Below are positions 1 through 57,357 of a stretch of DNA of 57,357 nucleotides, piece by piece. Positions within the stretch are counted from its first letter, which is position 1, and each line of letters opens with the position of its first letter. Origin of the DNA: an uncultured Erysipelotrichaceae bacterium (GTDB lineage: Bacteria > Bacillota_I > Bacilli_A > RF39 > UBA660); contig CACYFN010000008.1 of assembly GCA_902773675.1 (NCBI GenBank), positions 1 to 57,357 of the forward strand, written 5' to 3'. A program made the translations under genes and the position numbers. Below the pieces are notes generated by a model. That model searched no databases, was not told the DNA's origin, and saw nothing but the letters and a program-made list of their open reading frames with translations.

Positions 1-1
1 T

Positions 2-223
2 GAAATGTATGATAGAGATACTATGTTTGAACATATGAAAAGAAAACAGTTAAATGATGCGATTAAAAATACTACTGAAGAGGTAACAAATAAAGTTACG
101 AAAGAAGTAACAAAGGATATAGCTATTAATATGATAAAAAAAGGTATAGATATTGATATTATTGCTGATACAACTGGTTTAATTATTGATGAAGTAAATG
201 AACTAAAGAAAGATCTTAATTAA
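2..223 (+). CDS. C-terminal part of Rpn-family (PD-(D/E)XK nuclease/transposase-like) protein, probably 5'-truncated by window edge
   Basis: Frame open from base 2; short EVTNKVTKEVTK repeats then IAINMIKKGIDIDIIADTTGL..EVNELK, the typical Rpn C-terminal tail. Confidence 0.65.
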   Translation, partial: EMYDRDTMFEHMKRKQLNDAIKNTTEEVTNKVTKEVTKDIAINMIKKGIDIDIIADTTGLIIDEVNELKKDLN

Positions 224-337
224 TTATAAGGGTACTAGTAAAAAACTATAAATAGATTACGTTAAATATGTAATCTTTTTCTTTATATTTCTATCATTGA
301 AAAATATGAAATAATTTGCTAAAATAGTTTTAATGAA

Positions 338-1954
338 ATGGAAGTTGATTTTATGAAAACTTTATCTTTATTAAGAGCTGTTTTATCACAGGATATGAAT
401 TTATTTAAATTTAAAGCTAAATCTAATTCAAGTAAATATAATAAAATATTATTACCAATTATTTTATTTATAATAGTAAGTTTTAGTTTAGGAACTATTA
501 TATTTAATTTTATGGAAGAACTTGCAAAATATAATTTAAATAATATTGCTATTTGTATGGTACTTGCTCTTATTACTGTTATAACATTTGTAGAAGGTAT
601 TTTTAAATCACAAAGTATTTTATTTGATTGTAAGGATAATGAGTTATTATTTTCATTACCTATAAAAAGAAGAACTATTTTGTTTATAAGAATTGTTAAA
701 CTATTAATATTTGAATATTTATTTAATTTAATGTTTTTACTTCCTACTTATGTTGTTTATATTTATTTTGAACATCCGGGTATTAATTTTTATATACTTT
801 CTATATTAATGATGATATTAGTTCCTATTATTCCTACTATTATTGCATGTTTTATTGGTTATATTATAAAATTAATTACTAGTAAGATGAAGTTTAAAAG
901 ATTTATTCAAGTTATTTTAACTACTTCTTTTATAATGGTTTATTTATATATTACTTTTAATATGGATAAATTTATGGATGGTATAGTTAAAAATGCTACT
1001 AGTATTAATGATATCATTACTAAGATATATTATCCTATTGGTACTTATATTTCTTTATTAGATAAATTTGATATTGTAAATTTTATAGGTTTATTATTAA
1101 TTAATTTTATACCATTTTTAATATTTATATTAATAGGTCAGTTGTTTTATTTTAAAATTATATCTGATTCTGCAAATAATAAAAATATTAAGAAAAGAAG
1201 TAAAAAAATTAATATAAGACAAAATAGTCCTATTATATCTTTAGTAAAAAAAGAAATTAAAAGATATTCTTATTCAGCAGTTTTTATGTTTAATACTTCT
1301 TTTGGATTAATAATTGGTTCAATAATGACTTTAGTATTATGTATAAAAGGAAAAAGTATGCTTTTAGGAATGCTTTCTAATTTTGGTATTGTTGGTAATG
1401 TAGGATTGAATATTTTGTTTTATGGTATTATCTTATTTGCTCTTTGTTCTACTTCAATTTCTTCTTCTAGTATTTCTTTAGAAGGAAAAACTATTAATAT
1501 TACTAAGTCTTTACCAATTGATTATAAGGATATATTTAAATCTAAAATACTAATGTGTTTTATTATTGAAGCTCCATTTGCTTTAGTATCTTGTTTACTA
1601 TTTATAATTTTTTATCATGTTTCAATTATATTTATTTTAGAGTTATTATTTTTAATTGTTATGATTATTTTATTTAATTCAGTTATAGGTTTATTAGTTA
1701 ATTTAAAGTATCCTAAATTAGATTGTAATAATGATACTGAAGTTGTTAAACAAAGTATGAGTTCTTTAATTTCTACTTTTATTGGTTTTGGATTTTTTAT
1801 TATAACTATTGTATTGGTGGTTTTATTGAATAAATATTTTGATTTATTTATTATAGTTGGTGTTTATTTGTTTATATTATTAATTATTAATATTATTTTA
1901 TATAATATTCTTATGAAAAAAGGACCAATAAGGTATCAAAATTTAAATGTTTAA
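338..1954 (+). CDS. ABC transporter permease (putative ABC-2 type)
   Basis: 538 aa, many hydrophobic helices, D.ELLFSLPI and SISLEGK.I.I.KSLPI motifs in the two halves. Confidence 0.8.
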   Translation: MEVDFMKTLSLLRAVLSQDMNLFKFKAKSNSSKYNKILLPIILFIIVSFSLGTIIFNFMEELAKYNLNNIAICMVLALITVITFVEGIFKSQSILFDCKDNELLFSLPIKRRTILFIRIVKLLIFEYLFNLMFLLPTYVVYIYFEHPGINFYILSILMMILVPIIPTIIACFIGYIIKLITSKMKFKRFIQVILTTSFIMVYLYITFNMDKFMDGIVKNATSINDIITKIYYPIGTYISLLDKFDIVNFIGLLLINFIPFLIFILIGQLFYFKIISDSANNKNIKKRSKKINIRQNSPIISLVKKEIKRYSYSAVFMFNTSFGLIIGSIMTLVLCIKGKSMLLGMLSNFGIVGNVGLNILFYGIILFALCSTSISSSSISLEGKTINITKSLPIDYKDIFKSKILMCFIIEAPFALVSCLLFIIFYHVSIIFILELLFLIVMIILFNSVIGLLVNLKYPKLDCNNDTEVVKQSMSSLISTFIGFGFFIITIVLVVLLNKYFDLFIIVGVYLFILLIINIILYNILMKKGPIRYQNLNV

Positions 1955-1963
1955 GGAGTATAT

Positions 1964-2521
1964 ATGAAGTGTTTAAATTGTAATAATGAAATAAATGTTA
2001 ATAGTAATTTTTGTGAATTTTGTGGTAGTAAGGTAGAAAAAAATAAACAAGTAAATTTATTTTGTACTAATTGTGGTAGTAAAATAGATGGTGGTAATTT
2101 TTGTAGTAAATGTGGTACTAAGGTTTCAAATAATGAAATGGTAAATGATAGTAATGCTATAAATAACAATGTAAGTATTAATCAAGAAATAAATAATAAT
2201 AGTCAACAAGTGGTAAATCAAATTAGTAATGGTGATAAAAATATTATTCTTAATGTTATAAGGCAGAAGAAAACAATGGGTTTTGCAGTATCATTTACTG
2301 TTCATGTAGATGATGTAATTATTGGTAAACTTAAAAATGGTAGTACTATTTCTTGTAATATTAAACCAGGTCATCATGTAGTTAATATAGAATCAGTTGA
2401 AAAAAATACTATTCAAGAAATAGATGTAAGTGAAAATATGAGTAGTGTAGAAATAATAGTTGTAGCTAAAATGGGATTCGTTGCTGCTACAGCTAAACTA
2501 GTTGATGTAGTTTATAAATAA
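1964..2521 (+). CDS. Double zinc-ribbon domain protein
   Basis: Four CxxC pairs (CLNC, FCEFCG, FCTNCG, FCSKCG); RBS aaggag. Confidence 0.8.
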   Translation: MKCLNCNNEINVNSNFCEFCGSKVEKNKQVNLFCTNCGSKIDGGNFCSKCGTKVSNNEMVNDSNAINNNVSINQEINNNSQQVVNQISNGDKNIILNVIRQKKTMGFAVSFTVHVDDVIIGKLKNGSTISCNIKPGHHVVNIESVEKNTIQEIDVSENMSSVEIIVVAKMGFVAATAKLVDVVYK

Positions 2522-2535
2522 AAGATAAGATGTGA

Positions 2536-4332
2536 GTGTTTATGAAGTTAGATAAAAGAAAATTAATAATACTATTATTTCCTTTGTTAATTTTGTTGGT
2601 ATTTGAATATCCATATTATTGTTTTAATAGTTCAATAATTATTTCTTTATTAATAATATATAGTATTTATTTTATATTGTTATCTATTTTGAAAAAGGTT
2701 AAGATTGCTGTATTATTAATGGGTATTTTAATATTTTTTATGCAGATAATTAATATTGGAAAGATTCATTTTATTGGAGATCCACTTTATATGACGGATA
2801 TTTTTTATACTGGTGATATGAGTGAGATATTAAATTTAATTAAGGATGATTTAGGTAATACTGTTCTTATATTATTACCAAAAATACTTATTATATTATT
2901 AATTGTTATTTTAATTATTGTATTTAGTTATAAGATTAATATTATTGTTAAAAATAATAAGAAAAGGATTACTATTTTTAGTATAAGTTTTATTATTATG
3001 TTATTTTTATTTTTACCTATTAGTTTTAGTAATAAGTTTATTTTAAAAATATTTTATAGTGATGATAGTTATTTAAATAAAATTACTATTGATTCTGGTG
3101 ATGATTATTATAAGACTTATGGACATTTATCTGGTATGTATGGTAATTTACTGGAAACAAGGGTTTTTGAACCAGATAATTATGATAGAGATAATATTAC
3201 TAAAATAGTTCAAAATAGTAAAAAAGAAAGTGATAATACTTTTAGAAAACCTAATATTATTGTTATATTTTCAGAATCATTTTTTGATATTTCTAAGATT
3301 GATGAAGTTAAGTTTGATAAGGATATTACTTCTAATTATCATAGATTAAAGGAAGTTGGTTTATCTTTTGAAATGATTGCTCCTTTCTATGGAGGAATGT
3401 CGGCTAATGTTGAGTATGAGTTTTTAACTGGTGGTTCTACTAATTATTATAGTAGTTCTTATGTACCTTATATGGAACTTTATAATAGTGATAAGTATTA
3501 TAATGCTCCAAGTATTATTAGTGAACTTAGAAATAATGATTATTATACTAAGATTGTAGCTTATTATAGTCCAAAGTTATATAATTGTGGTAGAGTATAT
3601 AAATATATGGGTGTTGATGATGTAGATTTTATTACTGATGTAGATGATAAATATATTAAGGGACAATATGTATCTGATAAATATGTGGTTGATAATATTA
3701 TTAGTGAGTTAGAAAATAAGAAAGATGGTTCTTTATTTTATATGACTATGACTATGCAATCTCATATGCCTTATTTAATTAGTAAATATGATAATTATGA
3801 TATTGATATTGTTAGTTCTAGTTTAGATAGTAAATATAATGATAGTTTAAAGTCTTATGCACAGGGAATATATGATGCTGATATGGAATTGGGTAGATTA
3901 TATGATTATATTAATACTTTAGATGAAGATACTATTATTGTTTTTTATGGTGATCATTTACCTTATTTAGAAGCTTTTAATTATATGGATTACTTTAATA
4001 CTAGTGATGAAAAAACTAATATTTTAAGAAAGTATAATACGGAGAGTTTAATAGTAGCTAATTTTGATATTAGTAGTTTAAAGAAAGAAAATTTAAAATA
4101 TTTGGATGCTGATTTATTAAGTAGTTATATAATAAATCATATGAATATAGTTGTTAGTGATTATTATAGATGGTTATATAGTACAAGAAATATTATTGGT
4201 GCTTCTAATAGATATATAACTATTGATCAAGATGATTATATTCATTATACTAATAAGTTAAGTGGTAAACAGAGTGAATTAAATAATTTAAGGCGTAATG
4301 TTCAATATAGATATTTTCATGATATAAAGTAA
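2536..4332 (+). CDS. LTA synthase / sulfatase-family membrane protein
   Basis: N-terminal TM helices; KPNIIVIFSESF, GGMSANVEYEFLTG, TMQSHMPY, FYGDHLP motifs. Confidence 0.85.
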   Translation: MFMKLDKRKLIILLFPLLILLVFEYPYYCFNSSIIISLLIIYSIYFILLSILKKVKIAVLLMGILIFFMQIINIGKIHFIGDPLYMTDIFYTGDMSEILNLIKDDLGNTVLILLPKILIILLIVILIIVFSYKINIIVKNNKKRITIFSISFIIMLFLFLPISFSNKFILKIFYSDDSYLNKITIDSGDDYYKTYGHLSGMYGNLLETRVFEPDNYDRDNITKIVQNSKKESDNTFRKPNIIVIFSESFFDISKIDEVKFDKDITSNYHRLKEVGLSFEMIAPFYGGMSANVEYEFLTGGSTNYYSSSYVPYMELYNSDKYYNAPSIISELRNNDYYTKIVAYYSPKLYNCGRVYKYMGVDDVDFITDVDDKYIKGQYVSDKYVVDNIISELENKKDGSLFYMTMTMQSHMPYLISKYDNYDIDIVSSSLDSKYNDSLKSYAQGIYDADMELGRLYDYINTLDEDTIIVFYGDHLPYLEAFNYMDYFNTSDEKTNILRKYNTESLIVANFDISSLKKENLKYLDADLLSSYIINHMNIVVSDYYRWLYSTRNIIGASNRYITIDQDDYIHYTNKLSGKQSELNNLRRNVQYRYFHDIK

Positions 4333-4494
4333 GTAGATTTTTCTACTTATTTTAATGGAATATAATTTATTATACTTTACATTGTATATTATTTTCAGAA
4401 TATTTATTTATAGTAATTAATGACTTAAAATGAATCTTAATTTATAATGATTGTAATGTAACATATAGCAAGTTACATTAGATAGGAGGAAGAT

Positions 4495-6315
4495 ATGAAA
4501 AAGAAATTATTAATTGCTGTTTTACTTTTAGCTGTTACTTTTTTAGGTATTAAAACTTCTAAGGTATTAGCTGAAAATGGTCCTTATCCAGGAAGTGCTG
4601 GAATGGCATTTTACAATACAGAAGATAATACTGAGACAATTCTTTTTAGTGCTGGTACTGTATTCAATGATGCTTTTAAAGGTGCTACTTATGATAAAGA
4701 TTCAAATACTTTAACTCTTGATAATGTTAAAACTGCTTTATCTTTAGAGTATGCAGGTATGGGGGATGATTTTAAAATCAATTTAGTTGGTGACAATGAA
4801 ATTGGTTATCTTTCAAGTTATTCTTATGGGTATGGAAGCAATATCAACATTGTAGGTAATGGTTCACTTACTATTAACAAAAATAAAGCAATGGAAAGTG
4901 GTATATTCTTTAGTTCAAGTGGAGTTAAAGGTAAAATTACAGTTGCAAATACTGCTACATTAAAAGTTTATGGAAGTGAATTTGCTATTGGTGTTGAATA
5001 TTCAGAAGAATCTGATGGAAGTAAGGTTTTTGATTTTAAAAATGGACAAGATATTTCTGATAGTATTAAATCTAAAGAAATAACTATGCAAGATACCAAA
5101 TCATTTAGAGGAATATTACTTGTACCAAATTATAATAATTCTGTAGATAATTATACATTGGCTACTAAGGATGGAAAAAACTATGCTGTTTCTGTTTATA
5201 GTTCTTATTATGTTCAAAATCAGGTTGTTTTATATCATGAAGCAAGTAAAACATATTTTATGGATCCAACAAGTAGTAATGGTGCGTTTAATGAATCATA
5301 TGATTCTTTAGAAGCATTACAAGCTGCAGGATATACTCTTACAGATACTCAAATTACTATTGCACGTTATACTTCATTATATGGGGCAGTTGCTGCTGAT
5401 CAAAATGGAAAAGAGTATGCATATTATACAACTAATTATAATGGTACTCAATTATATTATGTTTGTGATATAACTAATGATACTGTTACTTTAGCTGATG
5501 GTAATCAATATGCTCTTGCAATCTATAATGAAGATATAGATTTTAATACTTTGACTCCAGTTGTTGAAAATAGGAGTGAAGGGTATGAACATATTGTAAA
5601 TTTAAAAGAATTAGAGATTTTACCTGGTTCAAGTAGTTCAAGTGTAGAAGAAGCAGTAAGTGCATCTGATAATAAATCAGATAATGATAAAGCTGCAGCT
5701 AGTGCTGTTAATACTTTATTAGAAGCTGCTAAAAATGGTGAGGCTGTAGTTGGTATGTCTAAAGAATTAATTAGTGCTATTAATGAAGCTGTAGAAAATG
5801 GTGATGATGTAACAGTTGAATTAGATACTACTAAAATGGAACTTAAAGATGTATCTGATGAAGTAAAAGCTAAAGTAGAAGCTAAAATTAAAGAAGAAAA
5901 AACTTTAAAAGATTCTAATGTACTTGGATATTTTGATATTAATTTAGTTGTTAAAATTAATGGTGATGCATTAGATGAAAAAGTAACTGATTTAAAAGAA
6001 GAAATGGAAGTTAAATTAGATGTTAGTGAACTTGTTAAAAATTTACCTCAAGTTGCAAGTGGTAAAGTTAGACAATATAATGTTATAACTATCCATAATG
6101 GTGAAGTTAAAGTATTAAAAGGTACTTTAAATAGTGATAATACTTTATCATTTAAGACTAATGGTTTCTCTTCTTATGTTGTTACTTATACTGATGTAGA
6201 TGCTGATAGTGTTAATCCTAAAACATTAGATAATATTGGTAGTTATCTTGCTGTATTAGTTTTATCTATTATTGGATTTGCTGCAACTTTATATTTAAAG
6301 AAAAGACATAATTAA
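4495..6315 (+). CDS. Secreted cell-surface protein with C-terminal NPKT-TM-basic tail
   Basis: Signal peptide ending VLA; YDKDSNTLTLDN beta-repeat motif; C-terminal NPKTLD + hydrophobic helix + KKRHN. Confidence 0.75.
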   Translation: MKKKLLIAVLLLAVTFLGIKTSKVLAENGPYPGSAGMAFYNTEDNTETILFSAGTVFNDAFKGATYDKDSNTLTLDNVKTALSLEYAGMGDDFKINLVGDNEIGYLSSYSYGYGSNINIVGNGSLTINKNKAMESGIFFSSSGVKGKITVANTATLKVYGSEFAIGVEYSEESDGSKVFDFKNGQDISDSIKSKEITMQDTKSFRGILLVPNYNNSVDNYTLATKDGKNYAVSVYSSYYVQNQVVLYHEASKTYFMDPTSSNGAFNESYDSLEALQAAGYTLTDTQITIARYTSLYGAVAADQNGKEYAYYTTNYNGTQLYYVCDITNDTVTLADGNQYALAIYNEDIDFNTLTPVVENRSEGYEHIVNLKELEILPGSSSSSVEEAVSASDNKSDNDKAAASAVNTLLEAAKNGEAVVGMSKELISAINEAVENGDDVTVELDTTKMELKDVSDEVKAKVEAKIKEEKTLKDSNVLGYFDINLVVKINGDALDEKVTDLKEEMEVKLDVSELVKNLPQVASGKVRQYNVITIHNGEVKVLKGTLNSDNTLSFKTNGFSSYVVTYTDVDADSVNPKTLDNIGSYLAVLVLSIIGFAATLYLKKRHN

Positions 6316-6332
6316 TAATATTTAATTAAATT

Positions 6333-6363
6333 AAAGGATAGGTATACTTTATCTATCTTTTTT
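6333..6363 (+). terminator. Rho-independent terminator
   Basis: aaaggataggta-tactt-tatctatcttt hairpin then T run after the surface protein gene. Confidence 0.6.
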
Positions 6364-6388
6364 GCTATAATATTTTTGGTGATTTGAT

Positions 6389-6955
6389 ATGAATATTAAT
6401 GATTTATATAATATATTATTAAGTGATTATCCTAGTATTAAAATAAAATCTAATGAAAATGAAATATTTAAATTTATACCTGAACTTGAAAAGTGTAAAG
6501 GTTTTAATCAAAATAGTGATTGGCATATATATGATGTTTATGAACATATTTTACATGTTGTTGATTATGTAGATAGCGATATTGTTTTAAGATTAGCTGC
6601 TTTATTTCATGATATTGGAAAACCTTTAACTTATACGGAAGATTTAAATGGTATTGGACATTTTTATGGTCATTGGATTAAGTCACAAGATATATTTGAT
6701 TTATTTGCTTTAATTCATAATATTGATGATAATATTAGTTTTATGGTATCTAATCTAATTTTATATCATGATAAGAATATAGGTAAGTTAAATAATTATG
6801 ATTTAAATAGCTTATATAAGTTATTTGGCTCTAATGGTATAGAATTATTATTTAAGTTAAAAGAAGCTGATTTACTTGCTCAAAATAGCAAATATCACTC
6901 TTTATTAAATGATTATAATGATCAGAAAAGAAAAATATTTACAAGATGTAGATAA
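6389..6955 (+). CDS. HD-domain protein (resembles C-terminal HD part of CCA-adding enzymes)
   Basis: IPEL..C.GF.Q...H.YDVYEH, LAALFHDIGKP, HFYGH motifs. Confidence 0.8.
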   Translation: MNINDLYNILLSDYPSIKIKSNENEIFKFIPELEKCKGFNQNSDWHIYDVYEHILHVVDYVDSDIVLRLAALFHDIGKPLTYTEDLNGIGHFYGHWIKSQDIFDLFALIHNIDDNISFMVSNLILYHDKNIGKLNNYDLNSLYKLFGSNGIELLFKLKEADLLAQNSKYHSLLNDYNDQKRKIFTRCR

Positions 6956-6965
6956 TGAGGTTAAA

Positions 6966-7925
6966 ATGGAAATGTATGATTATTATAAAAATAATAAACA
7001 TGAAATGTATAAATTAATTGAAAATAGAAATTGTAGTATTGAATTAAAAAATATTAGAAATAGATTAATAGAAGAACAGATAAATATATTATTAGATTTA
7101 TGTTTAGATAAAGAAGTATATATATTAGGTCATAATAATCCTGATTGTGATTCTATTATTTCTAGTTATATACTTTCTAATATATTAAAATCATTTGATA
7201 TAAGTGCTCATTTTTGTATATTAGATTCTAATTATAATTATACTTTTCATGATAAAAAATTATTAGATGATAATTTTAAATATACACCTGATATAGTTTG
7301 TGATATTAATAAATATTTTATATTAGTTGATCATAATGATTTACAAGGAATATCTAAAGATAATGTAATAGGAGCTATTGATCATCATATTATTAAATAT
7401 GAAATTGATAATATTATTGAAGCAGAATATGCTTCTACTAGTTTATTAATATATGATTTATTTAAAAATAGATATAAATTTAATGATGAAGAAAAGTATT
7501 TGATAGGGCTTGCTACTTTATCAGATACAGAATATTTAACTAGTAGTAGGTTTACTAAGTATGATAAAATTTTATATGATGAATTAAATTTAGATATTGA
7601 TGTTAAAGAGTATCAAAGAAAGTATTTTATTACTACTGATTTTTCTAATAGTGTTGATGATAATTTTTTATTAAATAAAAAAGAGTATTTAAGAGATGGT
7701 AAAAAAATAGTTAGAGTTTTGATAACTAGTTATGATGATATTAAATTAGATGAATATATTAATAGAGCTAAGGAACTAGAATATTTATTAATATGGGTTA
7801 ATTATGAAGATAATACTACAACCATATATTATAATAATGATATTATAAAACTAAATTATATTTTATCTAGTACATATTTAGTTTTTAAATTATTAGAAGA
7901 TTATAAAATTAAGGAGAGAAAATGA
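6966..7925 (+). CDS. DHH-family phosphoesterase, Mn-dependent inorganic pyrophosphatase-like
   Basis: GHNNPDCDSI, LVDHN, IDHH, LSDT motifs; ATG 6966 follows gagg (ORF track starts at 6909). Confidence 0.75.
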   Translation: MEMYDYYKNNKHEMYKLIENRNCSIELKNIRNRLIEEQINILLDLCLDKEVYILGHNNPDCDSIISSYILSNILKSFDISAHFCILDSNYNYTFHDKKLLDDNFKYTPDIVCDINKYFILVDHNDLQGISKDNVIGAIDHHIIKYEIDNIIEAEYASTSLLIYDLFKNRYKFNDEEKYLIGLATLSDTEYLTSSRFTKYDKILYDELNLDIDVKEYQRKYFITTDFSNSVDDNFLLNKKEYLRDGKKIVRVLITSYDDIKLDEYINRAKELEYLLIWVNYEDNTTTIYYNNDIIKLNYILSSTYLVFKLLEDYKIKERK

Positions 7926-8548
7926 AAAAAAATAAATTAATTTTATTTGATTGGGGTAATATAGTTAGTTCCCATATGACTGGTTATACTGTTTATGATG
8001 CTTGGAATGATTTATTTAAAGCATGTGGATATGAGGGTAATAATAATATATTACCTGAAATGGGAAGATATAATATTTGTACTATTCCTAATATAAGTGA
8101 ATTTGAAAAAGTTTTTAATGAGATATCGAATGATTATAATTTTAATAAAAGCTATGATGAGTTTATTAAATTATATAGAGAAATATTTGATAAAATAGAT
8201 TATTATAAGGATGTAGCTAAATATGAAGTATCTTTAAATGATAGATGTTATATTGGAATACTATCTGATTTAACTTTATTTGATAAAGAAAGATTAGATA
8301 AGCAAGTAAGACTTTCTAATTATGATTATGTTTTTTTATCTTTTGAATTAGGTATGAAAAAGCCATTTATTGAAACATTTAAAATGGTTCAAAGTAAGTT
8401 ACCATTTAAATCAGATAATATTTTATTTATAGATGATAGAATTGATAATATTGAATCAGCTTCTAAAATAGGATGGAATGTATTTCATACTACGGGTTTA
8501 GAATTAGATAGAATTAAAGAAATATGTGAAGAGTTTTTAAAAGATTAG
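7922..8548 (+). CDS. HAD-superfamily hydrolase
   Basis: LFDWGNI motif I, GMKKP, LFIDDRIDNI.SA..IGW. Confidence 0.85.
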   Translation: MKKNKLILFDWGNIVSSHMTGYTVYDAWNDLFKACGYEGNNNILPEMGRYNICTIPNISEFEKVFNEISNDYNFNKSYDEFIKLYREIFDKIDYYKDVAKYEVSLNDRCYIGILSDLTLFDKERLDKQVRLSNYDYVFLSFELGMKKPFIETFKMVQSKLPFKSDNILFIDDRIDNIESASKIGWNVFHTTGLELDRIKEICEEFLKD

Positions 8549-8556
8549 GTGATTTT

Positions 8557-8961
8557 ATGAGAAGAATAATTATAGCTGGTAGTGCTTTCTTTTATAAGGA
8601 AGCTATAGAAATAAAAGAAGAATTAGAAAAAAGTGATTATGAAGTTATAGATTATCCTAAAAAGATAAATGATAATATTGAGATTGAATATAAGGAAGCA
8701 TATGAACGATTTTATAATAGTTTAAGTAAAACAGATGATTTATTACTTTTAAATTTAGATAAAAAAGGAATAGAAGGATATATTGGATATGAATCTTTTG
8801 CTGAATTAAGTTATTTAGTAGTTAAAAAGATTCAAGAAGATAGTAATCATAAAATATATATTTATAAAATGCCAAGTAAGGAAGTAGGGTGCTTTGATGA
8901 GATAATGCATTTTTTAGAACTTGGTTATATTGAATTATATAGAAAGAAGGAATTAAAATGA
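8557..8961 (+). CDS. Hypothetical protein, possible nucleoside 2-deoxyribosyltransferase-like fold
   Basis: IIIAGS start, D.LLLLN..K.GIEGYIG.ESFAELSY pattern. Confidence 0.45.
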   Translation: MRRIIIAGSAFFYKEAIEIKEELEKSDYEVIDYPKKINDNIEIEYKEAYERFYNSLSKTDDLLLLNLDKKGIEGYIGYESFAELSYLVVKKIQEDSNHKIYIYKMPSKEVGCFDEIMHFLELGYIELYRKKELK

Positions 8962-9293
8962 TAATACATTTAGATGAAGATATCTTTGAAGTTGTTAAAT
9001 ATGGTACAAAGACTGTGGAAGTTAGGGTAAATGATGAAAAAAGAAGAAAATTAAAAATAGGAGATAAAATTACCTTTTTAAAAAGACCTGATGATATTGA
9101 AAAAATGGATGCTATTATTGAAGATTTAGTTTATTATAAGGATTTTTTTGAGTTAGTTAAGGATTATACAATGGATGAATTATATTTAAAGGATTATTCT
9201 AAGGAAGATTTTATTAATTTACTTAAAAGATTTTATTCTGATGAAGAAGTTAGTAAATATGGTGTTGTTGCTATTAAGTTTAAAATAATATAA
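8958..9293 (+). CDS. ASCH domain protein
   Basis: F..VKYGTKTVEVRVNDEKRRKLKIGDKITF ... KYGVVAI. Confidence 0.85.
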   Translation: MIIHLDEDIFEVVKYGTKTVEVRVNDEKRRKLKIGDKITFLKRPDDIEKMDAIIEDLVYYKDFFELVKDYTMDELYLKDYSKEDFINLLKRFYSDEEVSKYGVVAIKFKII

Positions 9294-9307
9294 AAGGTAG
9301 TATTTTT

Positions 9308-9556
9308 ATGGATAATAATGATTATATTAAACGTGAGAAATTAATAATGGATATGGAATATTCCATTATTACAAATTATATAAAGTTAAGAAAAGAATCA
9401 CATATGTCACAAGAAAAATTAGCTAAGGAAACTAATGTAATTAGAACAACTATAGCTCGAATAGAAAAAAATATGAATTCACCACAACTTAAAACAATGT
9501 TAGAACTTTTAGAACCTTTAGGTTATACACTTGATATTGTACCAATAAAAAAATAA
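9308..9556 (+). CDS. XRE-family helix-turn-helix regulator
   Basis: LRKESHMSQEKLAKETNVIRTTIARIEKNMNSPQLKT. Confidence 0.85.
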   Translation: MDNNDYIKREKLIMDMEYSIITNYIKLRKESHMSQEKLAKETNVIRTTIARIEKNMNSPQLKTMLELLEPLGYTLDIVPIKK

Positions 9557-9574
9557 AAATTTATTTTAAATTAC

Positions 9575-9609
9575 TTGAGATATTGTATCACATATGATAC
9601 AATGTTTTT
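9575..9609 (+). promoter_or_regulatory. sigmaA promoter overlapped by palindromic operator
   Basis: TTGAGA(9575)-17 bp-TACAAT(9598) with extended TG; perfect inverted repeat ATTGTATCA-cata-TGATACAAT 9582-9603. Confidence 0.65.
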
Positions 9610-9621
9610 GGGTGATACAAA

Positions 9622-10059
9622 ATGATTAATAAAGTTAAAAGTGTAAAAGAAATAAGAAAATTGATTGATAAGGTTATATTACCTGGATATACTTATAAGA
9701 CAAATTTTAGTTGTGCTGAATATTTAATTGAAATTAATTTTAGATTAATAATAAAAGCTAATCTAATTAAGAAAGCTGATAAAATGATTTATGAATTTGT
9801 TTTAGATACACAATTTTTAAATGAAAATATGATTTCTTATGAAGAATTAAAAATGGTAATGGATATTATAGAAATACTTGAAGATAATAGAAATTTTACT
9901 TTGTTACGACTGAAAAAATATACTGTTTTAGAATATGAAAAAGAACAAGAAGAAAGAGAAAAAAAGAGTGAAATGATGTTAGAAGCATTGAAAAGTATGT
10001 TTATGAAAAGACTTGAAGTTAATATTAGACAAGAAGAGGAGGAAATTAATATTAAATAA
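9622..10059 (+). CDS. Hypothetical protein
   Basis: 145 aa ORF with ggtga RBS; no recognised motif. Confidence 0.6.
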   Translation: MINKVKSVKEIRKLIDKVILPGYTYKTNFSCAEYLIEINFRLIIKANLIKKADKMIYEFVLDTQFLNENMISYEELKMVMDIIEILEDNRNFTLLRLKKYTVLEYEKEQEEREKKSEMMLEALKSMFMKRLEVNIRQEEEEINIK

Positions 10060-10734
10060 TATTGAAAAATATAATGAGAATACTTTTGAAAGTATAAAAT
10101 AATTTGATGAATATGGTAATGAATTTTGGAGTGCTAGAGATTTGCAGAAAGTTTTAGAATATAAAGATTGGAGAAACTTTAAAAAAGTAATAGATAAAGC
10201 AATAGAATCTGCAAATAATAGTGTTTCAGAAAAAAAAGTTTGGGTTGTTGAAGTCAACAAGCCTATAAAAACTGGAAAAGGTAAAGAAGAATTTATTATA
10301 GATTATAAATTGTCAAGATACATATGTTATTTAATTGTACAAAATGCAGATCCAAGTAAAGAAGTTGTTGCATTAGGACAAACCTATTTTGCTGTTCAAA
10401 CTAGAAAACAAGAAATAACTTTAGAAGAATATGAATCATTATCAGATGATGATAAGAGATTGTATCAAAGAAACTTAATTAGACAAGGTAATTATACTCT
10501 TCAACATGTTGCAGCTAATGCTGGTGTTAGAAATATGGCTTAATTTCATAATGCTGGGTATAGAGATTAACGGCTGATGATATTTTTAAAAGAAAGAAAC
10601 TTCGCTATAGAGAAGATATATTAGATAATATGTGTGAGGATGAATTAGTTGCAAATTTATTTAGAATAAATCAAACAAACCAAAAACTTGAAAGAGAAAA
10701 GAGGCAATTGGATCAAAATGTAAAAGTGATTTGA
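10049..10734 (+). pseudogene. dinD: DNA-damage-inducible protein D (DinD family) pseudogene
   Basis: FESIK*FDEYGNEFWSARDLQKVLEY, YKLSRYICYLIVQNADPSKEVVALGQTYFAVQTRKQE, MA*FHNAGY, then frameshifted TADDIFKRK..YREDILDNM..ELVANLFR; stops at 10100 and 10541; ATA in place of a start after gaggagg. Confidence 0.85.
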
Positions 10735-10945
10735 AATTATATTTAAGCATTGTATCAGACTTGATATAGTGTTTTTATATGAATAAATAAAATTACGAAT
10801 AATAAATTAATAAAAAGTTTCTAATATATATTAACTTATATAAATAAGAATAATAGTTTTAAATAAATAGGAAATATAAAAAAAATATAGTATAATATAA
10901 ATGATTGATTAAATATTAAGATGAAATTTGATATGGGGTGAAATA

Positions 10946-11380
10946 ATGATAAATCGAATATTAATGGAGTTATATGATGATTATAAAAATAATAATATTG
11001 ACTCTCTTGTTGAATTTTCAAAAAAAACATTTCCATCAGATGGTACTGATAAATTATTTGTTGGATGTGTATTAATTATGTTTTCTAGGGCAAATGGTTT
11101 TAAAGCTAGATATGATTGTAATAGAGAGCAATTATTAGAAATAGTTAAATCAATAAAAGAGAAAATAGGTAATTCTAATTTATTAGCATTTTATATTAAT
11201 AGATTAAATGAAAAAAAAGGAATAAATAAGTATTTTAGGGATTTATTTGATGATGCTAATTTAGATAAATATGCTGATTTAATTATTGAATATTTGGATC
11301 AATTTAAACCAAGGTTTATTGAAGATATAAAAAGATATGAAAATAAAATAGATGATTTTATTAAAAATAATAATAATTAA
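10946..11380 (+). CDS. Hypothetical protein
   Basis: Open frame; ATG 10946 after ggggtg. Confidence 0.6.
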   Translation: MINRILMELYDDYKNNNIDSLVEFSKKTFPSDGTDKLFVGCVLIMFSRANGFKARYDCNREQLLEIVKSIKEKIGNSNLLAFYINRLNEKKGINKYFRDLFDDANLDKYADLIIEYLDQFKPRFIEDIKRYENKIDDFIKNNNN

Positions 11381-11503
11381 TATTATTTTACTGAATATTT
11401 AATTATTGATGAAATTATCTATGAATTAATAAAAAGTATTGATTAAGAATAAGGTTGTATTTTTCTTAATTATGGATAGATAGTTTATAAATGAGGCGTT
11501 AAT

Positions 11504-11983
11504 ATGGGAGTATTTATTTTTGCTTTTACTGCAACGGGAAAGACAACTGTTGCTAAAAAATATGAAAATGTTATAGATTTGGAATCGACTTATTACAAAT
11601 ATATTAATTATACTGATGATGAGAGCCTTAAAAGTACAGCGAGAAGTATAAATGAAGAATGGCCAAATAATTATTTTGAAGCATTAAAAAATGTAAAAGA
11701 TAAATATGATTATATTTTAATTGCTGATGAAATATGTAATGAATTTTTAATTAATAATAAATATGATTATTGGTATGTATATCCTAAAAGAGAATTAAAA
11801 CAAGAATATTTAGATAGGTGTAAAAAAAGAGGTAACAACGAAGAATTTATTTATTGGTATTCAAAATTATGGGATGAGTGGATAGATAAATGTGAAGAAG
11901 ATAAATGTGCATCAAAAAAAATAAAATTAAATAGTAATGAATATTTGGAAGAGAATATTTGGAAGATATACTTCCAAATTTGA
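11504..11983 (+). CDS. Small P-loop NTPase/kinase-like protein
   Basis: N-terminal AFTATGKTT Walker-A-like motif; YP..ELKQEYLDR..RGN. Confidence 0.65.
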   Translation: MGVFIFAFTATGKTTVAKKYENVIDLESTYYKYINYTDDESLKSTARSINEEWPNNYFEALKNVKDKYDYILIADEICNEFLINNKYDYWYVYPKRELKQEYLDRCKKRGNNEEFIYWYSKLWDEWIDKCEEDKCASKKIKLNSNEYLEENIWKIYFQI

Positions 11984-12128
11984 AATAAAAACTTGTGATA
12001 ATAAACGTTTAAGATTTAAAAATATAGATGCAAATCTATTGTATTAAATTATAGTTGTAGTATAAAATTTATAGAAAGGAGTTACTAATATATGTGAAAA
12101 ATCACATAATTAGATTTTTTTAGATAAT

Positions 12129-12848
12129 ATGATTAAAAATTTTAATGTTAATATTTTGGAAAAAGAGTCAAATAAATTAACTTTATCTAATTATCTAAAG
12201 TTAAAAGTTAAACAAAATATTTCTCAAGAATTACTTATAAAAATGAAAAAAAGACTTGAATTCAATTATAATCTCAATATGAAGTATTTTGATTCTTTAG
12301 ATTATAGTGAATTTGCTGAATATGTTAATAATTTTATGAAAAGAAATAAATTTGTTAGTGTAAGTGATTTAACAAAATATAAAGGTATACCAGGTATTTA
12401 TATTATGATTTTTGATGAATATAAACAGGCTTATATTGGTTTATCAGAACATGGTATTAAAGAAAGAATTCAACAACATTGGAATGAAAAAAAGGAGGCT
12501 GAAAGGCTAATTTTTGGACAAGTGTTTAATTCAATCCTTTCCGTTGATTCGTTTGGTGCTTTGGATAATACACGAATTTTTGTTAAAACTGGATGTAATC
12601 TATATAAAAATGAAGAACGTCTTGTTTATAACTTTGATAAAAGATTTCTATTGAATAGAACAGCTGGAGGTATAGGCAATATTGATACTTATACGGATGG
12701 TAAAATTTATTCACAAGTCGCTATAGTTTCAGAAATGAAGGTAAGAGATTTTACTCCTTTTATAGATGAAAAAAAATTATATGATCAGTGTAGTGAATAT
12801 GATATTATGATGTATGAAAGTATATACAAAAGAAAAGATATTGAATAA
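12129..12848 (+). CDS. GIY-YIG nuclease family protein
   Basis: PGIYIMIFDEYKQAYIGLS..IKERIQQH; later E and LLNRT.GG. Confidence 0.75.
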   Translation: MIKNFNVNILEKESNKLTLSNYLKLKVKQNISQELLIKMKKRLEFNYNLNMKYFDSLDYSEFAEYVNNFMKRNKFVSVSDLTKYKGIPGIYIMIFDEYKQAYIGLSEHGIKERIQQHWNEKKEAERLIFGQVFNSILSVDSFGALDNTRIFVKTGCNLYKNEERLVYNFDKRFLLNRTAGGIGNIDTYTDGKIYSQVAIVSEMKVRDFTPFIDEKKLYDQCSEYDIMMYESIYKRKDIE

Positions 12849-13110
12849 TATAATGGAGTCAATTATGGATATTAAAAATGAAGTATTAATATATGAATAT
12901 AAAGATGGATTAACTGGAGTTGATTTTAAATTTATAGATGAAGATGTTTGGTTAATTCAAAATCAATTAGCTAATATATATAAGATAACACAAGAAAATA
13001 TTTCAATGCATATATCAAATATTTATAAAGATAATGAATTACCAAGTTCAACTAATAAGAAAATCTTATTAGTTTAAAAAGAAGATAATCGAGATGTTAA
13101 AAAAATATAT
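12814..13110 (+). pseudogene. RhuM-family N-terminal fragment
   Basis: EDVWLIQNQLANIY..TQENISMHISNIYKDNEL..STNKKILLV*KEDNRDVK parallels ENIWLTQK...STIRKFRIVQKEGNREV of the intact copy at 14015; nonsense codon and truncation. Confidence 0.8.
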
Positions 13111-13152
13111 AATTAAAATGAATGATATTAATATAAATTGTGAGGTGAAAAT

Positions 13153-13788
13153 ATGGATTCAATAGAATATTGGGATAAAGTTGCTAAAGAAAAAACTTTT
13201 ACTACACCATTTCAATTGGAACTTTTTAAAGAATATGTAGGTAAAGATAAAAAAGTAGTAGATATTGGTTGTGGTTATGGAAGAATATTAAAGGAGTTAT
13301 TTGATAATGGGTATACTAATTTATTAGGAATTGATTTTTCTAATGAGATGATAAAACTTGCTAAAGAAAAATATTCATACATAAATTTTAAAGTTGCTAA
13401 TGGAAAAAATTTAGAATTTGAGAATAATAGTATAGATTCTATTATATTGTTTGCAGTACTTACTACTATATATGATAGTAAAAGTCAACAAGATTTGATT
13501 AAAGAAGTATATAGAGTGCTTAAAAAAGATGGTATTTTATATGTAAATGATTTTTTATTGAATGATAGTGATTTATATTTGAAACGATATAATAAATATA
13601 AAAATATATATCATGAATATGGTGTTTTTGAATCTAGTGATGGAGGAGTTTTTAAACATCATAGTGAAGAATATTTTAATGAATTATTAAGTGATTTTAA
13701 GTGTGAGAAAGAAAAAGTTTTAAAATTTAAGACTATTAATGGACATACTTCAAATGGAGTTTATTATTTAGGTAGAAAAAGAGGTTAA
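13153..13788 (+). CDS. Class I SAM-dependent methyltransferase
   Basis: VVDIGCGYGR motif I, GIDFSNEMI, EVYRVLKKDG. Confidence 0.9.
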   Translation: MDSIEYWDKVAKEKTFTTPFQLELFKEYVGKDKKVVDIGCGYGRILKELFDNGYTNLLGIDFSNEMIKLAKEKYSYINFKVANGKNLEFENNSIDSIILFAVLTTIYDSKSQQDLIKEVYRVLKKDGILYVNDFLLNDSDLYLKRYNKYKNIYHEYGVFESSDGGVFKHHSEEYFNELLSDFKCEKEKVLKFKTINGHTSNGVYYLGRKRG

Positions 13789-13793
13789 ATTTT

Positions 13794-14014
13794 AAAATAA
13801 AACTAATATAAATTGGTTAATAACAATTTAGTTAAGAACATTCTTAAAGTATTATAAAATAAAGAAAAAGTAAAAAATACATCTTTCATATTTTTTATAT
13901 AATTAGCAAAAAAATGATATAATTTATCAAAAATAGCTAAATATTTGTGATTTTTTGTTAGGGAGTTGGAAAGTGATTACAAAAGTTAAGAACATATAAA
14001 AAGAGGTGAATATA
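13794..14014 (+). repeat. Cassette junction 1 (rbgA 5' copy lacking start codon + leader)
   Basis: aaaataaaactaatataaattggttaataacaatttagttaagaaca ... tgattacaaaagttaagaacatataaaaagaggtg. Confidence 0.85.
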
Positions 14015-15073
14015 ATGAAAAAAAATGAAGTGACAATTAGATCTAGTGCAGCCGAATATTTAATTTTTATTGCTGCAACAGGTGATGATAAAGAATCAAT
14101 TGAAGTAAGATATGAAGATGAGAATATATGGTTAACACAAAAAATGCTTTCAACTTTATATAAAGTTGAAATAAACACAATTAATTATCATATTAAAAAA
14201 ATCTATAGTGATAATGAATTAAGTGAAGATTCAACTATTCGAAAATTTCGAATAGTTCAAAAAGAGGGTAATCGTGAAGTATCTAGAGATGTAGTTCATT
14301 ATAATCTTCAAATGATAATAGCTTTAGGTTTTAAGGTTGATAATGATAGAGCTGTTCAATTTAGAAAATGGGTTAATGAAATAGTTAAAGAATATACTAT
14401 TAAAGGTTTTGCTATGGATGACGATAGGCTTAAAAATGGTGGTTCTATATTAACTGAAAAATATTTTGATGAATTACTAGAAAGAATTAGAGAAATAAGG
14501 TTGTCAGAAAGAAGATTTTATCAAAAAGTAACAGATATATATGCTACAAGTATAGATTATGATAAGGATTCTAAAACAACTCTTGAGTTTTTTAAAACGG
14601 TTCAAAATAAAATGCATTATGCTGTTTCTGGAAATACTGCAGCTGAAATAATATATAATAGAGCTGATGCAAGTAAAGAACATATGGGATTAACTAATTG
14701 GATTGATGCTCCAGATGGTAAGATTATGAAAAGTGATGTTGTAATTGCTAAAAACTATCTTAGTGAAGAGGAACTGTATTCATTAAGAAGAATTGTTTCG
14801 GCATATTTAGATTTAGCAGAATCAAGAGCAGAAAGACACATACCGATGACTATGGAAGATTGGTCTAATAGACTAGATGAGTTTTTAAAATTAACTGATA
14901 GAGAAATATTAGAAGATGCTGGAAAAATTTCGCATAGAATTGCATGTGATAAAGCTGAATCTGAATTTGAAAAATATAGAATAGTACAAGATCAACTATA
15001 TATTAGTGATTTTGATAAATATATAAGTGAACTTGAAAATTTAGAAGAAAAATCTGATGAAAGTTTTAATTAA
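14015..15073 (+). CDS. rhuM: RhuM-family (virulence RhuM) DNA-binding protein
   Basis: IRSSAAEYL.F, ENIWLTQK, YNLQMIIALGFKV, QFRKW, KGFAMDDDRLK, YFDELLERIREIRLSERRFYQKVTDIYA. Confidence 0.9.
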   Translation: MKKNEVTIRSSAAEYLIFIAATGDDKESIEVRYEDENIWLTQKMLSTLYKVEINTINYHIKKIYSDNELSEDSTIRKFRIVQKEGNREVSRDVVHYNLQMIIALGFKVDNDRAVQFRKWVNEIVKEYTIKGFAMDDDRLKNGGSILTEKYFDELLERIREIRLSERRFYQKVTDIYATSIDYDKDSKTTLEFFKTVQNKMHYAVSGNTAAEIIYNRADASKEHMGLTNWIDAPDGKIMKSDVVIAKNYLSEEELYSLRRIVSAYLDLAESRAERHIPMTMEDWSNRLDEFLKLTDREILEDAGKISHRIACDKAESEFEKYRIVQDQLYISDFDKYISELENLEEKSDESFN

Positions 15074-15076
15074 ATA

Positions 15077-15198
15077 AACTATTTCAAATTTTAAAATAGT
15101 TGAACTTATAAGAAATGCTTATAATTTGAATAATATTATTTGATATCCGTCGAATTCGACGGAATATGAATTTAAAGTGTTCAAATTTGAACACTTTA
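15077..15198. repeat. Array of back-to-back palindromes
   Basis: aactatttcaaa-t-tttaaaatagtt; aacttataag-aaatg-cttataattt; aataatattatt; tccgtcgaattcgacgga; taaagtgttcaaatttgaacacttta. Confidence 0.85.
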
Positions 15199-15219
15199 TA
15201 AAAAGAGGGTGAGAAAAAT

Positions 15220-16338
15220 ATGAATAAAAATGAAAATACAAATAATCAAAAATATACAATAATATCATTTGTAGCTGTAAGCAATGAAAATGTAAATAAA
15301 TTTGTAGAAGAAGATAACAATAATAATATATTTATTAATGCATTTGATGATATATACTATTTAGTATTAGCGAATAAATCAAATTTAGACGAAAGATTAT
15401 TAGTAAATGACAATTATAGATATTTAAAGAACAGTTCAGAGATTGAAAATTTAAATAATACAATAAAAATTGATGATTTGCTAAAAAAGTATGTAGAAGA
15501 AAATGATAGATTTATTATTATACATAGTTATGCAAATGAATATGAAGAGTCATTGGCAATGAAATTATTTAAAAATATCATTAATAGTAATAAGGAATGT
15601 GTGAATGTATTTTTAATTCCGCCTACATTTACAGGTAAGGTTGATTTATTTCTAAAATTTAAGTATGAACTATTAAACTCATCAGCAAAAAATTATTATT
15701 TTGCTTGTGATGATATACTACCAAAACTTCCTTCAGATTTATCATTAGGACAGTTAAATGCATTTTTTTACAAATGTTTGTTTGAAATTGCATATAGTGT
15801 TGGAACAAATTTTAATGTAAGTGATATTTTAGATAAAATAATATCTAATGTTAAAACAAATATGAAAACTAATATATTTGAGTATGAAGATGAAGAATTT
15901 GGTAAAATAAAATTTGAATTGCTTGAGGATAGAGCGATAATTTTAGAACCTATAGTAATATTTGACAATAAAAATATCTATCCGGAAATATCATTTGATT
16001 ATAAAGGATGTGGACAAACATTAAGTGAATTTAAAAAAAATATTTCATCATATGTTAACGTTTTAAAAAATATAATAAGTAAAAAAGATGATATATTAAA
16101 TAGTTTATATGATAAAGCTTTAGAATTATATATTAATTGGGAAGAAGTAACTGAATCAAATATTGATTATGTAAAAGAGCATACTTCAATAAGTTTTATT
16201 GATATATATGATGGACAAGCAAATATTAAAGCAGCTGGATATGATAAAGATAAATTACTTTTAGGAGGTCATTTTATTGAGGCTATTATTGATAGTAATG
16301 AAATAGATTCTAAAAATATAGAATGGAATATATTTTAA
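15220..16338 (+). CDS. Hypothetical protein (cassette cargo)
   Basis: 372 aa ORF with gagggtga RBS; no confident family. Confidence 0.7.
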   Translation: MNKNENTNNQKYTIISFVAVSNENVNKFVEEDNNNNIFINAFDDIYYLVLANKSNLDERLLVNDNYRYLKNSSEIENLNNTIKIDDLLKKYVEENDRFIIIHSYANEYEESLAMKLFKNIINSNKECVNVFLIPPTFTGKVDLFLKFKYELLNSSAKNYYFACDDILPKLPSDLSLGQLNAFFYKCLFEIAYSVGTNFNVSDILDKIISNVKTNMKTNIFEYEDEEFGKIKFELLEDRAIILEPIVIFDNKNIYPEISFDYKGCGQTLSEFKKNISSYVNVLKNIISKKDDILNSLYDKALELYINWEEVTESNIDYVKEHTSISFIDIYDGQANIKAAGYDKDKLLLGGHFIEAIIDSNEIDSKNIEWNIF

Positions 16339-16355
16339 TGGATTAATAAAGTCTA

Positions 16356-16572
16356 TTGAATGAAAATAAAACTAATATAAACTGGTTGATTTCAATTTAG
16401 TTAAGAATATACGAAAGCCCCTATAAACAAAGGTGTTTCTCAAAATACATCTTGCCTGTTTTTAAGAAAAATGGCTAAAAATTGCAAAAAAATGCAAAAA
16501 ATAGGTATTTTTTTATTAAGAAGTTGCAAGTTGATTACAGAAGTTAAGAACATATAAAAAAGAGGTGAAATA
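16356..16572 (+). repeat. Cassette junction 2
   Basis: ttgaatgaaaataaaactaatataaactggttgatttcaatttagttaagaa ... ttgattacagaagttaagaacatataaaaaagaggtg. Confidence 0.9.
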
Positions 16573-17433
16573 ATGGAATTTAATTTTTTAGAGGAACAAG
16601 AAAAAATAATGTTAGCAAATGAACACATTAATGGGATAATAACTAAATATAATGAAATATTAATGAATTTAAGCGATAAAGAAAAAAATGTAATGCAACT
16701 TTATTACTATTTTAAAAAATTAGATACTTTTAAGTCGATGACACCAAAAGGTAATTATTGGGACGACAAAAGAGAAAAGTATATAAATAAAGGATTAGAA
16801 ATAATTAAAAATCTTGGAACAAAAACTTTTTCAAATATACATAGTTTAGATGAAATAAGAAAAAATGTTGATAGTTATATGAGTAATAGTGATTTATTAA
16901 ATATTATTACTAGTTTTTCTTTAGAAATAAAATCAGCATATAAAAAATATTGTGACTATGTTTATACTGTTTTACCTATATCGGGTATAAAAGAACTTGA
17001 AGAAAGCAGACATAGAGAAAATCAATATTTAAATAGTATTAATAATGGTGTATTTGCTACTGCAACAATGGAAAGTATTGAAAAATACATTGCTAGAGCT
17101 AATGTTGGTGGTATGATAGTTCATGGCAATGAAATTGAATATCCATCTAATCCATTTTTAAATATTAGTGAAGAAGGATTAACATTAATAAAACCTGTTT
17201 CAATATATTTAAGTAATGTTGATTTATTTGAACCACAATTTGATTATGAAATAGATTCTAATGGTATTCCACATTTTGTTTATGGAGGAGAATGGATTGC
17301 TCCACATGAAAAAGTTCCATGTATAGAAAAACAAACAACATATTTACCAACCTCATTCCTAGAAAATAATATAGTGTATTATCAAGAAAATGGTGAAATG
17401 ATTCAAATTAATAAAGAAATTAAAAAATTATAA
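16573..17433 (+). CDS. Hypothetical protein (cassette cargo)
   Basis: 286 aa ORF right after the leader RBS. Confidence 0.7.
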   Translation: MEFNFLEEQEKIMLANEHINGIITKYNEILMNLSDKEKNVMQLYYYFKKLDTFKSMTPKGNYWDDKREKYINKGLEIIKNLGTKTFSNIHSLDEIRKNVDSYMSNSDLLNIITSFSLEIKSAYKKYCDYVYTVLPISGIKELEESRHRENQYLNSINNGVFATATMESIEKYIARANVGGMIVHGNEIEYPSNPFLNISEEGLTLIKPVSIYLSNVDLFEPQFDYEIDSNGIPHFVYGGEWIAPHEKVPCIEKQTTYLPTSFLENNIVYYQENGEMIQINKEIKKL

Positions 17434-17450
17434 CAAAGGAGGTAATACTT

Positions 17451-17660
17451 ATGAATGAAAATAAAACTAATATAAACTGGTTGATATTGATTTAGTCTAA
17501 CTATTTTTGGACATCCCATAAAATAAGGAAAACTAATATTTTGTAATTACATTTTTTTTATGAATAATTACTAAAAAGTATTAAATAATTGTAAAAAATA
17601 GCCAAAAATAACATAGTATTTTTTACTTGGTATTGACGGTTAAACTTTTATAAAAATGAG
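17451..17660 (+). repeat. Cassette junction 3
   Basis: aaggaggt RBS, ATG AAT GAA AAT AAA ACT AAT ATA AAC TGG ttgatattgatttagtctaact ... tacttggtattgacggttaaact. Confidence 0.9.
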
Positions 17661-18599
17661 GTGATTATTTTGAATTTAATAGATACATTAAATACAAGTT
17701 ATGAATATGTTTGTGATAACTCCAGAAATGTAAAAATAAATTATGATAAAATTGATGATTTAATTGATCAGATTAATAACTCAAAAGTTGATTATTGGTT
17801 AGATCCAAATCCATATGGTTTAATGGATATGGATGTAAAAGAAATAATTAATTTCTTATTCATATATCATGCAATAGGAGATTATTGCTTTTGGGGAGAT
17901 CCTAAATGGGAAGTAAAAACAGATCTAGGTGTTATGGATGGGTCTTATGCAATAATGTACTTAATACTAAATAGATTTAAATCAAATAATAATTTTGAAA
18001 TTAGTTTTGATGAATTTAAAGAATTATTAAAAGGAAATGTAACAATTCCATTGTTAGAAGATAGATATCAAAATTTAGTAGAAATGAATAGATTTCTTAA
18101 ATCTAAAAATAAGTCATTCTATGAATTAATTAAAGAATTAAACATTGATAGTGAATTATTTGAATTTATAGTTAATAATTTAGATTATTTTAAAGATATA
18201 TCTAATTATGGAGGAAAAGAAATACTATTTTATAAAAGAGCTCAATTATTAACTTCTGATATTCTACATGTTAAAGAGAAGAAAGAAAATATTGAAGTAG
18301 ATTATTCTCATTTAATTGGTTGTGCTGATTATAAAATACCTCAAGTTATGAGATGCTATGGTATGTTAGAATTCAGTGATAGTTTAGGAGATAAAGTTGA
18401 TTCTAAAATAGAATTAAAAGAAGGTTCTGAAGAAGAAATAGAAATAAGAGCAAATACTTTAAAAGTAATAAACTATATATATGAAAGATTAGATAAAAAA
18501 TATTCTCGCATGGATATAAATGATTTTATATGGCTACTAGGTCAAAATAAATCTCAAATGACTAAACCATATCATAGAACATTAACAAAACATTATTAA
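17661..18599 (+). CDS. Queuosine salvage family protein (DUF2419/Qng1-like queuosine nucleotide N-glycosylase)
   Basis: YCFW, FYKRAQL, ADYKIPQV, EEEIEIRA, INDFIWL, PYHRTLTKHY motifs; start GTG 17661 or TTG 17670. Confidence 0.85.
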   Translation: MIILNLIDTLNTSYEYVCDNSRNVKINYDKIDDLIDQINNSKVDYWLDPNPYGLMDMDVKEIINFLFIYHAIGDYCFWGDPKWEVKTDLGVMDGSYAIMYLILNRFKSNNNFEISFDEFKELLKGNVTIPLLEDRYQNLVEMNRFLKSKNKSFYELIKELNIDSELFEFIVNNLDYFKDISNYGGKEILFYKRAQLLTSDILHVKEKKENIEVDYSHLIGCADYKIPQVMRCYGMLEFSDSLGDKVDSKIELKEGSEEEIEIRANTLKVINYIYERLDKKYSRMDINDFIWLLGQNKSQMTKPYHRTLTKHY

Positions 18600-18666
18600 G
18601 CCATATGCCCGGGCAACTATCTTGGTTAACTTGGTATTGGATTAGTCTAATTACGATAAATGACTT

Positions 18667-18703
18667 AAAAAAGGACGAAATAGTACTAAATTTCGCCTTT
18701 TTT
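18667..18703 (+). terminator. Rho-independent terminator (A-tract/T-tract, possibly bidirectional)
   Basis: aaaaaagg(a)cgaaat-agtactaa-atttcgcctttttt. Confidence 0.7.
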
Positions 18704-18704
18704 A

Positions 18705-18713
18705 TGCTATAAT
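18705..18713 (+). promoter_or_regulatory. Extended -10 promoter ahead of rbgA-copy ATG 18737
   Basis: TGcTATAAT, then ggagtga RBS and ATG. Confidence 0.6.
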
Positions 18714-18736
18714 TGAATAGAAATGGAGTGATTCCT

Positions 18737-18994
18737 ATGGATAATAGAACTAATATAAATTGGTTGATTACGATTTATAGTAACTTTTGGAGAAACTCTT
18801 TATTTATAAGGTTTTGCGAAGAATAACATCTTGCATGTTTAATATATAATATTATGAATTTTAATAAAAAATAGTCAAAAAAATATTATGAATTTTAATA
18901 AAAAATAGTTAAAAACGGCTAAAACAAGATAAAAATAACATAGGAATTATAGTGTTGATTACGACACAGTAACTCATGTAAAAGAGGTATGTTT
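18737..18994 (+). repeat. Cassette junction 4 (MDNRTNINW variant; contains 34-bp tandem duplication)
   Basis: atggataatagaactaatataaattggttgattacgatttatagtaact ... gttgattacgacacagtaact ... aaaagaggt. Confidence 0.9.
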
Positions 18995-19426
18995 ATGAAT
19001 TATAAATTGATAAAATCATCAAGTAAAGATATAGAAAAATTAATTGAATACAAAAAAAGAACAATCTTTGAATATGCTAAAGATTTACCTGATGATGAAA
19101 TTAATAAAATAAATAATTATGTAAAAAATAATGTTTTAAAATTACTTAATGATTATTCTAATATAATTGTAGATAATAAAGTAATAGGTTGTTTACTATT
19201 AACAAATAAAGACGATAACATATTGTTAGATGAAATATATATTGAACAAGAATATAGAAATAAAGGTATTGGAACAGATATAATAAAAAATGTAATAAAT
19301 GAAAATGATATAATATATTTATGGGTATATAAAGAAAACGTAAAAGCAATCTCATTGTATAAAAAACTAGGATTTAACGTGATAGATGAAACTGATTCTA
19401 GATATTATATGAAGTATAGCACGTAA
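18995..19426 (+). CDS. GNAT-family N-acetyltransferase
   Basis: EIYIEQEYRNKGIGT, LWVYKENVKAISLYKKLGF. Confidence 0.9.
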   Translation: MNYKLIKSSSKDIEKLIEYKKRTIFEYAKDLPDDEINKINNYVKNNVLKLLNDYSNIIVDNKVIGCLLLTNKDDNILLDEIYIEQEYRNKGIGTDIIKNVINENDIIYLWVYKENVKAISLYKKLGFNVIDETDSRYYMKYST

Positions 19427-19440
19427 AGGAGTTGATGTTG

Positions 19441-19670
19441 ATGAATGAAAATAAAACTAATATAAACTGGTTGAGAACAATTTAGTCAAGACCACGCCTA
19501 AATCTTTATAATATAAGGAAAAATCCCAAAATAGATCTTACATGTTTTATATAAAAATATGTTGAAATAAGTAAAAAATAGTTAAAATTGAGTATTTTTA
19601 AGTAAAAATTGCTTTGGAATTGATATGGTGAGAACGGCTAGTTAAGACCAGTAAAAAATGAGGTGAAATA
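19441..19670 (+). repeat. Cassette junction 5
   Basis: aaggag RBS, atgaatgaaaataaaactaatataaactggttgagaacaatttagtcaagacca ... tgagaacggctagttaagacca ... tgaggtg. Confidence 0.9.
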
Positions 19671-20509
19671 ATGGTAGTAAATGAAATTACAGTAAATGAT
19701 TATTTAACTAAATCAAATTTACCAGATAGTGACTACGTAATTAATCCATATGTTGGTTGTACACATGGTTGTAAGTATTGTTATGCATCTTTTATGAAAA
19801 GATTTACTGGTCATAAAGAAAACTGGGGAGAAACTGGGGAGATTTTATTGATATTAAAAGATGTAATAAACCGATCGATTTAAGAAAAATTTCAGGTAAA
19901 AATATATTTTTATCTTCAGTTACTGATTGTTATAATCAATATGAAAAAGATTTTTGTATTACAAAAAATATATTAGAACAGTTAATCGATTCAGATTGTA
20001 ATTTATCTATTTCTACAAAGTCAAAATTAATTTTAAGAGATATTGATTTATTAAAACAAATGAAAAATTTGATAGTTTGTATATCTATAAATACATTGAA
20101 TGAAAAGTTTAGAAGTGATATGGATAATGCAAGTACTATAAAAGAAAGAATGGATACATTAAAAGAATTGCACAATAATGGAATTTATACTGTATTATTT
20201 ATGTCGCCAGTCTTTCCTTATATAACTGAATGGAAAGAAATAATAGATCAGACAAAAGATTATGTTGATGAATATTGGTTTGAAAATTTAAATTTAAGGG
20301 GCAATTATAAAAAAGAAATCTTAGACTATATTAGAACTAATTATTCAGATTTATACTCAGATTATATTGATATATATTTAAAGAAAAATAATAAATATTG
20401 GAAAGATTTAGCTGAAGAAATAAATAATTATTGTAATCTAAATAACATTAATTATACAAATTATTTCTATCATAAAGAATTAGTTGAGAAGAAGAAAGAA
20501 GGTAATTAA
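19671..20509 (+). pseudogene. Radical SAM protein (spore photoproduct lyase-like family), frameshifted
   Basis: INPYVGCTHGCKYCYA (CxxxCxxC); 11-bp duplication aactggggaga at 19821-19842; removing one copy gives NWGDFIDIK..IFLSSVTDCY..ISTKSKLILRDIDLL continuous with ORF 20060-20509. Confidence 0.85.
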
Positions 20510-20981
20510 ATGATTGAAAATTTTTTAATAGAAGCAAAAAAGCAAACATACGCTAATGAAAATGCTCCAAAAATTGATAGTTCAAGATTGAATTCTAAAG
20601 ATTACGAATATAAAAAAGGTAATATGATTTATCATGATACCTATTTTGGTGGTACGAACTTTATTGGAGACGAACTTTATTGGAGAAGAAGTTGTTTATA
20701 TAGATAATCAAACATATTGGGCTATGAATTATTATGGAACAACTTTAGATGAAACACTAGGCGAAGAAGCTATGGATAAAGCTTTAAGACCAGCTCTTAT
20801 GAAAGTGGGAGAAGATGTTAACGTAATTCCTGTAAGAGGACCAAAGGAATTTATTAATGGTGAATATAAGTACACTTTTGAAATAAGAGGAGACATAAAC
20901 TGTTTTAATGGTATAGAGAGTGTATATAAAAATGATGTTAAGATATATGAATTAAGATGTACAGGTGGTTTAATTAAATAA
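20510..20981 (+). pseudogene. DUF5680-like protein, frameshifted
   Basis: FLIEAKKQTYA, YHDTYFGG, GEEVV, WAMNYYG, PVRGP, GG.IK; 16-bp duplication acgaactttattggag at 20654-20685 splits the frame. Confidence 0.8.
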
Positions 20982-21001
20982 AATTGAAGGAGTTGATCCA
21001 A

Positions 21002-21203
21002 ATGAATGAAAATAAAACTAATATAAACTGGTTGTAATTATTTGCAAAACTCCTATAAAATAAGGAAAAAACAAGTATATGCTTGTTACATAATTTAATA
21101 AAAATATAAAAATAATAATAAAAACAATTAAAAAAGTATCAAAAATGGCATAGTATTTGATACTTGGTATTGACGGTTAAAGTTTTAGTAAAGAGGTGGA
21201 AGT
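21002..21203 (+). repeat. Cassette junction 6 (left box apparently deleted)
   Basis: aaggagttgatccaa atgaatgaaaataaaactaatataaactggttg ... tacttggtattgacggttaaa ... gaggtg. Confidence 0.9.
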
Positions 21204-21689
21204 ATGCTTGATTTATCTAATATATATAAAATAACAAAACAAATAGATGAGCAATTTGCATTATATTATGGTAATGAAGAAGAAATAGTGCGAAAAAATA
21301 GATTAGAATTATTAGTTGAACTTGGTGAATTAGCTAACGAAACTAGATGTTTTAAGTATTGGTCTATAAAGCAAACAGGAGAAAAAGAAAAAGTATTGGA
21401 AGAATATATAGATTGTTTATTTATGACTTTATATTTTTCTAATATTACTGGCATATCATTAGATGAAGAATTTCCATCTTCATTAAATGGTGATATAATT
21501 GATACGTTTTTAAGTTTAAATAAATTCGCAAGTAGTATAAGTGTTGTACCTAAAAAAGAAGAAGTTAAAAAAATATTGGTAGAATTAGATCATCTTGCTA
21601 AACTACTTAATTTTACAATAGAAGATTTAGAAAGAGTTACAAAAATTAAAACTAAAATTATTGAAAGCAGATTCAATAGTGAGTATTAA
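21204..21689 (+). CDS. Dimeric (all-alpha) dUTPase
   Basis: LLVELGELANETRCFKYWS, VLEEYIDCLF. Confidence 0.85.
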   Translation: MLDLSNIYKITKQIDEQFALYYGNEEEIVRKNRLELLVELGELANETRCFKYWSIKQTGEKEKVLEEYIDCLFMTLYFSNITGISLDEEFPSSLNGDIIDTFLSLNKFASSISVVPKKEEVKKILVELDHLAKLLNFTIEDLERVTKIKTKIIESRFNSEY

Positions 21690-21705
21690 AAAGGAGTTGA
21701 TCCAA

Positions 21706-21936
21706 ATGAATGAAAATAAAACTAATATAAATTGGTTGATTACGATTTATTTAACCTCTTTAAGGAATCCTTTGTTTGTAAGGCTTTGCGGAATTTAACA
21801 TCTTGCATGTTTTATGTAATAATATGTTAAAATAGACAAAAATTAGTAAAAAATGACTATTTTTATTGAAAAATAATGGAGGAATTAGTAAGGTGATTAC
21901 ACCTTTTAACCCCCCCAGAGAAAATGAGGTGAAATA
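21706..21936 (+). repeat. Cassette junction 7
   Basis: aaggagttgatccaa atgaatgaaaataaaactaatataaattggttgattacgatttatttaacc ... tgattacaccttttaacc ... tgaggtg. Confidence 0.9.
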
Positions 21937-22521
21937 ATGAAAGATTATATATTTATAATAGGACCTAGTGGAGTTGGTAAAACAACATTTGCTAAAGGTT
22001 TATTTGAACATTATAAAGGTGTTTACTTTGAACAAAATATGATTCCTGAATTTGGTATACCTGATAATGTAGATGAAGGCAAATATGAAGAAGAAATATT
22101 GTGGGAAAGCTCTATTGAATTATTAAAATATTTCCATAATAAAGGAATTAAAAATATTATTGCTTTGGATTTTAATGATTTAAGAACTAGAGAAATACCA
22201 ACAACCTTTAAAGGTACTAATTTTATTACTCTTAAATTAATTTCATCTATTTATGAACAAAATAAGAATCAAATGTTAGAACGTGGTGAAAAAGGATTAG
22301 TTGATTTAGAGCTACTTGAAGTATCAACTAAAAAGATAATGAATAGAGAATTACTTCCTAATGAAGTATTATTAGATGTTGCTAATAAATCAAAAGAAGA
22401 AGTATTAAAAGAGGCAATTAATATTATAGATAATTATGATTGTAAATTAGATTATGAATATACAGAACCATCAAAAGAATCATTTTATTCTTGGGTTCAA
22501 AGTGATGGATTAAGGAAGTGA
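21937..22521 (+). CDS. P-loop kinase/AAA-family protein
   Basis: IIGPSGVGKTT Walker A. Confidence 0.75.
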   Translation: MKDYIFIIGPSGVGKTTFAKGLFEHYKGVYFEQNMIPEFGIPDNVDEGKYEEEILWESSIELLKYFHNKGIKNIIALDFNDLRTREIPTTFKGTNFITLKLISSIYEQNKNQMLERGEKGLVDLELLEVSTKKIMNRELLPNEVLLDVANKSKEEVLKEAINIIDNYDCKLDYEYTEPSKESFYSWVQSDGLRK

Positions 22522-22527
22522 TTTTTA

Positions 22528-23403
22528 ATGAATAATGAAGAAAAAAACTTACAAAAAACGAACATTAACTGGTATCCAGGTCATATGGCTAAAACCAAAA
22601 GATTAATAATTGAAAATATAAATTTAATAGATGTTGTATATGAGGTAATAGATGCTAGAATGCCTTATTCATCTAAGATAAAGGATATTGATAATTTTAT
22701 TAAGGATAAAAAGAGAATATTAATTATGACTAAAATTGATTTATGTGATATGGATGAAACTAATAAATGGATTAAATATTATCAAGGATTAGGTTATAAA
22801 GTAATATGTTTAAATTTAGAGGGTAATACTAATTTAGATAATTTAATTAAAATGACTACTGATATTATGAAGGAAGAGAATGAAAAAAGATTAAGTAAAG
22901 GTATGAAAGTTAGAAAGACTAGAGTACTTGTTGTTGGAATTCCAAATGTTGGTAAAAGTACTTTAATTAATAGATTAGTTGGTAAAAAGGTAGCTAATGT
23001 TGGTAATATGCCTGGTGTTACTAAAAATTTAAATTGGATAAGAATTAATGATAATATAGAACTACTTGATTCTCCTGGTATTTTATGGCCTAAATTAGAT
23101 GAAGAGAATGTTGCTTTTAATTTAGCTAGTCTGACTTCTATTAAGGAAGAAATATTACCTATTGATGAAGTTGTTATTTATATATTAAATACATTAAATA
23201 AATATTATTCTAATATATTAAAAGAAAGATATGGTATTGATTATATTAGTGATGATATAGAAGAAACTTTAGAAAGTATTGGTAGAATGAGAGGTTGTCT
23301 TGTACGTGGTGGGGTAGTTGATTATGATAAAGTTTATAGTGTTGTTATGAATGATATAAAAAGTGGATTAGTGAAAGGAATTACGTTTGATAGATATGAA
23401 TAA
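22528..23403 (+). CDS. rbgA: Ribosome biogenesis GTPase RbgA/YlqF
   Basis: INWYPGHMAK, DARMP.SS, TKID, GIPNVGKSTLIN, PGVTK, LLDSPGILWP. Confidence 0.97.
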   Translation: MNNEEKNLQKTNINWYPGHMAKTKRLIIENINLIDVVYEVIDARMPYSSKIKDIDNFIKDKKRILIMTKIDLCDMDETNKWIKYYQGLGYKVICLNLEGNTNLDNLIKMTTDIMKEENEKRLSKGMKVRKTRVLVVGIPNVGKSTLINRLVGKKVANVGNMPGVTKNLNWIRINDNIELLDSPGILWPKLDEENVAFNLASLTSIKEEILPIDEVVIYILNTLNKYYSNILKERYGIDYISDDIEETLESIGRMRGCLVRGGVVDYDKVYSVVMNDIKSGLVKGITFDRYE

Positions 23404-23761
23404 TTTAAATGCATTAGTACTTGCTTATTTAGGTGATAGTATTTATGAAATAATTGTTAGAAAACATTTAATAAATATGGGTATTGCGAAAGTAAAGGAA
23501 TTACAGAAGGAAAGTATTAAATATGTAAGCGCAAGTAGTCAAGCTAAATTTTTAAAAGAGATGATGGATAATAATATTTTTAGTGATGAAGAATTAAAAA
23601 TAATTATGAATGCTCGTAATCATAAAAACAATCATAAGCCTAGAAATTGTGATATAATTACTTATAAGTATGCAACGGGATTAGAGGCTTTAATAGGATA
23701 TTTATATTTAAATGATAATAAAGATAGAATTAATGAAATTATGAATTACATTTTAAAGTAG
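23396..23761 (+). CDS. mrnC: Mini-ribonuclease III
   Basis: LAYLGDSIYE, YVSASSQA, ARN, YKYATGLEALIGYLYL. Confidence 0.92.
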   Translation: MNNLNALVLAYLGDSIYEIIVRKHLINMGIAKVKELQKESIKYVSASSQAKFLKEMMDNNIFSDEELKIIMNARNHKNNHKPRNCDIITYKYATGLEALIGYLYLNDNKDRINEIMNYILK

Positions 23762-23770
23762 GGTGATATA

Positions 23771-24550
23771 ATGCTTAAAGATAATGGCTTTAAACTTGGT
23801 GTTTATGATTATTTTTGTAAGAGTGTTAATGATAGTAGAAAAGGTGTTTTCTTAATTACTGATAAACAGAGTGTTTTTTATTCACAAGTAGAAGGTGACT
23901 ATTATACACATGATGAAATTCGAATTGAAATTGAAAAACTTATTTATCCTAATAAAAATATTAATGGATTTGATGAGATAGATCATAATAATATATTTAT
24001 TGCTTCTTTAGGACATGAATTACTTGTAGAGATACCTGATGGTAGATTAAGTTATTCAAAATTTTTACTATTTTTAAATGTATTAAGAGAAATGGATAGG
24101 TTTAATAGTAAAAAATTGAATATTAAAAAAGTAGAGTTATTAATATTAAAACGTGGTGGAACTATTTATAAGAGTGAAAAGCCTAATATGGATGATGTTA
24201 TATTTGAATTAAAAAAGTTGATAGTACACGATACTAATTTAGAAGATGAGAAAATAATTGGAAATACATTAGATAAAGATACTATTATTAATTGTATAAA
24301 GTATCAAATTGATTTGGAAAGCTGTGAGTGTTTAAGTGATTTAGATGTATCTTTAAAAAGATGTGAAAAATATAATAATGATAATTATTATTATCCATAT
24401 TTTAAAGAGATTTTTAGTGATTATGAGAGTACTAAAAGGATATTTGATGAATTAGAAAATAAATATGATGAAGATACACCTATAACAAATATTACATATG
24501 ATAATATTTTGGATAAATTAAATAGTTTTAGTAGTGTTAAAATACATTAA
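23771..24550 (+). CDS. Hypothetical protein
   Basis: 259 aa ORF with gggtga RBS between mrnC and rlmB. Confidence 0.65.
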   Translation: MLKDNGFKLGVYDYFCKSVNDSRKGVFLITDKQSVFYSQVEGDYYTHDEIRIEIEKLIYPNKNINGFDEIDHNNIFIASLGHELLVEIPDGRLSYSKFLLFLNVLREMDRFNSKKLNIKKVELLILKRGGTIYKSEKPNMDDVIFELKKLIVHDTNLEDEKIIGNTLDKDTIINCIKYQIDLESCECLSDLDVSLKRCEKYNNDNYYYPYFKEIFSDYESTKRIFDELENKYDEDTPITNITYDNILDKLNSFSSVKIH

Positions 24551-24562
24551 AGGGAGATAAAT

Positions 24563-25258
24563 ATGTTAGTATATGGTAAGAATGTTTGTTTAGAATATTT
24601 AGAAAGTAATAAAAAAATTAATAAAATATTTTTAAGTGATAAATTTAATGATAATGAAATAAAAGATTTAATCAATAGAAGACATATAAATGTTAAACAT
24701 GTTAGTAAAAATGATATGGATAGAAAATGTAGTGGTCTTCATCAAGGAATTATTATGGAAGTTGAAGATTATGAATATGCTAGTATTGATTGTATTTTAA
24801 ATAAAGATAATGCTTTAGTAGTTATATTAGATCATATTGAAGATCCTCATAATTTTGGAGCTATTATTAGAACATGTGAAGCTGCTGGAGTAGATGCGAT
24901 AATTATACCAAATGATAGAAGTGTATGCGTAAATGCTACTGTAATTAAGACTAGTGTTGGTACTACGGAGAAGGTAAATATAATAAAAGTTACTAATTTA
25001 GTTAATACAATTAATGAACTTAAAAAAAATGGTTACTGGATATTTGGTACTGATATGGATGGGGAAGATTATACTAAATTAGATTATAAAGGTAAAACTT
25101 GTATTATATGTGGCAATGAAGGTAAAGGAATGAGTCCTATAATTACTAAAAATTGTGATTTTATTGCTAGTATACCTATGAATGGAAGTGTTAATAGTTT
25201 AAATGCTTCTGTTGCTACAGGAATTATTTTATTTGAAGCAGTTAATAAAAGGAGATAG
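24563..25258 (+). CDS. rlmB: 23S rRNA (Gm2251) 2'-O-methyltransferase, TrmH/SpoU family
   Basis: HQGI, LDHIEDPHNFGAIIRT, GNEGKG, IPMNGSVNSLNASVA. Confidence 0.92.
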   Translation: MLVYGKNVCLEYLESNKKINKIFLSDKFNDNEIKDLINRRHINVKHVSKNDMDRKCSGLHQGIIMEVEDYEYASIDCILNKDNALVVILDHIEDPHNFGAIIRTCEAAGVDAIIIPNDRSVCVNATVIKTSVGTTEKVNIIKVTNLVNTINELKKNGYWIFGTDMDGEDYTKLDYKGKTCIICGNEGKGMSPIITKNCDFIASIPMNGSVNSLNASVATGIILFEAVNKRR

Positions 25259-25260
25259 TT

Positions 25261-25869
25261 ATGGATTATTCTAATTATAATGATTATGAATTACTAGATT
25301 TTATTTATGAAGGAAATGAAGAAGCTAATAATATTATTTTAGAAAAATATGATCCTTTGATAGGCTCGATAGCTAATAAAATGCTTAAATATTGTCATAA
25401 TAATGGTCTTGATTATAATGATTTACGTCAGGAAGGTTATATTGGGCTTAATTATGCAATTATCCATTTTAGGGAAGAAAAAAATGTTGTTTTTTATACA
25501 TATGTTAAAAAGTGTATTGAAAGAAAAATTATAAGTACTATTATTGGTTCTACAAGATTAAAACATAAAGCATTAAATGATTCTTTTTCTTTTGATACAG
25601 ATGATAAGATTTTAGATAGATGGTTTAAATCAGAAAGTAGTAATCCTTCAAAAATAGTTGAAAATGCTGAACTTGCGGAAGAAATAATTAAAAAGGTTAG
25701 GAAAAAATTAACTAGTATGGAAGAACAAGTTTTTGAATTAATGCTTAGTGATTTTAATTATAAGGAGATTGCTGATATATTGGATAAGGATTCTAAGGCT
25801 ATTGATAATGCTATTCAAAGGATTAGAGTTAAAGTTAAAGATGTAATGAATGATTGTATAAATAGATAA
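25261..25869 (+). CDS. sigH: Sigma-70 family factor, SigH-like
   Basis: DLRQEGYIGL..AI..F, RLKHKALN, YKEIA..L....KAIDNAIQRIRVK; lies after rlmB as in Bacilli. Confidence 0.8.
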   Translation: MDYSNYNDYELLDFIYEGNEEANNIILEKYDPLIGSIANKMLKYCHNNGLDYNDLRQEGYIGLNYAIIHFREEKNVVFYTYVKKCIERKIISTIIGSTRLKHKALNDSFSFDTDDKILDRWFKSESSNPSKIVENAELAEEIIKKVRKKLTSMEEQVFELMLSDFNYKEIADILDKDSKAIDNAIQRIRVKVKDVMNDCINR

Positions 25870-25951
25870 TTTTATCTATTTTTTTTATTTTTTTTTTAAA
25901 TATGTCGAAAAATATTTAAAAATGTGATACAATTATAATAGGAGTGATAGT

Positions 25952-27667
25952 ATGGGCATAGGAAAGTTAAAATTAGTTTTAATTATTGTTACTTTTGCTG
26001 CTTTTGCTTTTTTAATTGTTGTCTTAATTGTTAGACATGGAAAAAAGAAAAAAATTAAACGTGCTTTAGAAGAACTTGAAATAGAAAAAAATAAACTTGC
26101 TAGTTCACCAATTGTTCCTGAACTTGCTAAAGTTGAGGCATTTTTAAATAATGAAAAATTAGAAGTTTTATATAAGGAATGGACAGATAGATTAAATCAG
26201 ATAAGGGAAACACAAATACCTAGATTATCTGATATGTTACTTGAAGCTGAATATTCTTTATCACAAAGAGACTATAAACAAACTATTTATAAGATTGCAA
26301 AGTTAGAAATGGAATTATATAAAGTAAGAACTAATTCAGATTTTTTACTTGGTGAAATTAAAGAAATTACTAATAGTGAAGAGAAGAATAGATCTATTAT
26401 TACTAAGTATCGTGCTAAATATCGTGAGTTATATCAAAAATTTAATGATACAAAATCAGAATTTGGTATATTTGCTACTAATGTTAAGGCTCAATTTGAA
26501 GTAATTGCTAAAAGATTTGAAGATTTTGAAAGTATTATGGATAATAATGAGTTTACGGAAGTTAATAAGATTGTTACAATTATTGATGAACTTATTAAGC
26601 ATATGGAAATTGTTATTGAAGAAGTTCCATCAATATCATTACTTACTGGTACTATTTTACCTAAGAGAATTGATGAAATTGTTGATACTTATAATAAAAT
26701 GGTTGAAGATGGATATCCTCTTGATTACTTGAATGTTGAATATAATATTAATGAATCTAGTACAAAGATTAAAGATATTATTGAACGTACAAAAAATTTA
26801 AATATGGAATCAAATTTATTTGAACTTAAGGTTATACTTGATTATTTTGATTCTTTATTTGCTGATTTTGAAAATGAAAAGATAGCTCGTAAGTCGTATG
26901 AAGATACTAGTTATAATTTTAAAAATAAGCTTGCTAAAGTTAATGAGATTGTAGATGATATTTTTGAACAGCTTGATGAAGTTAAAAATGTTTATAATTT
27001 GAGTGATGAAAATGTAGAATCTTTAAAAGATTTACGTAAAGAACTTCAAGAAGTTAATAATAATTATAAAGTTTTACTTGATCATACAGGAAATCATACT
27101 TTTGCTTTTTCTAAGTTAGTTCATGAAATAGAGGGCTTATCTGGTAATTTAAATAAAATAGAAGAAAAATTGGATAATTCTTTGGATGCTATTGGAAGTA
27201 TGAGAGATGATGAAGTTAGAGCTCGTCAGCAATTAGAGGAAATTAAAATGGTATTAAAGGAATCTAAATTAAAGATGAGAGATTATAAATTACCTTTTAT
27301 TCCTGATAGTTATTATGTTGAACTTAAGGAAGCTAGTTTAGCTATTAAAGAAATAGTTAAAGAGTTAGATAAGAAACCTATTACTATTGAAGTACTTAAT
27401 ACAAGAGTAGATACTGCTAGGGATTTAGTTTTAAAGCTTTATACTAAAACTAAAGATTTACTTAGAACGGCTATGATGAGTGAGACTGCTATTGTATATG
27501 GTAATAGATATAGAAGTTATTATGAAGATGTTAATAGAACACTTAATTATTCAGAACAATTATTTTATAAAGGGGAATATGAAAAGTCATTAGAAAATTC
27601 TATAAGTATTTTAAATAGGATAGAGCCTGGTATTTATAGCAAATTAATGAATTTGAATGAAAAATAG
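25952..27667 (+). CDS. ezrA: Septation ring formation regulator EzrA
   Basis: N-terminal TM, long coiled coil, C-terminal IVYGNRYRS ... F..GEY..SLE ... IEPG. Confidence 0.88.
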   Translation: MGIGKLKLVLIIVTFAAFAFLIVVLIVRHGKKKKIKRALEELEIEKNKLASSPIVPELAKVEAFLNNEKLEVLYKEWTDRLNQIRETQIPRLSDMLLEAEYSLSQRDYKQTIYKIAKLEMELYKVRTNSDFLLGEIKEITNSEEKNRSIITKYRAKYRELYQKFNDTKSEFGIFATNVKAQFEVIAKRFEDFESIMDNNEFTEVNKIVTIIDELIKHMEIVIEEVPSISLLTGTILPKRIDEIVDTYNKMVEDGYPLDYLNVEYNINESSTKIKDIIERTKNLNMESNLFELKVILDYFDSLFADFENEKIARKSYEDTSYNFKNKLAKVNEIVDDIFEQLDEVKNVYNLSDENVESLKDLRKELQEVNNNYKVLLDHTGNHTFAFSKLVHEIEGLSGNLNKIEEKLDNSLDAIGSMRDDEVRARQQLEEIKMVLKESKLKMRDYKLPFIPDSYYVELKEASLAIKEIVKELDKKPITIEVLNTRVDTARDLVLKLYTKTKDLLRTAMMSETAIVYGNRYRSYYEDVNRTLNYSEQLFYKGEYEKSLENSISILNRIEPGIYSKLMNLNEK

Positions 27668-27701
27668 TGCTTTATAAGCACTTTTTTGGTAGGAGGAGTT
27701 T

Positions 27702-28895
27702 ATGTTAAAGTTTGATTTTAATACATTTATGCATATAGATGGTGAAAATGATTATAATTATAAAATTCATGATATTAGAGAAAAATTAGAAAAGAAAGAA
27801 TCAATGTTAGATTGGTATGATGTCGATACTACTATTTCTAAGAGTGAATTTGATAAAATTGTTAAAGTTAGTAATTATGTTAGAAAAAATGCAGATGTAT
27901 TTTTAGTTATTGGTATAGGTGGTTCTTATTTAGGTAGTAAAGCTATTATTGATATGTTTAAGCCATATTTTAAGAAAGATGATGTTGAAATAATATTTGC
28001 TGGTTTTAGTTTATCATCTACTTATTTAAAGGAATTACTTGATTATATTAAAGATAAAGAAGTAATTGTTAATGTTATTTCTAAAAGTGGTACTACATTA
28101 GAGCCTAATATTACTTTTAATGCGGTATATGGCATAATGAAAAAAAAATATAATAAAACACAACTTCAAAAAAGAATTATTATTACTACTGATAAGAAAA
28201 AAGGTAAGTTAAGAGAATTAATTAATAAAGAAAAGTTTATTTCTTTTAAAGTTCCAGATAATATAGGTGGAAGGTTTTCTGTTTTTACAGCAGTTGGACT
28301 TTTACCTATAGCTGTTAGTAATATAAATATTATGAGGCTTTTAGAAGGAGTTAGACGTGGTAAAAAAAATATTGATAAATGTTTTATATATGCAATTATA
28401 AGAGATATTTTATATAAAAAAGGTAGAAAGATTGAATCTTTTACAGTATATGAACCAAAATTATATTATTTTACTGAGTGGATTAAGCAATTATTTGGTG
28501 AAACTCAAGGTAAGAATAATTTGGGATTATTTCCTGTATCTGTTGTAAACTCTAGGGATCTGCACTCTTTAGGTCAGTATTATCAGCAAGGAGATCCTAT
28601 TATATTTGAAACTGTTATTAATGTAGTTAATAATAAGGATATAAAAGTTACTAATAAATCTTTAAATAAAATAAATAATATAGCTACTATAAAAGTAGCT
28701 GAAGCACATGCACCTCATACACCAAGTAATATTATATGTATGGATCATTTAAATGAAGAAAATGTTGGAGAACTTATGTATTTCTTTATGGTTTCTGCAT
28801 CAATTGGTGCTTATTTACTAGGTGTAGATCCATTTAATCAACCAGGTGTTGAGGATTATAAAAAATTGCTTATGGAAGGAATTAAAAAAATTTAG
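27702..28895 (+). CDS. pgi: Glucose-6-phosphate isomerase
   Basis: IGIGGSYLG, ISKSGTTLEP, IGGRFSV, QLFGETQGK, DLHSLGQ, DPFNQPGVEDYK. Confidence 0.95.
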   Translation: MLKFDFNTFMHIDGENDYNYKIHDIREKLEKKESMLDWYDVDTTISKSEFDKIVKVSNYVRKNADVFLVIGIGGSYLGSKAIIDMFKPYFKKDDVEIIFAGFSLSSTYLKELLDYIKDKEVIVNVISKSGTTLEPNITFNAVYGIMKKKYNKTQLQKRIIITTDKKKGKLRELINKEKFISFKVPDNIGGRFSVFTAVGLLPIAVSNINIMRLLEGVRRGKKNIDKCFIYAIIRDILYKKGRKIESFTVYEPKLYYFTEWIKQLFGETQGKNNLGLFPVSVVNSRDLHSLGQYYQQGDPIIFETVINVVNNKDIKVTNKSLNKINNIATIKVAEAHAPHTPSNIICMDHLNEENVGELMYFFMVSASIGAYLLGVDPFNQPGVEDYKKLLMEGIKKI

Positions 28896-28905
28896 GAGGT
28901 TATTT

Positions 28906-29670
28906 GTGGAAAATTTTGAAAATGATATTCAAGAACAAAAAAGTAATTTTAAAAGTTTAGAGGATAAAATAAAGGCAGTTATTAGTGGTTGTAGTTCTAA
29001 AACTTTAAAAAGGGTTGATGAAAATATAGATGGTGTGAGAAATTCTAATAGAGGTGAACAACATATCTTAGAAAATGGATTGTCAGTTTATATTTTTTAT
29101 AAAGATGATCAACCAATTAACTATTGGGTTTCTTCATCTCCTTTATATGAAGAATATGAATTTACTAATCATTTTGGTGTTCATAAAGGTTTTAAATATT
29201 CTGGAGGTGCTGGAATAGAATATACTAGTGGAGGACGTGATAATAGTTTAGTTTTTAATGCTACTAATTATTATAATGGTAAGCAATTAGGGATTATTGG
29301 AAATCAATATGGTAGGTTAACTAAGTTAGCGGATACTGTTCCTACTATGAGTGGAGGATATAGTTTAGAATTTTCTACTGCTAGTCCATTAGTTGCAGAT
29401 ATGTTTAATGTCTCTAATTATCATGATTTAGGTAAATATGAAGATAAATGTGATTTGGAAAATTATTTAAAAAGTTTTCAACCTAAGTCTGATAATTCTA
29501 AAACTATAGTTTCTGATTTACAGGATTGTTTATCTAAAGTATCTGAAATTGTTAAGTCAAAGGAGCAATCTTATGATAAAAAAGGATTTTTAAAAAAGTT
29601 ATTAAGTAAAAATAAATCCTTAGATGCTGAAATTAATTCTTTTGAGGCTTTTGGTAAGGGAAGTAAATAA
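28906..29670 (+). CDS. Hypothetical protein
   Basis: GTG 28906 after aggaggt; ORF track start 28846 overlaps pgi. Confidence 0.65.
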   Translation: MENFENDIQEQKSNFKSLEDKIKAVISGCSSKTLKRVDENIDGVRNSNRGEQHILENGLSVYIFYKDDQPINYWVSSSPLYEEYEFTNHFGVHKGFKYSGGAGIEYTSGGRDNSLVFNATNYYNGKQLGIIGNQYGRLTKLADTVPTMSGGYSLEFSTASPLVADMFNVSNYHDLGKYEDKCDLENYLKSFQPKSDNSKTIVSDLQDCLSKVSEIVKSKEQSYDKKGFLKKLLSKNKSLDAEINSFEAFGKGSK

Positions 29671-29671
29671 T

Positions 29672-29833
29672 ATGAATTTTATTGATAGTATTATAGATAA
29701 GATATCTGAAAAAGAAGAATTGATTGATAGTTTAAGTGATGCTTAAATTGATTATTTAATAAATTATTTGCAAGTAAAAATTAAGGAAAAAGAAAACATT
29801 TTAAAAGAATTAAAAGAAAATTATAATAATTGA
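29672..29833 (+). pseudogene. Small coiled-coil ORF with one internal stop
   Basis: MNFIDSIIDKISEKEELIDSLSDA*IDYLINYLQVKIKEKENILKELKENYNN* fills the intergenic gap. Confidence 0.35.
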
Positions 29834-29850
29834 TAATATGGAGGATGAAT

Positions 29851-31824
29851 ATGTTTTGTAATAAATGTGGGGAAAAAAATCCTGATGATTCACAATTTTG
29901 TATTAAATGTGGATTAAAGATGAGTAATGATATTAAAGATAATAAAAAAGAAAAAGAAGATATAGCTGTGGGGGAAAATGATTTTAATAATGAAAATGCT
30001 ATGATGAAAAATTCAAATAATTCAAAAAAAGTTTTAATAATTGTTTTTTCAATTGTTGGTGGTTTAATTGTTATAGGAATTGTAATACTTTTATTATGGC
30101 TATTTGTATTTAAAAGGGGTGTTGATACTTATAAGGATTTATCTAATAATGTTAAAGATAATGTAATTGATAATTTTAATAATAATAAAGATGATAATAA
30201 AGATAATAGTGAAGGAGATAAGGAAGAAGTTAAACAAAAATCTGGTTTGAAAATTTTATTATATAAATCAGTTAATAGTGAATATATTAGTAGTTATAAT
30301 AGTTCTTTAGATAGTAAAAACTATTATGATAATGATAATTTTACTAATATTGGTAATTATGAATGTTATAGTAATAATTGTATTTATAAGGATGGATATG
30401 GTAATTTAATTCTTGTTTATGATGATGGTTTTATTTTATATGATATTAATACTAAAGAAGAGGTTAAATTAAATATTGATGTTGATTCATCTAATAATAT
30501 AAGGTTTATTTATTATGATAAAAAAGCTTATGGACTTAGTGTATTAAATAATAATAAATTTGCTTATTATGATTTGAATCAAAATAAGTATATTACTGGT
30601 TTTGAGTATAGTGGTTTTAATAGTGATGGTGCTCTTAAGTTTAATATGATAATTGGTTATAAAATGTCTGAGTCTGATGATATTGGTATGTATTCTGATG
30701 GTAATTATTATTTAATTAATGTAAAAAATGGTAATATTGAATATAATACTGATATAATACGTTATTTTGGAGCTCTTGAATTAAATAATCATATTTATTA
30801 TTCTAAATTAGTAGTTGATAATGAAGTTAGTAATCGTGAAATATATAATGATAAATTAGTTCGTATAGTTGATAATGTTAAAAATGTTGGACTTATTGAT
30901 AATGGTAATATAATGATTGAAAATGATAAAAATGGATTTAATATTTATAATTCAACTGGTAATTTGGTTAAAGAAAGTAAGGAATATACTAAAATTATGT
31001 TAATTGTTGATAATTATGTAGCAGTTATTGATAATGGATATTTAAAATTAATTGATTCAAATGAAAAAGAAGTTGCTAATTTTACTAGTTGGAATGATAA
31101 TATGAAATTTCATAGCATGATATCGGGATATTATAATGATTCTACTTCTAAAGTACATGGAGTATATTTGGTTGTTGAAGATGAATCTATTCCTGATGGT
31201 ACTAAAGGAAGAGGTAAAGAATACTATTATGGTACTGAAAATGGTGAAGTTGGTGTTATTGAACTTGAGTATGTAGGTGGATATGCTAAACCTGTATTAT
31301 ATTTATATCCAGAAGTGGAAACTAATGTTGAAGTTACTTTTGAAAAACAAAATATGTTAACTACTACATATCCAAAATATATTAATAAATGGAATGTAAA
31401 AGCATTTCCAAATGGTGATTTATATGATGAAAATGGTAGATATTATTATGCATTATACTGGGAAGAAATAAAAAATCATGATATTGATTTTAGTGAAGGT
31501 TTTTATGTTACTAAAGAAAATGCTATAAAATTTTTAGAGGAAAAATTAGATATTATTGGATTTACTCAAAGAGAAGCAAATGAGTTTATTATGTATTGGT
31601 TACCTATTTTAGAATCAAATGGTCAAAGTTTAGTTTATTTTGAGTTAACAGGTGAAAGAGAAGCATATAATAGATTAAATATTAGTCCTAAACCTGATTC
31701 TATGTTAAGAGTAGCTATGCATGTAAAGAAAGTTAATAATAAAGTAGATATTAAAGAACAACAATTAGATACATTTAATAGAGTTGGTTTTAGTGCTATT
31801 GAATGGGGTGGAATAATTCATTAA
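29851..31824 (+). CDS. Zinc-ribbon, single-pass membrane protein with conserved C-terminal KPVLYLYP...EWGG domain
   Basis: FCNKCG..FCIKCG, TM helix, AKPVLYLYPE, TTTYPKY, YYALYWE, EANEFIMYWLP, PKPDSMLRV, GFSAIEWGG. Confidence 0.8.
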   Translation: MFCNKCGEKNPDDSQFCIKCGLKMSNDIKDNKKEKEDIAVGENDFNNENAMMKNSNNSKKVLIIVFSIVGGLIVIGIVILLLWLFVFKRGVDTYKDLSNNVKDNVIDNFNNNKDDNKDNSEGDKEEVKQKSGLKILLYKSVNSEYISSYNSSLDSKNYYDNDNFTNIGNYECYSNNCIYKDGYGNLILVYDDGFILYDINTKEEVKLNIDVDSSNNIRFIYYDKKAYGLSVLNNNKFAYYDLNQNKYITGFEYSGFNSDGALKFNMIIGYKMSESDDIGMYSDGNYYLINVKNGNIEYNTDIIRYFGALELNNHIYYSKLVVDNEVSNREIYNDKLVRIVDNVKNVGLIDNGNIMIENDKNGFNIYNSTGNLVKESKEYTKIMLIVDNYVAVIDNGYLKLIDSNEKEVANFTSWNDNMKFHSMISGYYNDSTSKVHGVYLVVEDESIPDGTKGRGKEYYYGTENGEVGVIELEYVGGYAKPVLYLYPEVETNVEVTFEKQNMLTTTYPKYINKWNVKAFPNGDLYDENGRYYYALYWEEIKNHDIDFSEGFYVTKENAIKFLEEKLDIIGFTQREANEFIMYWLPILESNGQSLVYFELTGEREAYNRLNISPKPDSMLRVAMHVKKVNNKVDIKEQQLDTFNRVGFSAIEWGGIIH

Positions 31825-31892
31825 AAGATGACAGTGATGTTATCTTTTTTTCATATTTATAATTATTATTCATATTATTTAGTGGTGAAATT

Positions 31893-32957
31893 ATGAAAAA
31901 ATTAATATCATTTCCTCATATGGCTGATTATTATGTTCCTGCTAAATATTTTTTTAGTCATATTTTAGATTGTGATATAATGGTTGCTCCGCCAATTACT
32001 AATAAGACAATTGAACTTGGGAGTAAATATAGTCCTGATTTTGTATGTACTCCATTTAAGTTTACACTTGGGTCTTTAATTGAAAGTCTAGAAATGGGCG
32101 CAAATATAATACTACAATATGGTGGTGGATGTAGATATGGTTATTATTATCAATTACAAGATAAGATATTAAAAGATTTAGGATATAATTTTCAAATGAT
32201 TAATTTGGTTACTGCTGGTAAGACTGATATTAAAGATATTATAAAAAAATTAAAAATGATTGATTGTAAGTTTTCTAAAATAAAGGGTTTATATTATTTA
32301 TTAATTACTAAAAAGATGATTGAATATATGGATAATATTGATGATTATATTCGTAAAAATATTGGATTTGAAATTAAAGGTGGAGAATTAATTAAATTAA
32401 GAGATCAAATGTTATTAGAATTTAGTAATATTAGTGGTTATTTTAATTTAAAAAAAATATATAAGAAGTATTATAAAAAAATTATAAATATTAAAGTTAA
32501 TAAGCCAAGTAAACATTTAAAAGTAGGTATTATTGGTGAATTATATAGTGTGATGGAAAAATGTGCTAATTACAATTTAGAATATGAACTTGCAAGTAAA
32601 GGGGTAGAGATTACTAGATTTATGAATGTTTCTTATTTATTATTTAAACAAAATAAAAAGGTTAAAAAATATTTGAAAGAACTTAAAAATGTTAAGTATA
32701 AAATGGGAGCAAATAGTTTAGATAATATTTATTTTACTAAATGGTTATGTGATAATAAATATGATGGAATAATTCATATTAAATCTTCTTTTTGTACACC
32801 GGAAATTACTTCGATGGGAGTTATTAATAAAATATGTAAAGAAAATGATGTTCCTGTTATTTTTTTTAGTTTTGATGCTAATACTAGTGAGGTTGGTGTT
32901 AAAACTAGATTAGAGGCATTTTATGATATGATAGAAATGAGGAAAAATAATGAATGA
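31893..32957 (+). CDS. 2-hydroxyacyl-CoA dehydratase-related (CoA-activase partner) protein
   Basis: ELGSKYSPDFVCTPFK, GGCRYGYY, KVGIIGELY, DGIIHIKSSFCTPE, GVKTRLEAFYDM. Confidence 0.8.
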   Translation: MKKLISFPHMADYYVPAKYFFSHILDCDIMVAPPITNKTIELGSKYSPDFVCTPFKFTLGSLIESLEMGANIILQYGGGCRYGYYYQLQDKILKDLGYNFQMINLVTAGKTDIKDIIKKLKMIDCKFSKIKGLYYLLITKKMIEYMDNIDDYIRKNIGFEIKGGELIKLRDQMLLEFSNISGYFNLKKIYKKYYKKIINIKVNKPSKHLKVGIIGELYSVMEKCANYNLEYELASKGVEITRFMNVSYLLFKQNKKVKKYLKELKNVKYKMGANSLDNIYFTKWLCDNKYDGIIHIKSSFCTPEITSMGVINKICKENDVPVIFFSFDANTSEVGVKTRLEAFYDMIEMRKNNE

Positions 32958-33894
32958 ATGTTATTTAGGTATTGATATTGGTTCTATTTCTACTAAAGGA
33001 GTTGTTATTGATAATAATTATAATATAATTACTTCTTTATATATATGGACAAATGGTAATCCTATTGGTGCTGTTAGGAATTTAGTTAATGAATTAAAAA
33101 AGAATATACCTAGTAATTATGTTGTTAAAGGAATTGGTACAACTGGTAGTGCTAGAAAACTAATTGGGTTATTACTGGATGCTAATATTGTTAAAAATGA
33201 GATTACTGCTCATGCTATTGGTACTATTAATTATTATCCAGATGTAAGAACTATTTTGGAAATAGGAGGACAGGATTCTAAAATAATTTTAATTAATAGT
33301 GGTATTATTAGTGATTATGCTATGAATACTTTGTGTGCAGCTGGAACTGGCGCTTTTTTATCTAGTCAAGCTAAGAGACTTAATATTGATATTAATGATT
33401 TTAGTAATATGGCACTTATGAGTAATAATCCAGTTAAAATAGCTGCTAGATGTACAGTGTTTGCAGAATCTGATTTAATTCATAAAGCTAATTCTGGTTA
33501 TAAGTTAGAAGATATTGTAGCTGGATTATGTAAGAGTATTGTTCTAAATTACTTAAATAATGTTGGTAAAGGTAAAAAAATAGAAGGACCTATTGTATTT
33601 CAAGGTGGAGTTAGTAAAAATAAAGGGGTTGTTAAATATTTTAAAGAAGTATTAGGTACTGATATTATTGTGGATGATAATAGTCATTTGATGGGTGCGA
33701 TTGGAATAGCTATTTTATCTAGTAAAAATAAAAGTGATAAGATATATAATTTGAATATAAAAGATATTGATTTTGAAACTAAAGCTACTTCATGTATGGG
33801 ATGTTCTAATAATTGTGAAATATTAAAGGTTTTTAAAAATAAAAAATTGGTTGATGCATGGGGAAATAGATGTAATAAAACTATAAAATTATAA
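32950..33894 (+). CDS. CoA-substrate-specific enzyme activase (BadF/BadG/BcrA/BcrD ATPase)
   Basis: LGIDIGSISTK, NEITAHA, EIGGQDSK, MNTLCAAGTG, RCTVFAESD, QGGV, C..C.NNC. Confidence 0.9.
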   Translation: MNECYLGIDIGSISTKGVVIDNNYNIITSLYIWTNGNPIGAVRNLVNELKKNIPSNYVVKGIGTTGSARKLIGLLLDANIVKNEITAHAIGTINYYPDVRTILEIGGQDSKIILINSGIISDYAMNTLCAAGTGAFLSSQAKRLNIDINDFSNMALMSNNPVKIAARCTVFAESDLIHKANSGYKLEDIVAGLCKSIVLNYLNNVGKGKKIEGPIVFQGGVSKNKGVVKYFKEVLGTDIIVDDNSHLMGAIGIAILSSKNKSDKIYNLNIKDIDFETKATSCMGCSNNCEILKVFKNKKLVDAWGNRCNKTIKL

Positions 33895-33895
33895 T

Positions 33896-33924
33896 TTGAC
33901 AAGATATTAATAATATGATATTAT
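33896..33924 (+). promoter_or_regulatory. sigmaA promoter
   Basis: TTGACA-17 bp-TATTAT with extended TG. Confidence 0.65.
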
Positions 33925-33950
33925 ATTCTTCGCCTAAAGGGGGAAAGAAT

Positions 33951-34334
33951 ATGAATAATTATAAATTTAATAAAAAAGCTATTAAAAAATATTTAAAAAG
34001 AGGTTTTGCTTTAATAAGTGCTACTTTTGTAGTTGCATCTTTTAGTGGATGTAGTGAAGAATTTATTGAAAAAGGTTTTGAACCTGATGATGCTAGTATT
34101 GTTGCAAGTAAAGTTGAAGAGATTAATCGAATTAGACGTGAAGAAATAATTTCTGAATGTATTAAAGAAGGTAGATCTAGACATTTATCAGATGAAGAAA
34201 TTAATGATTTAATAAATGAAAAATTAGATAAAGAACATTTATTAAAAAAATCTGAAAAAGAAAATTGTGAAAGTAGTTTAAATAGTGAGTCTTCTTATGT
34301 AGAAGAAGAAACTTCTGTTTATTCTTATAATTAA
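33951..34334 (+). CDS. Hypothetical lipoprotein
   Basis: Basic N-terminus, hydrophobic stretch, FSGC lipobox; ATG 33951 after aggggg. Confidence 0.6.
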   Translation: MNNYKFNKKAIKKYLKRGFALISATFVVASFSGCSEEFIEKGFEPDDASIVASKVEEINRIRREEIISECIKEGRSRHLSDEEINDLINEKLDKEHLLKKSEKENCESSLNSESSYVEEETSVYSYN

Positions 34335-34367
34335 TTATGATTAATTTCATAATTTTTTTTCTTTGTA

Positions 34368-34396
34368 TTGACAAAAAAATATTTATAGTGTATAAC
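34368..34396 (+). promoter_or_regulatory. sigmaA promoter of topA
   Basis: TTGACA-17 bp-TATAAC upstream of aggagg RBS. Confidence 0.65.
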
Positions 34397-34424
34397 TTAA
34401 AAGTAAGCAAAAAGGAGGAAAATT

Positions 34425-36443
34425 ATGACTAAAAATTTAGTAATAGTCGAATCACCTAGTAAAACAAAGCCTATTGAAAAGTATTTGGGTGCTGGATATA
34501 AGGTTTTATCATCAAAAGGTCATGTTAGAGATTTATCTACTAAAGGTAAATATGGTTTTGGTGTTGATATAGATAATAATTTTAAGCCTGATTATATTAC
34601 TATGAAAGGTAAGAAAAGTGTAATTGATGAATTAAAAAAAGAAGCTAAGAGTGCTGATCATGTTTATCTTGCTACTGACCCTGATCGTGAGGGGGAGGCT
34701 ATTAGTTGGCATCTTTATGATTGCTTAAAATTAAAAGATAATGATTATGATAGAGTTGTTTTTAATGAAATTACTAAAAATGCTGTAGTTGAAGCTTTTA
34801 AACATTCAAGAAAAATTGATAAGGATTTAGTTAATAGTCAAGAAACAAGAAGAATTTTAGATAGAATTATTGGTTTTAGATTAAGTAAATTAATTCAAAG
34901 TAAGACTGATGGTAGTAGTGCTGGTAGGGTACAAAGTGTTGCTTTAAAACTTATTGTTGATCGTGAAAGAGAAATTGAAAATTTTAATTCTGAAGAGTAT
35001 TGGACTATTACTGGAGTGTTTGATAAGTTTGAGGCTGATTTATTTAAGTATTTAGATGATGAAATAAAGGTTTCTAATGAAGCTGAAGCTAATAATATAA
35101 TAAGTAAGTTAAGTAATAAGTTTTATGTTGAAAGTATTGATAAAAAGCAAAAGCAAAAATTATCTAAAATGCCTTTTATCACTAGTACTTTACAACAAGA
35201 TGCTTCTAATAAATTGGGTTTTAATGCTAAAAAGACTATGCAAATTGCACAAAAGTTATATGAAGGGATTGAACTTGAAAATGAGACTGTTGGTCTTATT
35301 AGCTATATGCGTACTGATTCTACTAGATTATCTCAAGATTTTGTAAATAGTGTATATCATTTTATTGAAGATAATTATGGTAAAGAATATGTAGGATTTG
35401 TAAAAAATAGTAAGAAGAAAGATAATGTTCAAGATGCTCATGAAGCTATTAGACCTACTAGTATTGATAGAACTCCTGATAAAGTCAAGTTTTATTTATC
35501 CAATGATGAGTTTAAGTTATATAGAATGATATATTATCGTGCTTTAGCTAGTTTAATGGCTCCAGCTATTACAGATAATACTACTTTAATACTTGATAAT
35601 AATAATTATAAATTTAAAGCAACTGGACAAGTTATTACTTTTGATGGATATTTAAAAGTATATAAAGATTATGAAGATACTAAGGATAAGGAATTACCTG
35701 ATATAAGTAGTAATAGTATTGAATCTAAAGATATAGTTAAAGAACAGCATTTTACACAACCTCCTTCAAGATATACTGAAGCTAAGTTAATTAAAGAGAT
35801 GGAAGATCTTGGTATAGGGAGACCTAGTACATATGCTACTACTATGGATATTATTAAGAAAAGAGGATATGCTAATATAGTTGATAAAAAATTTGTTCCA
35901 ACAGATATTGGTATTGAAATTACTGATAAGTTACAAGAATTTTTTAGTCATTTAATTAATGTTGAATATACTGCTAACATGGAAACAGATTTGGATAAAA
36001 TTGCTGAGGGGCAAGTTGATTATGTGAAAACTTTAAGGGATTTTTATGATGAGTTTGAACCAAGTGTTAAGAAGGCTTTTGATGCTATGCCTAAAAAGGA
36101 AGCTCAGGAGACTGGGGAAAATTGTCCTAATTGTGGAAGCCCACTTGTAATTAGGAAAGGTAGATATGGTTCGTTTACGGCATGTTCAAATTATCCTTCT
36201 TGTAAATATATAAAAAGTGATCCAAAAGAAGAAGTTATAGTATGTAAATGTCCTAATTGTGATGGAAATATTATTGAAAAGAAAAGTAAGCGTGGTAAAG
36301 TATTTTATGGATGTAATAATTTTCCTAAGTGTAAAACTGCTTATTGGGATAAACCTATAGGTGATGTGTGTCCAAATTGTAAGAATATGTTAGTTATACA
36401 TAATAATGATATTAAATGTAGTAGTTGTGATTATACTAAGTAG
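34425..36443 (+). CDS. topA: DNA topoisomerase I
   Basis: LVIVESPSK, LATDPDREGE, SAGRVQS, ISYMRTDS, QDAHEAIRPT, GIGRPSTY, C-terminal Zn ribbons. Confidence 0.97.
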   Translation: MTKNLVIVESPSKTKPIEKYLGAGYKVLSSKGHVRDLSTKGKYGFGVDIDNNFKPDYITMKGKKSVIDELKKEAKSADHVYLATDPDREGEAISWHLYDCLKLKDNDYDRVVFNEITKNAVVEAFKHSRKIDKDLVNSQETRRILDRIIGFRLSKLIQSKTDGSSAGRVQSVALKLIVDREREIENFNSEEYWTITGVFDKFEADLFKYLDDEIKVSNEAEANNIISKLSNKFYVESIDKKQKQKLSKMPFITSTLQQDASNKLGFNAKKTMQIAQKLYEGIELENETVGLISYMRTDSTRLSQDFVNSVYHFIEDNYGKEYVGFVKNSKKKDNVQDAHEAIRPTSIDRTPDKVKFYLSNDEFKLYRMIYYRALASLMAPAITDNTTLILDNNNYKFKATGQVITFDGYLKVYKDYEDTKDKELPDISSNSIESKDIVKEQHFTQPPSRYTEAKLIKEMEDLGIGRPSTYATTMDIIKKRGYANIVDKKFVPTDIGIEITDKLQEFFSHLINVEYTANMETDLDKIAEGQVDYVKTLRDFYDEFEPSVKKAFDAMPKKEAQETGENCPNCGSPLVIRKGRYGSFTACSNYPSCKYIKSDPKEEVIVCKCPNCDGNIIEKKSKRGKVFYGCNNFPKCKTAYWDKPIGDVCPNCKNMLVIHNNDIKCSSCDYTK

Positions 36444-36487
36444 TTGAAATTTTATAAATTTTTATATATAATTTTAATGGTGATATA

Positions 36488-36955
36488 ATGAAATTTGATA
36501 TTTGTAGATTAAATAGTAATATTGATAAATTTGTACCAGTTGATATTCATTATGAATTTAGTAAAGATGAAATGTCTGGTACTGATTTAATTAGTTGTAG
36601 TTGTGATATTAATGGAGAAATATATAAGAGTTTAACTGATGAATTAGCTGTTAATTTAGATATTAATGGTATAATGGTTTTACCTTGTGCAGTAACTTTA
36701 AAATCAGTTGAAATTCCATTTAGTATTCATATTGATGATGAAATTAGGGAAATTATAGAAAATTTTTCAGAAAATTATAAAAATAGTATTGATATTTTTC
36801 CAATTATATGGGAAAATATATTAATGGAAATTCCAATGCGAGTTGTTAGTGATGAAGCCAAAGATTATAAAATTGAAGGTGATGGATGGAAACTCGTAAC
36901 TGAGGAAGAACATAGTTCACCTTTTGATGAACTAAAAGATTTATTCGATGAATAG
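36488..36955 (+). CDS. yceD: YceD/DUF177 family protein
   Basis: LPCAVTLK, ENILMEIPMRVV, PFDELKDL; directly upstream of rpmF. Confidence 0.8.
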   Translation: MKFDICRLNSNIDKFVPVDIHYEFSKDEMSGTDLISCSCDINGEIYKSLTDELAVNLDINGIMVLPCAVTLKSVEIPFSIHIDDEIREIIENFSENYKNSIDIFPIIWENILMEIPMRVVSDEAKDYKIEGDGWKLVTEEEHSSPFDELKDLFDE

Positions 36956-36968
36956 TGAGGTGATATAA

Positions 36969-37154
36969 ATGGCAGTACCATTTAGAAAAGTTAGTAATAC
37001 TAGAGGTAGAAAAAGAAGAACACATTATAAGATAAGTGCTAATGCAACTGTTAAATGTCCAAAATGTGGAGAACCAGTAAGACCACATAGAGTATGTGAA
37101 AATTGTGGAACTTATAAAGGTAAAGAAATAATTGAAAAAGAAGAAGAAAAATAA
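36969..37154 (+). CDS. rpmF: 50S ribosomal protein L32
   Basis: [31 protein letters not shown]. Confidence 0.97.
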
Positions 37155-37211
37155 AATTTTTTTTCTTTTTTTTATTGTTTTTTTTTTTTCTTTTTGTTAT
37201 ATTTATAATAG

Positions 37212-39539
37212 GTGATTGTAGTGAGAAAGATAATATTATTTATTTTTTTAATATTTATATTTATTGTTCGTGTAAATGCTTATGATAATTATAAAGCTGG
37301 GGATATTCTTGAATATAATGGTAAGGAATATTATGTTTTATATGATAGTGATGGTAAAGATAATTATCTTACTTTAATGTATAAGGATTATTTGACGCAG
37401 GAAGAAATTAATAAATTTGGTGGGAATACTATTAAGAGTTCTACTTATTTAACTCAATTTTTTGATTCATCAAGTCATTATGTTACAAGTGACAGATTTA
37501 ATCAAACACTTATGAAGGAAATACTTGATAAATGGAGTAAGGATTTTTCTGATGATTTAGTTGAAGTTAATGGATATAAAGTTCGTCTTTTAAATAATGA
37601 TGATGCTACTAATTTAGATTATATTAGAAGATGTCAAGCTATAAATACTTTTTTTACGTATTATGCTAAATCTACTTTAAATGTTTCTAGTCTTGATATA
37701 ACACTTGATCCAAATGATCATACTAAAGAAATTGCAACTGCTATTATTAATGGACATACATATACTAATCCTTTTAATCCTGGCTCTGATGGTAATTTTC
37801 AATTATATTGTGAAGCATGTTCTGGTACTGATACTTTATCACATGTAAATGTACTAGATTATTTTAATGTAACTATTGGATATTATTGCGATGACATGGC
37901 TCCTTTAGGCAGAAGCTTATCTAATCCTAATCATTATGAGTGGTTAGATGGTGTTTATTGGACTATGATTCATATGTCTATAGATGGTGGTCCTGATAAT
38001 GTATTTTTTTCTTCTGGTGATGAATTTGAAGAAACTAATAAAGATGCAAAATATGGATTTAGACCTGTTATTAATTTAAAAAAATCTGTTTTAGGAAGTA
38101 AAACTGATTATAATATTGGGGATACAGTCGAGTATAGAAATTATAAATTTCATGTTATAAAAAATACTGATAATAGTGAGGATTATGTTGTTTTATTTAG
38201 AGATAATTTGTTTACTCAATTAGAAGTTTATAGTATATTATATGGAAATGGTTATGGTTATACTTCTTATTATTCAAATCCTCAGCATTGTAGTCCAGAA
38301 GGAGATTATGTTTTTTGTAAAGCATCATATAATACTTCTTTTGTCAGAAATATTTTGAATAATTGGGCTGTAGATAATTTTAATGATTTTGATTTAATTA
38401 AAGATATAAATGGTGAATTTGTTAGACTTTTGTCTTTTGATGAATTAAAAGATAATTTTGCTTATGAACCTGGAGAGGCGGGGTATGATGTTATTTTAAC
38501 TCCTACGGAAGATACTCCAGAGTGGTTTATTCCAAATACTCCTTTTTGGGTTAAATCTTTATATGAGTCTGAAACAGGTTATCATTCTGGTGGTTTCGTT
38601 TTGTATCCACAAATTGCTAAACCTGATGAGATATATCATTATCAGGCTGTTAGGCCAATATTAACTGTTAGTAAATGTGCATTTAATGATAGTGGATGTA
38701 ATAAACGTTATTGTAAAGAAGGATTAACACCTGTGTATGAAGAAATAACTCGTTCTATTAAAAATTATTATACTGGTGAGACAATTATTATAAATAACGA
38801 AAAATATATGGTTGTGGAAGATTCTGAAATTGAAGATAAAAATGTATATATTGTAAAATTACTTCCTTTATCTTTAGAAGAGGTAAATAAGTATGTTGAT
38901 GGTAGTTTTAATAGTGAAAATGGTTCAATACCATATAATTTGAAGTGTTTTAATAAATACAATGAGACTGGTGAATATGATGCTAATCTTTGTAATGATT
39001 CATATGATGATTCTTATTATAAAAAAGTAGTTAATAATTGGGCATTAGATAAATTTAAAAACTATTTTTATGATTCTAGATTACTTACTCTTGATGAAGT
39101 TCATTCTATTTTTTCATATTCTTCTATGCCTTATTTTGATTATGTAAATAATGTCAGTTTTATAAAATATGAATATACTGTTGAAACTCCTTTAGAAATA
39201 AAGGATAATAGTTATATTACTCCTGCTTTTGATATTATTAACAATGAGACTTATTTTTCATATTATGGTTCTGATGAATTAGGAAATTTATATTCCTCTT
39301 ATTATGTAAGACCTGTTATAAGTATAGATAAATGTGCAATTGAAGGTTCTTGTAAGATTGAACAACTTATAGTTGGTTGTTTAACTCCTGATGGGGAAAT
39401 AGTTCCTCCTGAAGTTTTAGATGTTCCTGTGGAAAATACTCTTAGTAATTTATCTTTGATTATGCTTTTAATAGGAATATTTGGTGTAGTTAGTGGATTC
39501 TTAATTATTATGTTTTATAAAAATAAGAGCTTAAAATAG
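37212..39539 (+). CDS. Secreted surface protein with three DUF6273-like repeats and VENT-TM tail
   Basis: Three modules Y..GD/E...Y/F.V ... W ... RLL ... RP(V/I)(I/L); C-terminal VENTLS + TM + KNKSLK. Confidence 0.7.
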   Translation: MIVVRKIILFIFLIFIFIVRVNAYDNYKAGDILEYNGKEYYVLYDSDGKDNYLTLMYKDYLTQEEINKFGGNTIKSSTYLTQFFDSSSHYVTSDRFNQTLMKEILDKWSKDFSDDLVEVNGYKVRLLNNDDATNLDYIRRCQAINTFFTYYAKSTLNVSSLDITLDPNDHTKEIATAIINGHTYTNPFNPGSDGNFQLYCEACSGTDTLSHVNVLDYFNVTIGYYCDDMAPLGRSLSNPNHYEWLDGVYWTMIHMSIDGGPDNVFFSSGDEFEETNKDAKYGFRPVINLKKSVLGSKTDYNIGDTVEYRNYKFHVIKNTDNSEDYVVLFRDNLFTQLEVYSILYGNGYGYTSYYSNPQHCSPEGDYVFCKASYNTSFVRNILNNWAVDNFNDFDLIKDINGEFVRLLSFDELKDNFAYEPGEAGYDVILTPTEDTPEWFIPNTPFWVKSLYESETGYHSGGFVLYPQIAKPDEIYHYQAVRPILTVSKCAFNDSGCNKRYCKEGLTPVYEEITRSIKNYYTGETIIINNEKYMVVEDSEIEDKNVYIVKLLPLSLEEVNKYVDGSFNSENGSIPYNLKCFNKYNETGEYDANLCNDSYDDSYYKKVVNNWALDKFKNYFYDSRLLTLDEVHSIFSYSSMPYFDYVNNVSFIKYEYTVETPLEIKDNSYITPAFDIINNETYFSYYGSDELGNLYSSYYVRPVISIDKCAIEGSCKIEQLIVGCLTPDGEIVPPEVLDVPVENTLSNLSLIMLLIGIFGVVSGFLIIMFYKNKSLK

Positions 39540-39631
39540 CTCTTTTTAATTGATTTTTTTTTATTTTTTTGATAATATTATTATAGGTGAGGGTGTGTTT
39601 AAAAATAGATTAAATATGTTTTTATTGTTAT

Positions 39632-40033
39632 TTGCAATTATTATTTTATGCTTTAATTGAAAAAAAAGATAGTTATGATATTTTTGATTATAAGGGTAAT
39701 TTATTAAAGTCTTTTAAGAAAAATAATAGTTCGGTTAAACCTACAGCTAGTAGTGTTAGTAATTATATATCTATTTATTATGATAATAAAAGTTATATAT
39801 TTGATTTAAGTAATGATAAAGAATTAATAGTATTAAATGATAATTATTATGTTAGTGAAGTAAATAATAATATTTTATTATTGAAAAATAAAAGTTCTGA
39901 TGAAATTTTAGTTATTAATGGTATGAGAAAGATACTTGAATTAGATAATTGTTATCAAGCATCATTTGTTGGTAATAAATTAAAATGTTTTTCAGGTGAT
40001 GATGCTTATAAATATTATGATTTAAAGTGTTAA
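39632..40033 (+). CDS. Hypothetical protein, possibly fragment of a disrupted secreted protein
   Basis: Signal-peptide-like MFKNRLNMFLLLFAIIILCFN* begins at GTG 39595 in a different frame. Confidence 0.4.
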   Translation: MQLLFYALIEKKDSYDIFDYKGNLLKSFKKNNSSVKPTASSVSNYISIYYDNKSYIFDLSNDKELIVLNDNYYVSEVNNNILLLKNKSSDEILVINGMRKILELDNCYQASFVGNKLKCFSGDDAYKYYDLKC

Positions 40034-40055
40034 TTTATTAGAAAGAAGGATTTTT

Positions 40056-41459
40056 ATGAAAAAAAATTTAAGTTTAAGAATTATATGTATAGGGTTATTG
40101 ATTTTGATTGTTGCTGGTTTATTTTTACCTTTTGTTAATTATGATTATACTAGTTCATCTCTTTTTGATATGTCTGAATCATTATTTTATGTTCCTTATA
40201 TAATTATTGGTTTAGTTGTATTATCTATTTTAGTTTTATTGTTAAATAAAAAAGTTGAATTTAGCTTATTATTTTTAGGTTTTATTTTAGCATTTGTTTA
40301 TTTATATACAATGACTTATAAAGATTTTTTTGAATATTTAAGTTATGGTTATTATTTCTTTTCAATTGGTTCATTAGTTTCATTTATTGTATTATTTATT
40401 TTAGTTGTGAAAAATAGTTCTAATACTTCTTTAACTGTTGTTCAGGAAGTTGCTAAAGTGGAAAATGTTCAGGAAAAACAAGAAGAAGTAATTAATTCTG
40501 AACCAAGTCAATTAGCTCAATCTTTAATGGATAAACCTGTTATGAATAATATAGAAAATAATACTAATATAATGAATGAAGCTAATAGTTCTAATAATTC
40601 AGATTATCTTGGACAATCTAATGTTAATTCCACAGTGACTAATGATGTAAATCAAATACAGAGTGCTGAAGATATTACTTTATCACCTAATAATCCTTTA
40701 TCATCTTTTTTACCAAGTGATTTTGATCCAAATAAAGTTATAAATGATCAGTCAAATCAGGAAAGTGTTCAAGAAGAAGAAAAAGTTGAATCTAAAGAAG
40801 AAGAAAAACAAGAAGAAAAGGGAGTTGAACAAGTACAATCTATTTTATCAGTTATGTCTCAACCTATGGTTAGTGGAAATTTGAATATTGATGCTTCAAC
40901 TCCTGTGCAACAATCAGAAGTACCAGATATAAAACAACCAGTAGTACCAGAAGTACCAGATATAAAACAACCAGTAGTACCAGAAGTACCACAAGTAGAG
41001 CAATCAGTAGTACCAGAAGTACCACAAGTAGAGCAATCAGTAGTACCAGAAGTACCACAAGTACCACAAGTAGAGCAATCAGTAATACCAGAAGTACCAC
41101 AAGTAGAGCAATCAGTAGTACCAGAAGTACCACAAGTAGAACAATCAGTAGTACCAGAAGTACCACAAGTAGAGCAATCAGTAGTACCAGAAGTACCACA
41201 AGTAGAACAATCAGTAGTACCAGAAGTATCACAAACACAAGAAGCAGTAGTACCAGAGGTACCACAAACACCAGAAGCAGTTGTACCAGAGGTGCCACAA
41301 ACACAAGAAGCAGTAGTTCAACCAGATTTACCTATTCTGTCTGATGTTCAGCAGTCTGAATCACCTGAATCTAGTATATCTAATATGTCAATTAGTTCTG
41401 TTTCAAATGTATCAGATAATTCTGTACCAGTTGAAGGTAATAATATTAAATTTGAATAA
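40056..41459 (+). CDS. Membrane protein with long acidic Pro/Val-rich repeat tail
   Basis: Four N-terminal TM helices; VVPEVPQVEQS repeats. Confidence 0.75.
   Translation: MKKNLSLRIICIGLLILIVAGLFLPFVNYDYTSSSLFDMSESLFYVPYIIIGLVVLSILVLLLNKKVEFSLLFLGFILAFVYLYTMTYKDFFEYLSYGYYFFSIGSLVSFIVLFILVVKNSSNTSLTVVQEVAKVENVQEKQEEVINSEPSQLAQSLMDKPVMNNIENNTNIMNEANSSNNSDYLGQSNVNSTVTNDVNQIQSAEDITLSPNNPLSSFLPSDFDPNKVINDQSNQESVQEEEKVESKEEEKQEEKGVEQVQSILSVMSQPMVSGNLNIDASTPVQQSEVPDIKQPVVPEVPDIKQPVVPEVPQVEQSVVPEVPQVEQSVVPEVPQVPQVEQSVIPEVPQVEQSVVPEVPQVEQSVVPEVPQVEQSVVPEVPQVEQSVVPEVSQTQEAVVPEVPQTPEAVVPEVPQTQEAVVQPDLPILSDVQQSESPESSISNMSISSVSNVSDNSVPVEGNNIKFE
40908..41318 (+). repeat. Intragenic 33-bp tandem repeat (~12 units)
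   Basis: caatcagtagtaccagaagtaccacaagtagag and variants. Confidence 0.9.
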
Positions 41460-41463
41460 AAAT

Positions 41464-41489
41464 AAAGCTATAAGTTTACTTATAGCTTT
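41464..41489. terminator. Bidirectional terminator between convergent genes
   Basis: aaagctataag-ttta-cttatagcttt. Confidence 0.75.
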
Positions 41490-43151
41490 TTAATTTATAT
41501 TTGTTATAATTGGTAGAATTACTGGGTTACGACCAGTTTTGTTATAAATATACTCGGATAATTCATTTATTAATAATAATTTTAGTTCATTTAAATTATT
41601 ATTTTTAGATATGTTTATTGTTATTGTTTTTTGACTTACTCTTTCAATTTGTTTTAATAATTCTATATTATCTTGTATTTGGACAAATCCTCGTGTTGTA
41701 ATATTTACGTCTCCAATTAAATTATTGTTTTTAATATTAAATGTTACTATTACAATGCCATCGCTTGACATTACTTTTCTTTCTTTCATGACAGCTACTC
41801 CGATTTCACCAATTCTACTTCCATCGACATATACATCTCCAGCTTGAACATTTTTGTCTTTAGTTATTTTACCTTTATTAAGTGATAAAACATCTCCATT
41901 TTCCATTATGAAGGTATTTTCTTTTGGTATTCCACATTCAATAGCTAGATCTGCATGACTTTTAAGCATTCTATATTCTCCATGGAAAGGCATAAAGTAT
42001 TTTGGCTTAATTAATCTTAACATTAATTTTAATTCTTCTTTGTTGCCATGTCCTGATGTATGAACATCACTAATAGATGTATTAGTACATACTTTAACTC
42101 CTTGTAAATAAAGCTTATTAATAGTTTTAGATATGCTTAAAGCGTTACCTGGTATTGCAGAAGATGAGAAAATAACTAAATCATCATCTTGTATTTTAAT
42201 TTGTTTATGAGTACCATTTGCTATTCTAGAAAGTGCCGCAAGTGGCTCTCCTTGACTTCCGGTACATAATAGACATACTTTATTACCATCTAATCTATTA
42301 GCTTCTTCTGGTGTTACAAATATTTCTTTGTGTTTAATGTATCCTTCTTTTAGGGATATTTCAATATTATTTTCCATACTTCTTCCAAATATAGCAATTT
42401 TACGATTATTTCTTTTACAAGTATCTACAATATGTTTTAATCTATAAATATTAGATGCGAATGTAGCAATTATAATTCTGCCATTATGAGAAGAAATCAT
42501 ACTTGATAAAGCTTCATCAACTTTAGACTCACTAACACTCATTCCTTCATTTAGTGCATTTGTACTATCACTTAGAAGTAGGCTAACACCTTTTTCTCCA
42601 ATAGCAGCCATTTTATGTAAATTAGCAATTGGGCCAATGGGAGTTAAATCAAATTTAAAGTCACCAGTAGTTACAATTGTACCATTTGGAGTATGAATTA
42701 CTATTCCATGAGAATCGGGAATAGAGTGGGTAGTTCTAAAAAATTCTACAGACATATTTTTGAATTTTAAAATTGTATCTTCATTATATGCATATAATGT
42801 TTTATAGTTAATACCACGTTCTTCTAATTTTTTTTGAATTAATCCAACTGCTTGATTTGGTGAATATATAGCTGGTACATTTACTGTCTGTAATAAGAAT
42901 GGTATACCACCAATATGATCTTCATGACCATGGGTAATAATTAAAGCTTTTATTTTCTTTTCATTTTTCTTAAGAAATGTAAAATCAGGAATTATATAAT
43001 CTACACCAGGTAATTCTCCTGATGGAAATGTAATACCTACATCAGTAATAATTATTTCATCACCAGTCATAAAACAATACATATTTTTACCTACTTCACC
43101 AAGTCCACCTAAAGCAAATATTTTTGTATCAACGTTTTCAAATAATTTCAT
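41490..43151 (-). CDS. rnj: Ribonuclease J
   Basis: ALGGLGEVGKNM, THGHEDHIGG, HSIPDS, TGDFK, TGSQGEP, HTSGH; cat at 43149-43151 with cctcctt RBS complement shows minus strand (ORF track label '+' is wrong). Confidence 0.96.
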   Translation of the reverse strand: MKLFENVDTKIFALGGLGEVGKNMYCFMTGDEIIITDVGITFPSGELPGVDYIIPDFTFLKKNEKKIKALIITHGHEDHIGGIPFLLQTVNVPAIYSPNQAVGLIQKKLEERGINYKTLYAYNEDTILKFKNMSVEFFRTTHSIPDSHGIVIHTPNGTIVTTGDFKFDLTPIGPIANLHKMAAIGEKGVSLLLSDSTNALNEGMSVSESKVDEALSSMISSHNGRIIIATFASNIYRLKHIVDTCKRNNRKIAIFGRSMENNIEISLKEGYIKHKEIFVTPEEANRLDGNKVCLLCTGSQGEPLAALSRIANGTHKQIKIQDDDLVIFSSSAIPGNALSISKTINKLYLQGVKVCTNTSISDVHTSGHGNKEELKLMLRLIKPKYFMPFHGEYRMLKSHADLAIECGIPKENTFIMENGDVLSLNKGKITKDKNVQAGDVYVDGSRIGEIGVAVMKERKVMSSDGIVIVTFNIKNNNLIGDVNITTRGFVQIQDNIELLKQIERVSQKTITINISKNNNLNELKLLLINELSEYIYNKTGRNPVILPIITNIN

Positions 43152-43273
43152 ATTTTTTCCTCCTTTCTTTATAAATTTAATTGACTATACAATTATACTA
43201 TTATTTTTAGAATTTGTCCAGATTTTCTTTACTTTTTAGTTTGTATCTAATATAATAATTAAAGGTGATTAAA

Positions 43274-44578
43274 ATGTTTGAAAGTTTAGGAGATAGATTA
43301 CAGAGCGCAGTTAATAAGATAAAAGGATATGGAAAAATTACTGAAAGTAATATTAGTGATGTTACTAGAGAAATAAGACTTGCACTTCTAGAAGCCGATG
43401 TTAACTATAAAGTTGTTAAAGAATTTATAAATAATGTAAAAGAGAAAGCTTTAGGTGAAGAAGTAGCTAAAAGCCTTAAACCAGGTGAGATGTTTGTTAA
43501 AATATTAAAAGATGAACTTGTAGAATTATTAGGTGGTAATAAAGAAGACTTATATATGAATGGAAATCCATCAATACTTATGCTTGTTGGTCTTCAAGGT
43601 AGTGGTAAAACTACTACTATTGGTAAACTTGCTTTGATGTTACGTAAAAAATATAAGAAAAAACCATTACTTGTTGCATGTGATGTGTATCGTCCTGCAG
43701 CTATTGATCAATTAAAACAAATTGGTAAGGAACTTAGTATAGAAGTATATGAAGAGGGTAAAAATAATCCTGTGGATATTGTTAAAAATGCTTTAAATTA
43801 CGCTATAGAAAATAAATATGATTATGTTTTGATAGATACTGCTGGTAGACTTCATATTGATGAAGAGTTAATGGAAGAACTTAATAATATTAATGAAGTA
43901 GTAAAACCTAATGAAATATTACTTGTTGTAGATAGTATGACTGGTCAAGATGCAGTTAATGTTATTGAAGGATTTAATAATAGATTACATTTAACAGGTG
44001 CAATTTTAACCAAGTTAGATGGTGATACTAGAGGTGGAGCTGCTTTATCTATTAGACATTTAACTAATGTACCAATTAAATTTATTGGTGTTAGTGAAAA
44101 AATGGATGGTTTGGATGAATTCTATCCAGAACGTATGGCTACTCGTATTCTTGGTATGGGAGATTTAATGACCATGATAGAAAAAGCCGAGAGCGTAATT
44201 GATGAAGATGAAGCTAAAAGAGCAGCTAAAAGAATGGAACAAGGTAAATTTGATTTAGAAGATTTCTTAAGTACAATGAAACAAATAAAGAAATTGGGAC
44301 CACTAGAAAACTTAATTAAATTAATTCCAGGTATACCAAAAGAAGCTAAAAAAATAAAAATAGATCCTAAAGATATGGCTCATATTGAAGCAATTATACT
44401 TTCAATGACACCATATGAAAGAAGACATCCTGAATGTTTAAAAGCTAGTAGAAAAATACGTATTTCTAAAGGGTGTGGAAGAAGTGTTGAAGAAGTTAAT
44501 AAATTAATTAAGCAATTTGATCAAATGAAAGTAATGATGAAGAATATGAAGAATGGAAATATGAAAATGCCTTTTTAA
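43274..44578 (+). CDS. ffh: Signal recognition particle protein Ffh
   Basis: ALLEADV, GLQGSGKTTT, DVYRPAAIDQL, DTAGR, TKLDGDTRGGAALS, RILGMGD, M-domain. Confidence 0.97.
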   Translation: MFESLGDRLQSAVNKIKGYGKITESNISDVTREIRLALLEADVNYKVVKEFINNVKEKALGEEVAKSLKPGEMFVKILKDELVELLGGNKEDLYMNGNPSILMLVGLQGSGKTTTIGKLALMLRKKYKKKPLLVACDVYRPAAIDQLKQIGKELSIEVYEEGKNNPVDIVKNALNYAIENKYDYVLIDTAGRLHIDEELMEELNNINEVVKPNEILLVVDSMTGQDAVNVIEGFNNRLHLTGAILTKLDGDTRGGAALSIRHLTNVPIKFIGVSEKMDGLDEFYPERMATRILGMGDLMTMIEKAESVIDEDEAKRAAKRMEQGKFDLEDFLSTMKQIKKLGPLENLIKLIPGIPKEAKKIKIDPKDMAHIEAIILSMTPYERRHPECLKASRKIRISKGCGRSVEEVNKLIKQFDQMKVMMKNMKNGNMKMPF

Positions 44579-44622
44579 GGTATTTTTTTTTATACTTTGT
44601 AAATATTATAAATGGTGGTTTT

Positions 44623-45078
44623 ATGCGTAAGGTTATTATATTTATAATAATTGTAGTAATATCTATATTTTTTTCTTTAATAATTACTAAAGGAGAAGAA
44701 ACTGAAATGGTATTTAGTGAAAATAGTAATTATTATGATATATATATTTTAGATATAAGTAAGGAAAATATAAATACAAATAATATTATAGATTATTTTG
44801 ATGATATTAAAATACTAGAAATATATCCATATATAAATCCTATATATAAAAAATTAATAAATATTAATAGTTATTCTTTTAATACAATATTAAGTAATAA
44901 AAAAAATATTAGTTTATTTACTAGTGAGTATTTAAAAAAATTAGAAGATAATAATTTAAAAGAAGAAATAGTTAAATATAGAATTAATGGTATTAAAATA
45001 AATAAAATTAAAGTATATGCTTCTAATAATAGTATGAATTATATAATAAATAATTATAATATAAAAATAGTTAAATAA
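44623..45078 (+). CDS. Hypothetical protein with N-terminal TM anchor
   Basis: 151 aa, hydrophobic N-terminus. Confidence 0.55.
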   Translation: MRKVIIFIIIVVISIFFSLIITKGEETEMVFSENSNYYDIYILDISKENINTNNIIDYFDDIKILEIYPYINPIYKKLININSYSFNTILSNKKNISLFTSEYLKKLEDNNLKEEIVKYRINGIKINKIKVYASNNSMNYIINNYNIKIVK

Positions 45079-45145
45079 TGTTATTTTTTAGTAGAAAAAT
45101 AACATTATTTTTGTTATACTATATATAGAAGATAGAGGTGTATCT

Positions 45146-45327
45146 ATGATGAAGTAATAGAATGTGAAGAAATAAATAATACTTCAAAAGATAAGATAGT
45201 AGTAAATGTTGAAAATACATTAAGCTATATATCATGGGCAATAATTATAATAAGTGGTGTTATAGTTATATTAGGATGTTCTATACTAGGATATAACTTT
45301 TATAAATCAAGAAAGGAAAGAAAATGA
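45146..45327 (+). pseudogene. Internally deleted surface-protein gene (only start and VENT-TM anchor remain)
   Basis: gaggtg RBS + ATG ATG AAG TAA; overlapping frame reads DEVIECEE..VNVENTLSYISWAIIIISGVIVILGCSILGYNFYKSRKERK*, matching the VENTLS tail of 37212-39539. Confidence 0.65.
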
Positions 45328-45382
45328 TTCTTTTCTTTTATTTTTACTTATGTTATAATGTGTTTGTAATTAGGAGGTACTT

Positions 45383-47542
45383 ATGAAGATAGATGTTTTA
45401 GTTGAATTGAAGGCTAAGGGTATTGATTCTACATTTACGTATTTAGTGCCTAAGGAAATGAAAGATAATATTAAAATTGGTATTAGAGTTATTGTACCTT
45501 TTGGTAATCAGAAATTAGAAGGATTTGTACTTAGTATTAATAATAATGATGTTGATTATAAGTTAAAAAATATTATAGATATTATAGATAATGAACCTGT
45601 TTTAACTAGTGAAATGTTAGAACTTGGTAAATATATTAGTAAGAAAACATTATGTAATTTAATTAGTGCTTATCAAACTATGTTACCTAGAGCTTTAAAG
45701 GCTAAAAATGGATTTATTGTTAATAAGAAGTATGTTACTTATTTAAAATTAGTTGATAATGATTATATTCCTAAAAATGATAAACAAAAAGAAATAATAG
45801 AAAAGTTAAAAAATGGATATAAATTAAAAAGTGAAATGGTTAATATTTCTTTATCAGGAGTAAAAACTTTAATTAAAAATAATGTTATTACTGAAGAGAA
45901 GAAAGAATTATATCGTATTAATGATGAAGAAAATATTGAAGAATGTAAAATAAAATTAAATGAAGAACAATCTAATGTTGTTAATAGAGTTCTTGAGTGT
46001 AAGAATACATTTAAACCATTTTTACTTCATGGAGTTACTGGTAGTGGTAAAACTGAAGTATATATGCATATTATAAATGAAGTTATTAAAGATGGTAAAG
46101 AAGTTATAGTATTAGTTCCAGAAATTAGTTTAACTCCACAATTAGTTAATAATTTTAAAAAAAGATTTGGTAATAAAATAGCTATTTTACATAGTGGACT
46201 TTCTGATGGGGAAAAATATGATGAATGGAGAAAGATAATAAATAAGGATGTTTCTATTGCGATAGGTGCTCGTAGTTGTATTTTTGCTCCTTTCTTAAAT
46301 ATTGGTATGATTATTATTGATGAAGAACATACTGATACTTATAAGCAAGAAAGTAATCCTAAGTATAATGCAATTGATATTGCTTTAAAGAGAGCTAAAA
46401 CATATAATTGTCCTGTAATATTAGGAAGTGCTACTCCTTCTATTGAAAGTTATACTAGAGCTAAGAGTAATATTTATGAATTATTAGTTATGAAGAAAAG
46501 GGTAAATAATATGTTACCAGATGTTAAACTAATTGATATGAAAAATGAAATAAGAAAAGGTAATAGTTTATTTTCGGAAGATTTAAGTAAATCTATTAAT
46601 AATTGTTTAAGTAAGAATGAACAAGTAATATTACTACTTAATAGAAGAGGTTATTCTACTATTATAAGTTGTAAGAATTGTGGTTATATAGTAAAGTGTC
46701 CTAATTGTGATATACCTTTAACTTATCATAAATCTACTAATAAGATGAATTGTCATTATTGTAATTATTCTACTTATAAACCATTAGAATGTCCTGAATG
46801 TAAGAGTAAGAGTATTAATAGTTTAGGGTTAGGTACTGAAAAATTAGAAGAGGAAGTAAGATCTAAATTTGGTTGTAGAGTAGTTAGAATGGATGTTGAT
46901 ACTACTAGTAGAAAAGGGAGTCATGAAAAAATTATAAATGATTTTAAAAATAAAAAATATGATATTTTAATTGGTACACAGATGATATCTAAAGGTCTTG
47001 ATTTTGAGGATGTTACTTTAGTGGGAGTTATTAATGGTGATGCTAGTTTAAATATTCCTGATTATAGAAGTAGTGAAAGAACTTTTGATCTTTTAAATCA
47101 AGTAGCTGGTAGAAGTGGAAGATCTAAAAAAGGTGGTATTGTAATAATACAAGGATTTAATATAGATCACTATAGTATTGTTATGGCTAGTCATCATGAT
47201 TATATAGGTTTTTATAATGAAGAGATGAATTTAAGAAAGATACTTAAATATCCTCCTTATTATAATTTAACTTTAATTAGAATTAAGGGTAAAAATTATA
47301 ATGATGTTTATAATGAAAGTAATAAGATATTTAGTTATTTAAAGAATAATACCGATAATGTAATAATATTAGGACCATCTAATAGTAATTTACCTAAGAT
47401 TAATAATATATATAATATGCAGGTAATACTTAAATATAAGAATACTAATTTAATTATGGATAAATTAATATTTATAAATGATAAGTATAAAAAGAATAAT
47501 AAGATTAATATTGATATTGACATAAATCCTAAAAATTTATAG
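45383..47542 (+). CDS. priA: Primosomal protein N' (replication restart helicase)
   Basis: LHGVTGSGKTEVY, LVPEISLTPQ, IIDEEH, LGSATPS, NRRGY, four CxxC, IGTQMISKGLDF, QVAGRSGR. Confidence 0.97.
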   Translation: MKIDVLVELKAKGIDSTFTYLVPKEMKDNIKIGIRVIVPFGNQKLEGFVLSINNNDVDYKLKNIIDIIDNEPVLTSEMLELGKYISKKTLCNLISAYQTMLPRALKAKNGFIVNKKYVTYLKLVDNDYIPKNDKQKEIIEKLKNGYKLKSEMVNISLSGVKTLIKNNVITEEKKELYRINDEENIEECKIKLNEEQSNVVNRVLECKNTFKPFLLHGVTGSGKTEVYMHIINEVIKDGKEVIVLVPEISLTPQLVNNFKKRFGNKIAILHSGLSDGEKYDEWRKIINKDVSIAIGARSCIFAPFLNIGMIIIDEEHTDTYKQESNPKYNAIDIALKRAKTYNCPVILGSATPSIESYTRAKSNIYELLVMKKRVNNMLPDVKLIDMKNEIRKGNSLFSEDLSKSINNCLSKNEQVILLLNRRGYSTIISCKNCGYIVKCPNCDIPLTYHKSTNKMNCHYCNYSTYKPLECPECKSKSINSLGLGTEKLEEEVRSKFGCRVVRMDVDTTSRKGSHEKIINDFKNKKYDILIGTQMISKGLDFEDVTLVGVINGDASLNIPDYRSSERTFDLLNQVAGRSGRSKKGGIVIIQGFNIDHYSIVMASHHDYIGFYNEEMNLRKILKYPPYYNLTLIRIKGKNYNDVYNESNKIFSYLKNNTDNVIILGPSNSNLPKINNIYNMQVILKYKNTNLIMDKLIFINDKYKKNNKINIDIDINPKNL

Positions 47543-47572
47543 AATATTTGTACATCTGATGGGAATGGTTTT

Positions 47573-48736
47573 ATGGAAAGTAAAAAATATCAATTAATTC
47601 AAGCGTATAAGAATAATAATTTTAATGAATATTTAAGACTTATAGATGAATGTTTGGATAAAGGATATTGGTTTGAATATGATACTATATTTAGTTATGC
47701 TAAAGTATTAAGAAAAATGAGAAAGTTTGATCAAGCTTATAAGATTTTAAAATCATTAGAAAAACAAGTTAATGATTATAAGATTGCTGAAGATTTATGC
47801 AGGGAATACATTCATTGCTATAAACCTATGGATGCTTATAGATTATATCAATTAAAGAAAAAAGAATTTAAAAATCATTATTTGATAATTAAGATATATA
47901 TGCTTCAAGGTAAAATAGAAGAAGCTAAATATTTGATAGAATATTTAAAAGATAATGGATTGATTGATGAAAATGATGAAATAATTAGAAATTATCAATT
48001 ATATATTAATAATTATTTTAAACATCATTCATTTATTGAAACAGAATATTCAAGTTTTATAAATAATGGTGATAAATTAAAAGAAGGATATGTTGTTTAT
48101 TTAAAGGATAGTCCAGTATGTTTACTAAGTAATTATAATGATAATATGGCAAATAGAAGACCATATTTAATATGGAAAATAGAGGATAATAAAGTTTATA
48201 TGTTTCCAATGAATACTAAATGTGGAAGAAAAGATTATATATTATCTAAAGATAAGTATCATAATAGTTTTCAAGATAGAACAATTAAAGATTCTATTTG
48301 TATTACAGATTTAGATAATATTTTAACTGTAAATGATAAATTATATGATGAAGATTATAGATTAATTATTGATAGAGCTTTTAAAACTCTTTATTTTGGA
48401 GATCAATTACAATTAGATGAATCATTAGAATTTATGAAATATTTTGTTGGTGATATTAATAAATATGATATTATTGAAGTAATTGATGCTCTTACTAGAG
48501 AAATAAAATTTTATTTAGTTATAGATAATGAAAATGATATTTTTAAATGTTTAAAAGTAAGTATAAATGAAAATAAGATTATTGATTATAATATAAAGAT
48601 ATTTAATGGTTATAAAGGAATATTTGATGTTATAAAAATATATGATTATGAAAGAGATAATTATATTAATCAAATGAAAGAAAATGGTTTCAAATTAGAT
48701 CCTGAAAAAGTTATATCTAAAAAAAGTATAAATTAA
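47573..48736 (+). CDS. Hypothetical protein: helical (TPR-like) N-terminus + possible PemK/MazF-like domain
   Basis: YAKVLRKMRKFDQAYKIL; G.VVYL..RRPYLIW..VYMFPMNTK. Confidence 0.55.
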   Translation: MESKKYQLIQAYKNNNFNEYLRLIDECLDKGYWFEYDTIFSYAKVLRKMRKFDQAYKILKSLEKQVNDYKIAEDLCREYIHCYKPMDAYRLYQLKKKEFKNHYLIIKIYMLQGKIEEAKYLIEYLKDNGLIDENDEIIRNYQLYINNYFKHHSFIETEYSSFINNGDKLKEGYVVYLKDSPVCLLSNYNDNMANRRPYLIWKIEDNKVYMFPMNTKCGRKDYILSKDKYHNSFQDRTIKDSICITDLDNILTVNDKLYDEDYRLIIDRAFKTLYFGDQLQLDESLEFMKYFVGDINKYDIIEVIDALTREIKFYLVIDNENDIFKCLKVSINENKIIDYNIKIFNGYKGIFDVIKIYDYERDNYINQMKENGFKLDPEKVISKKSIN

Positions 48737-48774
48737 AGAAATATATGGTATAATTGAATTGGATAGGAGGACTT

Positions 48775-49446
48775 ATGAAAAAATATATTTGTGAATTTAT
48801 TGGTACTTTAGTACTAGTATTATTTGGCTGTGGTACAGCTGTACTAACTGAAGCTGATATAGTGGCTACATCTTTAGCATTTGGTTTATCTATTGTAGCT
48901 TTAGTTTATGTTATAGGAGGTATTTCAGGATGTCATGTAAATCCTGCTGTATCTTTTGCAATGTTTTTAGATAAACGTTTAAGTGGTAGTGATTTAATTA
49001 AATATATCATTGCTCAAATACTGGGTGCTATTGCTGGTGCTGGAATTCTTGCTTTAATTATTAATAGTATATTTAAATTAGGTGATTATACTGTTACAGG
49101 ACTTGGCCAAAATGCATTTGGTAAATATAACATTAGTATGTTAGGGGCATTTATAGTTGAAGCAATACTTACTTTTGTATTTATTTTTACTATTTTAGGT
49201 GTTACAAAGGATAAGAAAAAGGATAGTGTTTCTGGTATAGTAATTGGTTTAACTTTAACTTTTGTACATTTATTTGGTATTAAGTTAACTGGTACTTCAG
49301 TTAATCCTGCTAGAAGTTTAGGACCTGCATTACTTCTTGGAGGAGATGCTTTAAAACAAGTTTGGGTATTTATATGCGCTCCAATGTTTGGATCTGCTTT
49401 AGCTTATTTTGCCTATAAGTTTTTAAGTAATGAAAAATCTAAATAA
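48775..49446 (+). CDS. aqpZ: MIP-family channel (aquaporin Z-like)
   Basis: EFIGT..LV.FGCG, SGCHVNPAVS, TGTSVNPARS. Confidence 0.9.
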   Translation: MKKYICEFIGTLVLVLFGCGTAVLTEADIVATSLAFGLSIVALVYVIGGISGCHVNPAVSFAMFLDKRLSGSDLIKYIIAQILGAIAGAGILALIINSIFKLGDYTVTGLGQNAFGKYNISMLGAFIVEAILTFVFIFTILGVTKDKKKDSVSGIVIGLTLTFVHLFGIKLTGTSVNPARSLGPALLLGGDALKQVWVFICAPMFGSALAYFAYKFLSNEKSK

Positions 49447-49459
49447 GTATATAATTATT

Positions 49460-49603
49460 ATGTTTATTCTAATAATAGTTGCTGAAGTATTAATTAGGAT
49501 AAAAAATGATATATGTAATATTATTGGTATTATTTTATTACCAATAATAATTATAGTAGGTTTTATATTAATTTATAGTGATAAAAAACAGAATCGTAAA
49601 TGA
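49460..49603 (+). CDS. Possible 47-aa membrane peptide
   Basis: MFILIIVAEVLIRIKNDICNIIGIILLPIIIIVGFILIYSDKKQNRK*; no clear RBS. Confidence 0.3.
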   Translation: MFILIIVAEVLIRIKNDICNIIGIILLPIIIIVGFILIYSDKKQNRK

Positions 49604-49612
49604 TTCTGTTTT
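49585..49612. terminator. Bidirectional terminator
   Basis: aaaacagaatc-gtaaat-gattctgtttt between convergent genes. Confidence 0.7.
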
Positions 49613-49614
49613 AT

Positions 49615-50466
49615 TTATAATTGTAATTTTAAGTTTTCTAAATTTTGATTTTGTAAACTTATATAATCATATTTGTCTTTTTCATCATCATCTAGATTAG
49701 ATAATGTGTGTAGTTCTATTAATTGTACATCTGTTCCATCTGTTAGTGTTTTTATAGTGTTATTAGCTTCTTCACCTTTCATTAGGTAAATATATTTAAC
49801 TGTTCCATTATTAATTAAGTTTCTAGCGGTTGCAATATCTTTATTGGTAAGTTCTTCTGTTTCTTCTAATGATATTACATCAATTCCATATTTTTTTAAG
49901 TATAGAAACATATTATTACTTACAATGATAGTTGTATGAGTATTTTTAAATGTATTTCTGTATTTAGCGTCCATGGCTGTTAAATCTATTTTTAATTCTT
50001 CATAATTATTTTCTATTTCTTTTACTAAATAGGATGTTTTAATATACTCTTTAAATCCTTTTTTAATATTATTAGCTATTGTTAGTAAATTATTTGGATC
50101 TAACCAAAATTCTTCATTATAATATTCATATGTTAAATCATTAGTGACATCTATTATTTTTAAATTTTTAGTATTTTTTCTCATTGTTCTTACATAATTT
50201 TTTTCTTTTGATTGTCCATTAAATATAAACATATCAGTATTACTATATTCTTTTAGTAATATATCAGTTACTTCATAATTATTAACATCTATTCCATTTG
50301 GATAAATACTTTTAATATTACTATGTTTACCATATAATCTATTTACAACATATTCAATAGGATAAGTTGTTGTATAGATGGTTATATCTTCCATAGAATC
50401 ACTTTTAAAACATCCTGATAAACTTAAAAATGTTATTATTATAAATAATTTAAATATCTTCTTCAT
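49615..50466 (-). CDS. Metal (Zn/Mn) ABC transporter substrate-binding lipoprotein, ZnuA/AdcA-like
   Basis: LSGC lipobox, IYTTTYPIEY, DMFIFNG, WLDP, FLYL..YG. Confidence 0.8.
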   Translation of the reverse strand: MKKIFKLFIIITFLSLSGCFKSDSMEDITIYTTTYPIEYVVNRLYGKHSNIKSIYPNGIDVNNYEVTDILLKEYSNTDMFIFNGQSKEKNYVRTMRKNTKNLKIIDVTNDLTYEYYNEEFWLDPNNLLTIANNIKKGFKEYIKTSYLVKEIENNYEELKIDLTAMDAKYRNTFKNTHTTIIVSNNMFLYLKKYGIDVISLEETEELTNKDIATARNLINNGTVKYIYLMKGEEANNTIKTLTDGTDVQLIELHTLSNLDDDEKDKYDYISLQNQNLENLKLQL

Positions 50467-50583
50467 ATTTGCTCCTTTACAATAATTATTATACTAGAAA
50501 ATAAAAAAAAAGTATAGATTAAATTATGTTATTGATGTTATTTAAAATTTATTATATAATTGTATAAATAGAGTAAGGAGGAG

Positions 50584-51015
50584 ATGAAGAAAAAATTATT
50601 ACTGGTAGCTATTTTGTTGTTAATAGTAACAGGATGTGGTAAAGAGGTGAATAAATTGGAAAATAATAATATAAATAATTCAGTGGTACAAAATTATGAA
50701 AATGTAAATTGGGGTACAATTGAACCTATTAAGTTTATGAGTAATGGAATGGAGCTTACTATTAATTTTTATGGAACATATAGTTATGTAACTAAATCTA
50801 ATTTAACAGAAGACGAAGTTAGAAATACTTTTGTTAATGGGCTTAATGGTTACATTAATAGTTTAAGTGATATTGATTATTATAATATAACATCATCTAT
50901 TGATAAAAATGAATTATTATCAAATGTTAATAATAATAATTATATTATATTTTCAGATGTTACTATAACTGGCAAATTGACTCAAGAATCATTGGAAAAG
51001 ATTAATAGTTATTAG
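50584..51015 (+). CDS. Hypothetical lipoprotein
   Basis: MKKKLLLVAILLLIVTGC lipobox. Confidence 0.75.
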   Translation: MKKKLLLVAILLLIVTGCGKEVNKLENNNINNSVVQNYENVNWGTIEPIKFMSNGMELTINFYGTYSYVTKSNLTEDEVRNTFVNGLNGYINSLSDIDYYNITSSIDKNELLSNVNNNNYIIFSDVTITGKLTQESLEKINSY

Positions 51016-51034
51016 ATAAAAAGGAGTGTATTGT

Positions 51035-52396
51035 ATGGAAGAAGAAGTAAAAAAAGAAGAAGTAAAAGAAATTAAAAAATCTTCTAAGAAAGAAGAATTA
51101 AAAAAAGATATGGAAAAAGAAGAAGTTGTAGAAGAAATCTCAGATACTAAAGAAAATATTGAATCTGAGACAAATGAAGATGTTAGTGTTTCTAATGTAG
51201 AAGTAAAAAATAAAAAAAAGAAGGGTAAAGCTAAAAAGATTATAATAATAATTATTTTATTACTGGCTATTATTATTTTTATATGGTGGTGGTTTAATAG
51301 AAAGTTTGATTTTACTTTTAAATATAATAATGGAGAAGAAAACTATACTGTTAAAGTTAAATTTTTAAATAAAGTTAAAGATGAAGATATTAAAAGAGAT
51401 ATTACGTTAGCTAATCATACTTTTATAGATTATTTCGAAACATATTATTTAGATGGAAAAAGTATTGAAAAAATAAAGGGAAATCCAGGTTTAGAGAGTT
51501 CTATAAATGATGATAAGAATAAATGTATAGCTATTAATCCTTATGATTTTAAAAAGAAGAGAATTACTAAGGATACTACTGTTGAAGCTTTTTGGAGTGG
51601 AATAATTTTTTATATTGATCCAACTGTTAAGGAAATATATGTAGGGGAATCATTTAATATATCTGTTACACTTTCTGGAACTAGTGATACTAAAGTTAAT
51701 TGGTTAAGTGAAAACGAAGATATTGCAACTGTTGATGAATCTGGACATGTTATTGGTAAAAAAGAAGGAAAAACAACTATAGTAGTTGAAAGTAATGGTA
51801 TTAAGAAAACTTGTGATGTTACTGTTATTACAAAAGAACAACCTAAGCAAGAAAAAAAACCTGTAGAAAAGCCAGTAGAACAACCAAAAGAAGAGGTAAA
51901 AGATAATGGTACTATAAGTTTAAGTGCTAATGATCAATGTATTATTGGAAGAGATTCTGTTACTGTTACTGCTAATGTTAGTAATGCTTTGGATGATACT
52001 ATTAATTGGAGTAGTTTAAAATGTTTTGATATTAATAAAGTATCAAATAATCAAGTTACTATATCACGTACTAGTCGAGGTACAATGTGTAGGGAAATAG
52101 AAGAATTGAATCCTACTATTATTGCTACATTAAATAATGGTAATTCTGATTCAAAAACATTTAATTATGAATTTACACTTGGAGTTACTGTTTATGATGG
52201 TAATAAGGAAATACAACCTAATGCTAGTGGTATATATAAAGGAAATAATATTAAAATAGTTACAAATCAATCTGCTATTTTTTCGGCTGTTAGTACATTT
52301 GATGATACAAATACGATTATTGGATCAACAGATAATTCAGTTAGTTTAAAAGATTATTCACGATCAAAAGTTGTTATTCGTACAACTTGTGGTTAG
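51035..52396 (+). CDS. Single-pass membrane protein with bacterial Ig-like (Big_2) domain
   Basis: Charged N-terminus, TM helix, VNWLSENEDIATVDESGHVIGKKEGKTTIVV. Confidence 0.8.
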   Translation: MEEEVKKEEVKEIKKSSKKEELKKDMEKEEVVEEISDTKENIESETNEDVSVSNVEVKNKKKKGKAKKIIIIIILLLAIIIFIWWWFNRKFDFTFKYNNGEENYTVKVKFLNKVKDEDIKRDITLANHTFIDYFETYYLDGKSIEKIKGNPGLESSINDDKNKCIAINPYDFKKKRITKDTTVEAFWSGIIFYIDPTVKEIYVGESFNISVTLSGTSDTKVNWLSENEDIATVDESGHVIGKKEGKTTIVVESNGIKKTCDVTVITKEQPKQEKKPVEKPVEQPKEEVKDNGTISLSANDQCIIGRDSVTVTANVSNALDDTINWSSLKCFDINKVSNNQVTISRTSRGTMCREIEELNPTIIATLNNGNSDSKTFNYEFTLGVTVYDGNKEIQPNASGIYKGNNIKIVTNQSAIFSAVSTFDDTNTIIGSTDNSVSLKDYSRSKVVIRTTCG

Positions 52397-52441
52397 TTTA
52401 AAATTATTTATACAGAAGAAGCAATTAATTAGGAGTGTGTT

Positions 52442-53503
52442 ATGAAAAAATATTTATTAAGTTTAATTATTTTATTATTAATTATTACGGGATGTGATAA
52501 AAGTAATAATAAGATTACAAATGTAGTTAAGAAAAAAGATGAAGTTAAGATAGTTCAAAGTGAAAATAAAAAAATTGAATATGAAGATTATGATAATGGA
52601 CTTGTTAATTTAAAGATACCTAAAGGATGGAAAGTAGATGTTGCACCTACAGATTATATTCATTATTCATTTAAGGTTTATAATCCTAATAATCCTAATT
52701 ATGTATTCTTATTTGGCTTAAAGCAAGAAGGATTTTTAAAGAGTGAAAAGGCTAGAAGTACATATGCTAAATTATATCCTGATGCAATGTTTTCTAAGTT
52801 AGCTCCAATTGATCCTCAAACTACGGAAGCATTTTATAAAGTATGGAATGATAATGTTAAACTAAGTAATGAAACAGAACTAAAACAAGAATATTTTCCT
52901 TATTTAAATGAATTTACTGTTCTTGATAATTTAGGTAAGTCAGATCTTGGTGGTGATATTTTAAGAGCTACTTTTAAAGATAATAGTGGTAATTTAAATC
53001 AAGGTTTATTTACTGCTACTGTTATGTCTACTGGTTCTTATTATATAAATACTGATATATTTAATTTATTTAGTGAAAAAGTAGATGTATGGCCATTAAA
53101 TGTGTATAATATTATTTTTATGGCTGCACCAGATTCTGAATTTATTAATTATGAGGAAGTTTTAGATTACTGTATTAGTACTATTACTTTTAGTGATAAG
53201 TTTATGAGTGGATTTAATACTGAGGAGCAAACATTAGTATCTACTATTAAGGCTAATCAACAAGTATATGATTCTATTTCTGATATGATTATGGATTCAT
53301 GGGAGAAACGTAATAATTCTTATGATATTATAAGTCAAAAACAAAGTGATGCTACTTTAGGATATGAAAGAGTATACGATACTGAAACAGGTGATATTTA
53401 TAAGGCTTATAATGGATTTACTGATGATTATCATGGAGATAGATATCAAACTATAACAGATGATATGTATACTCAATCTATTAGTGGATATATAGAAAAA
53501 TAA
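52442..53503 (+). CDS. Hypothetical lipoprotein
   Basis: ITGC lipobox; KIPKGWKV; C-terminal SDATLGYERVYDTETG. Confidence 0.75.
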   Translation: MKKYLLSLIILLLIITGCDKSNNKITNVVKKKDEVKIVQSENKKIEYEDYDNGLVNLKIPKGWKVDVAPTDYIHYSFKVYNPNNPNYVFLFGLKQEGFLKSEKARSTYAKLYPDAMFSKLAPIDPQTTEAFYKVWNDNVKLSNETELKQEYFPYLNEFTVLDNLGKSDLGGDILRATFKDNSGNLNQGLFTATVMSTGSYYINTDIFNLFSEKVDVWPLNVYNIIFMAAPDSEFINYEEVLDYCISTITFSDKFMSGFNTEEQTLVSTIKANQQVYDSISDMIMDSWEKRNNSYDIISQKQSDATLGYERVYDTETGDIYKAYNGFTDDYHGDRYQTITDDMYTQSISGYIEK

Positions 53504-53511
53504 ATACCTTT

Positions 53512-54837
53512 TTAGGTATTTTTTTCTATGGTTACTCCTTGATAAAAATATTTAATTATACTTTCATAATTATATCCATTATTAGCCATTCCATTTGCTC
53601 CATATTGACTAACTCCAACTCCATGACCATATCCATATGTTATAAATTCTAATCCAGAATCAGTTATAAATATATCAAAATCTGCTGATCTCAAATTAAG
53701 TATATTTCTAAGTTCTATACCTGTATAAGTTAAATTATTAATACTTATTGATATTATTCTATGACTATTATTTCTAAGAATATTATATATTTCTACATTA
53801 TTATCTATATTCATATTTAGTTTGTTATTTAGTTCTTCATATGAGATTATTGTACTTTTTTGATAATTTCTGGTATTTATATCATAACTACATTCAACAC
53901 TTTTTAAATATGGTATATTATATCCCCATACTTCATGAGCGTCTTCAGTAAATCCATTACTATTTGCAAAATAAACAGCATCCACTAGATCATTATTATA
54001 AGTAATAATCATTCCTTCTGTACTATTAACTGCTTCTTTAATTTTATTGTAGTACTTATTAAAATCAGTTCCCCATTTATTATGCATTTCTTCATTATCA
54101 ATATATACTTGTGTATCTACTGTATCAGTAAGTATTTTATTTCTACTAATTGATTTTAATGCATATGTTCTAGCTATTATAGCTTGTACTTTTAAGGCTT
54201 CAATATTAAAAGATGCTGGCATTTCTCCAGCTACTACTCCTATTAAGTATTCTTCTAATTCTATATTTAATATTTCACCGCTTTTTTTATATATAGTAAC
54301 TACTTTTTTATTGTCTTCTATATTATCTATTTCACTAGTTACATTTTCTTCTTGTGTTATTTCATTATTATTGTTATTTTGTTGATTTATATTATCATTT
54401 ATGATATTTGTATTAGTATCTGTTTCAATGATATTATCTATATTTTTTGATATTTTATTAGTATTTGTTTCAATGATATTATCAGTATTGTTTAATAATT
54501 CATTATTAATATTTGTATTTGTATTTATAATGTAGTTATCAAATCCGTTAAAATCATTTAATATTAATGTTTGAACATATTTATTATTATTTATATTATT
54601 ATAATTAGTGTTTTTATTAATACTTATGTTATTTAGTAAAATGGTACCTATTATAATACCACTAGCTATTAATATTATTTTATGTCCTTTAAAATTTAAA
54701 TATTTATTATTTAATATTTTTTTTAGTTCTTTTAAAAAATATTTTTTATTTAATCCTGCAAATTCGTAGTTATAGTTTAAGTAGATATATAATACTTGTT
54801 CATTATTTTCATGTTTAATATTATAGTTTTCAATCAT
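53512..54837 (-). CDS. spoIID: Stage II sporulation protein D (SpoIID/LytB domain)
   Basis: LEEYLIGVVAGEMPASF.IEALKVQAIIARTY, QVY, PYLKSV, LRSADF, GYGHGVGVSQYGA..MA. Confidence 0.88.
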   Translation of the reverse strand: MIENYNIKHENNEQVLYIYLNYNYEFAGLNKKYFLKELKKILNNKYLNFKGHKIILIASGIIIGTILLNNISINKNTNYNNINNNKYVQTLILNDFNGFDNYIINTNTNINNELLNNTDNIIETNTNKISKNIDNIIETDTNTNIINDNINQQNNNNNEITQEENVTSEIDNIEDNKKVVTIYKKSGEILNIELEEYLIGVVAGEMPASFNIEALKVQAIIARTYALKSISRNKILTDTVDTQVYIDNEEMHNKWGTDFNKYYNKIKEAVNSTEGMIITYNNDLVDAVYFANSNGFTEDAHEVWGYNIPYLKSVECSYDINTRNYQKSTIISYEELNNKLNMNIDNNVEIYNILRNNSHRIISISINNLTYTGIELRNILNLRSADFDIFITDSGLEFITYGYGHGVGVSQYGANGMANNGYNYESIIKYFYQGVTIEKNT

Positions 54838-54972
54838 AGAATCACCATTAATATATTTAACTAGTATTTACTTTATATGTATAAAAATGTAAATAAATTA
54901 AAAAAATAATAATTTTTTATTCACTTATTTTATTTATATTGTATAATTAATAAAAATAAGGAGGATTAGTGT

Positions 54973-57357
54973 ATGAAGAAATTTTTTAGTTTTATTATAT
55001 TATTATTTACTATTTTTGTCGGTTTAGATGTTGTTAAGGCAGATGGTAATATTGAGATAACTGATGTTTCGTTAATAGATAAATCAAATGATACTATTTT
55101 TAATGTTTCTAGTTTTGAAGGCTTAAATTTAAATATTAATGCTACTATTTATAATGTTAATGATTTTTTTAAGTATAAAATTACATTAAAAAATAATACT
55201 GATGAAAATTTGGTAATTGAAGATATTACTGATAATAATGAAATTGAATTTATTAATAATTCATATTCTTTTTCTCAATCTGACTTTAAGGTTGGAGAGA
55301 GTGTTGAAGTAGTAGTAACTACTAAATATGTTAAAGAGATTACTAGATATAAAGAAAATTATAATAATAATTTAATTATTATTATTAATTATACTAATGG
55401 AGAAAGTACTACTATAGTTAATGATAATAATCAAGTAACGGATAATTCAGATAAATTAAATGATTCTGATGATTTAAAATTAGATAAGAAAGATAGTTTG
55501 AATAATTCTAATAATCCTAAGACATTAGATGATGTTTTTAATTATATTATTATTTTTACTATTTGCTTGGTTTTATTAATTATTCTTGTTGTAAAGAATA
55601 AAAAGATAAGATATATTTGTTTATTTTTTGTATTATTTTTATCTATTTATAATATTAAAGCTATAGATGTTACTATTAAAGTAAATAATAATCTAAATTT
55701 GGAATTATATGGTTCAAAATATAATTTGGTTGAGAAAATTTTGAGCAAGAAAAATGATTCAGAAGTTAATTATAATAATGGTAATAAGAAAGAAGTATTT
55801 ACTTTTAATCATGCTAAAACAGATCAAACTGAAGCACTTACTGATTATAGATATATTGGAAAAGATAATAATAATTATGTTTATTTTAATTGTTCTGATG
55901 AATTAGATCCTAGTACGTGTGAAATATGGAAAATAATAGGGGTATTTAGTGTTGATGATGGAAATGGTGTATTTGAACAAAGAGCCAAAATTGTTAGATT
56001 AAATGCATTTAATGATTATATGCCATGGAATACTGGAGAAACTAATGATTGGGCTACTGCAAGCTTAAATAAATTTTTAAATGGTGATTATTATAATAGA
56101 AGTGGTGATGCTTCTGATTATGGATTAAAAGAATCGGCACGTGAAATGATTGATGATGCAGTTTTCTATTTAGGTGGTACTAAGCTTGATTATGATACAA
56201 CAACATTAGGAAGTGTTGAAGAAATGTATGCTTGGGAGAGAGGTAATAAAGTATATACTAAAGAATCATACTGTGAGCATTCTTCTGCATATATTTGTTA
56301 TCCATCATATTGTAATAGCGATTCTTATAAAACATTGTGTAATTATTATAATGCAGCTAAAAATTCAATAGGAAAAGTAGGATTATTGTATCCAAGTGAT
56401 GCTTTTATGATTTATGGTAAAGGTGTTAATGATGAATGTTTTGATAATCCTTATGGATGTTTTAAGGATGGATATAATAATTCAATTTTAAATGATGAAT
56501 GGTTAAGAGATGGTTTTTTTATAAGTCCTCTCACTAATCGTCCTGATGAGGTTTTTTATGGTAATTACAGTTATTTAAATTATACTTATTCATATATGTA
56601 TTGTGCATATGGACCAGGATGTTCAGAAGTTAGGAAAAGAGTTTATCCAACAGTTTATTTAAAACCTGATGTATTTACTATAGGTGGTACAGGTAGTTTA
56701 GATAATCCATATCAACTTTTATATGGTGATGAATATGTTTCTTCAAATTATGTTTATTTTGAAAAACCTAATGAATGGGCTAATCCTTATGCATATTTAA
56801 CTGGTGATTATGAAAATAATTGGCCTGGTATTAAATTAAGTCAAGTTACTGGTAATATTTATTCATTTAGAATAAAAAATAGTATGATTCCTGAAGAAAA
56901 AAATATAGATGAACTAAATTTACAAATTCAATTTAATAATGGAGGAAGTACATATAATTCTGATAGTAAATATAAATATAAATTAAGTAAAGTTAACTTT
57001 GATGGGGTTAATAAAGTTTATAAAGTTACAGAAGGAAGTACTACTACAGATGAACAATCTATTGGTTTTTGGTATGATTATGAAAATAAAGAAGTATTAG
57101 GTAGAATTTACTTTAATGTACCTTCTACTTGGAATTATCCACATGCTTACCTTTATAGAAATAGCGATAACTTAGAACCATTTGGTAATTGGCCAGGAAT
57201 TGAACTTACAAAATATAAAGATAATACATATTATTTTGAAGTAACTAGTGATATGATAGATGATGATATAACTAATTATAGTGTTGTATTTAATAATGGA
57301 GGAAGTTATTATAATCAAAGTGATGCATCAAAGAAATATAAGTTAAGTGATGTAGAA
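54973..57357 (+). CDS. Large secreted/membrane protein (runs off window): DUF6273-like domain + tandem CBM26-like starch-binding modules
   Basis: Not in ORF track; aggagg RBS, ATG 54973, 795 open codons to the window end; signal peptide, internal NPKTLD + two TM helices, DYRYIG..NNYVYFN..W.IIG..VGLLYPSD..VYPTVYLK, two YF..P..W..P.AYL..NWPG..L..FNNGG modules. Confidence 0.8.
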   Translation, partial: MKKFFSFIILLFTIFVGLDVVKADGNIEITDVSLIDKSNDTIFNVSSFEGLNLNINATIYNVNDFFKYKITLKNNTDENLVIEDITDNNEIEFINNSYSFSQSDFKVGESVEVVVTTKYVKEITRYKENYNNNLIIIINYTNGESTTIVNDNNQVTDNSDKLNDSDDLKLDKKDSLNNSNNPKTLDDVFNYIIIFTICLVLLIILVVKNKKIRYICLFFVLFLSIYNIKAIDVTIKVNNNLNLELYGSKYNLVEKILSKKNDSEVNYNNGNKKEVFTFNHAKTDQTEALTDYRYIGKDNNNYVYFNCSDELDPSTCEIWKIIGVFSVDDGNGVFEQRAKIVRLNAFNDYMPWNTGETNDWATASLNKFLNGDYYNRSGDASDYGLKESAREMIDDAVFYLGGTKLDYDTTTLGSVEEMYAWERGNKVYTKESYCEHSSAYICYPSYCNSDSYKTLCNYYNAAKNSIGKVGLLYPSDAFMIYGKGVNDECFDNPYGCFKDGYNNSILNDEWLRDGFFISPLTNRPDEVFYGNYSYLNYTYSYMYCAYGPGCSEVRKRVYPTVYLKPDVFTIGGTGSLDNPYQLLYGDEYVSSNYVYFEKPNEWANPYAYLTGDYENNWPGIKLSQVTGNIYSFRIKNSMIPEEKNIDELNLQIQFNNGGSTYNSDSKYKYKLSKVNFDGVNKVYKVTEGSTTTDEQSIGFWYDYENKEVLGRIYFNVPSTWNYPHAYLYRNSDNLEPFGNWPGIELTKYKDNTYYFEVTSDMIDDDITNYSVVFNNGGSYYNQSDASKKYKLSDVE

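Follow-up and report, generated by a model that had tools for sequence, protein, structure and literature searches.

The locus studied here, from an uncultured gut bacterium, raises the question of how seven copies of the beginning of the essential gene rbgA came to be lined up in front of that gene, each followed by one or two small co-oriented ORFs. The window (the whole stretch of 57,357 nt that was analysed) contains seven exact matches to the 16-mer ACTAATATAAAYTGGT, all on the plus strand (starts at 13802, 16371, 17466, 18749, 19456, 21017 and 21721), whereas shuffled windows had a mean of 0.72 matches and none of 100 reached seven. A sequence-only reading had already reported seven such junctions, and its coordinates (13794 and so on) are the starts of slightly longer shared segments. 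It had also ascribed to five of them an RBS and ATG and a peptide of the form M(N/D)..(K/R)TNINW, which is true of the copies at 17466, 18749, 19456, 21017 and 21721 (MNENKTNINW or MDNRTNINW); the copies at 13802 and 16371 have lost RBS and ATG. The true rbgA, which it had recognised from KTNINW-YPGHM, indeed reads ..QKTNINW/YPGHM at its start and is identified by TIGR03596. Its bases 22555–22572, AAAACGAACATTAACTGG, encode the same peptide as the junction copies with three synonymous bases different. Homology to rbgA of other genomes begins at 22555, and the rbgA body from 22573 onward is vertically inherited. All junction copies part from rbgA after TGGT and run into a related leader of 172–225 nt that ends in AAAAGAGGTG-N5-ATG, close to the approximately 170–230 bp and GAGGT(G) end given earlier. 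The junction motif with its leader was found nowhere else in the 1.46-Mb genome outside the array, whose parts are the following.

7922–8548, plus strand: HAD-family hydrolase gene (Pfam HAD_2), the last gene before the array
8549–13793, plus strand: distal, older part of the array, with small co-oriented cargo genes and decayed junctions and leaders
p8557, plus strand: distal cargo; a p8557-like ORF, judged by its first residues only, lies in a cassette of L117
8958–9293, plus strand: ASCH gene (Pfam), distal cargo, 77–79% identical to L150 and L115
about 9310–9557, plus strand: small helix-turn-helix-like ORF, distal part, so labelled from reading its translation
p9622, plus strand: distal cargo
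from 10142, plus strand: broken Bro-N gene (Pfam), distal part
p10928, plus strand: distal cargo, matching the first cassette's cargo in the G201 array at 85% nucleotide identity
p11504, plus strand: distal cargo, 83–84% identical to between-junction cassettes in G039 and G170
12129–12848, plus strand: GIY-YIG gene (Pfam), distal part
12814–13077, plus strand: N-terminal RhuM fragment (Pfam), distal part
13153–13788, plus strand: SAM methyltransferase gene (Pfam), distal part
13802–13817, plus strand: junction 1, rbgA 5′ stub without RBS or ATG, core TG at 13814–13815
13817–16385, plus strand: cassette 1, with leader (13817–14005), RhuM-family gene (14006–15073), unknown gene (15220–16338) and a degenerate rbgA′ stub at its end
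16386–17480, plus strand: cassette 2, with leader (16386–16572) and unknown 286-aa gene (16573–17433), ending in RBS and ATG..TNINW
17481–18763, plus strand: cassette 3, with leader (17481–17660), queuosine-salvage (Q_salvage) gene (17661–18599) and rbgA′ start MDNRTNINW
18764–19470, plus strand: cassette 4, with leader (18764–18988, internal direct duplication of about 27 nt) and GNAT acetyltransferase gene (18989–19426)
19471–21031, plus strand: cassette 5, with leader (19471–19670), split radical-SAM gene (19671–19883 and 20060–20509) and frameshifted DUF5680 gene (20510–20981)
21032–21735, plus strand: cassette 6, with leader (21032–21203, Box L short by about 16 nt) and dUTPase_2 gene (21204–21689)
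21736–22572, plus strand: cassette 7, next to rbgA, with leader (21736–21936), P-loop kinase-like gene (21937–22521) and the 5′ end that rbgA uses at present (RBS, ATG at 22528, ..KTNINW, TGG at 22570–22572)
22528–23403, plus strand: rbgA (ylqF), ribosome-biogenesis GTPase (TIGR03596 YlqF at 334 bits, cut-off 208)

The array had earlier been placed at 13794–22590, which is right for its junction-bearing part but not for its left limit. The HAD hydrolase gene and the first cargo gene adjoin so closely that the stop codon of the former overlaps the RBS of the latter, and we therefore set the left boundary at 8548. The best nucleotide matches of the HAD gene are only 73–74% identical (L147, L153), within the range of rbgA bodies, whereas the genes from 8548 on have homologues of 77–85% in array-bearing loci, three of them placed inside cassettes. 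A leader HMM gave no match in the distal part.

The design of these units became clear from a set of 195 distinct cassettes. A full cassette consists of a leader of about 200 nt, usually one ORF, and an rbgA start (RBS/ATG..KTNINW). This design is common to the whole set and is the one proposed earlier, a unit made of leader, cargo and replacement rbgA 5′ end. The leader contains, in this order, Box L (TTGAT..ATTTA..), a conserved palindrome, a promoter-like block (TCTTGCATG..) that suggests a promoter within the leader, an A-rich tract, Box R, which is a co-varying second copy of Box L, and a strong RBS; short forms with fused Box L/Box R are also present. Cassette length ranges from 261 to 4917 bp (median 894), 134 of the 195 have a single ORF of 60 aa or more, and the longest ORF lies on the array strand in 190. 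The cargo stop and the rbgA′ ATG are a median of 14 nt apart (154 of 187 measured). Clustering of the 277 cargo ORFs gave 190 groups, of which 137 have one member only. Cargo families were assigned by a Pfam scan of 149 representatives, from which the 412-aa LSR (large serine recombinase) of G039, the sole recombinase ORF, had been left out beforehand. GNAT is the top family (17 of 149), followed by SAM methyltransferases, NUDIX, HAD, S51 and ASCH; among the 25 families listed of the 95 matched, conjugation, relaxase and recombinase families were absent. Leader and cargo reassort as separate modules at the RBS/ATG, such that identical leaders precede unrelated cargo and vice versa, and several Box L sequence types occur within one array.

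Arrays of this kind are widespread in the family. Of 201 genomes, 24, all of different genera, contain an exact ACTAATATAAAYTGGT (the reversed control gave one match), and the arrays in these genomes end in rbgA. The junction occurs in at least 119 MAG stretches, the largest contigs reaching 204 kb. A degenerate junction pattern was found at 18 places in G201 (16 in one array, one at rbgA and one elsewhere) and at 27 in G202; empty sites are seen in G172 (lepB–rbgA) and G095 (terminator/promoter–rbgA). Relatives do not share one gene content and order, which would have spoken against the earlier model: the content upstream of rbgA is wholly different, and single cassettes recur in other genomes and positions. 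The predicted breakpoints at the core are found as well: whole cassettes are 94–99% identical between species from junction to junction, the alignments running from the first base after one TGG to the next TGG and identity stopping at the junctions, while the rbgA bodies of the species that share them are only 64–74% identical.

Several cassettes of the window illustrate this. Over 1345 nt, cassette 3 with both its junctions (17426–18768) shares 94.4% identity with G201 (L160, 15093–16432), a genome whose rbgA body is 70% identical to that of the window; a terminator-like and a promoter-like stretch lie between its Q_salvage gene and the rbgA′ start. Cassette 5 matches L110 (51–1585) end to end at 95.5% identity, the L110 copy being 27 nt shorter, and 11 nt at 19820 are missing from contigs of all four runs compared. 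The GNAT protein of cassette 4 has homologues in G042 and G170 (82–83% identity) and in G021 (75%), with another leader type in front of it in G042 and G170 than in the window. The cargo of cassette 7 shows 96% protein and 89% nucleotide identity to G039 (L022, 3185–3956), where the same end as in cassette 7 lies stranded ahead of a different cassette. As judged by these sequence comparisons, whole cassettes have been transferred horizontally. Furthermore, functional rbgA genes of relatives bear the same 5′ end as that stranded at cassette junctions, and 5′ end variants have been exchanged between rbgA and stranded positions across relatives. The odd rbgA 5′ end of the window, MNNEEKNLQKTNINW, is stranded within the arrays of G039, G086, G201 and G202, in support of the idea that a new event restores rbgA and strands the old 5′ end.

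With respect to the enzyme, relatives harbor conjugative elements with one or two LSRs at exactly the cassette site, the candidates being a pair of about 566 and 522 aa or a single LSR of about 411–412 aa. In 10 of 11 loci, a non-random choice from the top matches, the LSR of this clade ends 17–70 nt before the rbgA start (G201, G202, G161, G204, G156, G098, G028, G018, G182 and G063; the exception is G187). The element of G201, an ICE of about 38.7 kb with a ParB-like gene, VirB4-like ATPase, MobL relaxase, coupling protein, type I R-M and the LSR pair, lies between the 16-junction array and rbgA. In the three genomes where an ICE left end was located (G201, G202 and G161), it is a leader containing both Box L and Box R; LSR-bearing ICEs and smaller units end in the same rbgA start as the cassettes, and the G039 array itself contains two LSRs of the clade. 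An identity of the LSRs as Ccr orthologues was rejected (scores of 94 and 69 bits, where 900 and 700 are required). The LSRs of these elements are the likely trans-acting recombinases for the cassettes. The recombinase beside the junction motif that the sequence-only reading proposed to look for is present in relatives but not in the window's own genome (92% complete), which has no LSR of the clade (best matches 22–28% identical); similarly, G042 has a 6-junction array, yet no serine recombinase in its genome. Most arrays run straight into rbgA with no recombinase near, so that activity there, if any, would be transient or historical.

The crossover itself can be narrowed down, because an ICE left junction, ..AACTG/TTCGATAGG, occurs in two genomes behind different upstream cassettes, which puts the crossover point at this TG or to its left. 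The sequence ATCAAC-TG-GTTGAT forms a 6+2+6 palindrome spanning the Trp codon, and we infer that this TG is the crossover dinucleotide. Integration at the Trp codon, as in the sequence-only reading, is upheld, with the crossover at or before its TG and not after TGGT.

In our view, 8548–22572 is quite probably an accretion array of small mobile cassettes, site-specifically integrated at the ..INW codons of rbgA, with LSRs as the likeliest enzymes. Cassettes would integrate successively by site-specific recombination into the rbgA 5′ end, at the TG of the Trp codon, and as they lack a recombinase of their own, the LSRs of ICEs and smaller units at the same site would most likely act on them. 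It counts against this explanation that the window's genome and G042 lack such an LSR, that most arrays have no recombinase close by, that two Xer-like proteins are the only recombinases common to all eleven genomes scanned with PF00589, that several Box L types per array are awkward for one sequence-specific LSR, that recombination between two attP-like sites is not a usual activity of LSRs, and that leader/cargo reassortment at the RBS/ATG is left unexplained by simple integration and excision. Logan contigs, which break at repeats, yielded no usable excision circles or deletion joints, and no recombination event was seen in them.

The units might instead be decayed remnants (CIMEs) of full-size ICEs or IMEs in tandem, i.e., random deletion derivatives with no dedicated system behind them. 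Tandem accretion and decay are described as the standard route to recombinase-less att-flanked units (PMC5704250), ICEs occupy the rbgA site in relatives, and decay is apparent in the distal stretch of the window's array. However, we consider this unlikely, given the one tight design of 195 distinct units, the very diverse, largely singleton cargo and the absence of transfer functions among the listed Pfam families; moreover, the same leader before unrelated cargo, and the reverse, is not expected from random deletions in 40-kb ICEs. Exchange of the RecA type between conserved flanks (rbgA start, leader) following transformation or conjugation would require no site-specific recombinase and would suit the lack of a cognate enzyme in most array genomes. 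Junction identity of 30–45 nt and leaders of about 200 nt at 75–90% identity offer some homology, and both the leader/cargo reassortment and the fused short forms resemble homologous or slippage events. Such recombination probably contributes to the shuffling, but it is insufficient alone and improbable as the basis of the array, because it explains neither the origin of the rbgA start that ends every unit, nor the dyad-symmetric core at the exact divergence point, nor the serine-recombinase ICEs at the same base.

It is also conceivable, though very improbable, that the LSR elements merely share the target and that an unrecognised enzyme or two Xer-like tyrosine recombinases (about 290–310 aa, acting as in IMEX/pdif modules) are responsible. 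In a PF00589 scan of ten relatives and the window's genome, these Xer-like proteins were the only recombinases seen in all, and streptococcal ICEs with tyrosine integrases are reported to use the same part of rbgA (PMC4701971, PMC8571831). Yet the LSR elements have both ends, leader and rbgA start, in common with the cassettes, and a 6+2+6 palindrome with a dinucleotide at its centre is in keeping with a serine recombinase. Finally, the window stems from a 94-contig MAG, and in other runs the unitig-like contigs end at every junction, such that the cassette order in the window rests on this assembly. That repeats collapsed or mis-chained in a short-read MAG created the architecture, an objection already raised by the sequence-only reading, is nevertheless barely credible, since it recurs in more than 100 independently assembled contigs, from MAGs of many record series and up to 204 kb in length, and since whole cassettes are conserved end to end between contigs.

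We found no published description of rbgA cassette arrays. The likeness to integrons that had been proposed is real in several respects: in both, numerous short cassettes, co-oriented, mostly with one ORF each and devoid of a recombinase, occupy a single chromosomal site, with very diverse cargo, the newest cassette at the insertion point and sharing between distant hosts; cargo rich in acetyltransferases is also a trait of integron cassettes. However, the array is not an integron, because it has no IntI (best match 89.9 bits against a cut-off of 265) and no attC, the repeated unit lying 5′ of the ORF without end-to-end folding. Here, insertion occurs inside an essential gene whose start is replaced by each cassette, every cassette comes with a leader of its own that includes a promoter-like block, and the candidate enzyme is a serine rather than a tyrosine recombinase. 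The host is of a Gram-positive-type lineage, and a 2016 survey states that complete integrons were absent from all Firmicutes and Tenericutes genomes it covered (PMC4889954).

Accretion of the CIME or SCC type is an equally close concept, and accretion arrays of these two types are the nearest known kinds. In CIMEs and tandem accretion of the ICESt1/ICESt3 type, att-flanked units without integration or transfer genes are likewise stacked at an ICE att site. The CIMEs described so far number only a few per site, measure several kb and are recognisable as decayed ICEs or IMEs, whereas rbgA arrays reach 16–27 units per genome at most, and these units have a median length of 894 bp, follow one leader-ORF-start plan throughout and exchange leaders and cargo as modules. 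The SCC elements of staphylococci carry ccrAB, target rlmH/orfX and form composite islands with ccr-less pseudo-SCC units. They resemble the present system in an adjacent LSR pair on an element directed at the end of a conserved gene with a ribosome-related role, in tandem composites whose recombinase-less units are bounded by the same direct repeat, and in possible type I R-M cargo. They differ in using the 3′ end of rlmH instead of the 5′ end of rbgA and in forming islands of 10–30 kb, while the small units here are single-gene cassettes and the large element is conjugative. Streptococcal ICEs of the Tn5253/Tn5252 type share the target gene region, presumably at the homologous ..W(F/Y)PGHM position of the RbgA N-terminus. 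Their use of rbgA, pointed out beforehand, agrees with a report of insertion after nt 20 of the CDS, which the duplicated att restores (PMC8571831), but they have tyrosine integrases (PMC4701971) and a size of about 65 kb, with no cassette arrays described. Islands of Dehalococcoides likewise integrate site-specifically at a single-copy conserved gene, ssrA, in a text that contains the terms tandem and serine recombinase (PMC3146451), but they are large, unlike single-gene cassettes, and use the 3′ end of tmRNA rather than the 5′ end of a protein gene.

If successive integration of cassettes at the Trp codon is the correct explanation, each event would join the incoming rbgA start to the resident rbgA body, such that the essential gene would stay intact, and would leave the older start stranded upstream. 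The array would thereby grow at its rbgA-proximal end, where cassette 7 is presumably the newest, and decay at its distal end. Between genera, cassettes may pass as circles or, more simply, together with an LSR element (cis-mobilisation).

The array in front of rbgA (ylqF), the essential gene for a ribosome-biogenesis GTPase, is built much as the sequence-only reading had described it. The 16-mer ACTAATATAAAYTGGT stands at seven junctions, all on the + strand (13802, 16371, 17466, 18749, 19456, 21017 and 21721), against a mean of 0.72 in shuffled versions of the window, none of 100 of which reaches seven; in the whole genome (1.46 Mb, 24.8% G+C, 94 contigs), the 16-mer and the leader after it are confined to the array. 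Five of the seven copies are preceded by a ribosome-binding site (RBS) and an ATG and read MNENKTNINW or MDNRTNINW; the N-terminus of RbgA itself is ..QKTNINW|YPGHM, encoded with AAAACGAACATTAACTGG. Past TGG(T), all seven depart from the rbgA sequence into related leaders of 172-225 nt, which in the window units end in AAAAGAGGTG-N5-ATG and are each followed by one or two genes in the same orientation. A leader (running from Box L to Box R), its cargo and the next rbgA-start copy together make up a cassette.

The rbgA gene and the cargo of the window cassettes, in array order
22528-23403, + strand: rbgA, matching TIGR03596 (YlqF) at 334 bits against a cut-off of 208
Cassette 1: RhuM family gene and an unknown gene
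Cassette 2: unknown gene
Cassette 3: gene for a queuosine-salvage protein
Cassette 4: GNAT acetyltransferase gene
Cassette 5: broken radical-SAM gene and frameshifted DUF5680 gene
Cassette 6: dUTPase_2 gene
Cassette 7: gene for a P-loop kinase-like protein

The seven units counted from 13794 stood up to inspection; the left limit set there did not, and the array reaches back to a HAD hydrolase gene at 7922-8548. All genes between this one and 13794 have homologues of 77-85% nucleotide identity in array-bearing loci of relatives. Among the cargo genes of this distal part, the homologue of p10928 is the first cassette of the array in genome G201, homologues of p11504 lie between junctions in G039 and G170, and an ORF resembling p8557, as judged by its first residues, lies inside a cassette in locus L117. 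No leader or junction is detectable between 8548 and 13794, and two gene fragments, Bro-N and a RhuM N-terminus, are found in the distal part. This decay fits an array that grows at its rbgA-proximal end and decays at the distal one. The window holds a 14-kb array of this kind, in which seven units are intact and about ten decayed, and which has no recombinase of its own. Downstream of rbgA, a 259-aa ORF without a Pfam family (23771-24550) lies between the genes for mini-RNase III and a SpoU-type methyltransferase.

The exact 16-mer was found in 24 of the 201 genomes of the family sample (one per genus), with a single match for the reversed control pattern, and the loci fetched from these genomes hold two to six junctions per array, with rbgA at the end. 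In G042, G039, G068, G086, G056, G013, G132, G080 and others, the rbgA start in use is identical, base for base, to the cassette end AAGGAGTTGATCCAAATGAATGAAAATAAAACTAATATAAAYTGG|TATCCAGGTCATATG, and the unusual rbgA start of the window, MNNEEKNLQKTNINW, is stranded at internal junctions of G039, G086, G201 and G202. A scan of genome contigs, covering one genome per species without same-species pairs, recovered the junction in at least 119 stretches; the titles of the junction-bearing MAGs name Bacilli, Erysipelotrichaceae, Tenericutes, Bacillales and similar groups, mostly from ruminant or other gut samples. In the metagenome contigs scanned, a same-species 59-mer of the rbgA body was found in no stretch. 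A degenerate junction pattern has 18 matches in G201, namely 16 within a single array, one at rbgA and one at another place, and 27 in G202, spread over five contigs. Empty sites exist as well: in G172, rbgA comes directly after lepB, and in G095 a terminator and a promoter lie ahead of it. Both have the native ATG..AAAACTAATATAAACTGG start, so that the cassette end is a copy of the family's own rbgA start. As a class, the architecture is not an assembly artefact, given its occurrence in 24 genomes and at least 119 stretches, the multi-junction arrays and the cassettes that are conserved from end to end. Ahead of the first junction of the G201 array (locus L160, ~1900-1925), some 110 nt upstream of its first rbgA-start copy, there is a sequence like Box L, TTGATTACGGTTTATAGTAAC, with no TGG before it; it may be the relic of a still older unit.

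Whole cassettes have been transferred horizontally: they are nearly identical across species, from the first base after one TGG through the next TGG. Identities reach 99.0% (1100/1100), 98.1% (840/840 and 887/887) and 96.7% (1933/1933), and a cassette shared by G039 and G201 is 97.8% identical over 849/849 positions. The window takes part in this exchange: its queuosine-salvage cassette, junctions on both sides included, matches the final cassette of the G201 array at 94.4% identity over 1345 nt, and its cassette at 19471-21031 is 95.5% identical to one in L110. The rbgA bodies of cassette-sharing genomes are just 64-74% identical, and homology of the window rbgA to other genomes begins at 22555. 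The breakpoints thus lie at the core, as had been proposed, since cross-species identity ends at the TGG junctions while the rbgA bodies differ this much.

For the window itself, 20 sequencing runs were found and four used (X2, X3, X4 and X7), all as Logan contigs, which break off at the repeats of junction and leader; joints in these contigs have sides of just 20-38 nt and may stem from cassettes of other organisms. The radical-SAM gene of cassette 5 is split (19671-19883 and 20060-20509) and its DUF5680 gene frameshifted (20510-20707 and 20634-20981). Since 11 nt at 19820 are missing from the contigs of all four runs, and the L110 cassette is 27 nt shorter, these breaks may be strain- or assembly-specific. 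Over 20823-22024, the summed contig depth in the four bovine gut runs is ~10-fold higher on the leaders and junctions of cassettes 6 and 7 than on the adjacent genes, which suggests that those leaders are present in many organisms of the communities sampled.

The units had been described as lacking a recombinase, and indeed none lies near the window array: recombinase families were absent from the 30 ORFs scanned between 338 and 25258. Elsewhere, the window genome has five tyrosine recombinases and three large serine recombinases (LSRs). Xer-like genes, considered as an alternative acting at dif-like sites, are ubiquitous. The proposed search for a recombinase beside the junction drew a blank in the window genome and succeeded in relatives. 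In G201, G202, G161 and G204, a pair of LSRs (LSR566 and LSR522, ~566 and ~522 aa, mutually 38% identical; in G201 at L162 14807-16507 and 16477-18045), each with the Pfam Resolvase, Recombinase and zinc-ribbon domains, is encoded immediately upstream of rbgA, and the stop of the second lies ~45 nt before a third type of rbgA start, MSNTNENQSVAKTNINW. Such a pair also lies at rbgA in G156, G098, G028 and G018, and a single LSR in G182 and G063, with G187 as the exception. At 10 of the 11 loci examined, picked among the top matches of a family-wide search rather than at random, a cognate autonomous element thus occupies the att site of the array, with its LSR 17-70 nt upstream of the rbgA start. 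That search, run with LSR522 (E<=1e-40), gave matches in 121 of the 201 genomes; this count is no test of association, as generic LSRs with 33-38% identity are frequent. The array of G039 has two LSRs of this clade inside it, one of them within a 4.9-kb unit bounded by junctions; a single short LSR of G039 lies at L022 5779-7017 and has a homologue in G063.

The element of G201 is an integrative conjugative element (ICE) of ~38.7 kb that sits between the 16-junction array and rbgA.

Genes of the G201 ICE
ParB-like first gene
Adhesin
Sortase
VirB4-like ATPase
M23 hydrolase
MobL relaxase
Coupling protein
Type I restriction-modification system with hsdS shufflon
LSR pair

The left ends of the ICEs in G201, G202 and G161 are a cassette-like leader with Box L and Box R. 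Between G201 and G202, LSR566 is 97.7% identical and the rbgA bodies 66%. The window genome and the cognate element do not coincide: it contains no LSR of this clade (best matches 22-28% identical), and G042, which has an array, contains no serine recombinase at all. It is for this reason from the shared ends and the shared position that we infer that the LSRs of relatives may act on the cassettes. Within the G201 ICE (L162, 8146-11601), two opposed hsdS genes flank a 321-aa tyrosine recombinase, with hsdR and hsdM adjoining: a type I restriction shufflon, phase-variable, that the ICE has as cargo. The LSR pair is always preceded by three genes that are small and conserved (238, 107 and 145 aa; L162 12127-14076, with equivalents in L163, L164 and L174); they have no Pfam family, apart from a weak ArpU-like match of the 145-aa one, and are candidate regulators or directionality factors.

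The ICE ends also refine the point of exchange. Crossover had been placed at the AAYTGGT core, which held, and after TGGT, which did not. In G201 and G202, the left ICE junction reads ..AACTG|TTCGATAGG.. behind upstream cassettes that differ from each other, and the joining of the same ICE end (TTCGA) to AACTG behind two different cassettes places the exchange at or left of the Trp-codon TG. As the base before this TG is variable (C or T), the likeliest central dinucleotide is TG. Together, an arm of the ICE type and the Box L of a cassette give ATCAAC-TG-GTTGAT, a 6+2+6 palindrome, and most cassettes have ATAAAY-TG-GTTGAT with five of six pairs, which explains the invariant TTGAT that opens Box L. 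With a central dinucleotide and imperfect inverted repeats, the core looks, by its sequence, like the site of a serine recombinase. A left end of type H, sought in five genomes, was present in G201 and G202 only; as their ICEs are nearly identical, the type H ends are not independent evidence for a specificity of arm types. A minority box type, TA...CCGACTTATG.AAAC, resembles rbgA past the Trp codon (TATCCAGGTCATATGGCTAAAAC) and occurs in L024 (~6644), L057 (~2185), L113 (~7460), L125 (~6211), L124 (~1850) and L117 (~158), the last with a cassette opening of TATCCAGGAC directly followed by the RBS; these boxes look like copies of the right arm of attB inside cassettes.

The leader itself has a conserved layout. 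All loci together gave 310 distinct junction contexts (250 are of the cassette type and 40 are joined to rbgA; the remaining 20 are in part chance matches), and the consensus of the 250 runs from Box L (TTGAT.ac.ATTTA) over a CCTTATAAAATAAGG-like palindrome, TCTTGCATGTTTT, an A-rich tract containing a TAAAAT-like block, and TAGGAATT to Box R and AAAAGAGGTGA. Bearing on whether the cassettes are promoterless and expressed from a common Pc promoter, as in integrons, each leader has the conserved TCTTGCATG..(TG)nTAAAAT-like block. By this conservation, the leader may hold a promoter; a consensus promoter and terminator scan is uninformative in a window this AT-rich (87 sites against 81.7 expected). 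Scans for Rfam families and for tRNA or tmRNA found none in the window, so that the leader belongs to no known RNA family and is no tRNA-type att site. A search with an A'-type leader in five LSR-bearing genomes gave one match, in G098; as a query, this leader is tied too closely to its type to be of use. At 225 nt, the GNAT cassette has the longest leader (18764-18988), which contains a direct duplication of ~27 nt (ATATTATGAATTTTAATAAAAAATAGT twice), at which the leader HMM splits. Stranded rbgA starts are still short ORFs (at junctions 16371, 17466 and 19456 and in many loci); in several box types they end at the TAG of the Box L ATTTAG (e.g., MNENKTNINWLISI*), and in others they run for ~30 codons.

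There are several types of Box L and Box R, such as TTGATTACG..AGTAAC, TTGGCTTGT..GCGAC and TTGAGAAC..TCAAGACC, and the two co-vary: own pairs have a mean local score of 9.39, against 6.26 +/- 0.135 for permuted pairs (maximum 6.63; 200 permutations of 204 leaders), a difference inflated by the shared descent of leaders. An attenuator-like pairing of the boxes with a common segment was considered and dropped, as no complementary stretch was seen on reading the leaders. Some short cassettes lack the leader and have Box L fused to Box R; that these arose by site-specific deletion between TG and TG is unlikely, since the short forms retain the ATTTA specific to Box L. Leader and cargo behave as separate modules. 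Ten pairs of cassettes have leaders at least 93% identical and unrelated cargo, 17 pairs have cargo at least 93% identical and leaders below 80%, and in ten pairs both are at least 93% identical; the breaks are located at the RBS or the ATG. This modularity, together with the second box, is what interests us most, as it touches on the making of cassettes.

Counted from one junction to the next, there are 195 distinct cassettes, with a median length of 894 bp (range 261-4917). A single ORF of 60 aa or more is encoded on the array strand in 134 of them, and the longest ORF lies on that strand in 190. From the cargo stop to the ATG of the rbgA-start copy, the median distance is 14 nt (154 of 187 measured). 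At 40% identity, the 277 cargo ORFs with a length of 70 aa or more form 190 clusters, including 137 singletons. Among 149 cargo representatives, scanned after exclusion of the 412-aa LSR ORF in the 4.9-kb G039 unit, the commonest Pfam families are GNAT (17), SAM methyltransferases (6), NUDIX, HAD and peptidase S51 (4 each), and ASCH and HTH (3 each); no integration or transfer family is among the 25 listed of the 95 families found.

How does this system relate to those already described? As an array of recombinase-less cassettes that are mostly single-ORF (134/195) and co-oriented (190/195), it resembles an integron. An integron integrase was rejected, with a best TIGR02249 match of 89.9 bits in the window genome against a cut-off of 265, and so were attC sites: the repeat unit lies 5' of the ORF, and the two leaders folded of the seven (bottom strand, as ssDNA) gave local hairpins only (z -2.45 and -0.58), without end-to-end pairing. 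SCC composite islands carry paired serine recombinases and offer an analogue; orthologues of CcrA and CcrB were excluded (NF047343 at 94 and 92 bits against 900, NF047344 at 69 and 56 bits against 700), and the SCC target is the 3' end of rlmH (orfX), whereas here it is the 5' end of rbgA. With elements mobilized by LSRs the relatives, and only they, share the Resolvase, Recombinase and zinc-ribbon protein encoded at the element end beside att. Complete integrons were not found in genomes of Firmicutes and Tenericutes (PMC4889954).

The choice of target recalls ICEs of the Tn5253 type. Streptococcal ICEs with tyrosine integrases are described as using the rbgA 5' end as attachment site (PMC4701971), and Tn5253 as inserting after nt 20 of the rbgA coding sequence and restoring it (PMC8571831). 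Insertion into the same gene end with restoration of the coding sequence is found here too, but the elements of the relatives have serine instead of tyrosine recombinases at the att end, and the sole tyrosine recombinase of the G201 element lies between the two hsdS genes and not at that end. Closest in structure are CIMEs, recombinase-less units for which tandem accretion and co-transfer with an ICE are established (PMC5704250): as in these, the units lie between direct repeats of an element's att site, with the target gene's end duplicated, and are without integration and transfer genes (among the window ORFs and the 25 listed of 95 cargo families, the LSR unit of G039 set aside). Units of this kind could be what is left of decayed ICEs or IMEs; the absence of ICE gene remnants among these 25 families and the uniform cassette design speak against such an origin. 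We file the array as site-specific accretion of the CIME/SCC kind that is integron-like in its working. The rbgA cassette-accretion system is real, widespread and apparently undescribed: like the sequence-only reading, which did not recognize it, a search of the full-text literature outside subscription journals and supplements found no description of rbgA cassette arrays or of a cassette platform based on serine recombinases.

A more far-reaching reading, which we entertain with slightly less than even confidence, is that the system is a true functional counterpart of the integron, of independent origin in low-GC gut Bacilli with reduced genomes. It would be a dedicated platform with LSRs on conjugative elements as drivers, the 5' end of an essential gene as capture site, an expression leader for each cassette, and a separate mechanism that places new ORFs precisely between the mobile leader and the rbgA-start module. 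Signs of the last are the reassortment of leader and cargo at the RBS or ATG and the co-varying boxes. To our knowledge, among platforms that stockpile and shuffle single-gene cassettes, only integrons are well described; if the reading is true, a second, mechanistically unrelated one would mean that cassette stockpiling evolved more than once. Reassortment of the leader, ORF and gene-start modules leaves visible breakpoints, which offer a tractable route to how cassettes are made, and the candidate serine-recombinase att sites, natural and of several arm types, may serve genome engineering. As the essential gene is rebuilt at every insertion, the array occupies a site that the host cannot lose. 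It is present in about one in eight genera of a large family of uncultured Bacilli from ruminant and other guts, and, if the reading is true, would explain a flexible gene pool in bacteria with genomes of 0.8-1.6 Mb.

Follow-up and report, generated by a model that had tools for sequence, protein, structure and literature searches.

Matched pairs of variable boxes flank the leaders of single-gene cassettes arrayed at the start of rbgA

The window, a stretch of 57,357 nucleotides from an uncultured Erysipelotrichaceae bacterium, carries a tandem array of single-gene cassettes that has no recombinase of its own and interrupts rbgA directly behind its Trp codon (TGGT) (Table 1). The core repeated between cassettes is a copy of the rbgA RBS and first ten codons (peptide MNENKTNINW), and the 3' end of each cassette supplies a new start for the gene. 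The window has seven core copies where chance would give 0.29, while the remaining 1.46-Mb genome yields loose core matches only (up to three mismatches allowed), with no common flank by eye. In cassette-free relatives the same letters run uninterrupted into the codons for YPGHMAK, and in cassette-bearing relatives the cassettes sit at the identical point of rbgA. The core at junction J4 is a variant, its layout resembling the native rbgA upstream region in a cassette-free relative. Arrays of this kind are found in numerous genome bins of rumen and gut Bacilli, with the core present in at least 118 stretches from rumen and gut bins; arrays reach about 20 units of 0.7-2.5 kb each, and where the same gene was found twice the upstream neighbours were unrelated in 57 of 59 pairs. 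The array is a previously undescribed integron-like cassette row at the start of an essential gene.

Table 1. Features of the cassette array and its rbgA target (positions in the window; J1 to J7, junctions).
Feature	Positions	Strand	Remark
Methyltransferase	13153-13788	+	cassette gene
J1 core	13791-13817	+	truncated rbgA-start copy, last letters TGGT
J1 left box	13818-13841	+	
J1 right box	13974-13993	+	directly 5' of RBS of RhuM-family gene
RhuM family	14006-15073	+	cassette gene
372-aa ORF	15220-16338	+	cassette gene, grouped with RhuM family
J2 core	16354-16386	+	
J2 left box	16387-16410	+	
J2 right box	16532-16551	+	
286-aa ORF	16573-17433	+	cassette gene
J3 core	17436-17481	+	RBS, ATG and ten rbgA-like codons
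J3 left box	17482-17505	+	
J3 right box	17627-17646	+	
Queuosine-salvage family	17661-18599	+	cassette gene
J4 core variant	18674-18764	+	own terminator-like hairpin, promoter-like stretch, RBS, start
J4 left box	18765-18787	+	
J4 right box	18954-18974	+	
GNAT acetyltransferase	18989-19426	+	cassette gene
J5 core	19426-19471	+	
J5 left box	19472-19494	+	
J5 right box	19629-19650	+	
Radical SAM	19671-20509	+	cassette gene, frameshifted
DUF5680	20510-20981	+	cassette gene, frameshifted
J6 core	20987-21032	+	
J6 left box	21033-21046	+	truncated; about 14 nt absent vs other junctions (alignment)
J6 right box	21164-21183	+	J3 kind
dUTPase_2	21204-21689	+	cassette gene
J7 core	21692-21736	+	
J7 left box	21737-21757	+	
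J7 right box	21894-21911	+	
P-loop protein	21937-22521	+	cassette gene
rbgA (ylqF)	22528-23403	+	target gene; native junction TGGT, then codons for YPGHMAK

Each cassette opens with a box of about 22 nt. An earlier note on this DNA had described how the sequence lying 3' of the core reappears directly 5' of the RBS. This holds for some 20 nt at six of the seven junctions, with box starts at 19472/19629 for J5, 18763/18954 for J4 and 21737/21894 for J7. The same 9-mer stands in the left and right boxes of both J1 and J2, and the middle of the right copy is 1-2 nt shorter than that of the left. The exception is J6, with a left box cut short (21033). In contigs from other runs, the end of the J3 left box is joined to the J6 leader with about 12 different letters between them, which fits the presence of a complete left box in related leaders. 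Across 196 cassette junctions, only TGA and a stretch around ATTTA are conserved after TGGT, and conservation across 98 right boxes is limited to the two opening letters; ATTTA is kept in the left copy and absent from the right. Left and right copies have different middles, and the difference is fixed for each type, which a simple target-site duplication would not predict.

Covariation of the two boxes was measured on 141 long leaders, drawn from the window and related loci among the matches listed. Left boxes aligned locally with the right-box window of the same leader score 11.04 on average, compared to 8.10 against the right windows of other leaders and 7.59 against 63 nt of the leader's own interior, and none of 2000 permutations reached the observed left-right mean. 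The best match is the right box of the same type in seven of eight box-type rows, and by unsupervised clustering 105 of 125 leaders from the seven main left-box clusters have the matching right-box cluster. Within one type (38 leaders), left-right mismatches over the first 9 nt average 0.68 versus 1.29 when permuted (0 of 5000), and in disjoint pairs of leaders with the most similar interiors, left-box differences are mirrored on the right in 15 of 29. Between box types, leader interiors reach an identity of 0.85, with within-type means of 0.66-0.76, and each leader carries its own matched pair. Covariation beyond shared ancestry, whose failure in a larger set the earlier note had named as grounds for refutation, survives across eight types, within one type and on closely similar backbones. 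In one box type the left-right match is confined to the first half, and roughly 10-15% of leaders have mismatched pairs, so a matched pair is not necessary for a cassette to persist.

Two forms of cassette start are found. In the leaderless form, a single box lies between TGGT and the RBS; in the leader-bearing form, the box occurs twice, as direct repeats around a leader of about 150 nt. The left copy adjoins the crossover point, and we interpret it as the arm that the cassette contributes to the recombination site. The right copy stands in the 5' untranslated region, where leaderless cassettes have their single box. Among the matches listed there are 207 unique leaders, 39 of them short (leaderless) and about 145 long. 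The middle of the short boxes is left-like in 28, right-like in 10 and either in one; left-like and right-like single boxes are the two products expected if the repeats recombine. A given gene may have a leader in one cassette and none in another, and its box type may vary. Box type is common to both members in 7 of 18 same-gene short/long pairs, as against 527 of 5499 short/long pairs overall; it differs in the other 11, so that replacement as a block is no rarer than a leader being gained or lost in situ. The same gene also occurs behind differing box or leader types, with breakpoints between box and RBS, and one upstream gene has different boxes downstream of it. Contigs from other runs revealed no leader excision within a population.

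The leader, we infer, contains a promoter-like module; a scan with a promoter consensus found 96 promoter-like sites, with 91 expected. The sequence immediately 5' of the right box has no measurable likeness to the core, so that the right box is not demonstrable as a former junction. Terminal inverted repeats of the leaders do not rise above controls (score 7.34, vs 6.80 for shuffled and 8.31 for reversed sequences). Insertion of a MITE-like element finds no support, since such terminal repeats are lacking and the duplication is about 20 nt with an altered middle, rather than short and perfect.

No recombinase was found among the 30 ORFs scanned around the array in the window, nor upstream of the array in another genome (G061), and among the loci screened only one (L079) has a tyrosine-recombinase fragment within the fetched flank of up to 8 kb. 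None of four proteins tested reaches the integron-integrase cut-off. Neither an IntI-type tyrosine recombinase beside the array, as in integrons, nor an element-encoded tyrosine integrase with transfer genes, as in Tn5253-type elements, nor a DEDD/IS110 recombinase tied to a guide-bearing RNA was found. IS110-family genes were not detected in two of five array genomes searched (G061 and G063), and the single copy in the present genome is an unrelated, ordinary insertion sequence on another contig. XerC and XerD are present, and in one array genome they are the only intact tyrosine recombinases detected. Genome G063, with 12 cassettes of several types, encodes two intact tyrosine recombinases of about 300 aa and no detected serine recombinase, although this genome may be incomplete. 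A connection between the arrays and Xer is a lead at most. An 11-nt XerD-arm motif matched the AT-rich genome loosely at 1684 places, with no clear dif for comparison.

The best reading of these results, which we put forward tentatively and at slightly less than even odds, is that the box pair represents the end of a cassette in two copies, with a promoter module that can be detached lying between them. A promoter-like leader module placed at the box of a cassette would come to have a box on both sides, recombination between the two copies would remove the leader again, and leader modules would be swapped between cassettes as blocks. The recombinase would act in trans, candidates being the host XerC/XerD or the rbgA-targeting integrase of a conjugative element. 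Duplication of the box and recombination between its copies would be enough to produce covariation, with no code for type-specific proteins or a guide RNA. Support comes from leader interiors that are alike across types yet have their own matched pairs, and from the coupling within a type. Homologous recombination at the conserved core of about 45 nt and at the RBS could be sufficient to explain the shuffling. A bolder proposal, and a distinctly unlikely one, treats the box pair as a working address. A recombinase acting in trans, either host Xer or an integrase that targets rbgA, would pair the two copies of one cassette via the type-specific letters they share, and would excise or restore the leader as a small circle. 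In the boldest form of this proposal, the address would be read by base pairing with the leader transcript.

Alternatively, the pairs might be a historical relic of a single ancient duplication, with old module lineages passed on whole through homologous recombination at universal flanks, the core on the left and the RBS on the right; the boxes would have no coupling today, and the right box no role. Left-box clusters do follow right-box clusters together with the leader's 3' portion (ARI 0.73), block exchange of modules has its breakpoints at these flanks, and mixed pairs mostly change type inside the leader (by eye), as homologous recombination predicts. We nevertheless consider this explanation unlikely, if a serious contender: drift should erode the likeness, but eight types differing in both halves each keep left like right, sub-variants within a type change jointly on interiors that are 0.85-0.93 identical, and interiors are nearly as similar across types as within them. 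The earlier note had called the coupled boxes a specificity code, and while the coupling is real, neither reader then proposed, recombinase or accessory variants or else a guide RNA, is supported. In the protein version, the boxes would be paired sites, for example arm-type, for heterobivalent tyrosine integrases or excisionases, with different trans-acting recombinase families, such as those of rbgA-targeting conjugative elements, each moving its own type. Integrases of conjugative elements are known to act on the 5' end of rbgA (PMC8571831, PMC4701971), which speaks for such a scheme, as do the discreteness of the box types and the necessity of a recombinase in trans. However, arrays mix many types, with a median of 0.9 distinct box clusters per cassette at 16 loci having at least four cassettes, and six clusters for six cassettes in the window; G063 combines several types with only two intact tyrosine recombinases, and L079 alone among the loci screened has a recombinase gene in its flank. 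Moreover, the left box lies at the crossover, where one would expect a site of the core type and not of the arm type, the right box is without TGA and ATTTA, the sole parts conserved across all types, and leaderless cassettes carry one box. Readout by type-specific proteins is therefore disfavoured, and this version seems to us quite improbable.

Very improbable is a nucleic-acid guide, in which a leader RNA carrying the right box would pair, on both sides of ATTTA, with the bottom strand of the left box in the same cassette and steer the recombinase to the cassette's own site, as bridge and seek RNAs do. Such a guide would account for coupling in excess of ancestry and for the fact that the parts in common between boxes are the type-specific ones, flanking a conserved, unshared centre; the right box would also lie downstream of the leader promoter, if that promoter is real. 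Against it stand the failure to find IS110-family genes in two of five array genomes, the leaders' lack of any matching Rfam family, consensus fold or structured guide-presenting loops, and the persistence of mixed pairs and leaderless cassettes. The right box, furthermore, is a direct copy of the left rather than its complement, and both halves would pair with the same strand, unlike in bridge RNAs. An RNA switch, with both boxes pairing alternately with a third segment, like attenuator regions 1 and 3, would regulate the cassette gene at the level of read-through or translation. Co-varying direct repeats are what alternative pairing with a common partner should produce, and by eye the right-box middle is complementary to the RBS in the J7 type and one other. 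Yet complementarity of boxes to the interior or RBS region is at about the level of reversed controls or below it (6.57 vs 6.12, 7.14 vs 7.28 and 5.72 vs 6.38), a comparison that weakly refutes the switch; no consensus structure was found among the leaders, and the left box would be upstream of the proposed promoter. We give this last explanation hardly any credence.

Integrons are the textbook gene-capture system and, to our knowledge, are essentially confined to Gram-negative lineages. The array described here is a functionally similar gene bank on another site, the start of an essential ribosome-assembly gene, holding up to about 20 single-gene cassettes with no dedicated integrase beside it, and it is apparently common in uncultured small-genome rumen and gut Bacilli. 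The paired boxes add a further layer, in which a promoter-like module may be present, absent or exchanged before the same gene. If that exchange is catalysed and not accidental, expression of banked genes could switch by moving promoters rather than genes, and if the working-address proposal were true, the system would be an integron-like gene bank with mobile, type-addressed promoters. Box types, leaderless partners with the same gene, and a defined crossover point provide handles for finding the recombinase of the arrays.

Several known systems share features with the array. Its insertion point is presumably the codon boundary used by Tn5253-type elements, judging from the start of the streptococcal RbgA protein. 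Tn5253 is reported to integrate after nucleotide 20 of rbgA, the gene being put back in frame by the duplication (PMC8571831), and streptococcal conjugative elements with tyrosine integrases are reported to insert in the rbgA 5' end (PMC4701971). Tn5253/Tn5252-type elements (PMC8571831, PMC4701971) resemble the array in using the same gene and the same end, and in carrying a copy of the gene start, by which duplication restores the frame; insertion in the first rbgA codons with a frame-restoring duplication is found here as well. Those elements, however, span tens of kb, bring their own integrase and transfer genes and occur as single insertions, whereas the array units are small, integrase-less and stacked. 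In Acinetobacter, pdif modules are reported to be small, bounded by short sites, devoid of a recombinase and thought to be moved by XerC/XerD (PMC7399989, PMC13141974). The cassettes here similarly have short bounding sites and no recombinase of their own. Sites of the pdif kind consist of XerC and XerD arms around a 6-nt spacer; they are plasmid-borne and of alternating orientation, while the array sites are all direct and lie in a chromosomal gene start.

The bridge and seek RNAs of IS110/IS1111 elements resemble the boxes in having two variable short segments around a fixed centre, repeated in a non-coding stretch beside the recombination site. Unlike them, the boxes have no associated IS110-type recombinase or structured RNA, and complementarity that is split between strands in the IS110/IS1111 guides is direct in the boxes. 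CIMEs (cis-mobilizable elements), familiar from the Streptococcus thermophilus ICESt3 literature, are bounded by attachment-site repeats, lack recombination and transfer genes, stack in tandem and depend on a recombinase in trans, the integrase of a related element; no cognate integrase was found for the array. The array shares with them its repeat-flanked tandem units without recombination or transfer genes; known CIMEs, however, are few per site and several kb long, whereas the array units are many and small, and we know of no paired boxes or promoter modules in CIMEs. To integrons, finally, the array is likened by its long one-way row of mobile accessory genes, mostly single and unrelated, which are gathered at one place in the chromosome and delimited by a recurring recombination site, by the promoterless state of some cassettes, and by the recurrence of the same cassettes in varying order across genomes. 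The repeated site of integrons is the attC hairpin; here it is a copy of a gene start with no adjacent IntI, the cassette 3' end shows no attC-type imperfect inverted repeat or hairpin, and the boxes are direct repeats. Unlike integron cassettes, most cassettes here have their own leader, and their hosts are low-GC, Bacilli-like gut bacteria.

The array upstream of rbgA consists of units stacked at an insertion point behind the Trp codon of that gene. A core of about 20 nt occurs in seven copies in the window, the junctions J1 to J7, against 0.29 expected by chance; elsewhere in the 1.46-Mb genome a pattern search allowing up to three mismatches found only loose matches, with no common flank by eye. 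Together with the RBS and ATG upstream of it, the core encodes MNENKTNINW, and in insertion-free relatives of the same family the identical letters run on into YPGHMAK at the N-terminal end of the ribosome-biogenesis GTPase RbgA/YlqF. It is from this identity of the core with the rbgA start, and from the uninterrupted reading in cassette-free relatives, that the stacking follows. The 3' end of each unit supplies a replacement RBS and gene start for rbgA. The genes carried are accessory and mutually unrelated: a methyltransferase, a RhuM family member with an unknown ORF, a further unknown ORF, a queuosine-salvage family member, a GNAT acetyltransferase, a radical SAM protein, DUF5680, dUTPase_2 and a P-loop protein. 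No recombinase was found among the ORFs neighboring the array in the window. By eye, the native rbgA site forms an imperfect palindrome centered on the crossover point, and the ATTTA of the left box mirrors the A-rich end of the core; likeness of the core to dif/Xer sites is only a lead, the scan for it being too noisy to use.

A scan of one genome per species placed the core in at least 118 stretches, and among the matches listed the sources are almost all rumen or gut genome bins with the label Bacilli, Erysipelotrichaceae, Tenericutes or Clostridia. Core copies number 5 to 24 in single genomes, and in one array about 20 units lie 5' of the last junction. The listed loci plus the window gave 299 core matches, comprising 29 native rbgA junctions and 210 usable cassette junctions, with 207 unique leaders.

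Several features along the window and in related loci are collected in the table. The small ORFs to the left, and the decayed junction after them, are features of a region into which the array may extend in eroded form. The inverted rbgA codons may be a relic of inversion between attachment sites. In layout the 3'-end variant is like the native sequence upstream of rbgA in a relative free of cassettes (G031); it could be either what was originally the chromosomal left arm or a cassette end giving rbgA a promoter anew. The radical SAM and DUF5680 genes are intact elsewhere, since contigs of other runs lack the duplications, which are either strain-specific frameshifts or assembly slips.

Positions of features in the window, in other contigs of its genome and in related loci (L numbers)
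Sequence	Position	Feature	Detail
Window	about 9.3 to 13.1 kb	small, unrelated ORFs	HTH protein; weak Bro-N match; weak GIY-YIG match; one fragment like the RhuM N-terminus (by eye)
Window	13100-13152	decayed junction upstream of the methyltransferase gene	gene-start copy remnant fused almost directly to the RBS
Window	13.8 to 21.7 kb	seven core copies, J1 to J7
Window	18600-18660	conserved rbgA codons for PGHMA in reverse complement, immediately 3' of the queuosine-salvage gene	GC-rich 14-mer (genome 23% GC); J3-kind box-like stretch adjoins
Window	18674-18745	cassette 3'-end variant with terminator-like hairpin, promoter-like stretch and different gene-start copy	widely shared: L049, L055, L064, L069, L086, L090, L094 and others
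Window	19809-19831	11-nt tandem duplication breaking the radical SAM gene	11 nt missing in contigs of three other DNA runs
Window	about 20655-20690	16-nt tandem duplication breaking the DUF5680 gene	16-nt gaps across the gene in two of those three runs
Window	22528-23403	rbgA, 3' of the array	junction reads TGGT, then native codons
L003 (contig C19)		close paralogue of the C20 recombinase	adjoins a Fic-like gene and insertion-sequence fragments
L004 (contig C20)		tyrosine recombinase of about 326 aa	flanked by two restriction-specificity (hsdS-like) genes
L007 (contig C47)	1200-2763	one complete IS110-family element	unrelated to cassette leaders
L079	1-465 (minus strand); 850-1560	Xer/integron-like tyrosine recombinase gene and the cassette gene next to it	recombinase gene about 1.1 kb from the first junction
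L057	2171	divergent cassette class
L028		divergent cassette class
L125	6197	divergent cassette class
L124	1836	divergent cassette class

Leader length is bimodal among unique leaders. In the short form (39 leaders of at most 70 nt), TGGT is followed by a single box and then the RBS; in the long form, with about 145 members, a left box, a leader and a right box intervene. Reading and alignment of the seven junctions bore out the letters and coordinates first given for the box pairs: in J1 to J5 and J7, the roughly 20 nt after the core reappear about 150 nt on, directly 5' of the RBS, as two common halves around a differing middle that is 1-2 nt shorter in the right copy. J6, the exception, joins a truncated left box to a right box of the J3 kind. 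Across 196 cassette junctions, only TGA and a stretch around ATTTA, about 9-14 nt in, are well conserved after TGGT, and we take the left box to be the putative cassette-side arm of the recombination site. Conservation in 98 right boxes is limited to the first two letters; the right box lacks exactly the conserved arm letters and retains the type-specific ones. Of the single boxes of short forms, 28 resemble left boxes, 10 resemble right boxes and one could be either, and left-like and right-like boxes are the two outcomes expected if the repeats recombine in the second or the first common half. A second, divergent cassette class, with A after TGGT and the Tyr codon kept, has a different leader family, yet also a left-right box pair, with about 15 nt in common and no changed middle.

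The left-right covariation proposed in the earlier note extends to the larger set, beyond what chance or shared ancestry accounts for. In 141 long leaders, left boxes scored 11.04 in alignment with their own right box, compared with 8.10 for other right boxes and 7.59 for their own interior, the part of the leader between the boxes; the own-pair mean was reached in none of 2000 permutations. Clustered without supervision, the boxes fell into 17 left and 33 right clusters (adjusted Rand index 0.73), the matching right cluster being present in 105 of the 125 leaders of the seven main left clusters. When eight groups were compared, the best match fell to the group's own right box in seven of eight rows and six of eight columns, the exception being one type that matches in the first half only. 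Coupling also exists within a type: for one represented by 38 leaders, left and right boxes differed at a mean of 0.68 of the first 9 nt, and at 1.29 after permutation (0 of 5000). In the 12 disjoint pairs whose interiors are most alike, the right box mirrors 15 of 29 left-box differences. Interiors reach an identity of 0.85 across different box types, and mean identities between types (0.45-0.71) compare with 0.66-0.76 within type. Given the pair coupling and these interior comparisons, the boxes change together on similar backbones, the probable signature of duplication at the box rather than of slow independent drift. Mutual information over column pairs of the whole alignment was dominated by family structure and uninformative. 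Mixed pairs, some 10-15% of long leaders, mostly switch type within the leader by eye, which fits homologous exchange between leaders.

Upstream neighbors are unrelated in 57 of the 59 pairs of junctions that the same gene follows, which shows that the units move. One gene may carry different 5' modules, short in one case and long in another, or with other box types, the breakpoints falling after the box but before the RBS. Conversely, among the matches listed, different boxes and leaders follow one and the same upstream gene (L050_12 and L110_37, artefacts of an incomplete upstream flank, were left out). Taken together, these arrangements show that the box, or the block of left box, leader and right box, is exchangeable relative to both neighbors. 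Box type is common to both members in 7 of 18 short/long pairs of the same gene and in 527 of 5499 short/long pairs overall, a difference that points to leader gain or loss in place.

The specificity code first proposed for the pair fared less well in both of its versions. Type-specific proteins, whether recombinase or accessory variants, are unlikely readers of the boxes, because arrays mix many box types (in 16 loci of four or more cassettes, the median number of distinct clusters per cassette is 0.9) and because one array genome with 12 cassettes, of unknown completeness, has only two intact tyrosine recombinases of about 300 aa, and no serine recombinase was found in it. The corresponding pair in the window's genome clears the XerD and XerC cut-offs, and the other tyrosine recombinases of that genome adjoin restriction-specificity genes or a Fic-like gene; the C20 locus has the look of a type I restriction system with phase variation. 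A leader RNA acting as guide is unsupported, since no IS110-family genes were found in two of five array genomes, leaders gave no Rfam match at E up to 5, RNAalifold returned no consensus structure for 47 non-redundant leaders, and the right box repeats the left box directly and is not its complement. The sole IS110 element of the window's genome is an ordinary insertion sequence unlike the leaders. It has a GC-richer non-coding stretch of about 270 nt before its transposase gene, the usual place of the bridge RNA.

Other accounts of the pair were tried and rejected. For an attenuator-like third partner pairing with both boxes, complementarity did not exceed that of reversed controls, and for a MITE-like origin of the leader no terminal inverted repeats were found. 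A decayed core before the right box failed two tests, though the flank is similar by eye: the 20 nt 5' of the right box scored 5.68 against the RBS-to-ATG part of the junction (5.70 for the reversed control), and the 12 nt nearest to it gave 2.75 with the 3'-terminal 12 nt of the core (2.73 reversed). We tentatively prefer to read the supposed code as a duplicated cassette end around a detachable promoter-like module. That the leader carries a promoter is inferred from -35/-10-like letters conserved in J1, J4 and J7; matches to leaders in a consensus promoter scan did not exceed shuffled expectation. Catalyzed, address-dependent switching of leaders seems improbable, and would be the most interesting outcome if true. 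Contigs from four sequencing runs, short pieces broken at repeats with many joints between paralogous leaders, showed no transcript ends and no joints from leader or cassette excision, and offered nothing usable on these points or on expression.

In the literature searched, neither paired boxes nor cassette arrays at rbgA were found described, and to that extent the integron-like cassette array at the rbgA start is previously undescribed. At L079, the only such locus among those screened, the recombinase gene is directed away from the array, an orientation like that of intI in integrons, and the cassette gene next to it forms an in-frame fusion with the rbgA-like start. PMC8571831 places the integration point of Tn5253 downstream of nucleotide 20 of rbgA, with a duplication that restores the reading frame, and PMC4701971 gives the rbgA 5' end as the insertion site of streptococcal elements with tyrosine integrases. 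As published, such large conjugative elements follow the same logic as the cassettes.

Follow-up and report, generated by a model that had tools for sequence, protein, structure and literature searches.

Genomic setting of the dyad array

The window that we analyzed, a 57,357-nt stretch of DNA from an uncultured Erysipelotrichaceae bacterium, is one whole contig of 57 kb (C8) from a 1.46-Mb genome (G000) that is 92% complete. The GC content ranges from 19 to 28% along the contig, and that of the genome is 23%. Genes for EzrA, SpoIID, RNase J, PriA, and Ffh, housekeeping functions of the Firmicute type, lie on the contig and mark it as chromosomal rather than phage DNA. The sequencing runs that hold the stretch are recorded as bovine gut metagenomes. 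One joint between 13879 and 15226 rests on only 21 letters on one side, and it is not counted as evidence here. The listed contigs of a DNA run from another study leave 15172-15197 uncovered, a hole that we do not treat as a finding.

Between 9.3 and 22.5 kb, the contig carries a row of gene cassettes with repeats of about 230 nt between them. The junction repeats open with the 5′ end of rbgA, copied as far as the Trp codon of that gene, and the cassette array as a whole sits inserted at the 5′ end of rbgA. Our subject is the 146-nt spacer inside cassette 1 (Table 1), which separates rhuM from the downstream gene P0001 and holds an array of five dyads. Compared with 40 relatives, the spacer DNA gave matches that were confined to the rhuM coding part, and the phage records held no match to the spacer. 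A remnant of a further rhuM gene lies 1 kb upstream, at 12814-13077, and carries yet another variant of the palindrome found inside rhuM.

Homologues of rhuM are present in 100/201 genomes of the window's family, and KilA-N homologues, from a protein sampling of 200 genomes of the family, in 80/201; tandem rhuM and kilA-N paralogues are common there. Homologues of P0001 were found in 2/201 family genomes, which are G000 itself and one weak match at E = 1.4e-4, and a comparison of upstream regions through P0001 homologues was dropped on that account. The Atlas model of P0001 has a weak FtsZ/tubulin-like fold (TM 0.45), too weak a likeness for us to name a family from these look-alikes.

Table 1. 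Features of cassette 1, the dyad array, and the upstream rhuM remnant, in window coordinates
Feature	Position	Strand	Details
Palindrome of the rhuM remnant ORF (12814-13077)	13050..13074		another compensated rhuM-type variant, 21/25 to rhuM-type cores
Cassette 1	13794-16572		two genes, rhuM and the orphan P0001
Cassette-junction repeat upstream of rhuM	13794..14005	+	counterpart at 16339-16572 closes the two-gene cassette
rhuM, 355 aa	14006..15073	+	Pfam PF13310, E 8.4e-113; PADLOC candidate defence PDC-S05, E 4.3e-152
rhuM-internal palindrome, codons STIRKFRIV	14233..14257		arms 12, spacer 1
Dyad 1, free-standing, probably rhuM-type (AACTATT...AATAGTT)	15077-15101		arms 8, spacer 9; or 12 + 12 with one C/A mismatch
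Dyad 2, possible rhuM-type	15103-15127		perfect core 15106-15124 (arms 7, loop 5); 25 nt with one mismatch; 9/10 pairs
Dyad 3, 12 bp, all A/T	15129-15140		perfect; chance level
Dyad 4, free-standing KilA-N-type, SVEFDG variant	15146-15163		perfect 18 bp
kilA-N-derived fragment with dyad 5 and the P0001 Shine-Dalgarno	15167..15208	+	39/42 columns to L178
Dyad 5, KilA-N-type	15173-15198		perfect 26 bp
P0001, 372 aa, orphan downstream gene	15220..16338	+	no Pfam family above cut-off, no PADLOC family

Statistics of the dyads

The original prediction described five dyads between 15,077 and 15,198, and all five are present. It also described these 122 nt as almost fully tiled by dyads. The dyads are real; the coverage is not beyond chance, with 122-nt windows that hold at least 100 nt in perfect dyads (arms of at least 6) falling in 13 regions of the genome vs 9-10 per shuffled genome (5 shuffles). 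Tiling by short AT-rich dyads is within chance for DNA as A+T-rich as this. The TGA separators between the dyads, also put forward as a feature, are unremarkable, as the 5 TGA triplets in 122 nt do not differ significantly from the 2.2 expected. Dyad 3 is at chance level because the 1.46 Mb contain 8,907 dyads with arms of 6, and no stable fold was found for it. Dyads 1 and 2, both imperfect, fold weakly (-3.4 and -3.0 kcal/mol, respectively).

Dyads 4 and 5, the palindromes of 18 and 26 bp, far exceed chance. A composition-weighted dyad score of at least 6.2 is reached by 74 dyads in the genome vs 1-8 in each of 5 shuffles, and dyads 4 and 5 are the only pair in the genome to reach it within 40 nt of each other; the shuffles contain no such pair. 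Ranked among 4,809 dyads of the genome, dyad 5 is 28th, the palindrome inside rhuM is 47th, and dyad 4 is 71st, so that three of the genome's 71 best dyads lie within 1 kb. No second copy exists in the genome for dyads 4 and 5 (allowing up to 4-5 mismatches) or for dyad 1 (up to 2 mismatches), and dyad 2 has one 2-mismatch look-alike elsewhere.

Origin of the units

Comparison with coding sequences shows that the spacer is made of free-standing copies of gene-internal palindromes, of which two belong to the KilA-N type and one, or possibly two, to the rhuM type. A search of the palindromes against coding sequences, suggested by the original prediction, returned RhuM matches for dyad 1 and, weakly, dyad 2, and KilA-N matches for dyads 4 and 5. 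The families covered were RhuM and KilA-N, and no dyad could be linked to a Bro-N or ORF6N gene. As a description of anatomy, the predicted "collected set" of sites holds well, with genes for mobile-element DNA-binding proteins as their source.

Dyad 4 is identical in 18/18 positions to the SVEFDG-coding palindrome of KilA-N genes, while its flanks are unrecognizable. Searched for as an exact match, with each species represented by one genome, the 18-mer was found in 92 stretches, where arithmetic gives an estimate of about 9 for a random 18-mer in 596 Gb. Of these, 80 were fetched: 30 hold full-length-like KilA-N genes with SVEFDG in frame, 18 hold partial ones, and 32 have no such match. The last group comprises about 18 stretches of unrelated G+C-rich coding sequence and about 12 that retain only the palindrome with TTAAT/ATTAA ends. 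The 18-mer is in frame in KilA-N genes from many phyla, and all of the SVEFDG genes tested (4/4) are KilA-N by Pfam (PF04383, E 1e-20 to 3e-25), which bears out the earlier suggestion that SVEFDG is a KilA-N motif.

Dyad 5 belongs to a different KilA-N type. Its reading as KVFKFEHF from a Bro-N start motif was dropped, as kilA-N genes with KVFE[SF]EHF fit; one KilA-N subtype of the window's family carries KVFESEHF, and its DNA is related to dyad 5. A pattern scan for the dyad-5 type found 2 viral and at least 119 metagenome stretches, and the context is kilA-N coding sequence in 58/82 fetched loci. Within this type, the VFEFEH variant is carried by locus L178 and four others. Aligned with the L178 coding sequence, 15167-15208 has 39 identities, 2 mismatches, and 1 gap in 42 columns, and the score of the dyad-5 flanks alone is equaled by only 1 of 5,000 shuffles. 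These two results identify the segment with dyad 5 as 42 nt of kilA-N gene sequence. On each side, some 8-10 nt of coding flank remain, and the last bases of the fragment, AAAGAGG, now act as the Shine-Dalgarno sequence of P0001. In the 82 fetched loci, no coding kilA-N showed the exact centre that dyad 5 has (AAATTT). This single central difference renders the palindrome perfect and more symmetric than its coding relatives, and it is the only change in 26 positions of the dyad vs about 3/16 in the aligned flank.

Dyad 1, which had been described as a variant of the palindrome inside rhuM, indeed differs from it by 4 mismatches in 25, shares its outer 7 nt on both sides, and lies 819 nt away from it. 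It matches rhuM-type cores in 21/25 positions; 13 genome positions are equally good, and several of these are rhuM genes or fragments. In locus L020, dyad 1 is partly retained after the rhuM stop. By these matches, dyad 1 is probably a member of the class of RhuM gene-internal palindromes. Dyad 2 reaches 19/25 to rhuM-type cores, a level equaled at 182 genome positions and not significant on sequence alone; its length, ends, and centre fit, and its rhuM-type assignment may be called weak.

The units of the array differ from the variants inside the resident rhuM (14233-14257) and inside the resident kilA-N gene on contig C15. A set of non-resident variants fits either relics of lost genes or sites for foreign members of these families, and the evidence that bears on this choice is given below.

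Covarying palindromes inside rhuM and kilA-N genes

In both families, the palindrome lies about 70-85 codons into the gene, within the part that codes for the N-terminal domain, which in both proteins is of the DNA-binding type. The KilA-N-type unit has a constant centre, CGAATTCG (or GAATYT), constant TTTAA ends, and a self-complementary variable middle, and its site in the protein is F[NK]xxEFxx[IF][KR]. The RhuM-type unit is 25-27 nt long, runs AACT...AGTT or CAGT...ACTG around an A/T-rich centre, and lies at S[TV]xxxFxx[VT]; its centre is often asymmetric, with loops of 1-7 nt. Structure models, which served only to place the encoded residues, put the KilA-N palindrome at a helix (76-85) and the RhuM palindrome at the first strand (78-87) of a beta-hairpin following two helices.

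Within the window's family, rhuM sites at the STIRKFRIV codons have perfect arms of 9-14 nt in 25/33 cases, and kilA-N sites, at which the palindrome differs per subfamily, have perfect arms of 8-19 nt in 23/31. Close homologues of rhuM retain the same palindrome, and in distant ones compensated variants take its place. In the Escherichia coli type strain, rhuM is located next to tRNA-Sec and has its palindrome at codons 70-78. A rhuM DNA query segment matches 845/5,426 complete E. coli genomes, of which the palindrome was inspected in the type strain only.

Pairing between the arms was quantified in homologues from viral contigs, chosen by protein motifs far from the site, together with the family samples. 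Across 72 distinct 42-nt kilA-N segments, 93.7% of cells pair vs 77.3% in shuffles (0/500 reach the observed value), and cells with changes on both sides number 186 vs 58. Across 90 distinct rhuM segments, the corresponding values are 83.6% vs 63.2% (again 0/500) and 304 vs 104. Because the sampled homologues are related sequences, these shuffle controls overstate independence, a weakness that does not extend to the slid comparisons and codon test given next. When the partner was moved by 1-3 columns, pairing fell to at most 62% for kilA-N and at most 41% for rhuM.

Codon choice follows the palindrome as well. The central Glu of the kilA-N site is GAA in 70/70 cases and never GAG, which elsewhere in the same ORFs is used in 392/1,533; the central Phe is TTC in 62/66 vs 180/652 elsewhere. 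This bias persists both in ORFs with GC3 >0.5 and in those with GC3 <0.3. Both palindromic Arg codons of the window's rhuM are CGA, a codon used in 0/21 cases elsewhere in the gene and at 4% genome-wide. Changes in one arm are compensated in the other; they alter the protein in a symmetric way and take precedence over codon preference. At the level of sequence comparison, covariation and codon choice together show that the gene-internal palindromes are selected as nucleic acid. Since codon choice is bent to the palindrome, the peptide is in part dictated by the DNA.

Several of these features favor a symmetric element at the level of DNA. The symmetry runs through the exact centre (the GAA and TTC codons above), where a hairpin loop would not need it. 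The constant centre and ends around a variable middle favor the same reading. Wobble pairs were used as a strand test, from which no clear strand asymmetry emerged: there are 55 G:T vs 31 A:C, and 32 of the 55 G:T come from one pair, so that with this outer pair set aside the counts are 23 vs 31. The lack of asymmetry likewise favors a DNA-level element. The asymmetric centres and 1-7 nt loops of the rhuM-type units are closer to what a folded hairpin would show than to a duplex site.

Folding could also matter in RNA, where the units would be hairpins in a rhuM-P0001 co-transcript, with roles in processing, as an exonuclease barrier, or in translation coupling, and the in-gene palindromes would act likewise in mRNA. 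The spacer, taken as 166 nt, folds better than 200/200 shuffles (z = -4.2 as RNA and -5.4 as DNA), into separate short hairpins and no single long one. Co-transcription is likely, as the spacer has no + strand promoter or terminator. One RNA-library contig spans 14746-15202 and RNA-library contigs from three studies cover P0001, although all of this is contig-level coverage that may include DNA carry-over; the loops of the rhuM-type units fit hairpins, too. The two central base pairs of the KilA-N-type units speak against this, because they would be located in the loop and are nonetheless conserved against codon preference (GAG 0/70), as does the wobble count, in which G:U shows no excess over A:C without the one outer pair. 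In addition, Rfam gave 0 matches at E up to 1 for 13700-16700 on both strands, and no U-tract follows the stems on the + strand. We consider an RNA-level role for the units quite unlikely.

Free-standing copies in other genomes

Free-standing copies were counted within the fetched loci only, not in whole collections. In 548 kb of unbiased loci, 93/96 KilA-N-type palindromes are inside ORFs of at least 200 aa and 3 are outside. Among rhuM-type matches, 104/124 are inside ORFs of at least 250 aa, and some of the 20 outside lie at locus edges or in truncated genes. Free-standing copies are therefore a rare minority, yet they are recurrent.

The SVEFDG unit lies 20-40 nt past the stop of 90%-identical rhuM genes in L016/L100 and L099 (the flanks of L100 are letter-identical to those of L016, so these two are probably one genome), and the remaining 4 close rhuM loci lack it. 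In L303, a kilA-N gene is closely followed by two rhuM-type palindromes with 1 nt between them. Arrays of different KilA-N-type units occur in L115 (four, spaced by about 60 nt), L056 (three), and L053 and L052 (two each). Single units occur up- or downstream of such genes in L392, L334, L364, and L437. L088 has a unit of the SVEFDG type and then a relative of the dyad-5 type, the order seen in the window. Both units lie inside a kilA-N ORF that is decaying, immediately upstream of rbgA, in a locus of the kind found in the window. L120, with at least 8 copies at a 75-nt period, was rejected as a CRISPR array because its "spacers" resemble each other, and it is a tandem repeat. The expectation that comparable arrays would be found beside homologous genes was thus borne out in loci such as L303, L115, and L088, but they are uncommon, and the array is missing from 4/5 of the closest rhuM loci.

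A rival account of such copies is that they are functionless leftovers of deleted rhuM or kilA-N paralogues, whose palindromes persist or have been perfected by mutational bias rather than selection. The bias meant here is template switching within quasi-palindromes. Much at the locus agrees with this account, namely the short coding-type flanks on the units, the rhuM remnant 1 kb upstream, the frequency of tandem rhuM and kilA-N paralogues in the family, the decaying kilA-N ORF of L088 with its two units, the weakness of dyads 1-3, and both the rarity of free-standing copies and their absence from most of the close rhuM loci. Other observations are harder to accommodate. Dyad 4 keeps the exact 18 coding-type letters, and not merely symmetry, after its flanks were lost, and dyad 5 has changed at 1 position in 26 vs about 3 in 16 of its flanks. 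Comparable tandems are also seen on unrelated contigs. Partial kilA-N copies not situated at a locus edge number 16; the end of the copy falls no more than 15 residues past the palindrome in 8 of them, and the start no more than 10 residues ahead of it in 5, a clustering unexpected under random decay. We regard mere relics as a serious contender, though on balance rather unlikely.

The same clustering of partial-gene breakpoints beside the palindrome would be expected if the palindromes were recombination sites or hot spots, acted on by hairpin- or cruciform-specific enzymes or by strand exchange in the core, that shuffle rhuM and kilA-N halves; the array would then be a by-product or a landing pad in the cassette array. 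In all KilA-N-type units, the core and the ends are identical and only the middle varies; units of different types can stand in tandem, and the locus lies within a cassette array inserted at the 5′ end of rbgA. RhuM genes are also enriched beside the targets of programmed inversions, according to one report (PMC9881135). Against shuffling stands the observation that left and right arms nearly always match, whereas an exchange of units would yield hybrids, and the cassette junctions use another sequence. The contig has no recombinase gene; elsewhere the genome has three to four recombinase genes of the serine type and five of the tyrosine type, and no Y1 transposase was found in it at 92% completeness. 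Taken together, this makes a recombination substrate improbable as the main role of the palindromes.

A proposed symmetric DNA element

Our leading interpretation, held tentatively and at slightly less than even confidence, is that the units are DNA elements with two-fold symmetry, recognized either in cruciform form or by a symmetric protein, for which RhuM and KilA-N domains are the most plausible candidates, and that the free-standing units have been retained because they still work. The palindrome itself would be the functional unit. Its readers would most likely be the N-terminal domains of RhuM and KilA-N, in the fashion of operators, for which intragenic operators are a known precedent; alternatively, the element could act as an extruded cruciform. 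Given that tandem gene sets are common in the family, the units of the array probably come from deleted neighboring rhuM and kilA-N paralogues. Palindromes would outlast the loss of their genes, and dyad 5 would turn perfect, because they are still functional alone. The locus would then offer four sites of non-resident variants just upstream of the ribosome-binding site of P0001, and the array may serve as an operator-like or decoy block for RhuM/KilA-N-type proteins.

Constraint outside genes is suggested by dyad 4, kept at 18/18 without recognizable flanks, and by the recurrence of hairpin-centred mini-fragments. Counting against the symmetric-element reading are the rarity of free-standing copies, the 4/5 closest rhuM loci that have no array, and the weak folding of dyads 1 and 2. 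Because the array variants differ from those of the resident rhuM and kilA-N, the resident proteins may not read the array, and because no sigma-70-like + strand promoter overlaps it, classical operator action on P0001 is not evident.

A more speculative extension, which we consider a long shot, is that rhuM and kilA-N genes carry, where they code for the DNA-binding domain, at the KilA-N helix and the first wing strand of RhuM, the site to which domains of this kind bind, so that site and protein would change in a coupled way and give rise to many specificity classes. Arrays of foreign-class sites before an orphan gene could then be a tripwire or decoy that senses or titrates RhuM/KilA-N-type proteins brought in by phages or other mobile elements and switches the adjacent gene.

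Significance

Few genes are as common in prophages, defence islands, and restriction-modification loci as those for RhuM and KilA-N proteins, whose roles are, to our knowledge, largely unknown. A literature search (supplements excluded) found no paper on palindromes in rhuM or kilA-N genes or on such arrays. The conserved palindromes point to an undescribed DNA signal in widespread mobile-element genes. A palindrome that is compensated across phyla and overrides codon usage shows that these genes carry a second, nucleic-acid-level signal, and this bears on how they are controlled and exchanged, how their proteins find DNA, and how the many short palindromes adjoining them are to be interpreted. 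The novelty of the finding would shrink if the palindromes were plain operators. As the palindrome is present in rhuM of the E. coli type strain, the question is directly testable in a laboratory organism.

Comparison with known systems

Several familiar elements were considered for the array and set aside. No intrinsic terminator was called on the + strand in 13700-16700; the sole call, on the - strand, which has no gene at this position, is dyad 5 followed by a weak T-tail. The promoter scan found no + strand site in the spacer. A CRISPR array was rejected because the units differ from each other and nearly abut. Dyads 4 and 5 belong instead to the KilA-N gene-internal palindrome class, a class defined in this analysis.

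REPs are one sequence family with many copies scattered through a genome. Like REP/BIME-type repeats, the array is a cluster of short palindromes in an intercistronic spacer between co-directional genes; unlike them, its units are each unique in the genome and derived from coding sequence, and we rejected this assignment because each dyad of the array is single-copy in G000.

Integron attC sites are single imperfect hairpins of 55-140 nt, one per cassette, with conserved core sites that are read by IntI. The array resembles them in that structure is conserved more than sequence, in its association with gene cassettes, and in the plausibility of single-strand folding. It departs from them in consisting of several short dyads, perfect and separate from each other, that stand between the two genes of a cassette, with the junction repeats elsewhere, and the attC shape was rejected on these grounds. 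The contig carries no integrase gene: there is no tyrosine recombinase gene on it, and five untyped ones lie elsewhere in the 92%-complete genome.

Rickettsia palindromic elements are mobile insertions of 100-150 bp into unrelated protein-coding genes. They share with our case a palindromic DNA that is read through as protein, whereas the palindrome described here is ancestral and position-fixed in two families, and only its short free-standing copies look mobile or residual.

RhuM has been proposed as a toxin domain in loci linked to restriction-modification (PMC3710099), in passages that leave the palindrome unmentioned. The PADLOC candidate defence PDC-S05 covers single genes of the RhuM/ORF6N type, of which the window's rhuM is a full-length member. 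PDC-S05 is defined by the protein alone, and the palindrome and the free-standing arrays fall outside its description.

Bacterial and phage operators offer a further parallel. Phage lambda OR and OL are tandem operator arrays, and lac O2 and gal OI are intragenic auxiliary operators. In common with these, the locus has non-identical palindromes a few bases apart beside the gene of a DNA-binding protein and an extra copy in the coding sequence. It differs in that no promoter overlaps the array and that the units are not the variants of the resident genes. Moreover, binding is putative here, and the in-gene copy, in contrast to those operators, covaries throughout its family and shapes the protein.

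Gene Content of the Cassette Row

The rhuM gene and the orphan gene P0001, with the palindrome array between them, form one two-gene cassette in a longer row of gene cassettes, which are separated from one another by repeats of about 230 nt. The row also holds a GIY-YIG-type protein matching the PADLOC model UzuA, a Bro-N fragment, a methyltransferase, a queuosine-salvage protein, a GNAT protein, a DUF5680 protein, and a dUTPase, as well as a short ORF that is left over from the N-terminal region of a second rhuM gene and carries its own variant of the palindrome. Coordinates are collected in the table.

Features of the cassette row and of loci from other records
Feature	Record	Position (nt)	Detail
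Cassette row	window	9300-22530
Junction repeats	window	13794, 16363, 17458, 18741, 19448, about 21009, 21713
UzuA-matching protein	window	12129-12848	E 3e-58
rhuM remnant	window	12814-13077
Palindrome of rhuM remnant	window	13050-13074
P0001	window	15220-16338
True rbgA	window	22528-23403
rhuM-type palindromes	L303, viral contig	1498-1548
rhuM	L448, E. coli ATCC 11775	2237-3274
SVEFDG-type palindromes	L120, Chitinophaga record	1-600
KilA-N-type palindromes	L115, Saprospiraceae MAG record	215-422

The folds closest to the Atlas model of P0001 were FtsZ/tubulin-type GTPase domains, with TM scores of 0.36-0.46 by query. Tubulin-type proteins carry a glycine-rich signature; this motif was not seen in the P0001 sequence. 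Separately, contigs from RNA libraries (sequencing runs X15 and X17) link position 13879 to 15223-15226, joining a junction repeat to the start of P0001 with rhuM and the array absent. P0001 may be a separate cassette in some strains, a weak suggestion given that the shorter side of the joining contigs comprises only 21 letters.

Related Palindromes Outside the Window

Two palindromes of the type normally found inside rhuM lie 1 nt apart in the viral contig, one of each outer type (AACT...AGTT and CAGT...ACT), between a kilA-N stop codon and a terminator-like hairpin. The E. coli ATCC 11775 gene, annotated "virulence RhuM family protein" and adjoining tRNA-Sec, contains such a palindrome at codons 70-78 with one mismatch.

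Palindromes of the SVEFDG type, the KilA-N-type variant seen in the fourth dyad of the array, were found in several records. At the contig start of the Chitinophaga record, at least eight of them, with TTAAT/ATTAA ends, occur in a 75-76-nt tandem repeat. A CRISPR array was ruled out here because the stretches between the palindromes resemble one another. The Saprospiraceae record holds four different KilA-N-type palindromes, spaced about 60 nt apart with additional imperfect palindromes between them, in a region with no long ORF. A Burkholderiaceae and a Nitrosomonas record (L054 and L072) share the flank CCGTTCCAAT 5' of an SVEFDG-type palindrome, without a KilA-N ORF; this may be a piece of another conserved element.

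Junction Repeats and the 5' End of rbgA

The GTPase gene rbgA/ylqF (MNENKTNINW...) is copied in part at the start of every junction repeat, from its 5' end as far as the Trp codon. The true rbgA, which opens with MNNEEKNLQKTNINWYPGHMAK, stands at the end of the row, and in relatives rhuM often lies immediately 5' of this gene. The row looks like the result of repeated insertion into the 5' end of rbgA, at the AAC-TGG site, each insert supplying a substitute gene start. Aligning the junction repeats showed that the stretch of about 20 nt 3' of the TGG in each (e.g. GATTACGATTTAGTTAAGAAC) reappears just 5' of the next gene's ribosome-binding site, and that the two copies covary between junctions. 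At the corresponding site in another locus (L032), about 18-47 nt 3' of the rhuM stop, lies a palindrome with 14-bp arms around CTGG, which resembles a complete attachment site.

Follow-up and report, generated by a model that had tools for sequence, protein, structure and literature searches.

The segment at positions 18599–18650 of the window, the 57,357-nucleotide stretch of DNA analysed here, forms the upstream end of a mobile module of about 165 nt, the rbgA leader (18600–18763). Cassettes stack in the first codons of rbgA, and in a minority of them this module makes up the 3′ end. At its head, the right half of the rbgA attachment site is copied in inverted orientation (the inverted word), and a cassette-boundary box follows at a short distance. 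The finding is real and recurrent and concerns the head of a portable leader module; the role of the inverted word is putative. On sequence comparison, we tentatively read the word as an inverted docking half-site for the recombinase of the array, possibly now a fossil, and we give this reading a probability of about 0.4. The coordinates of the features are collected in Table 1.

Table 1. Features of the rbgA cassette array and of the rbgA leader module, in positions of the window
Feature	Position	Strand	Remark
Cassette 3, left boundary box	17481–17501	+	directly after a decoy rbgA start ending in TGG (17478–17480)
Cassette 3, right box of the conserved 5′ module	17627–17645	+	immediately before the cargo ribosome-binding site
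Cassette 3 cargo, Q_salvage (queuosine-salvage) protein	17661–18599	+	PF10343, E = 5.9e-38; stop codon 18597–18599
Inverted copy of the rbgA attachment site, right half	18600–18617	-	antisense of G, a Leu codon and the Pro-Gly-His-Met-Ala codons
Spacer, 17 nt	18614–18630	+	length kept (16–17 nt); first 7 letters conserved, inner 10 variable
Cassette-boundary box, recombination core	18631–18650	+	breakpoints between related copies at either side or within
Bidirectional intrinsic terminator	18667–18703	.	A-run, hairpin 18674–18697, T-run
Extended -10 promoter, TG-n-TATAAT	18698–18713	+	fused to the terminator T-run; consensus match only
Ribosome-binding site and decoy rbgA start	18726–18763	+	ATG at 18737 to TGG at 18761–18763; joint to the next cassette
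Four later cassettes: GNAT; radical SAM and DUF5680; dUTPase_2; P-loop kinase-like	18764–22572	+	separate the module from rbgA
rbgA gene	22528–23403	+	from the Pfam-scanned ORF set
Resident rbgA Pro-Gly-His-Met-Ala codons	22576–22590	+	sense partner of the inverted copy

Organization of the rbgA cassette array

The window is contig C8 of a draft genome of 1.46 Mb (1,459,803 bases) with 24.8% GC. Seven joints are found upstream of rbgA at 13805–21737, each with a decoy rbgA start ending in ...N-I-N-W. Repeated copies of the 5′ end of the gene serve as boundaries of the array units, with the frame restored, and the same organization is seen in relatives. Each joint is followed by a box of ~21 nt, a conserved promoter-like module of ~150 nt, a second box, a ribosome-binding site and one or two cargo genes. 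The second box of each cassette repeats the first one in a cassette-specific manner. Across the array, the cargo comprises RhuM, Q_salvage, GNAT, radical SAM, DUF5680, dUTPase_2 and a P-loop protein. Homologues of Q_salvage, the cargo of cassette 3, are present in 41 of 300 other genomes of the family. Read from its letters, the rbgA attachment site is itself a pseudo-palindrome around TGG-TAT.

Several other features of the array were recorded. When the box after the joint was compared with the one ~150 nt downstream in each cassette (13816–21914), the common, cassette-specific letters formed direct, not inverted, repeats, as in the pair at 18764–18784 and 18955–18973. In most cassettes, the second box opens a mini-ORF of 5–14 codons with its own Shine-Dalgarno-like word. 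The mini-ORFs at 13964–13999, 16531–16566, 17627–17653 and 21894–21938 stop at or just before the cargo ribosome-binding site, and such mini-ORFs might encode leader peptides or couple translation. Short tandem duplications split two cargo genes. That of the radical SAM gene is 11 nt long (19812–19833) and is absent from the contigs of three other samples; that of the DUF5680 gene is 16 nt long (about 20655–20686), in a region where the contigs of two or three samples have gaps of 16 or 28 nt. At the leftmost joint (13786–13818), directly 3′ of the stop of a methyltransferase gene, the decoy arm carries neither start codon nor ribosome-binding site. The dUTPase_2 cassette (21031–21060) has lost its first box, so that the joint is followed by unrelated letters, and has kept the remainder of its 5′ module. 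Upstream of the array, the block at 9300–13150 contains small genes (HTH_3, Bro-N, a weak GIY-YIG match and unknowns) without decoy joints. This block may be an older or different island.

Integrase-less elements (CIMEs) accrete in tandem, head to tail, at ICE attachment sites, and the rbgA cassettes likewise stack head to tail. The target itself is known from conjugative elements of the Tn5253 type, which insert in the 5′ end of rbgA, where a duplication of the gene start restores the coding sequence (according to the available part of PMC8571831). The cassettes share with these elements the target gene, the region of insertion and the duplicated gene start. They differ from them in that the units are single-gene cassettes of 0.7–2.5 kb with their own promoter module and boundary boxes, and in their inverted target-arm copy, of which the available part of PMC8571831 makes no mention. 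A literature search of the main texts turned up neither cassette arrays nor inverted copies of the target at rbgA.

The inverted word, its box and the leader

According to the original prediction, the letters at 18599–18613 are the reverse complement of CCC GGG CAT ATG GCT, the codons for Pro-Gly-His-Met-Ala, and depart from the resident rbgA gene at wobble positions only. Both statements are correct: the letters stand at these coordinates, and the differences from the resident codons are confined to two third-codon positions. The core of the inverted copy is the 14-mer 18600–18613. On both strands of the whole genome, the degenerate word for these codons, CCNGGNCAYATGGC, occurs twice, once in rbgA and once, in antisense, at 18600–18613. 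Two matches with at most three mismatches were observed in the window, as compared to 0.05 expected from window shuffles. Among 401 genomes of the family, 296 contain the word, whereas a reversed control word gave two matches in total. Because the genome holds only two occurrences, the shuffles predict 0.05 and the control word is rare, a chance match was ruled out as the origin of the inverted word.

The inverted copy is longer than first reported. It includes three to four more letters, namely an antisense Leu/Phe/Tyr codon, corresponding to the residue that follows Trp in RbgA, and the last G of the Trp codon. The antisense Leu/Phe/Tyr codon is found in 18 of 20 copies of the module, representing seven of nine spacer families, and the complement of the last G of Trp follows in most of the 20. 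At the outer end, several copies continue into the Ala wobble base and a Lys codon. Extension at both ends therefore indicates that the inverted copy spans the right attachment-site arm, beginning at the crossover and running outward.

Two coding or promoter functions of the word were considered and rejected. A small ORF formed by the word was discarded, the reading frames being closed or out of phase. A sigma-70 promoter was also discarded, as the hexamer spacing is 14 and a promoter scan performed no better on the sequence than on shuffles.

The box proposed at 18631–18650, 17 nt beyond the inverted word and followed by a terminator, is real. It belongs to the same family as the left box of cassette 3 (17481–17501), with which it shares 17 of 20 letters by hand count, and its first nine letters are common to the right box (17627–17645). 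The earlier description of this box as a hybrid of the two boxes of junction 3 is thus adequate for the letters; it does not hold for the origin. Indeed, the same box, with its spacer and leader, occurs in genome G388, where the boxes of the adjacent cassette differ, and this contradicts derivation from the boxes of junction 3 itself. Near-identical boxes are also present in G308 and G236. It was confirmed that the target arm carries foreign wobble bases and that its distance to the cassette-boundary box, with which it is physically linked, is fixed.

All copies of the module share the same order: the cargo stop, the inverted word, a spacer of 16–17 nt, a box beginning with TTGRT, about 10 nt, the terminator, the TG-n-TATAAT word, a ribosome-binding site, the decoy start and the joint. 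The spacer is 17 nt long, or 16 nt in four of the 20 copies when the box is read from TTGAT, and its start is common to most spacer families. By hand count, about half of the 17 spacer positions fit a remnant of the left attachment-site arm in either orientation, sense or antisense, the antisense reading requiring one missing codon and TGG read as TAG. The extended -10 word also precedes rbgA in G016, G388, G378, G047 and others, and the stretch from the terminator onward is the working rbgA leader and start in G016 and G388.

In most copies the module adjoins rbgA, and the inverted word then faces the real codons 162–187 bp away. In the window, the four later cassettes have split the two apart. 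The word-to-codon distances cluster at about 167 and about 178 bp, that is 11 bp or one helical turn apart, in 12 leaders adjoining rbgA behind which stand only two independent leader families. These two distance classes hint at helical phasing.

Comparison of related copies places the crossover cores of the array in its 21-nt boxes. In an ‘empty’ unit of G388 (L050, ~883–1100), an ordinary decoy joint leads directly into a 21-nt box and leader, both of which recur in G156, there preceded by the inverted word and 17 nt. Loci L060 and L064 are identical over 105 nt, through the word, the spacer and eight letters of the box, and diverge inside the box. Finally, G106 and G378 on the one hand, and the window and G308 on the other, have word, spacer and box in common and carry leaders of two different types. 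These three sets of comparisons show the box to be the recombination core, and it travels with both the word and the leader.

Recurrence in relatives and decay of the inverted word

A search of other arrays for an antisense word beside a box recovered the same pairing many times. Overall, 20 distinct copies of the module were tabulated from related uncultured rumen and gut Bacilli. The inverted word is therefore not a private scar of cassette 3 and belongs to a conserved module that recurs in relatives. Exact inverted copies lie in rbgA arrays of six of the 401 family genomes (G000 included), at seven sites, five of which adjoin rbgA or lie near it on the same contig. All 13 of the 401 genomes with at least two copies of the word were inspected; of the other second copies, four fall within unrelated genes and three are duplicates of the rbgA start, direct or at a contig end. 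The antisense copy stands 167–179 bp upstream of the real codons in G388, G378, G047 and G307. In G388, the stretch is about 92% identical (hand count) to positions 18600–18763 of the window, and the CCCGGG wobble bases, the spacer and the box are part of this match.

Two wider scans were performed. With one genome per species, six of nine matches were relevant and came from uncultured Bacilli, Erysipelotrichaceae and Mollicutes of goat, reindeer and other sources. In metagenomes, two of 13 matches were relevant. The irrelevant matches (3/9 and 11/13) lie in GC-rich contigs of 43–59% GC, where the word plus CAACTAT reads A-I-C-P-G-N-Y, most of them within genes and in frame as N-A-I-C-P-G-N-Y. 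We take these genes to be of the short-chain dehydrogenase family. A fragment of such a gene was rejected as a source of the inverted word: most array copies have TGA or TGG at the Cys codon and continue as antisense rbgA instead.

The element is infrequent at rbgA. Of 60 rbgA loci drawn in the order of the list, the 48 with 250 nt or more of upstream sequence served as an unselected set, and one of these upstream regions (G393) contains the word, with one mismatch. This result argues against the word being the native leader of all rbgA genes. Searching with the leader only, the word was found with one to three mismatches in 11 of 20 fetched places, 10 of them at 94–99 nt before the promoter. 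Within the window, it is present in one of the seven junction units, that of cassette 3. The possibility that it is a conserved tail of the Q_salvage cargo was also discarded, as none of 29 fetched Q_salvage homologous loci has an inverted-word 3′ tail.

Two observations were made on neighbouring material. The closest Q_salvage homologues, with 81–83% identity (L012–L014, from G275, G058 and G042), stand among other repeated non-coding modules with GC-rich hairpins and repeated ‘tagata’-type words, which may belong to another cassette system. At G364:C8 (L043, reverse strand, 2814 and 3786), the rbgA start is present twice in direct orientation, at a distance of 972 nt, and the two copies share about 40 nt past the Pro-Gly-His-Met-Ala codons; one cassette therefore carried a longer piece of rbgA.

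It had been envisaged that the wobble bases of the word might track the rbgA allele of the host. They do not. In all six word/resident pairs compared, the word differs from the resident allele, and it does so at wobble positions only. Pairing with the local rbgA is therefore not maintained. Copies found without selecting for the word carry one to three changes, mostly GC-to-AT, at non-wobble positions. These changes indicate that the inverted word decays in place and that present-day selection is weak at best. In these unselected copies, a rough hand count per position gave about 0.19 at non-wobble positions, about 0.4 at wobble positions and about 0.5 in the inner spacer. The word retains at least 11 of its 14 letters in 20/20 copies, the conservation of the 12 exact ones partly reflecting how copies were found; the inner spacer and the flanks are unalignable between families. 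In G016, part of the spacer and of the box has also been lost. We read the pattern of the word as constraint during a mobile phase and relaxation after fixation.

The same pattern might have arisen with no function at all. One old aberrant event would have left an att-sized inverted copy beside a box, and this copy would have been inherited with the leader ever since. Possible events include an insertion in inverted orientation and template switching at the pseudo-palindrome of the attachment site. In this form, the scar of an inverted recombination suggested earlier is a live rival. A neutral fossil would account for the mostly GC-to-AT decay of the unselected copies and for the loss in G016, as well as for an element that is rare (1/48 unselected loci) and dispensable for later insertions; the spacer start common to most families fits a single origin. 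It accounts less well for a word kept at 11 or more of 14 letters in every copy while the inner spacer and flanks diverged beyond recognition, for a spacing to the box held at 16–17 nt, and for changes that cluster at wobble positions and at the variable Leu/Phe/Tyr codon, unlike neutral decay. We regard this explanation, and the kind of originating event that goes with it, as possible although rather doubtful.

Candidate roles of the inverted word

The reading that we prefer is that of a docking half-site. A recombinase using rbgA as a hotspot would have to read the right arm at those bases which the protein motif keeps constant, and the inverted copy would present the same bases in mirror orientation. 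It would thereby provide a second docking half-site, at the right end of the cassette. A left half-site in the form of a mirrored right arm is plausible, given the pseudo-palindromic build of the attachment site around TGG-TAT. Docking would serve the mobile stage of the cassette, for instance in looping or synapsing the leader or in aiding excision of the cassette together with its leader. Once the cassette is fixed, the inverted copy would be free to decay, and at no stage would docking need a match to the wobble bases of the host. In favor of the docking half-site we count the recurrence with a fixed anatomy, the constant distance between word and box, the way in which changes fall selectively, and the two distance classes. 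On the other side, no recombinase is tied to the array, the element decays, and the half-site lies 18–31 nt from the edge of the box. The element is also dispensable: in the window, in L060 and in G055, new cassettes were inserted behind it without having one of their own, showing that it is not needed for insertion.

Large serine integrases target a pseudo-palindrome of ~35–40 bp, in which one subunit would bind a mirrored half-site. The rbgA target resembles their attB sites in being a pseudo-palindrome inside a conserved gene. It departs from their att sites by the distance of 18–31 nt between the inverted half-site and the box edge and by having no integrase tied to the array. To our knowledge, a half-site at such a distance fits no known att-site geometry of a serine or tyrosine integrase. 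A Pfam scan of 28 ORFs at 6389–25869 found no recombinase, no Phage_integrase domain and no IntI-type integrase. The genome encodes three large serine recombinases, all on other contigs, which have no rbgA-like site; a link with the array was rejected on this basis. The tyrosine recombinase genes of the genome are on other contigs as well. The window and the arrays of G388 and G378 encode no IS110-type recombinase and no adjacent invertase gene. The single IS110 gene of the genome is found on contig C47, in an ordinary element with its own non-coding end, so that a link of the array to this element was also set aside.

These searches bear on the bridge-like element put forward by the original prediction, that is a short RNA in which the word, as complement of the target, and the box, as copy of the donor, would guide an RNA-guided recombinase. 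The segment does bring target-complementary and donor-identical stretches together within ~50 nt ending in a hairpin, much as such stretches are adjacent in the non-coding end of IS110 elements encoding a bridge RNA, and the boxes are cassette-specific with a constant word. Features of bridge RNAs are however lacking. An Rfam search gave 0 matches, which set aside a known RNA family; the terminator is the only structure common to the folds of the 20 copies, none of which shows a two-loop fold; and the word does not covary with the resident allele. No IS110-type recombinase is encoded near any examined array, the sole IS110 gene being on another contig, and a segment of this kind is missing from most cassettes. 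In the available part of PMC11208160, the guides of the IS110 bridge RNA are short and split, arranged around a core dinucleotide in two internal loops, whereas the word is one block of 14–18 nt. We therefore consider an RNA guide of this type very improbable.

An RNA function of another kind would be that of an antisense seed. The 3′ tail of the cargo transcript would pair with codons 16–21 of the rbgA messenger of any host and thereby tune RbgA. The position of the word, between the cargo stop and a strong terminator in all copies, suits such a role. Moreover, the word covers exactly those rbgA bases that are invariant across hosts, so that it would work in any of them, and the rbgA promoter downstream of it would yield two separate RNA molecules. 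The fixed distance of 16–17 nt to a DNA recombination core would however be left unexplained, and in one subfamily a terminator-like hairpin precedes the word. No conserved RNA fold was detected beyond the terminator, and Rfam gave no match. In addition, the target is about 45 nt inside the coding region, and pairing at such a position rarely blocks initiation. Antisense control of rbgA is thus unlikely in our opinion.

An inversion site had also been proposed. The word and the real codons would act as inverted repeats between which the leader flips, switching rbgA off and on. In the 12 measured copies beside rbgA, inverted repeats of 14–18 bp indeed bracket a promoter-bearing segment of 162–187 bp. 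The flipped state would however leave the essential rbgA gene without a start and with an in-frame stop codon, and no invertase gene is adjacent. Assembled contigs from two other samples are collinear with the window across cargo, word and box and display the forward state only at the leader. Among the 15 joints listed, of 113, none changes strand. Many alignment ‘skips’ in the sample contigs were traced to cross-alignments between related leaders of other organisms. No inversion was observed in these contigs, and a switch of this type is hardly credible.

The docking half-site may finally be extended to a bolder proposal, in which the whole leader, between the inverted and the direct copies of the half-site, would be a working recombination substrate of a new kind. 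This substrate would be either an attC-like folded strand, handled by a non-integron recombinase in Bacilli, or a protein-looped site with docking points one or more whole helical turns apart. We hold this to be improbable at present. In the part of the integron literature available to us, attC sites resemble the rbgA element in standing directly after the cargo gene, in stacked promoter-proximal cassettes, and in having imperfect inverted repeats at the ends of a variable stretch of 60–180 nt with the crossover beside the right repeat. When single strands were folded with DNA parameters, 10 of the 12 leaders beside rbgA had 10–14 expected arm-to-arm pairs; the fragment ends were chosen by hand, so that these folds speak for feasibility only. 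By analogy, an attC-like single-strand substrate is conceivable. According to the same partial sources, every integron cassette ends in an imperfect palindrome and the crossover lies at the outer edge of the repeat; here the element occurs in a minority of cassettes, the crossover is at the inner edge, and the right repeat is inside an essential host gene, the pair being lost upon a new insertion. Neither an IntI-type integrase nor an attI site is present here.

Even if it is only a fossil, the inverted element would be a useful marker of the history of the arrays. It points to the bases that the recombinase probably reads: those of the Pro-Gly-His-Met-Ala codons outside the wobble positions, which a non-coding stretch preserves in mirror image. 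The inverted word thus offers a concrete probe for the enzyme, through binding assays or co-occurrence analysis. The data also define a portable unit, made of box, terminator, promoter, ribosome-binding site and decoy start, that shields expression of the essential rbgA gene from the cassettes. Overall, these arrays have the appearance of an integron-like system by which uncultured Bacilli of gut and rumen capture genes at the start of rbgA. If the leader were a recombination substrate of the new kind considered above, rbgA arrays would represent a second integron-like system of gene capture, evolved independently and equipped with an attC analogue of its own.
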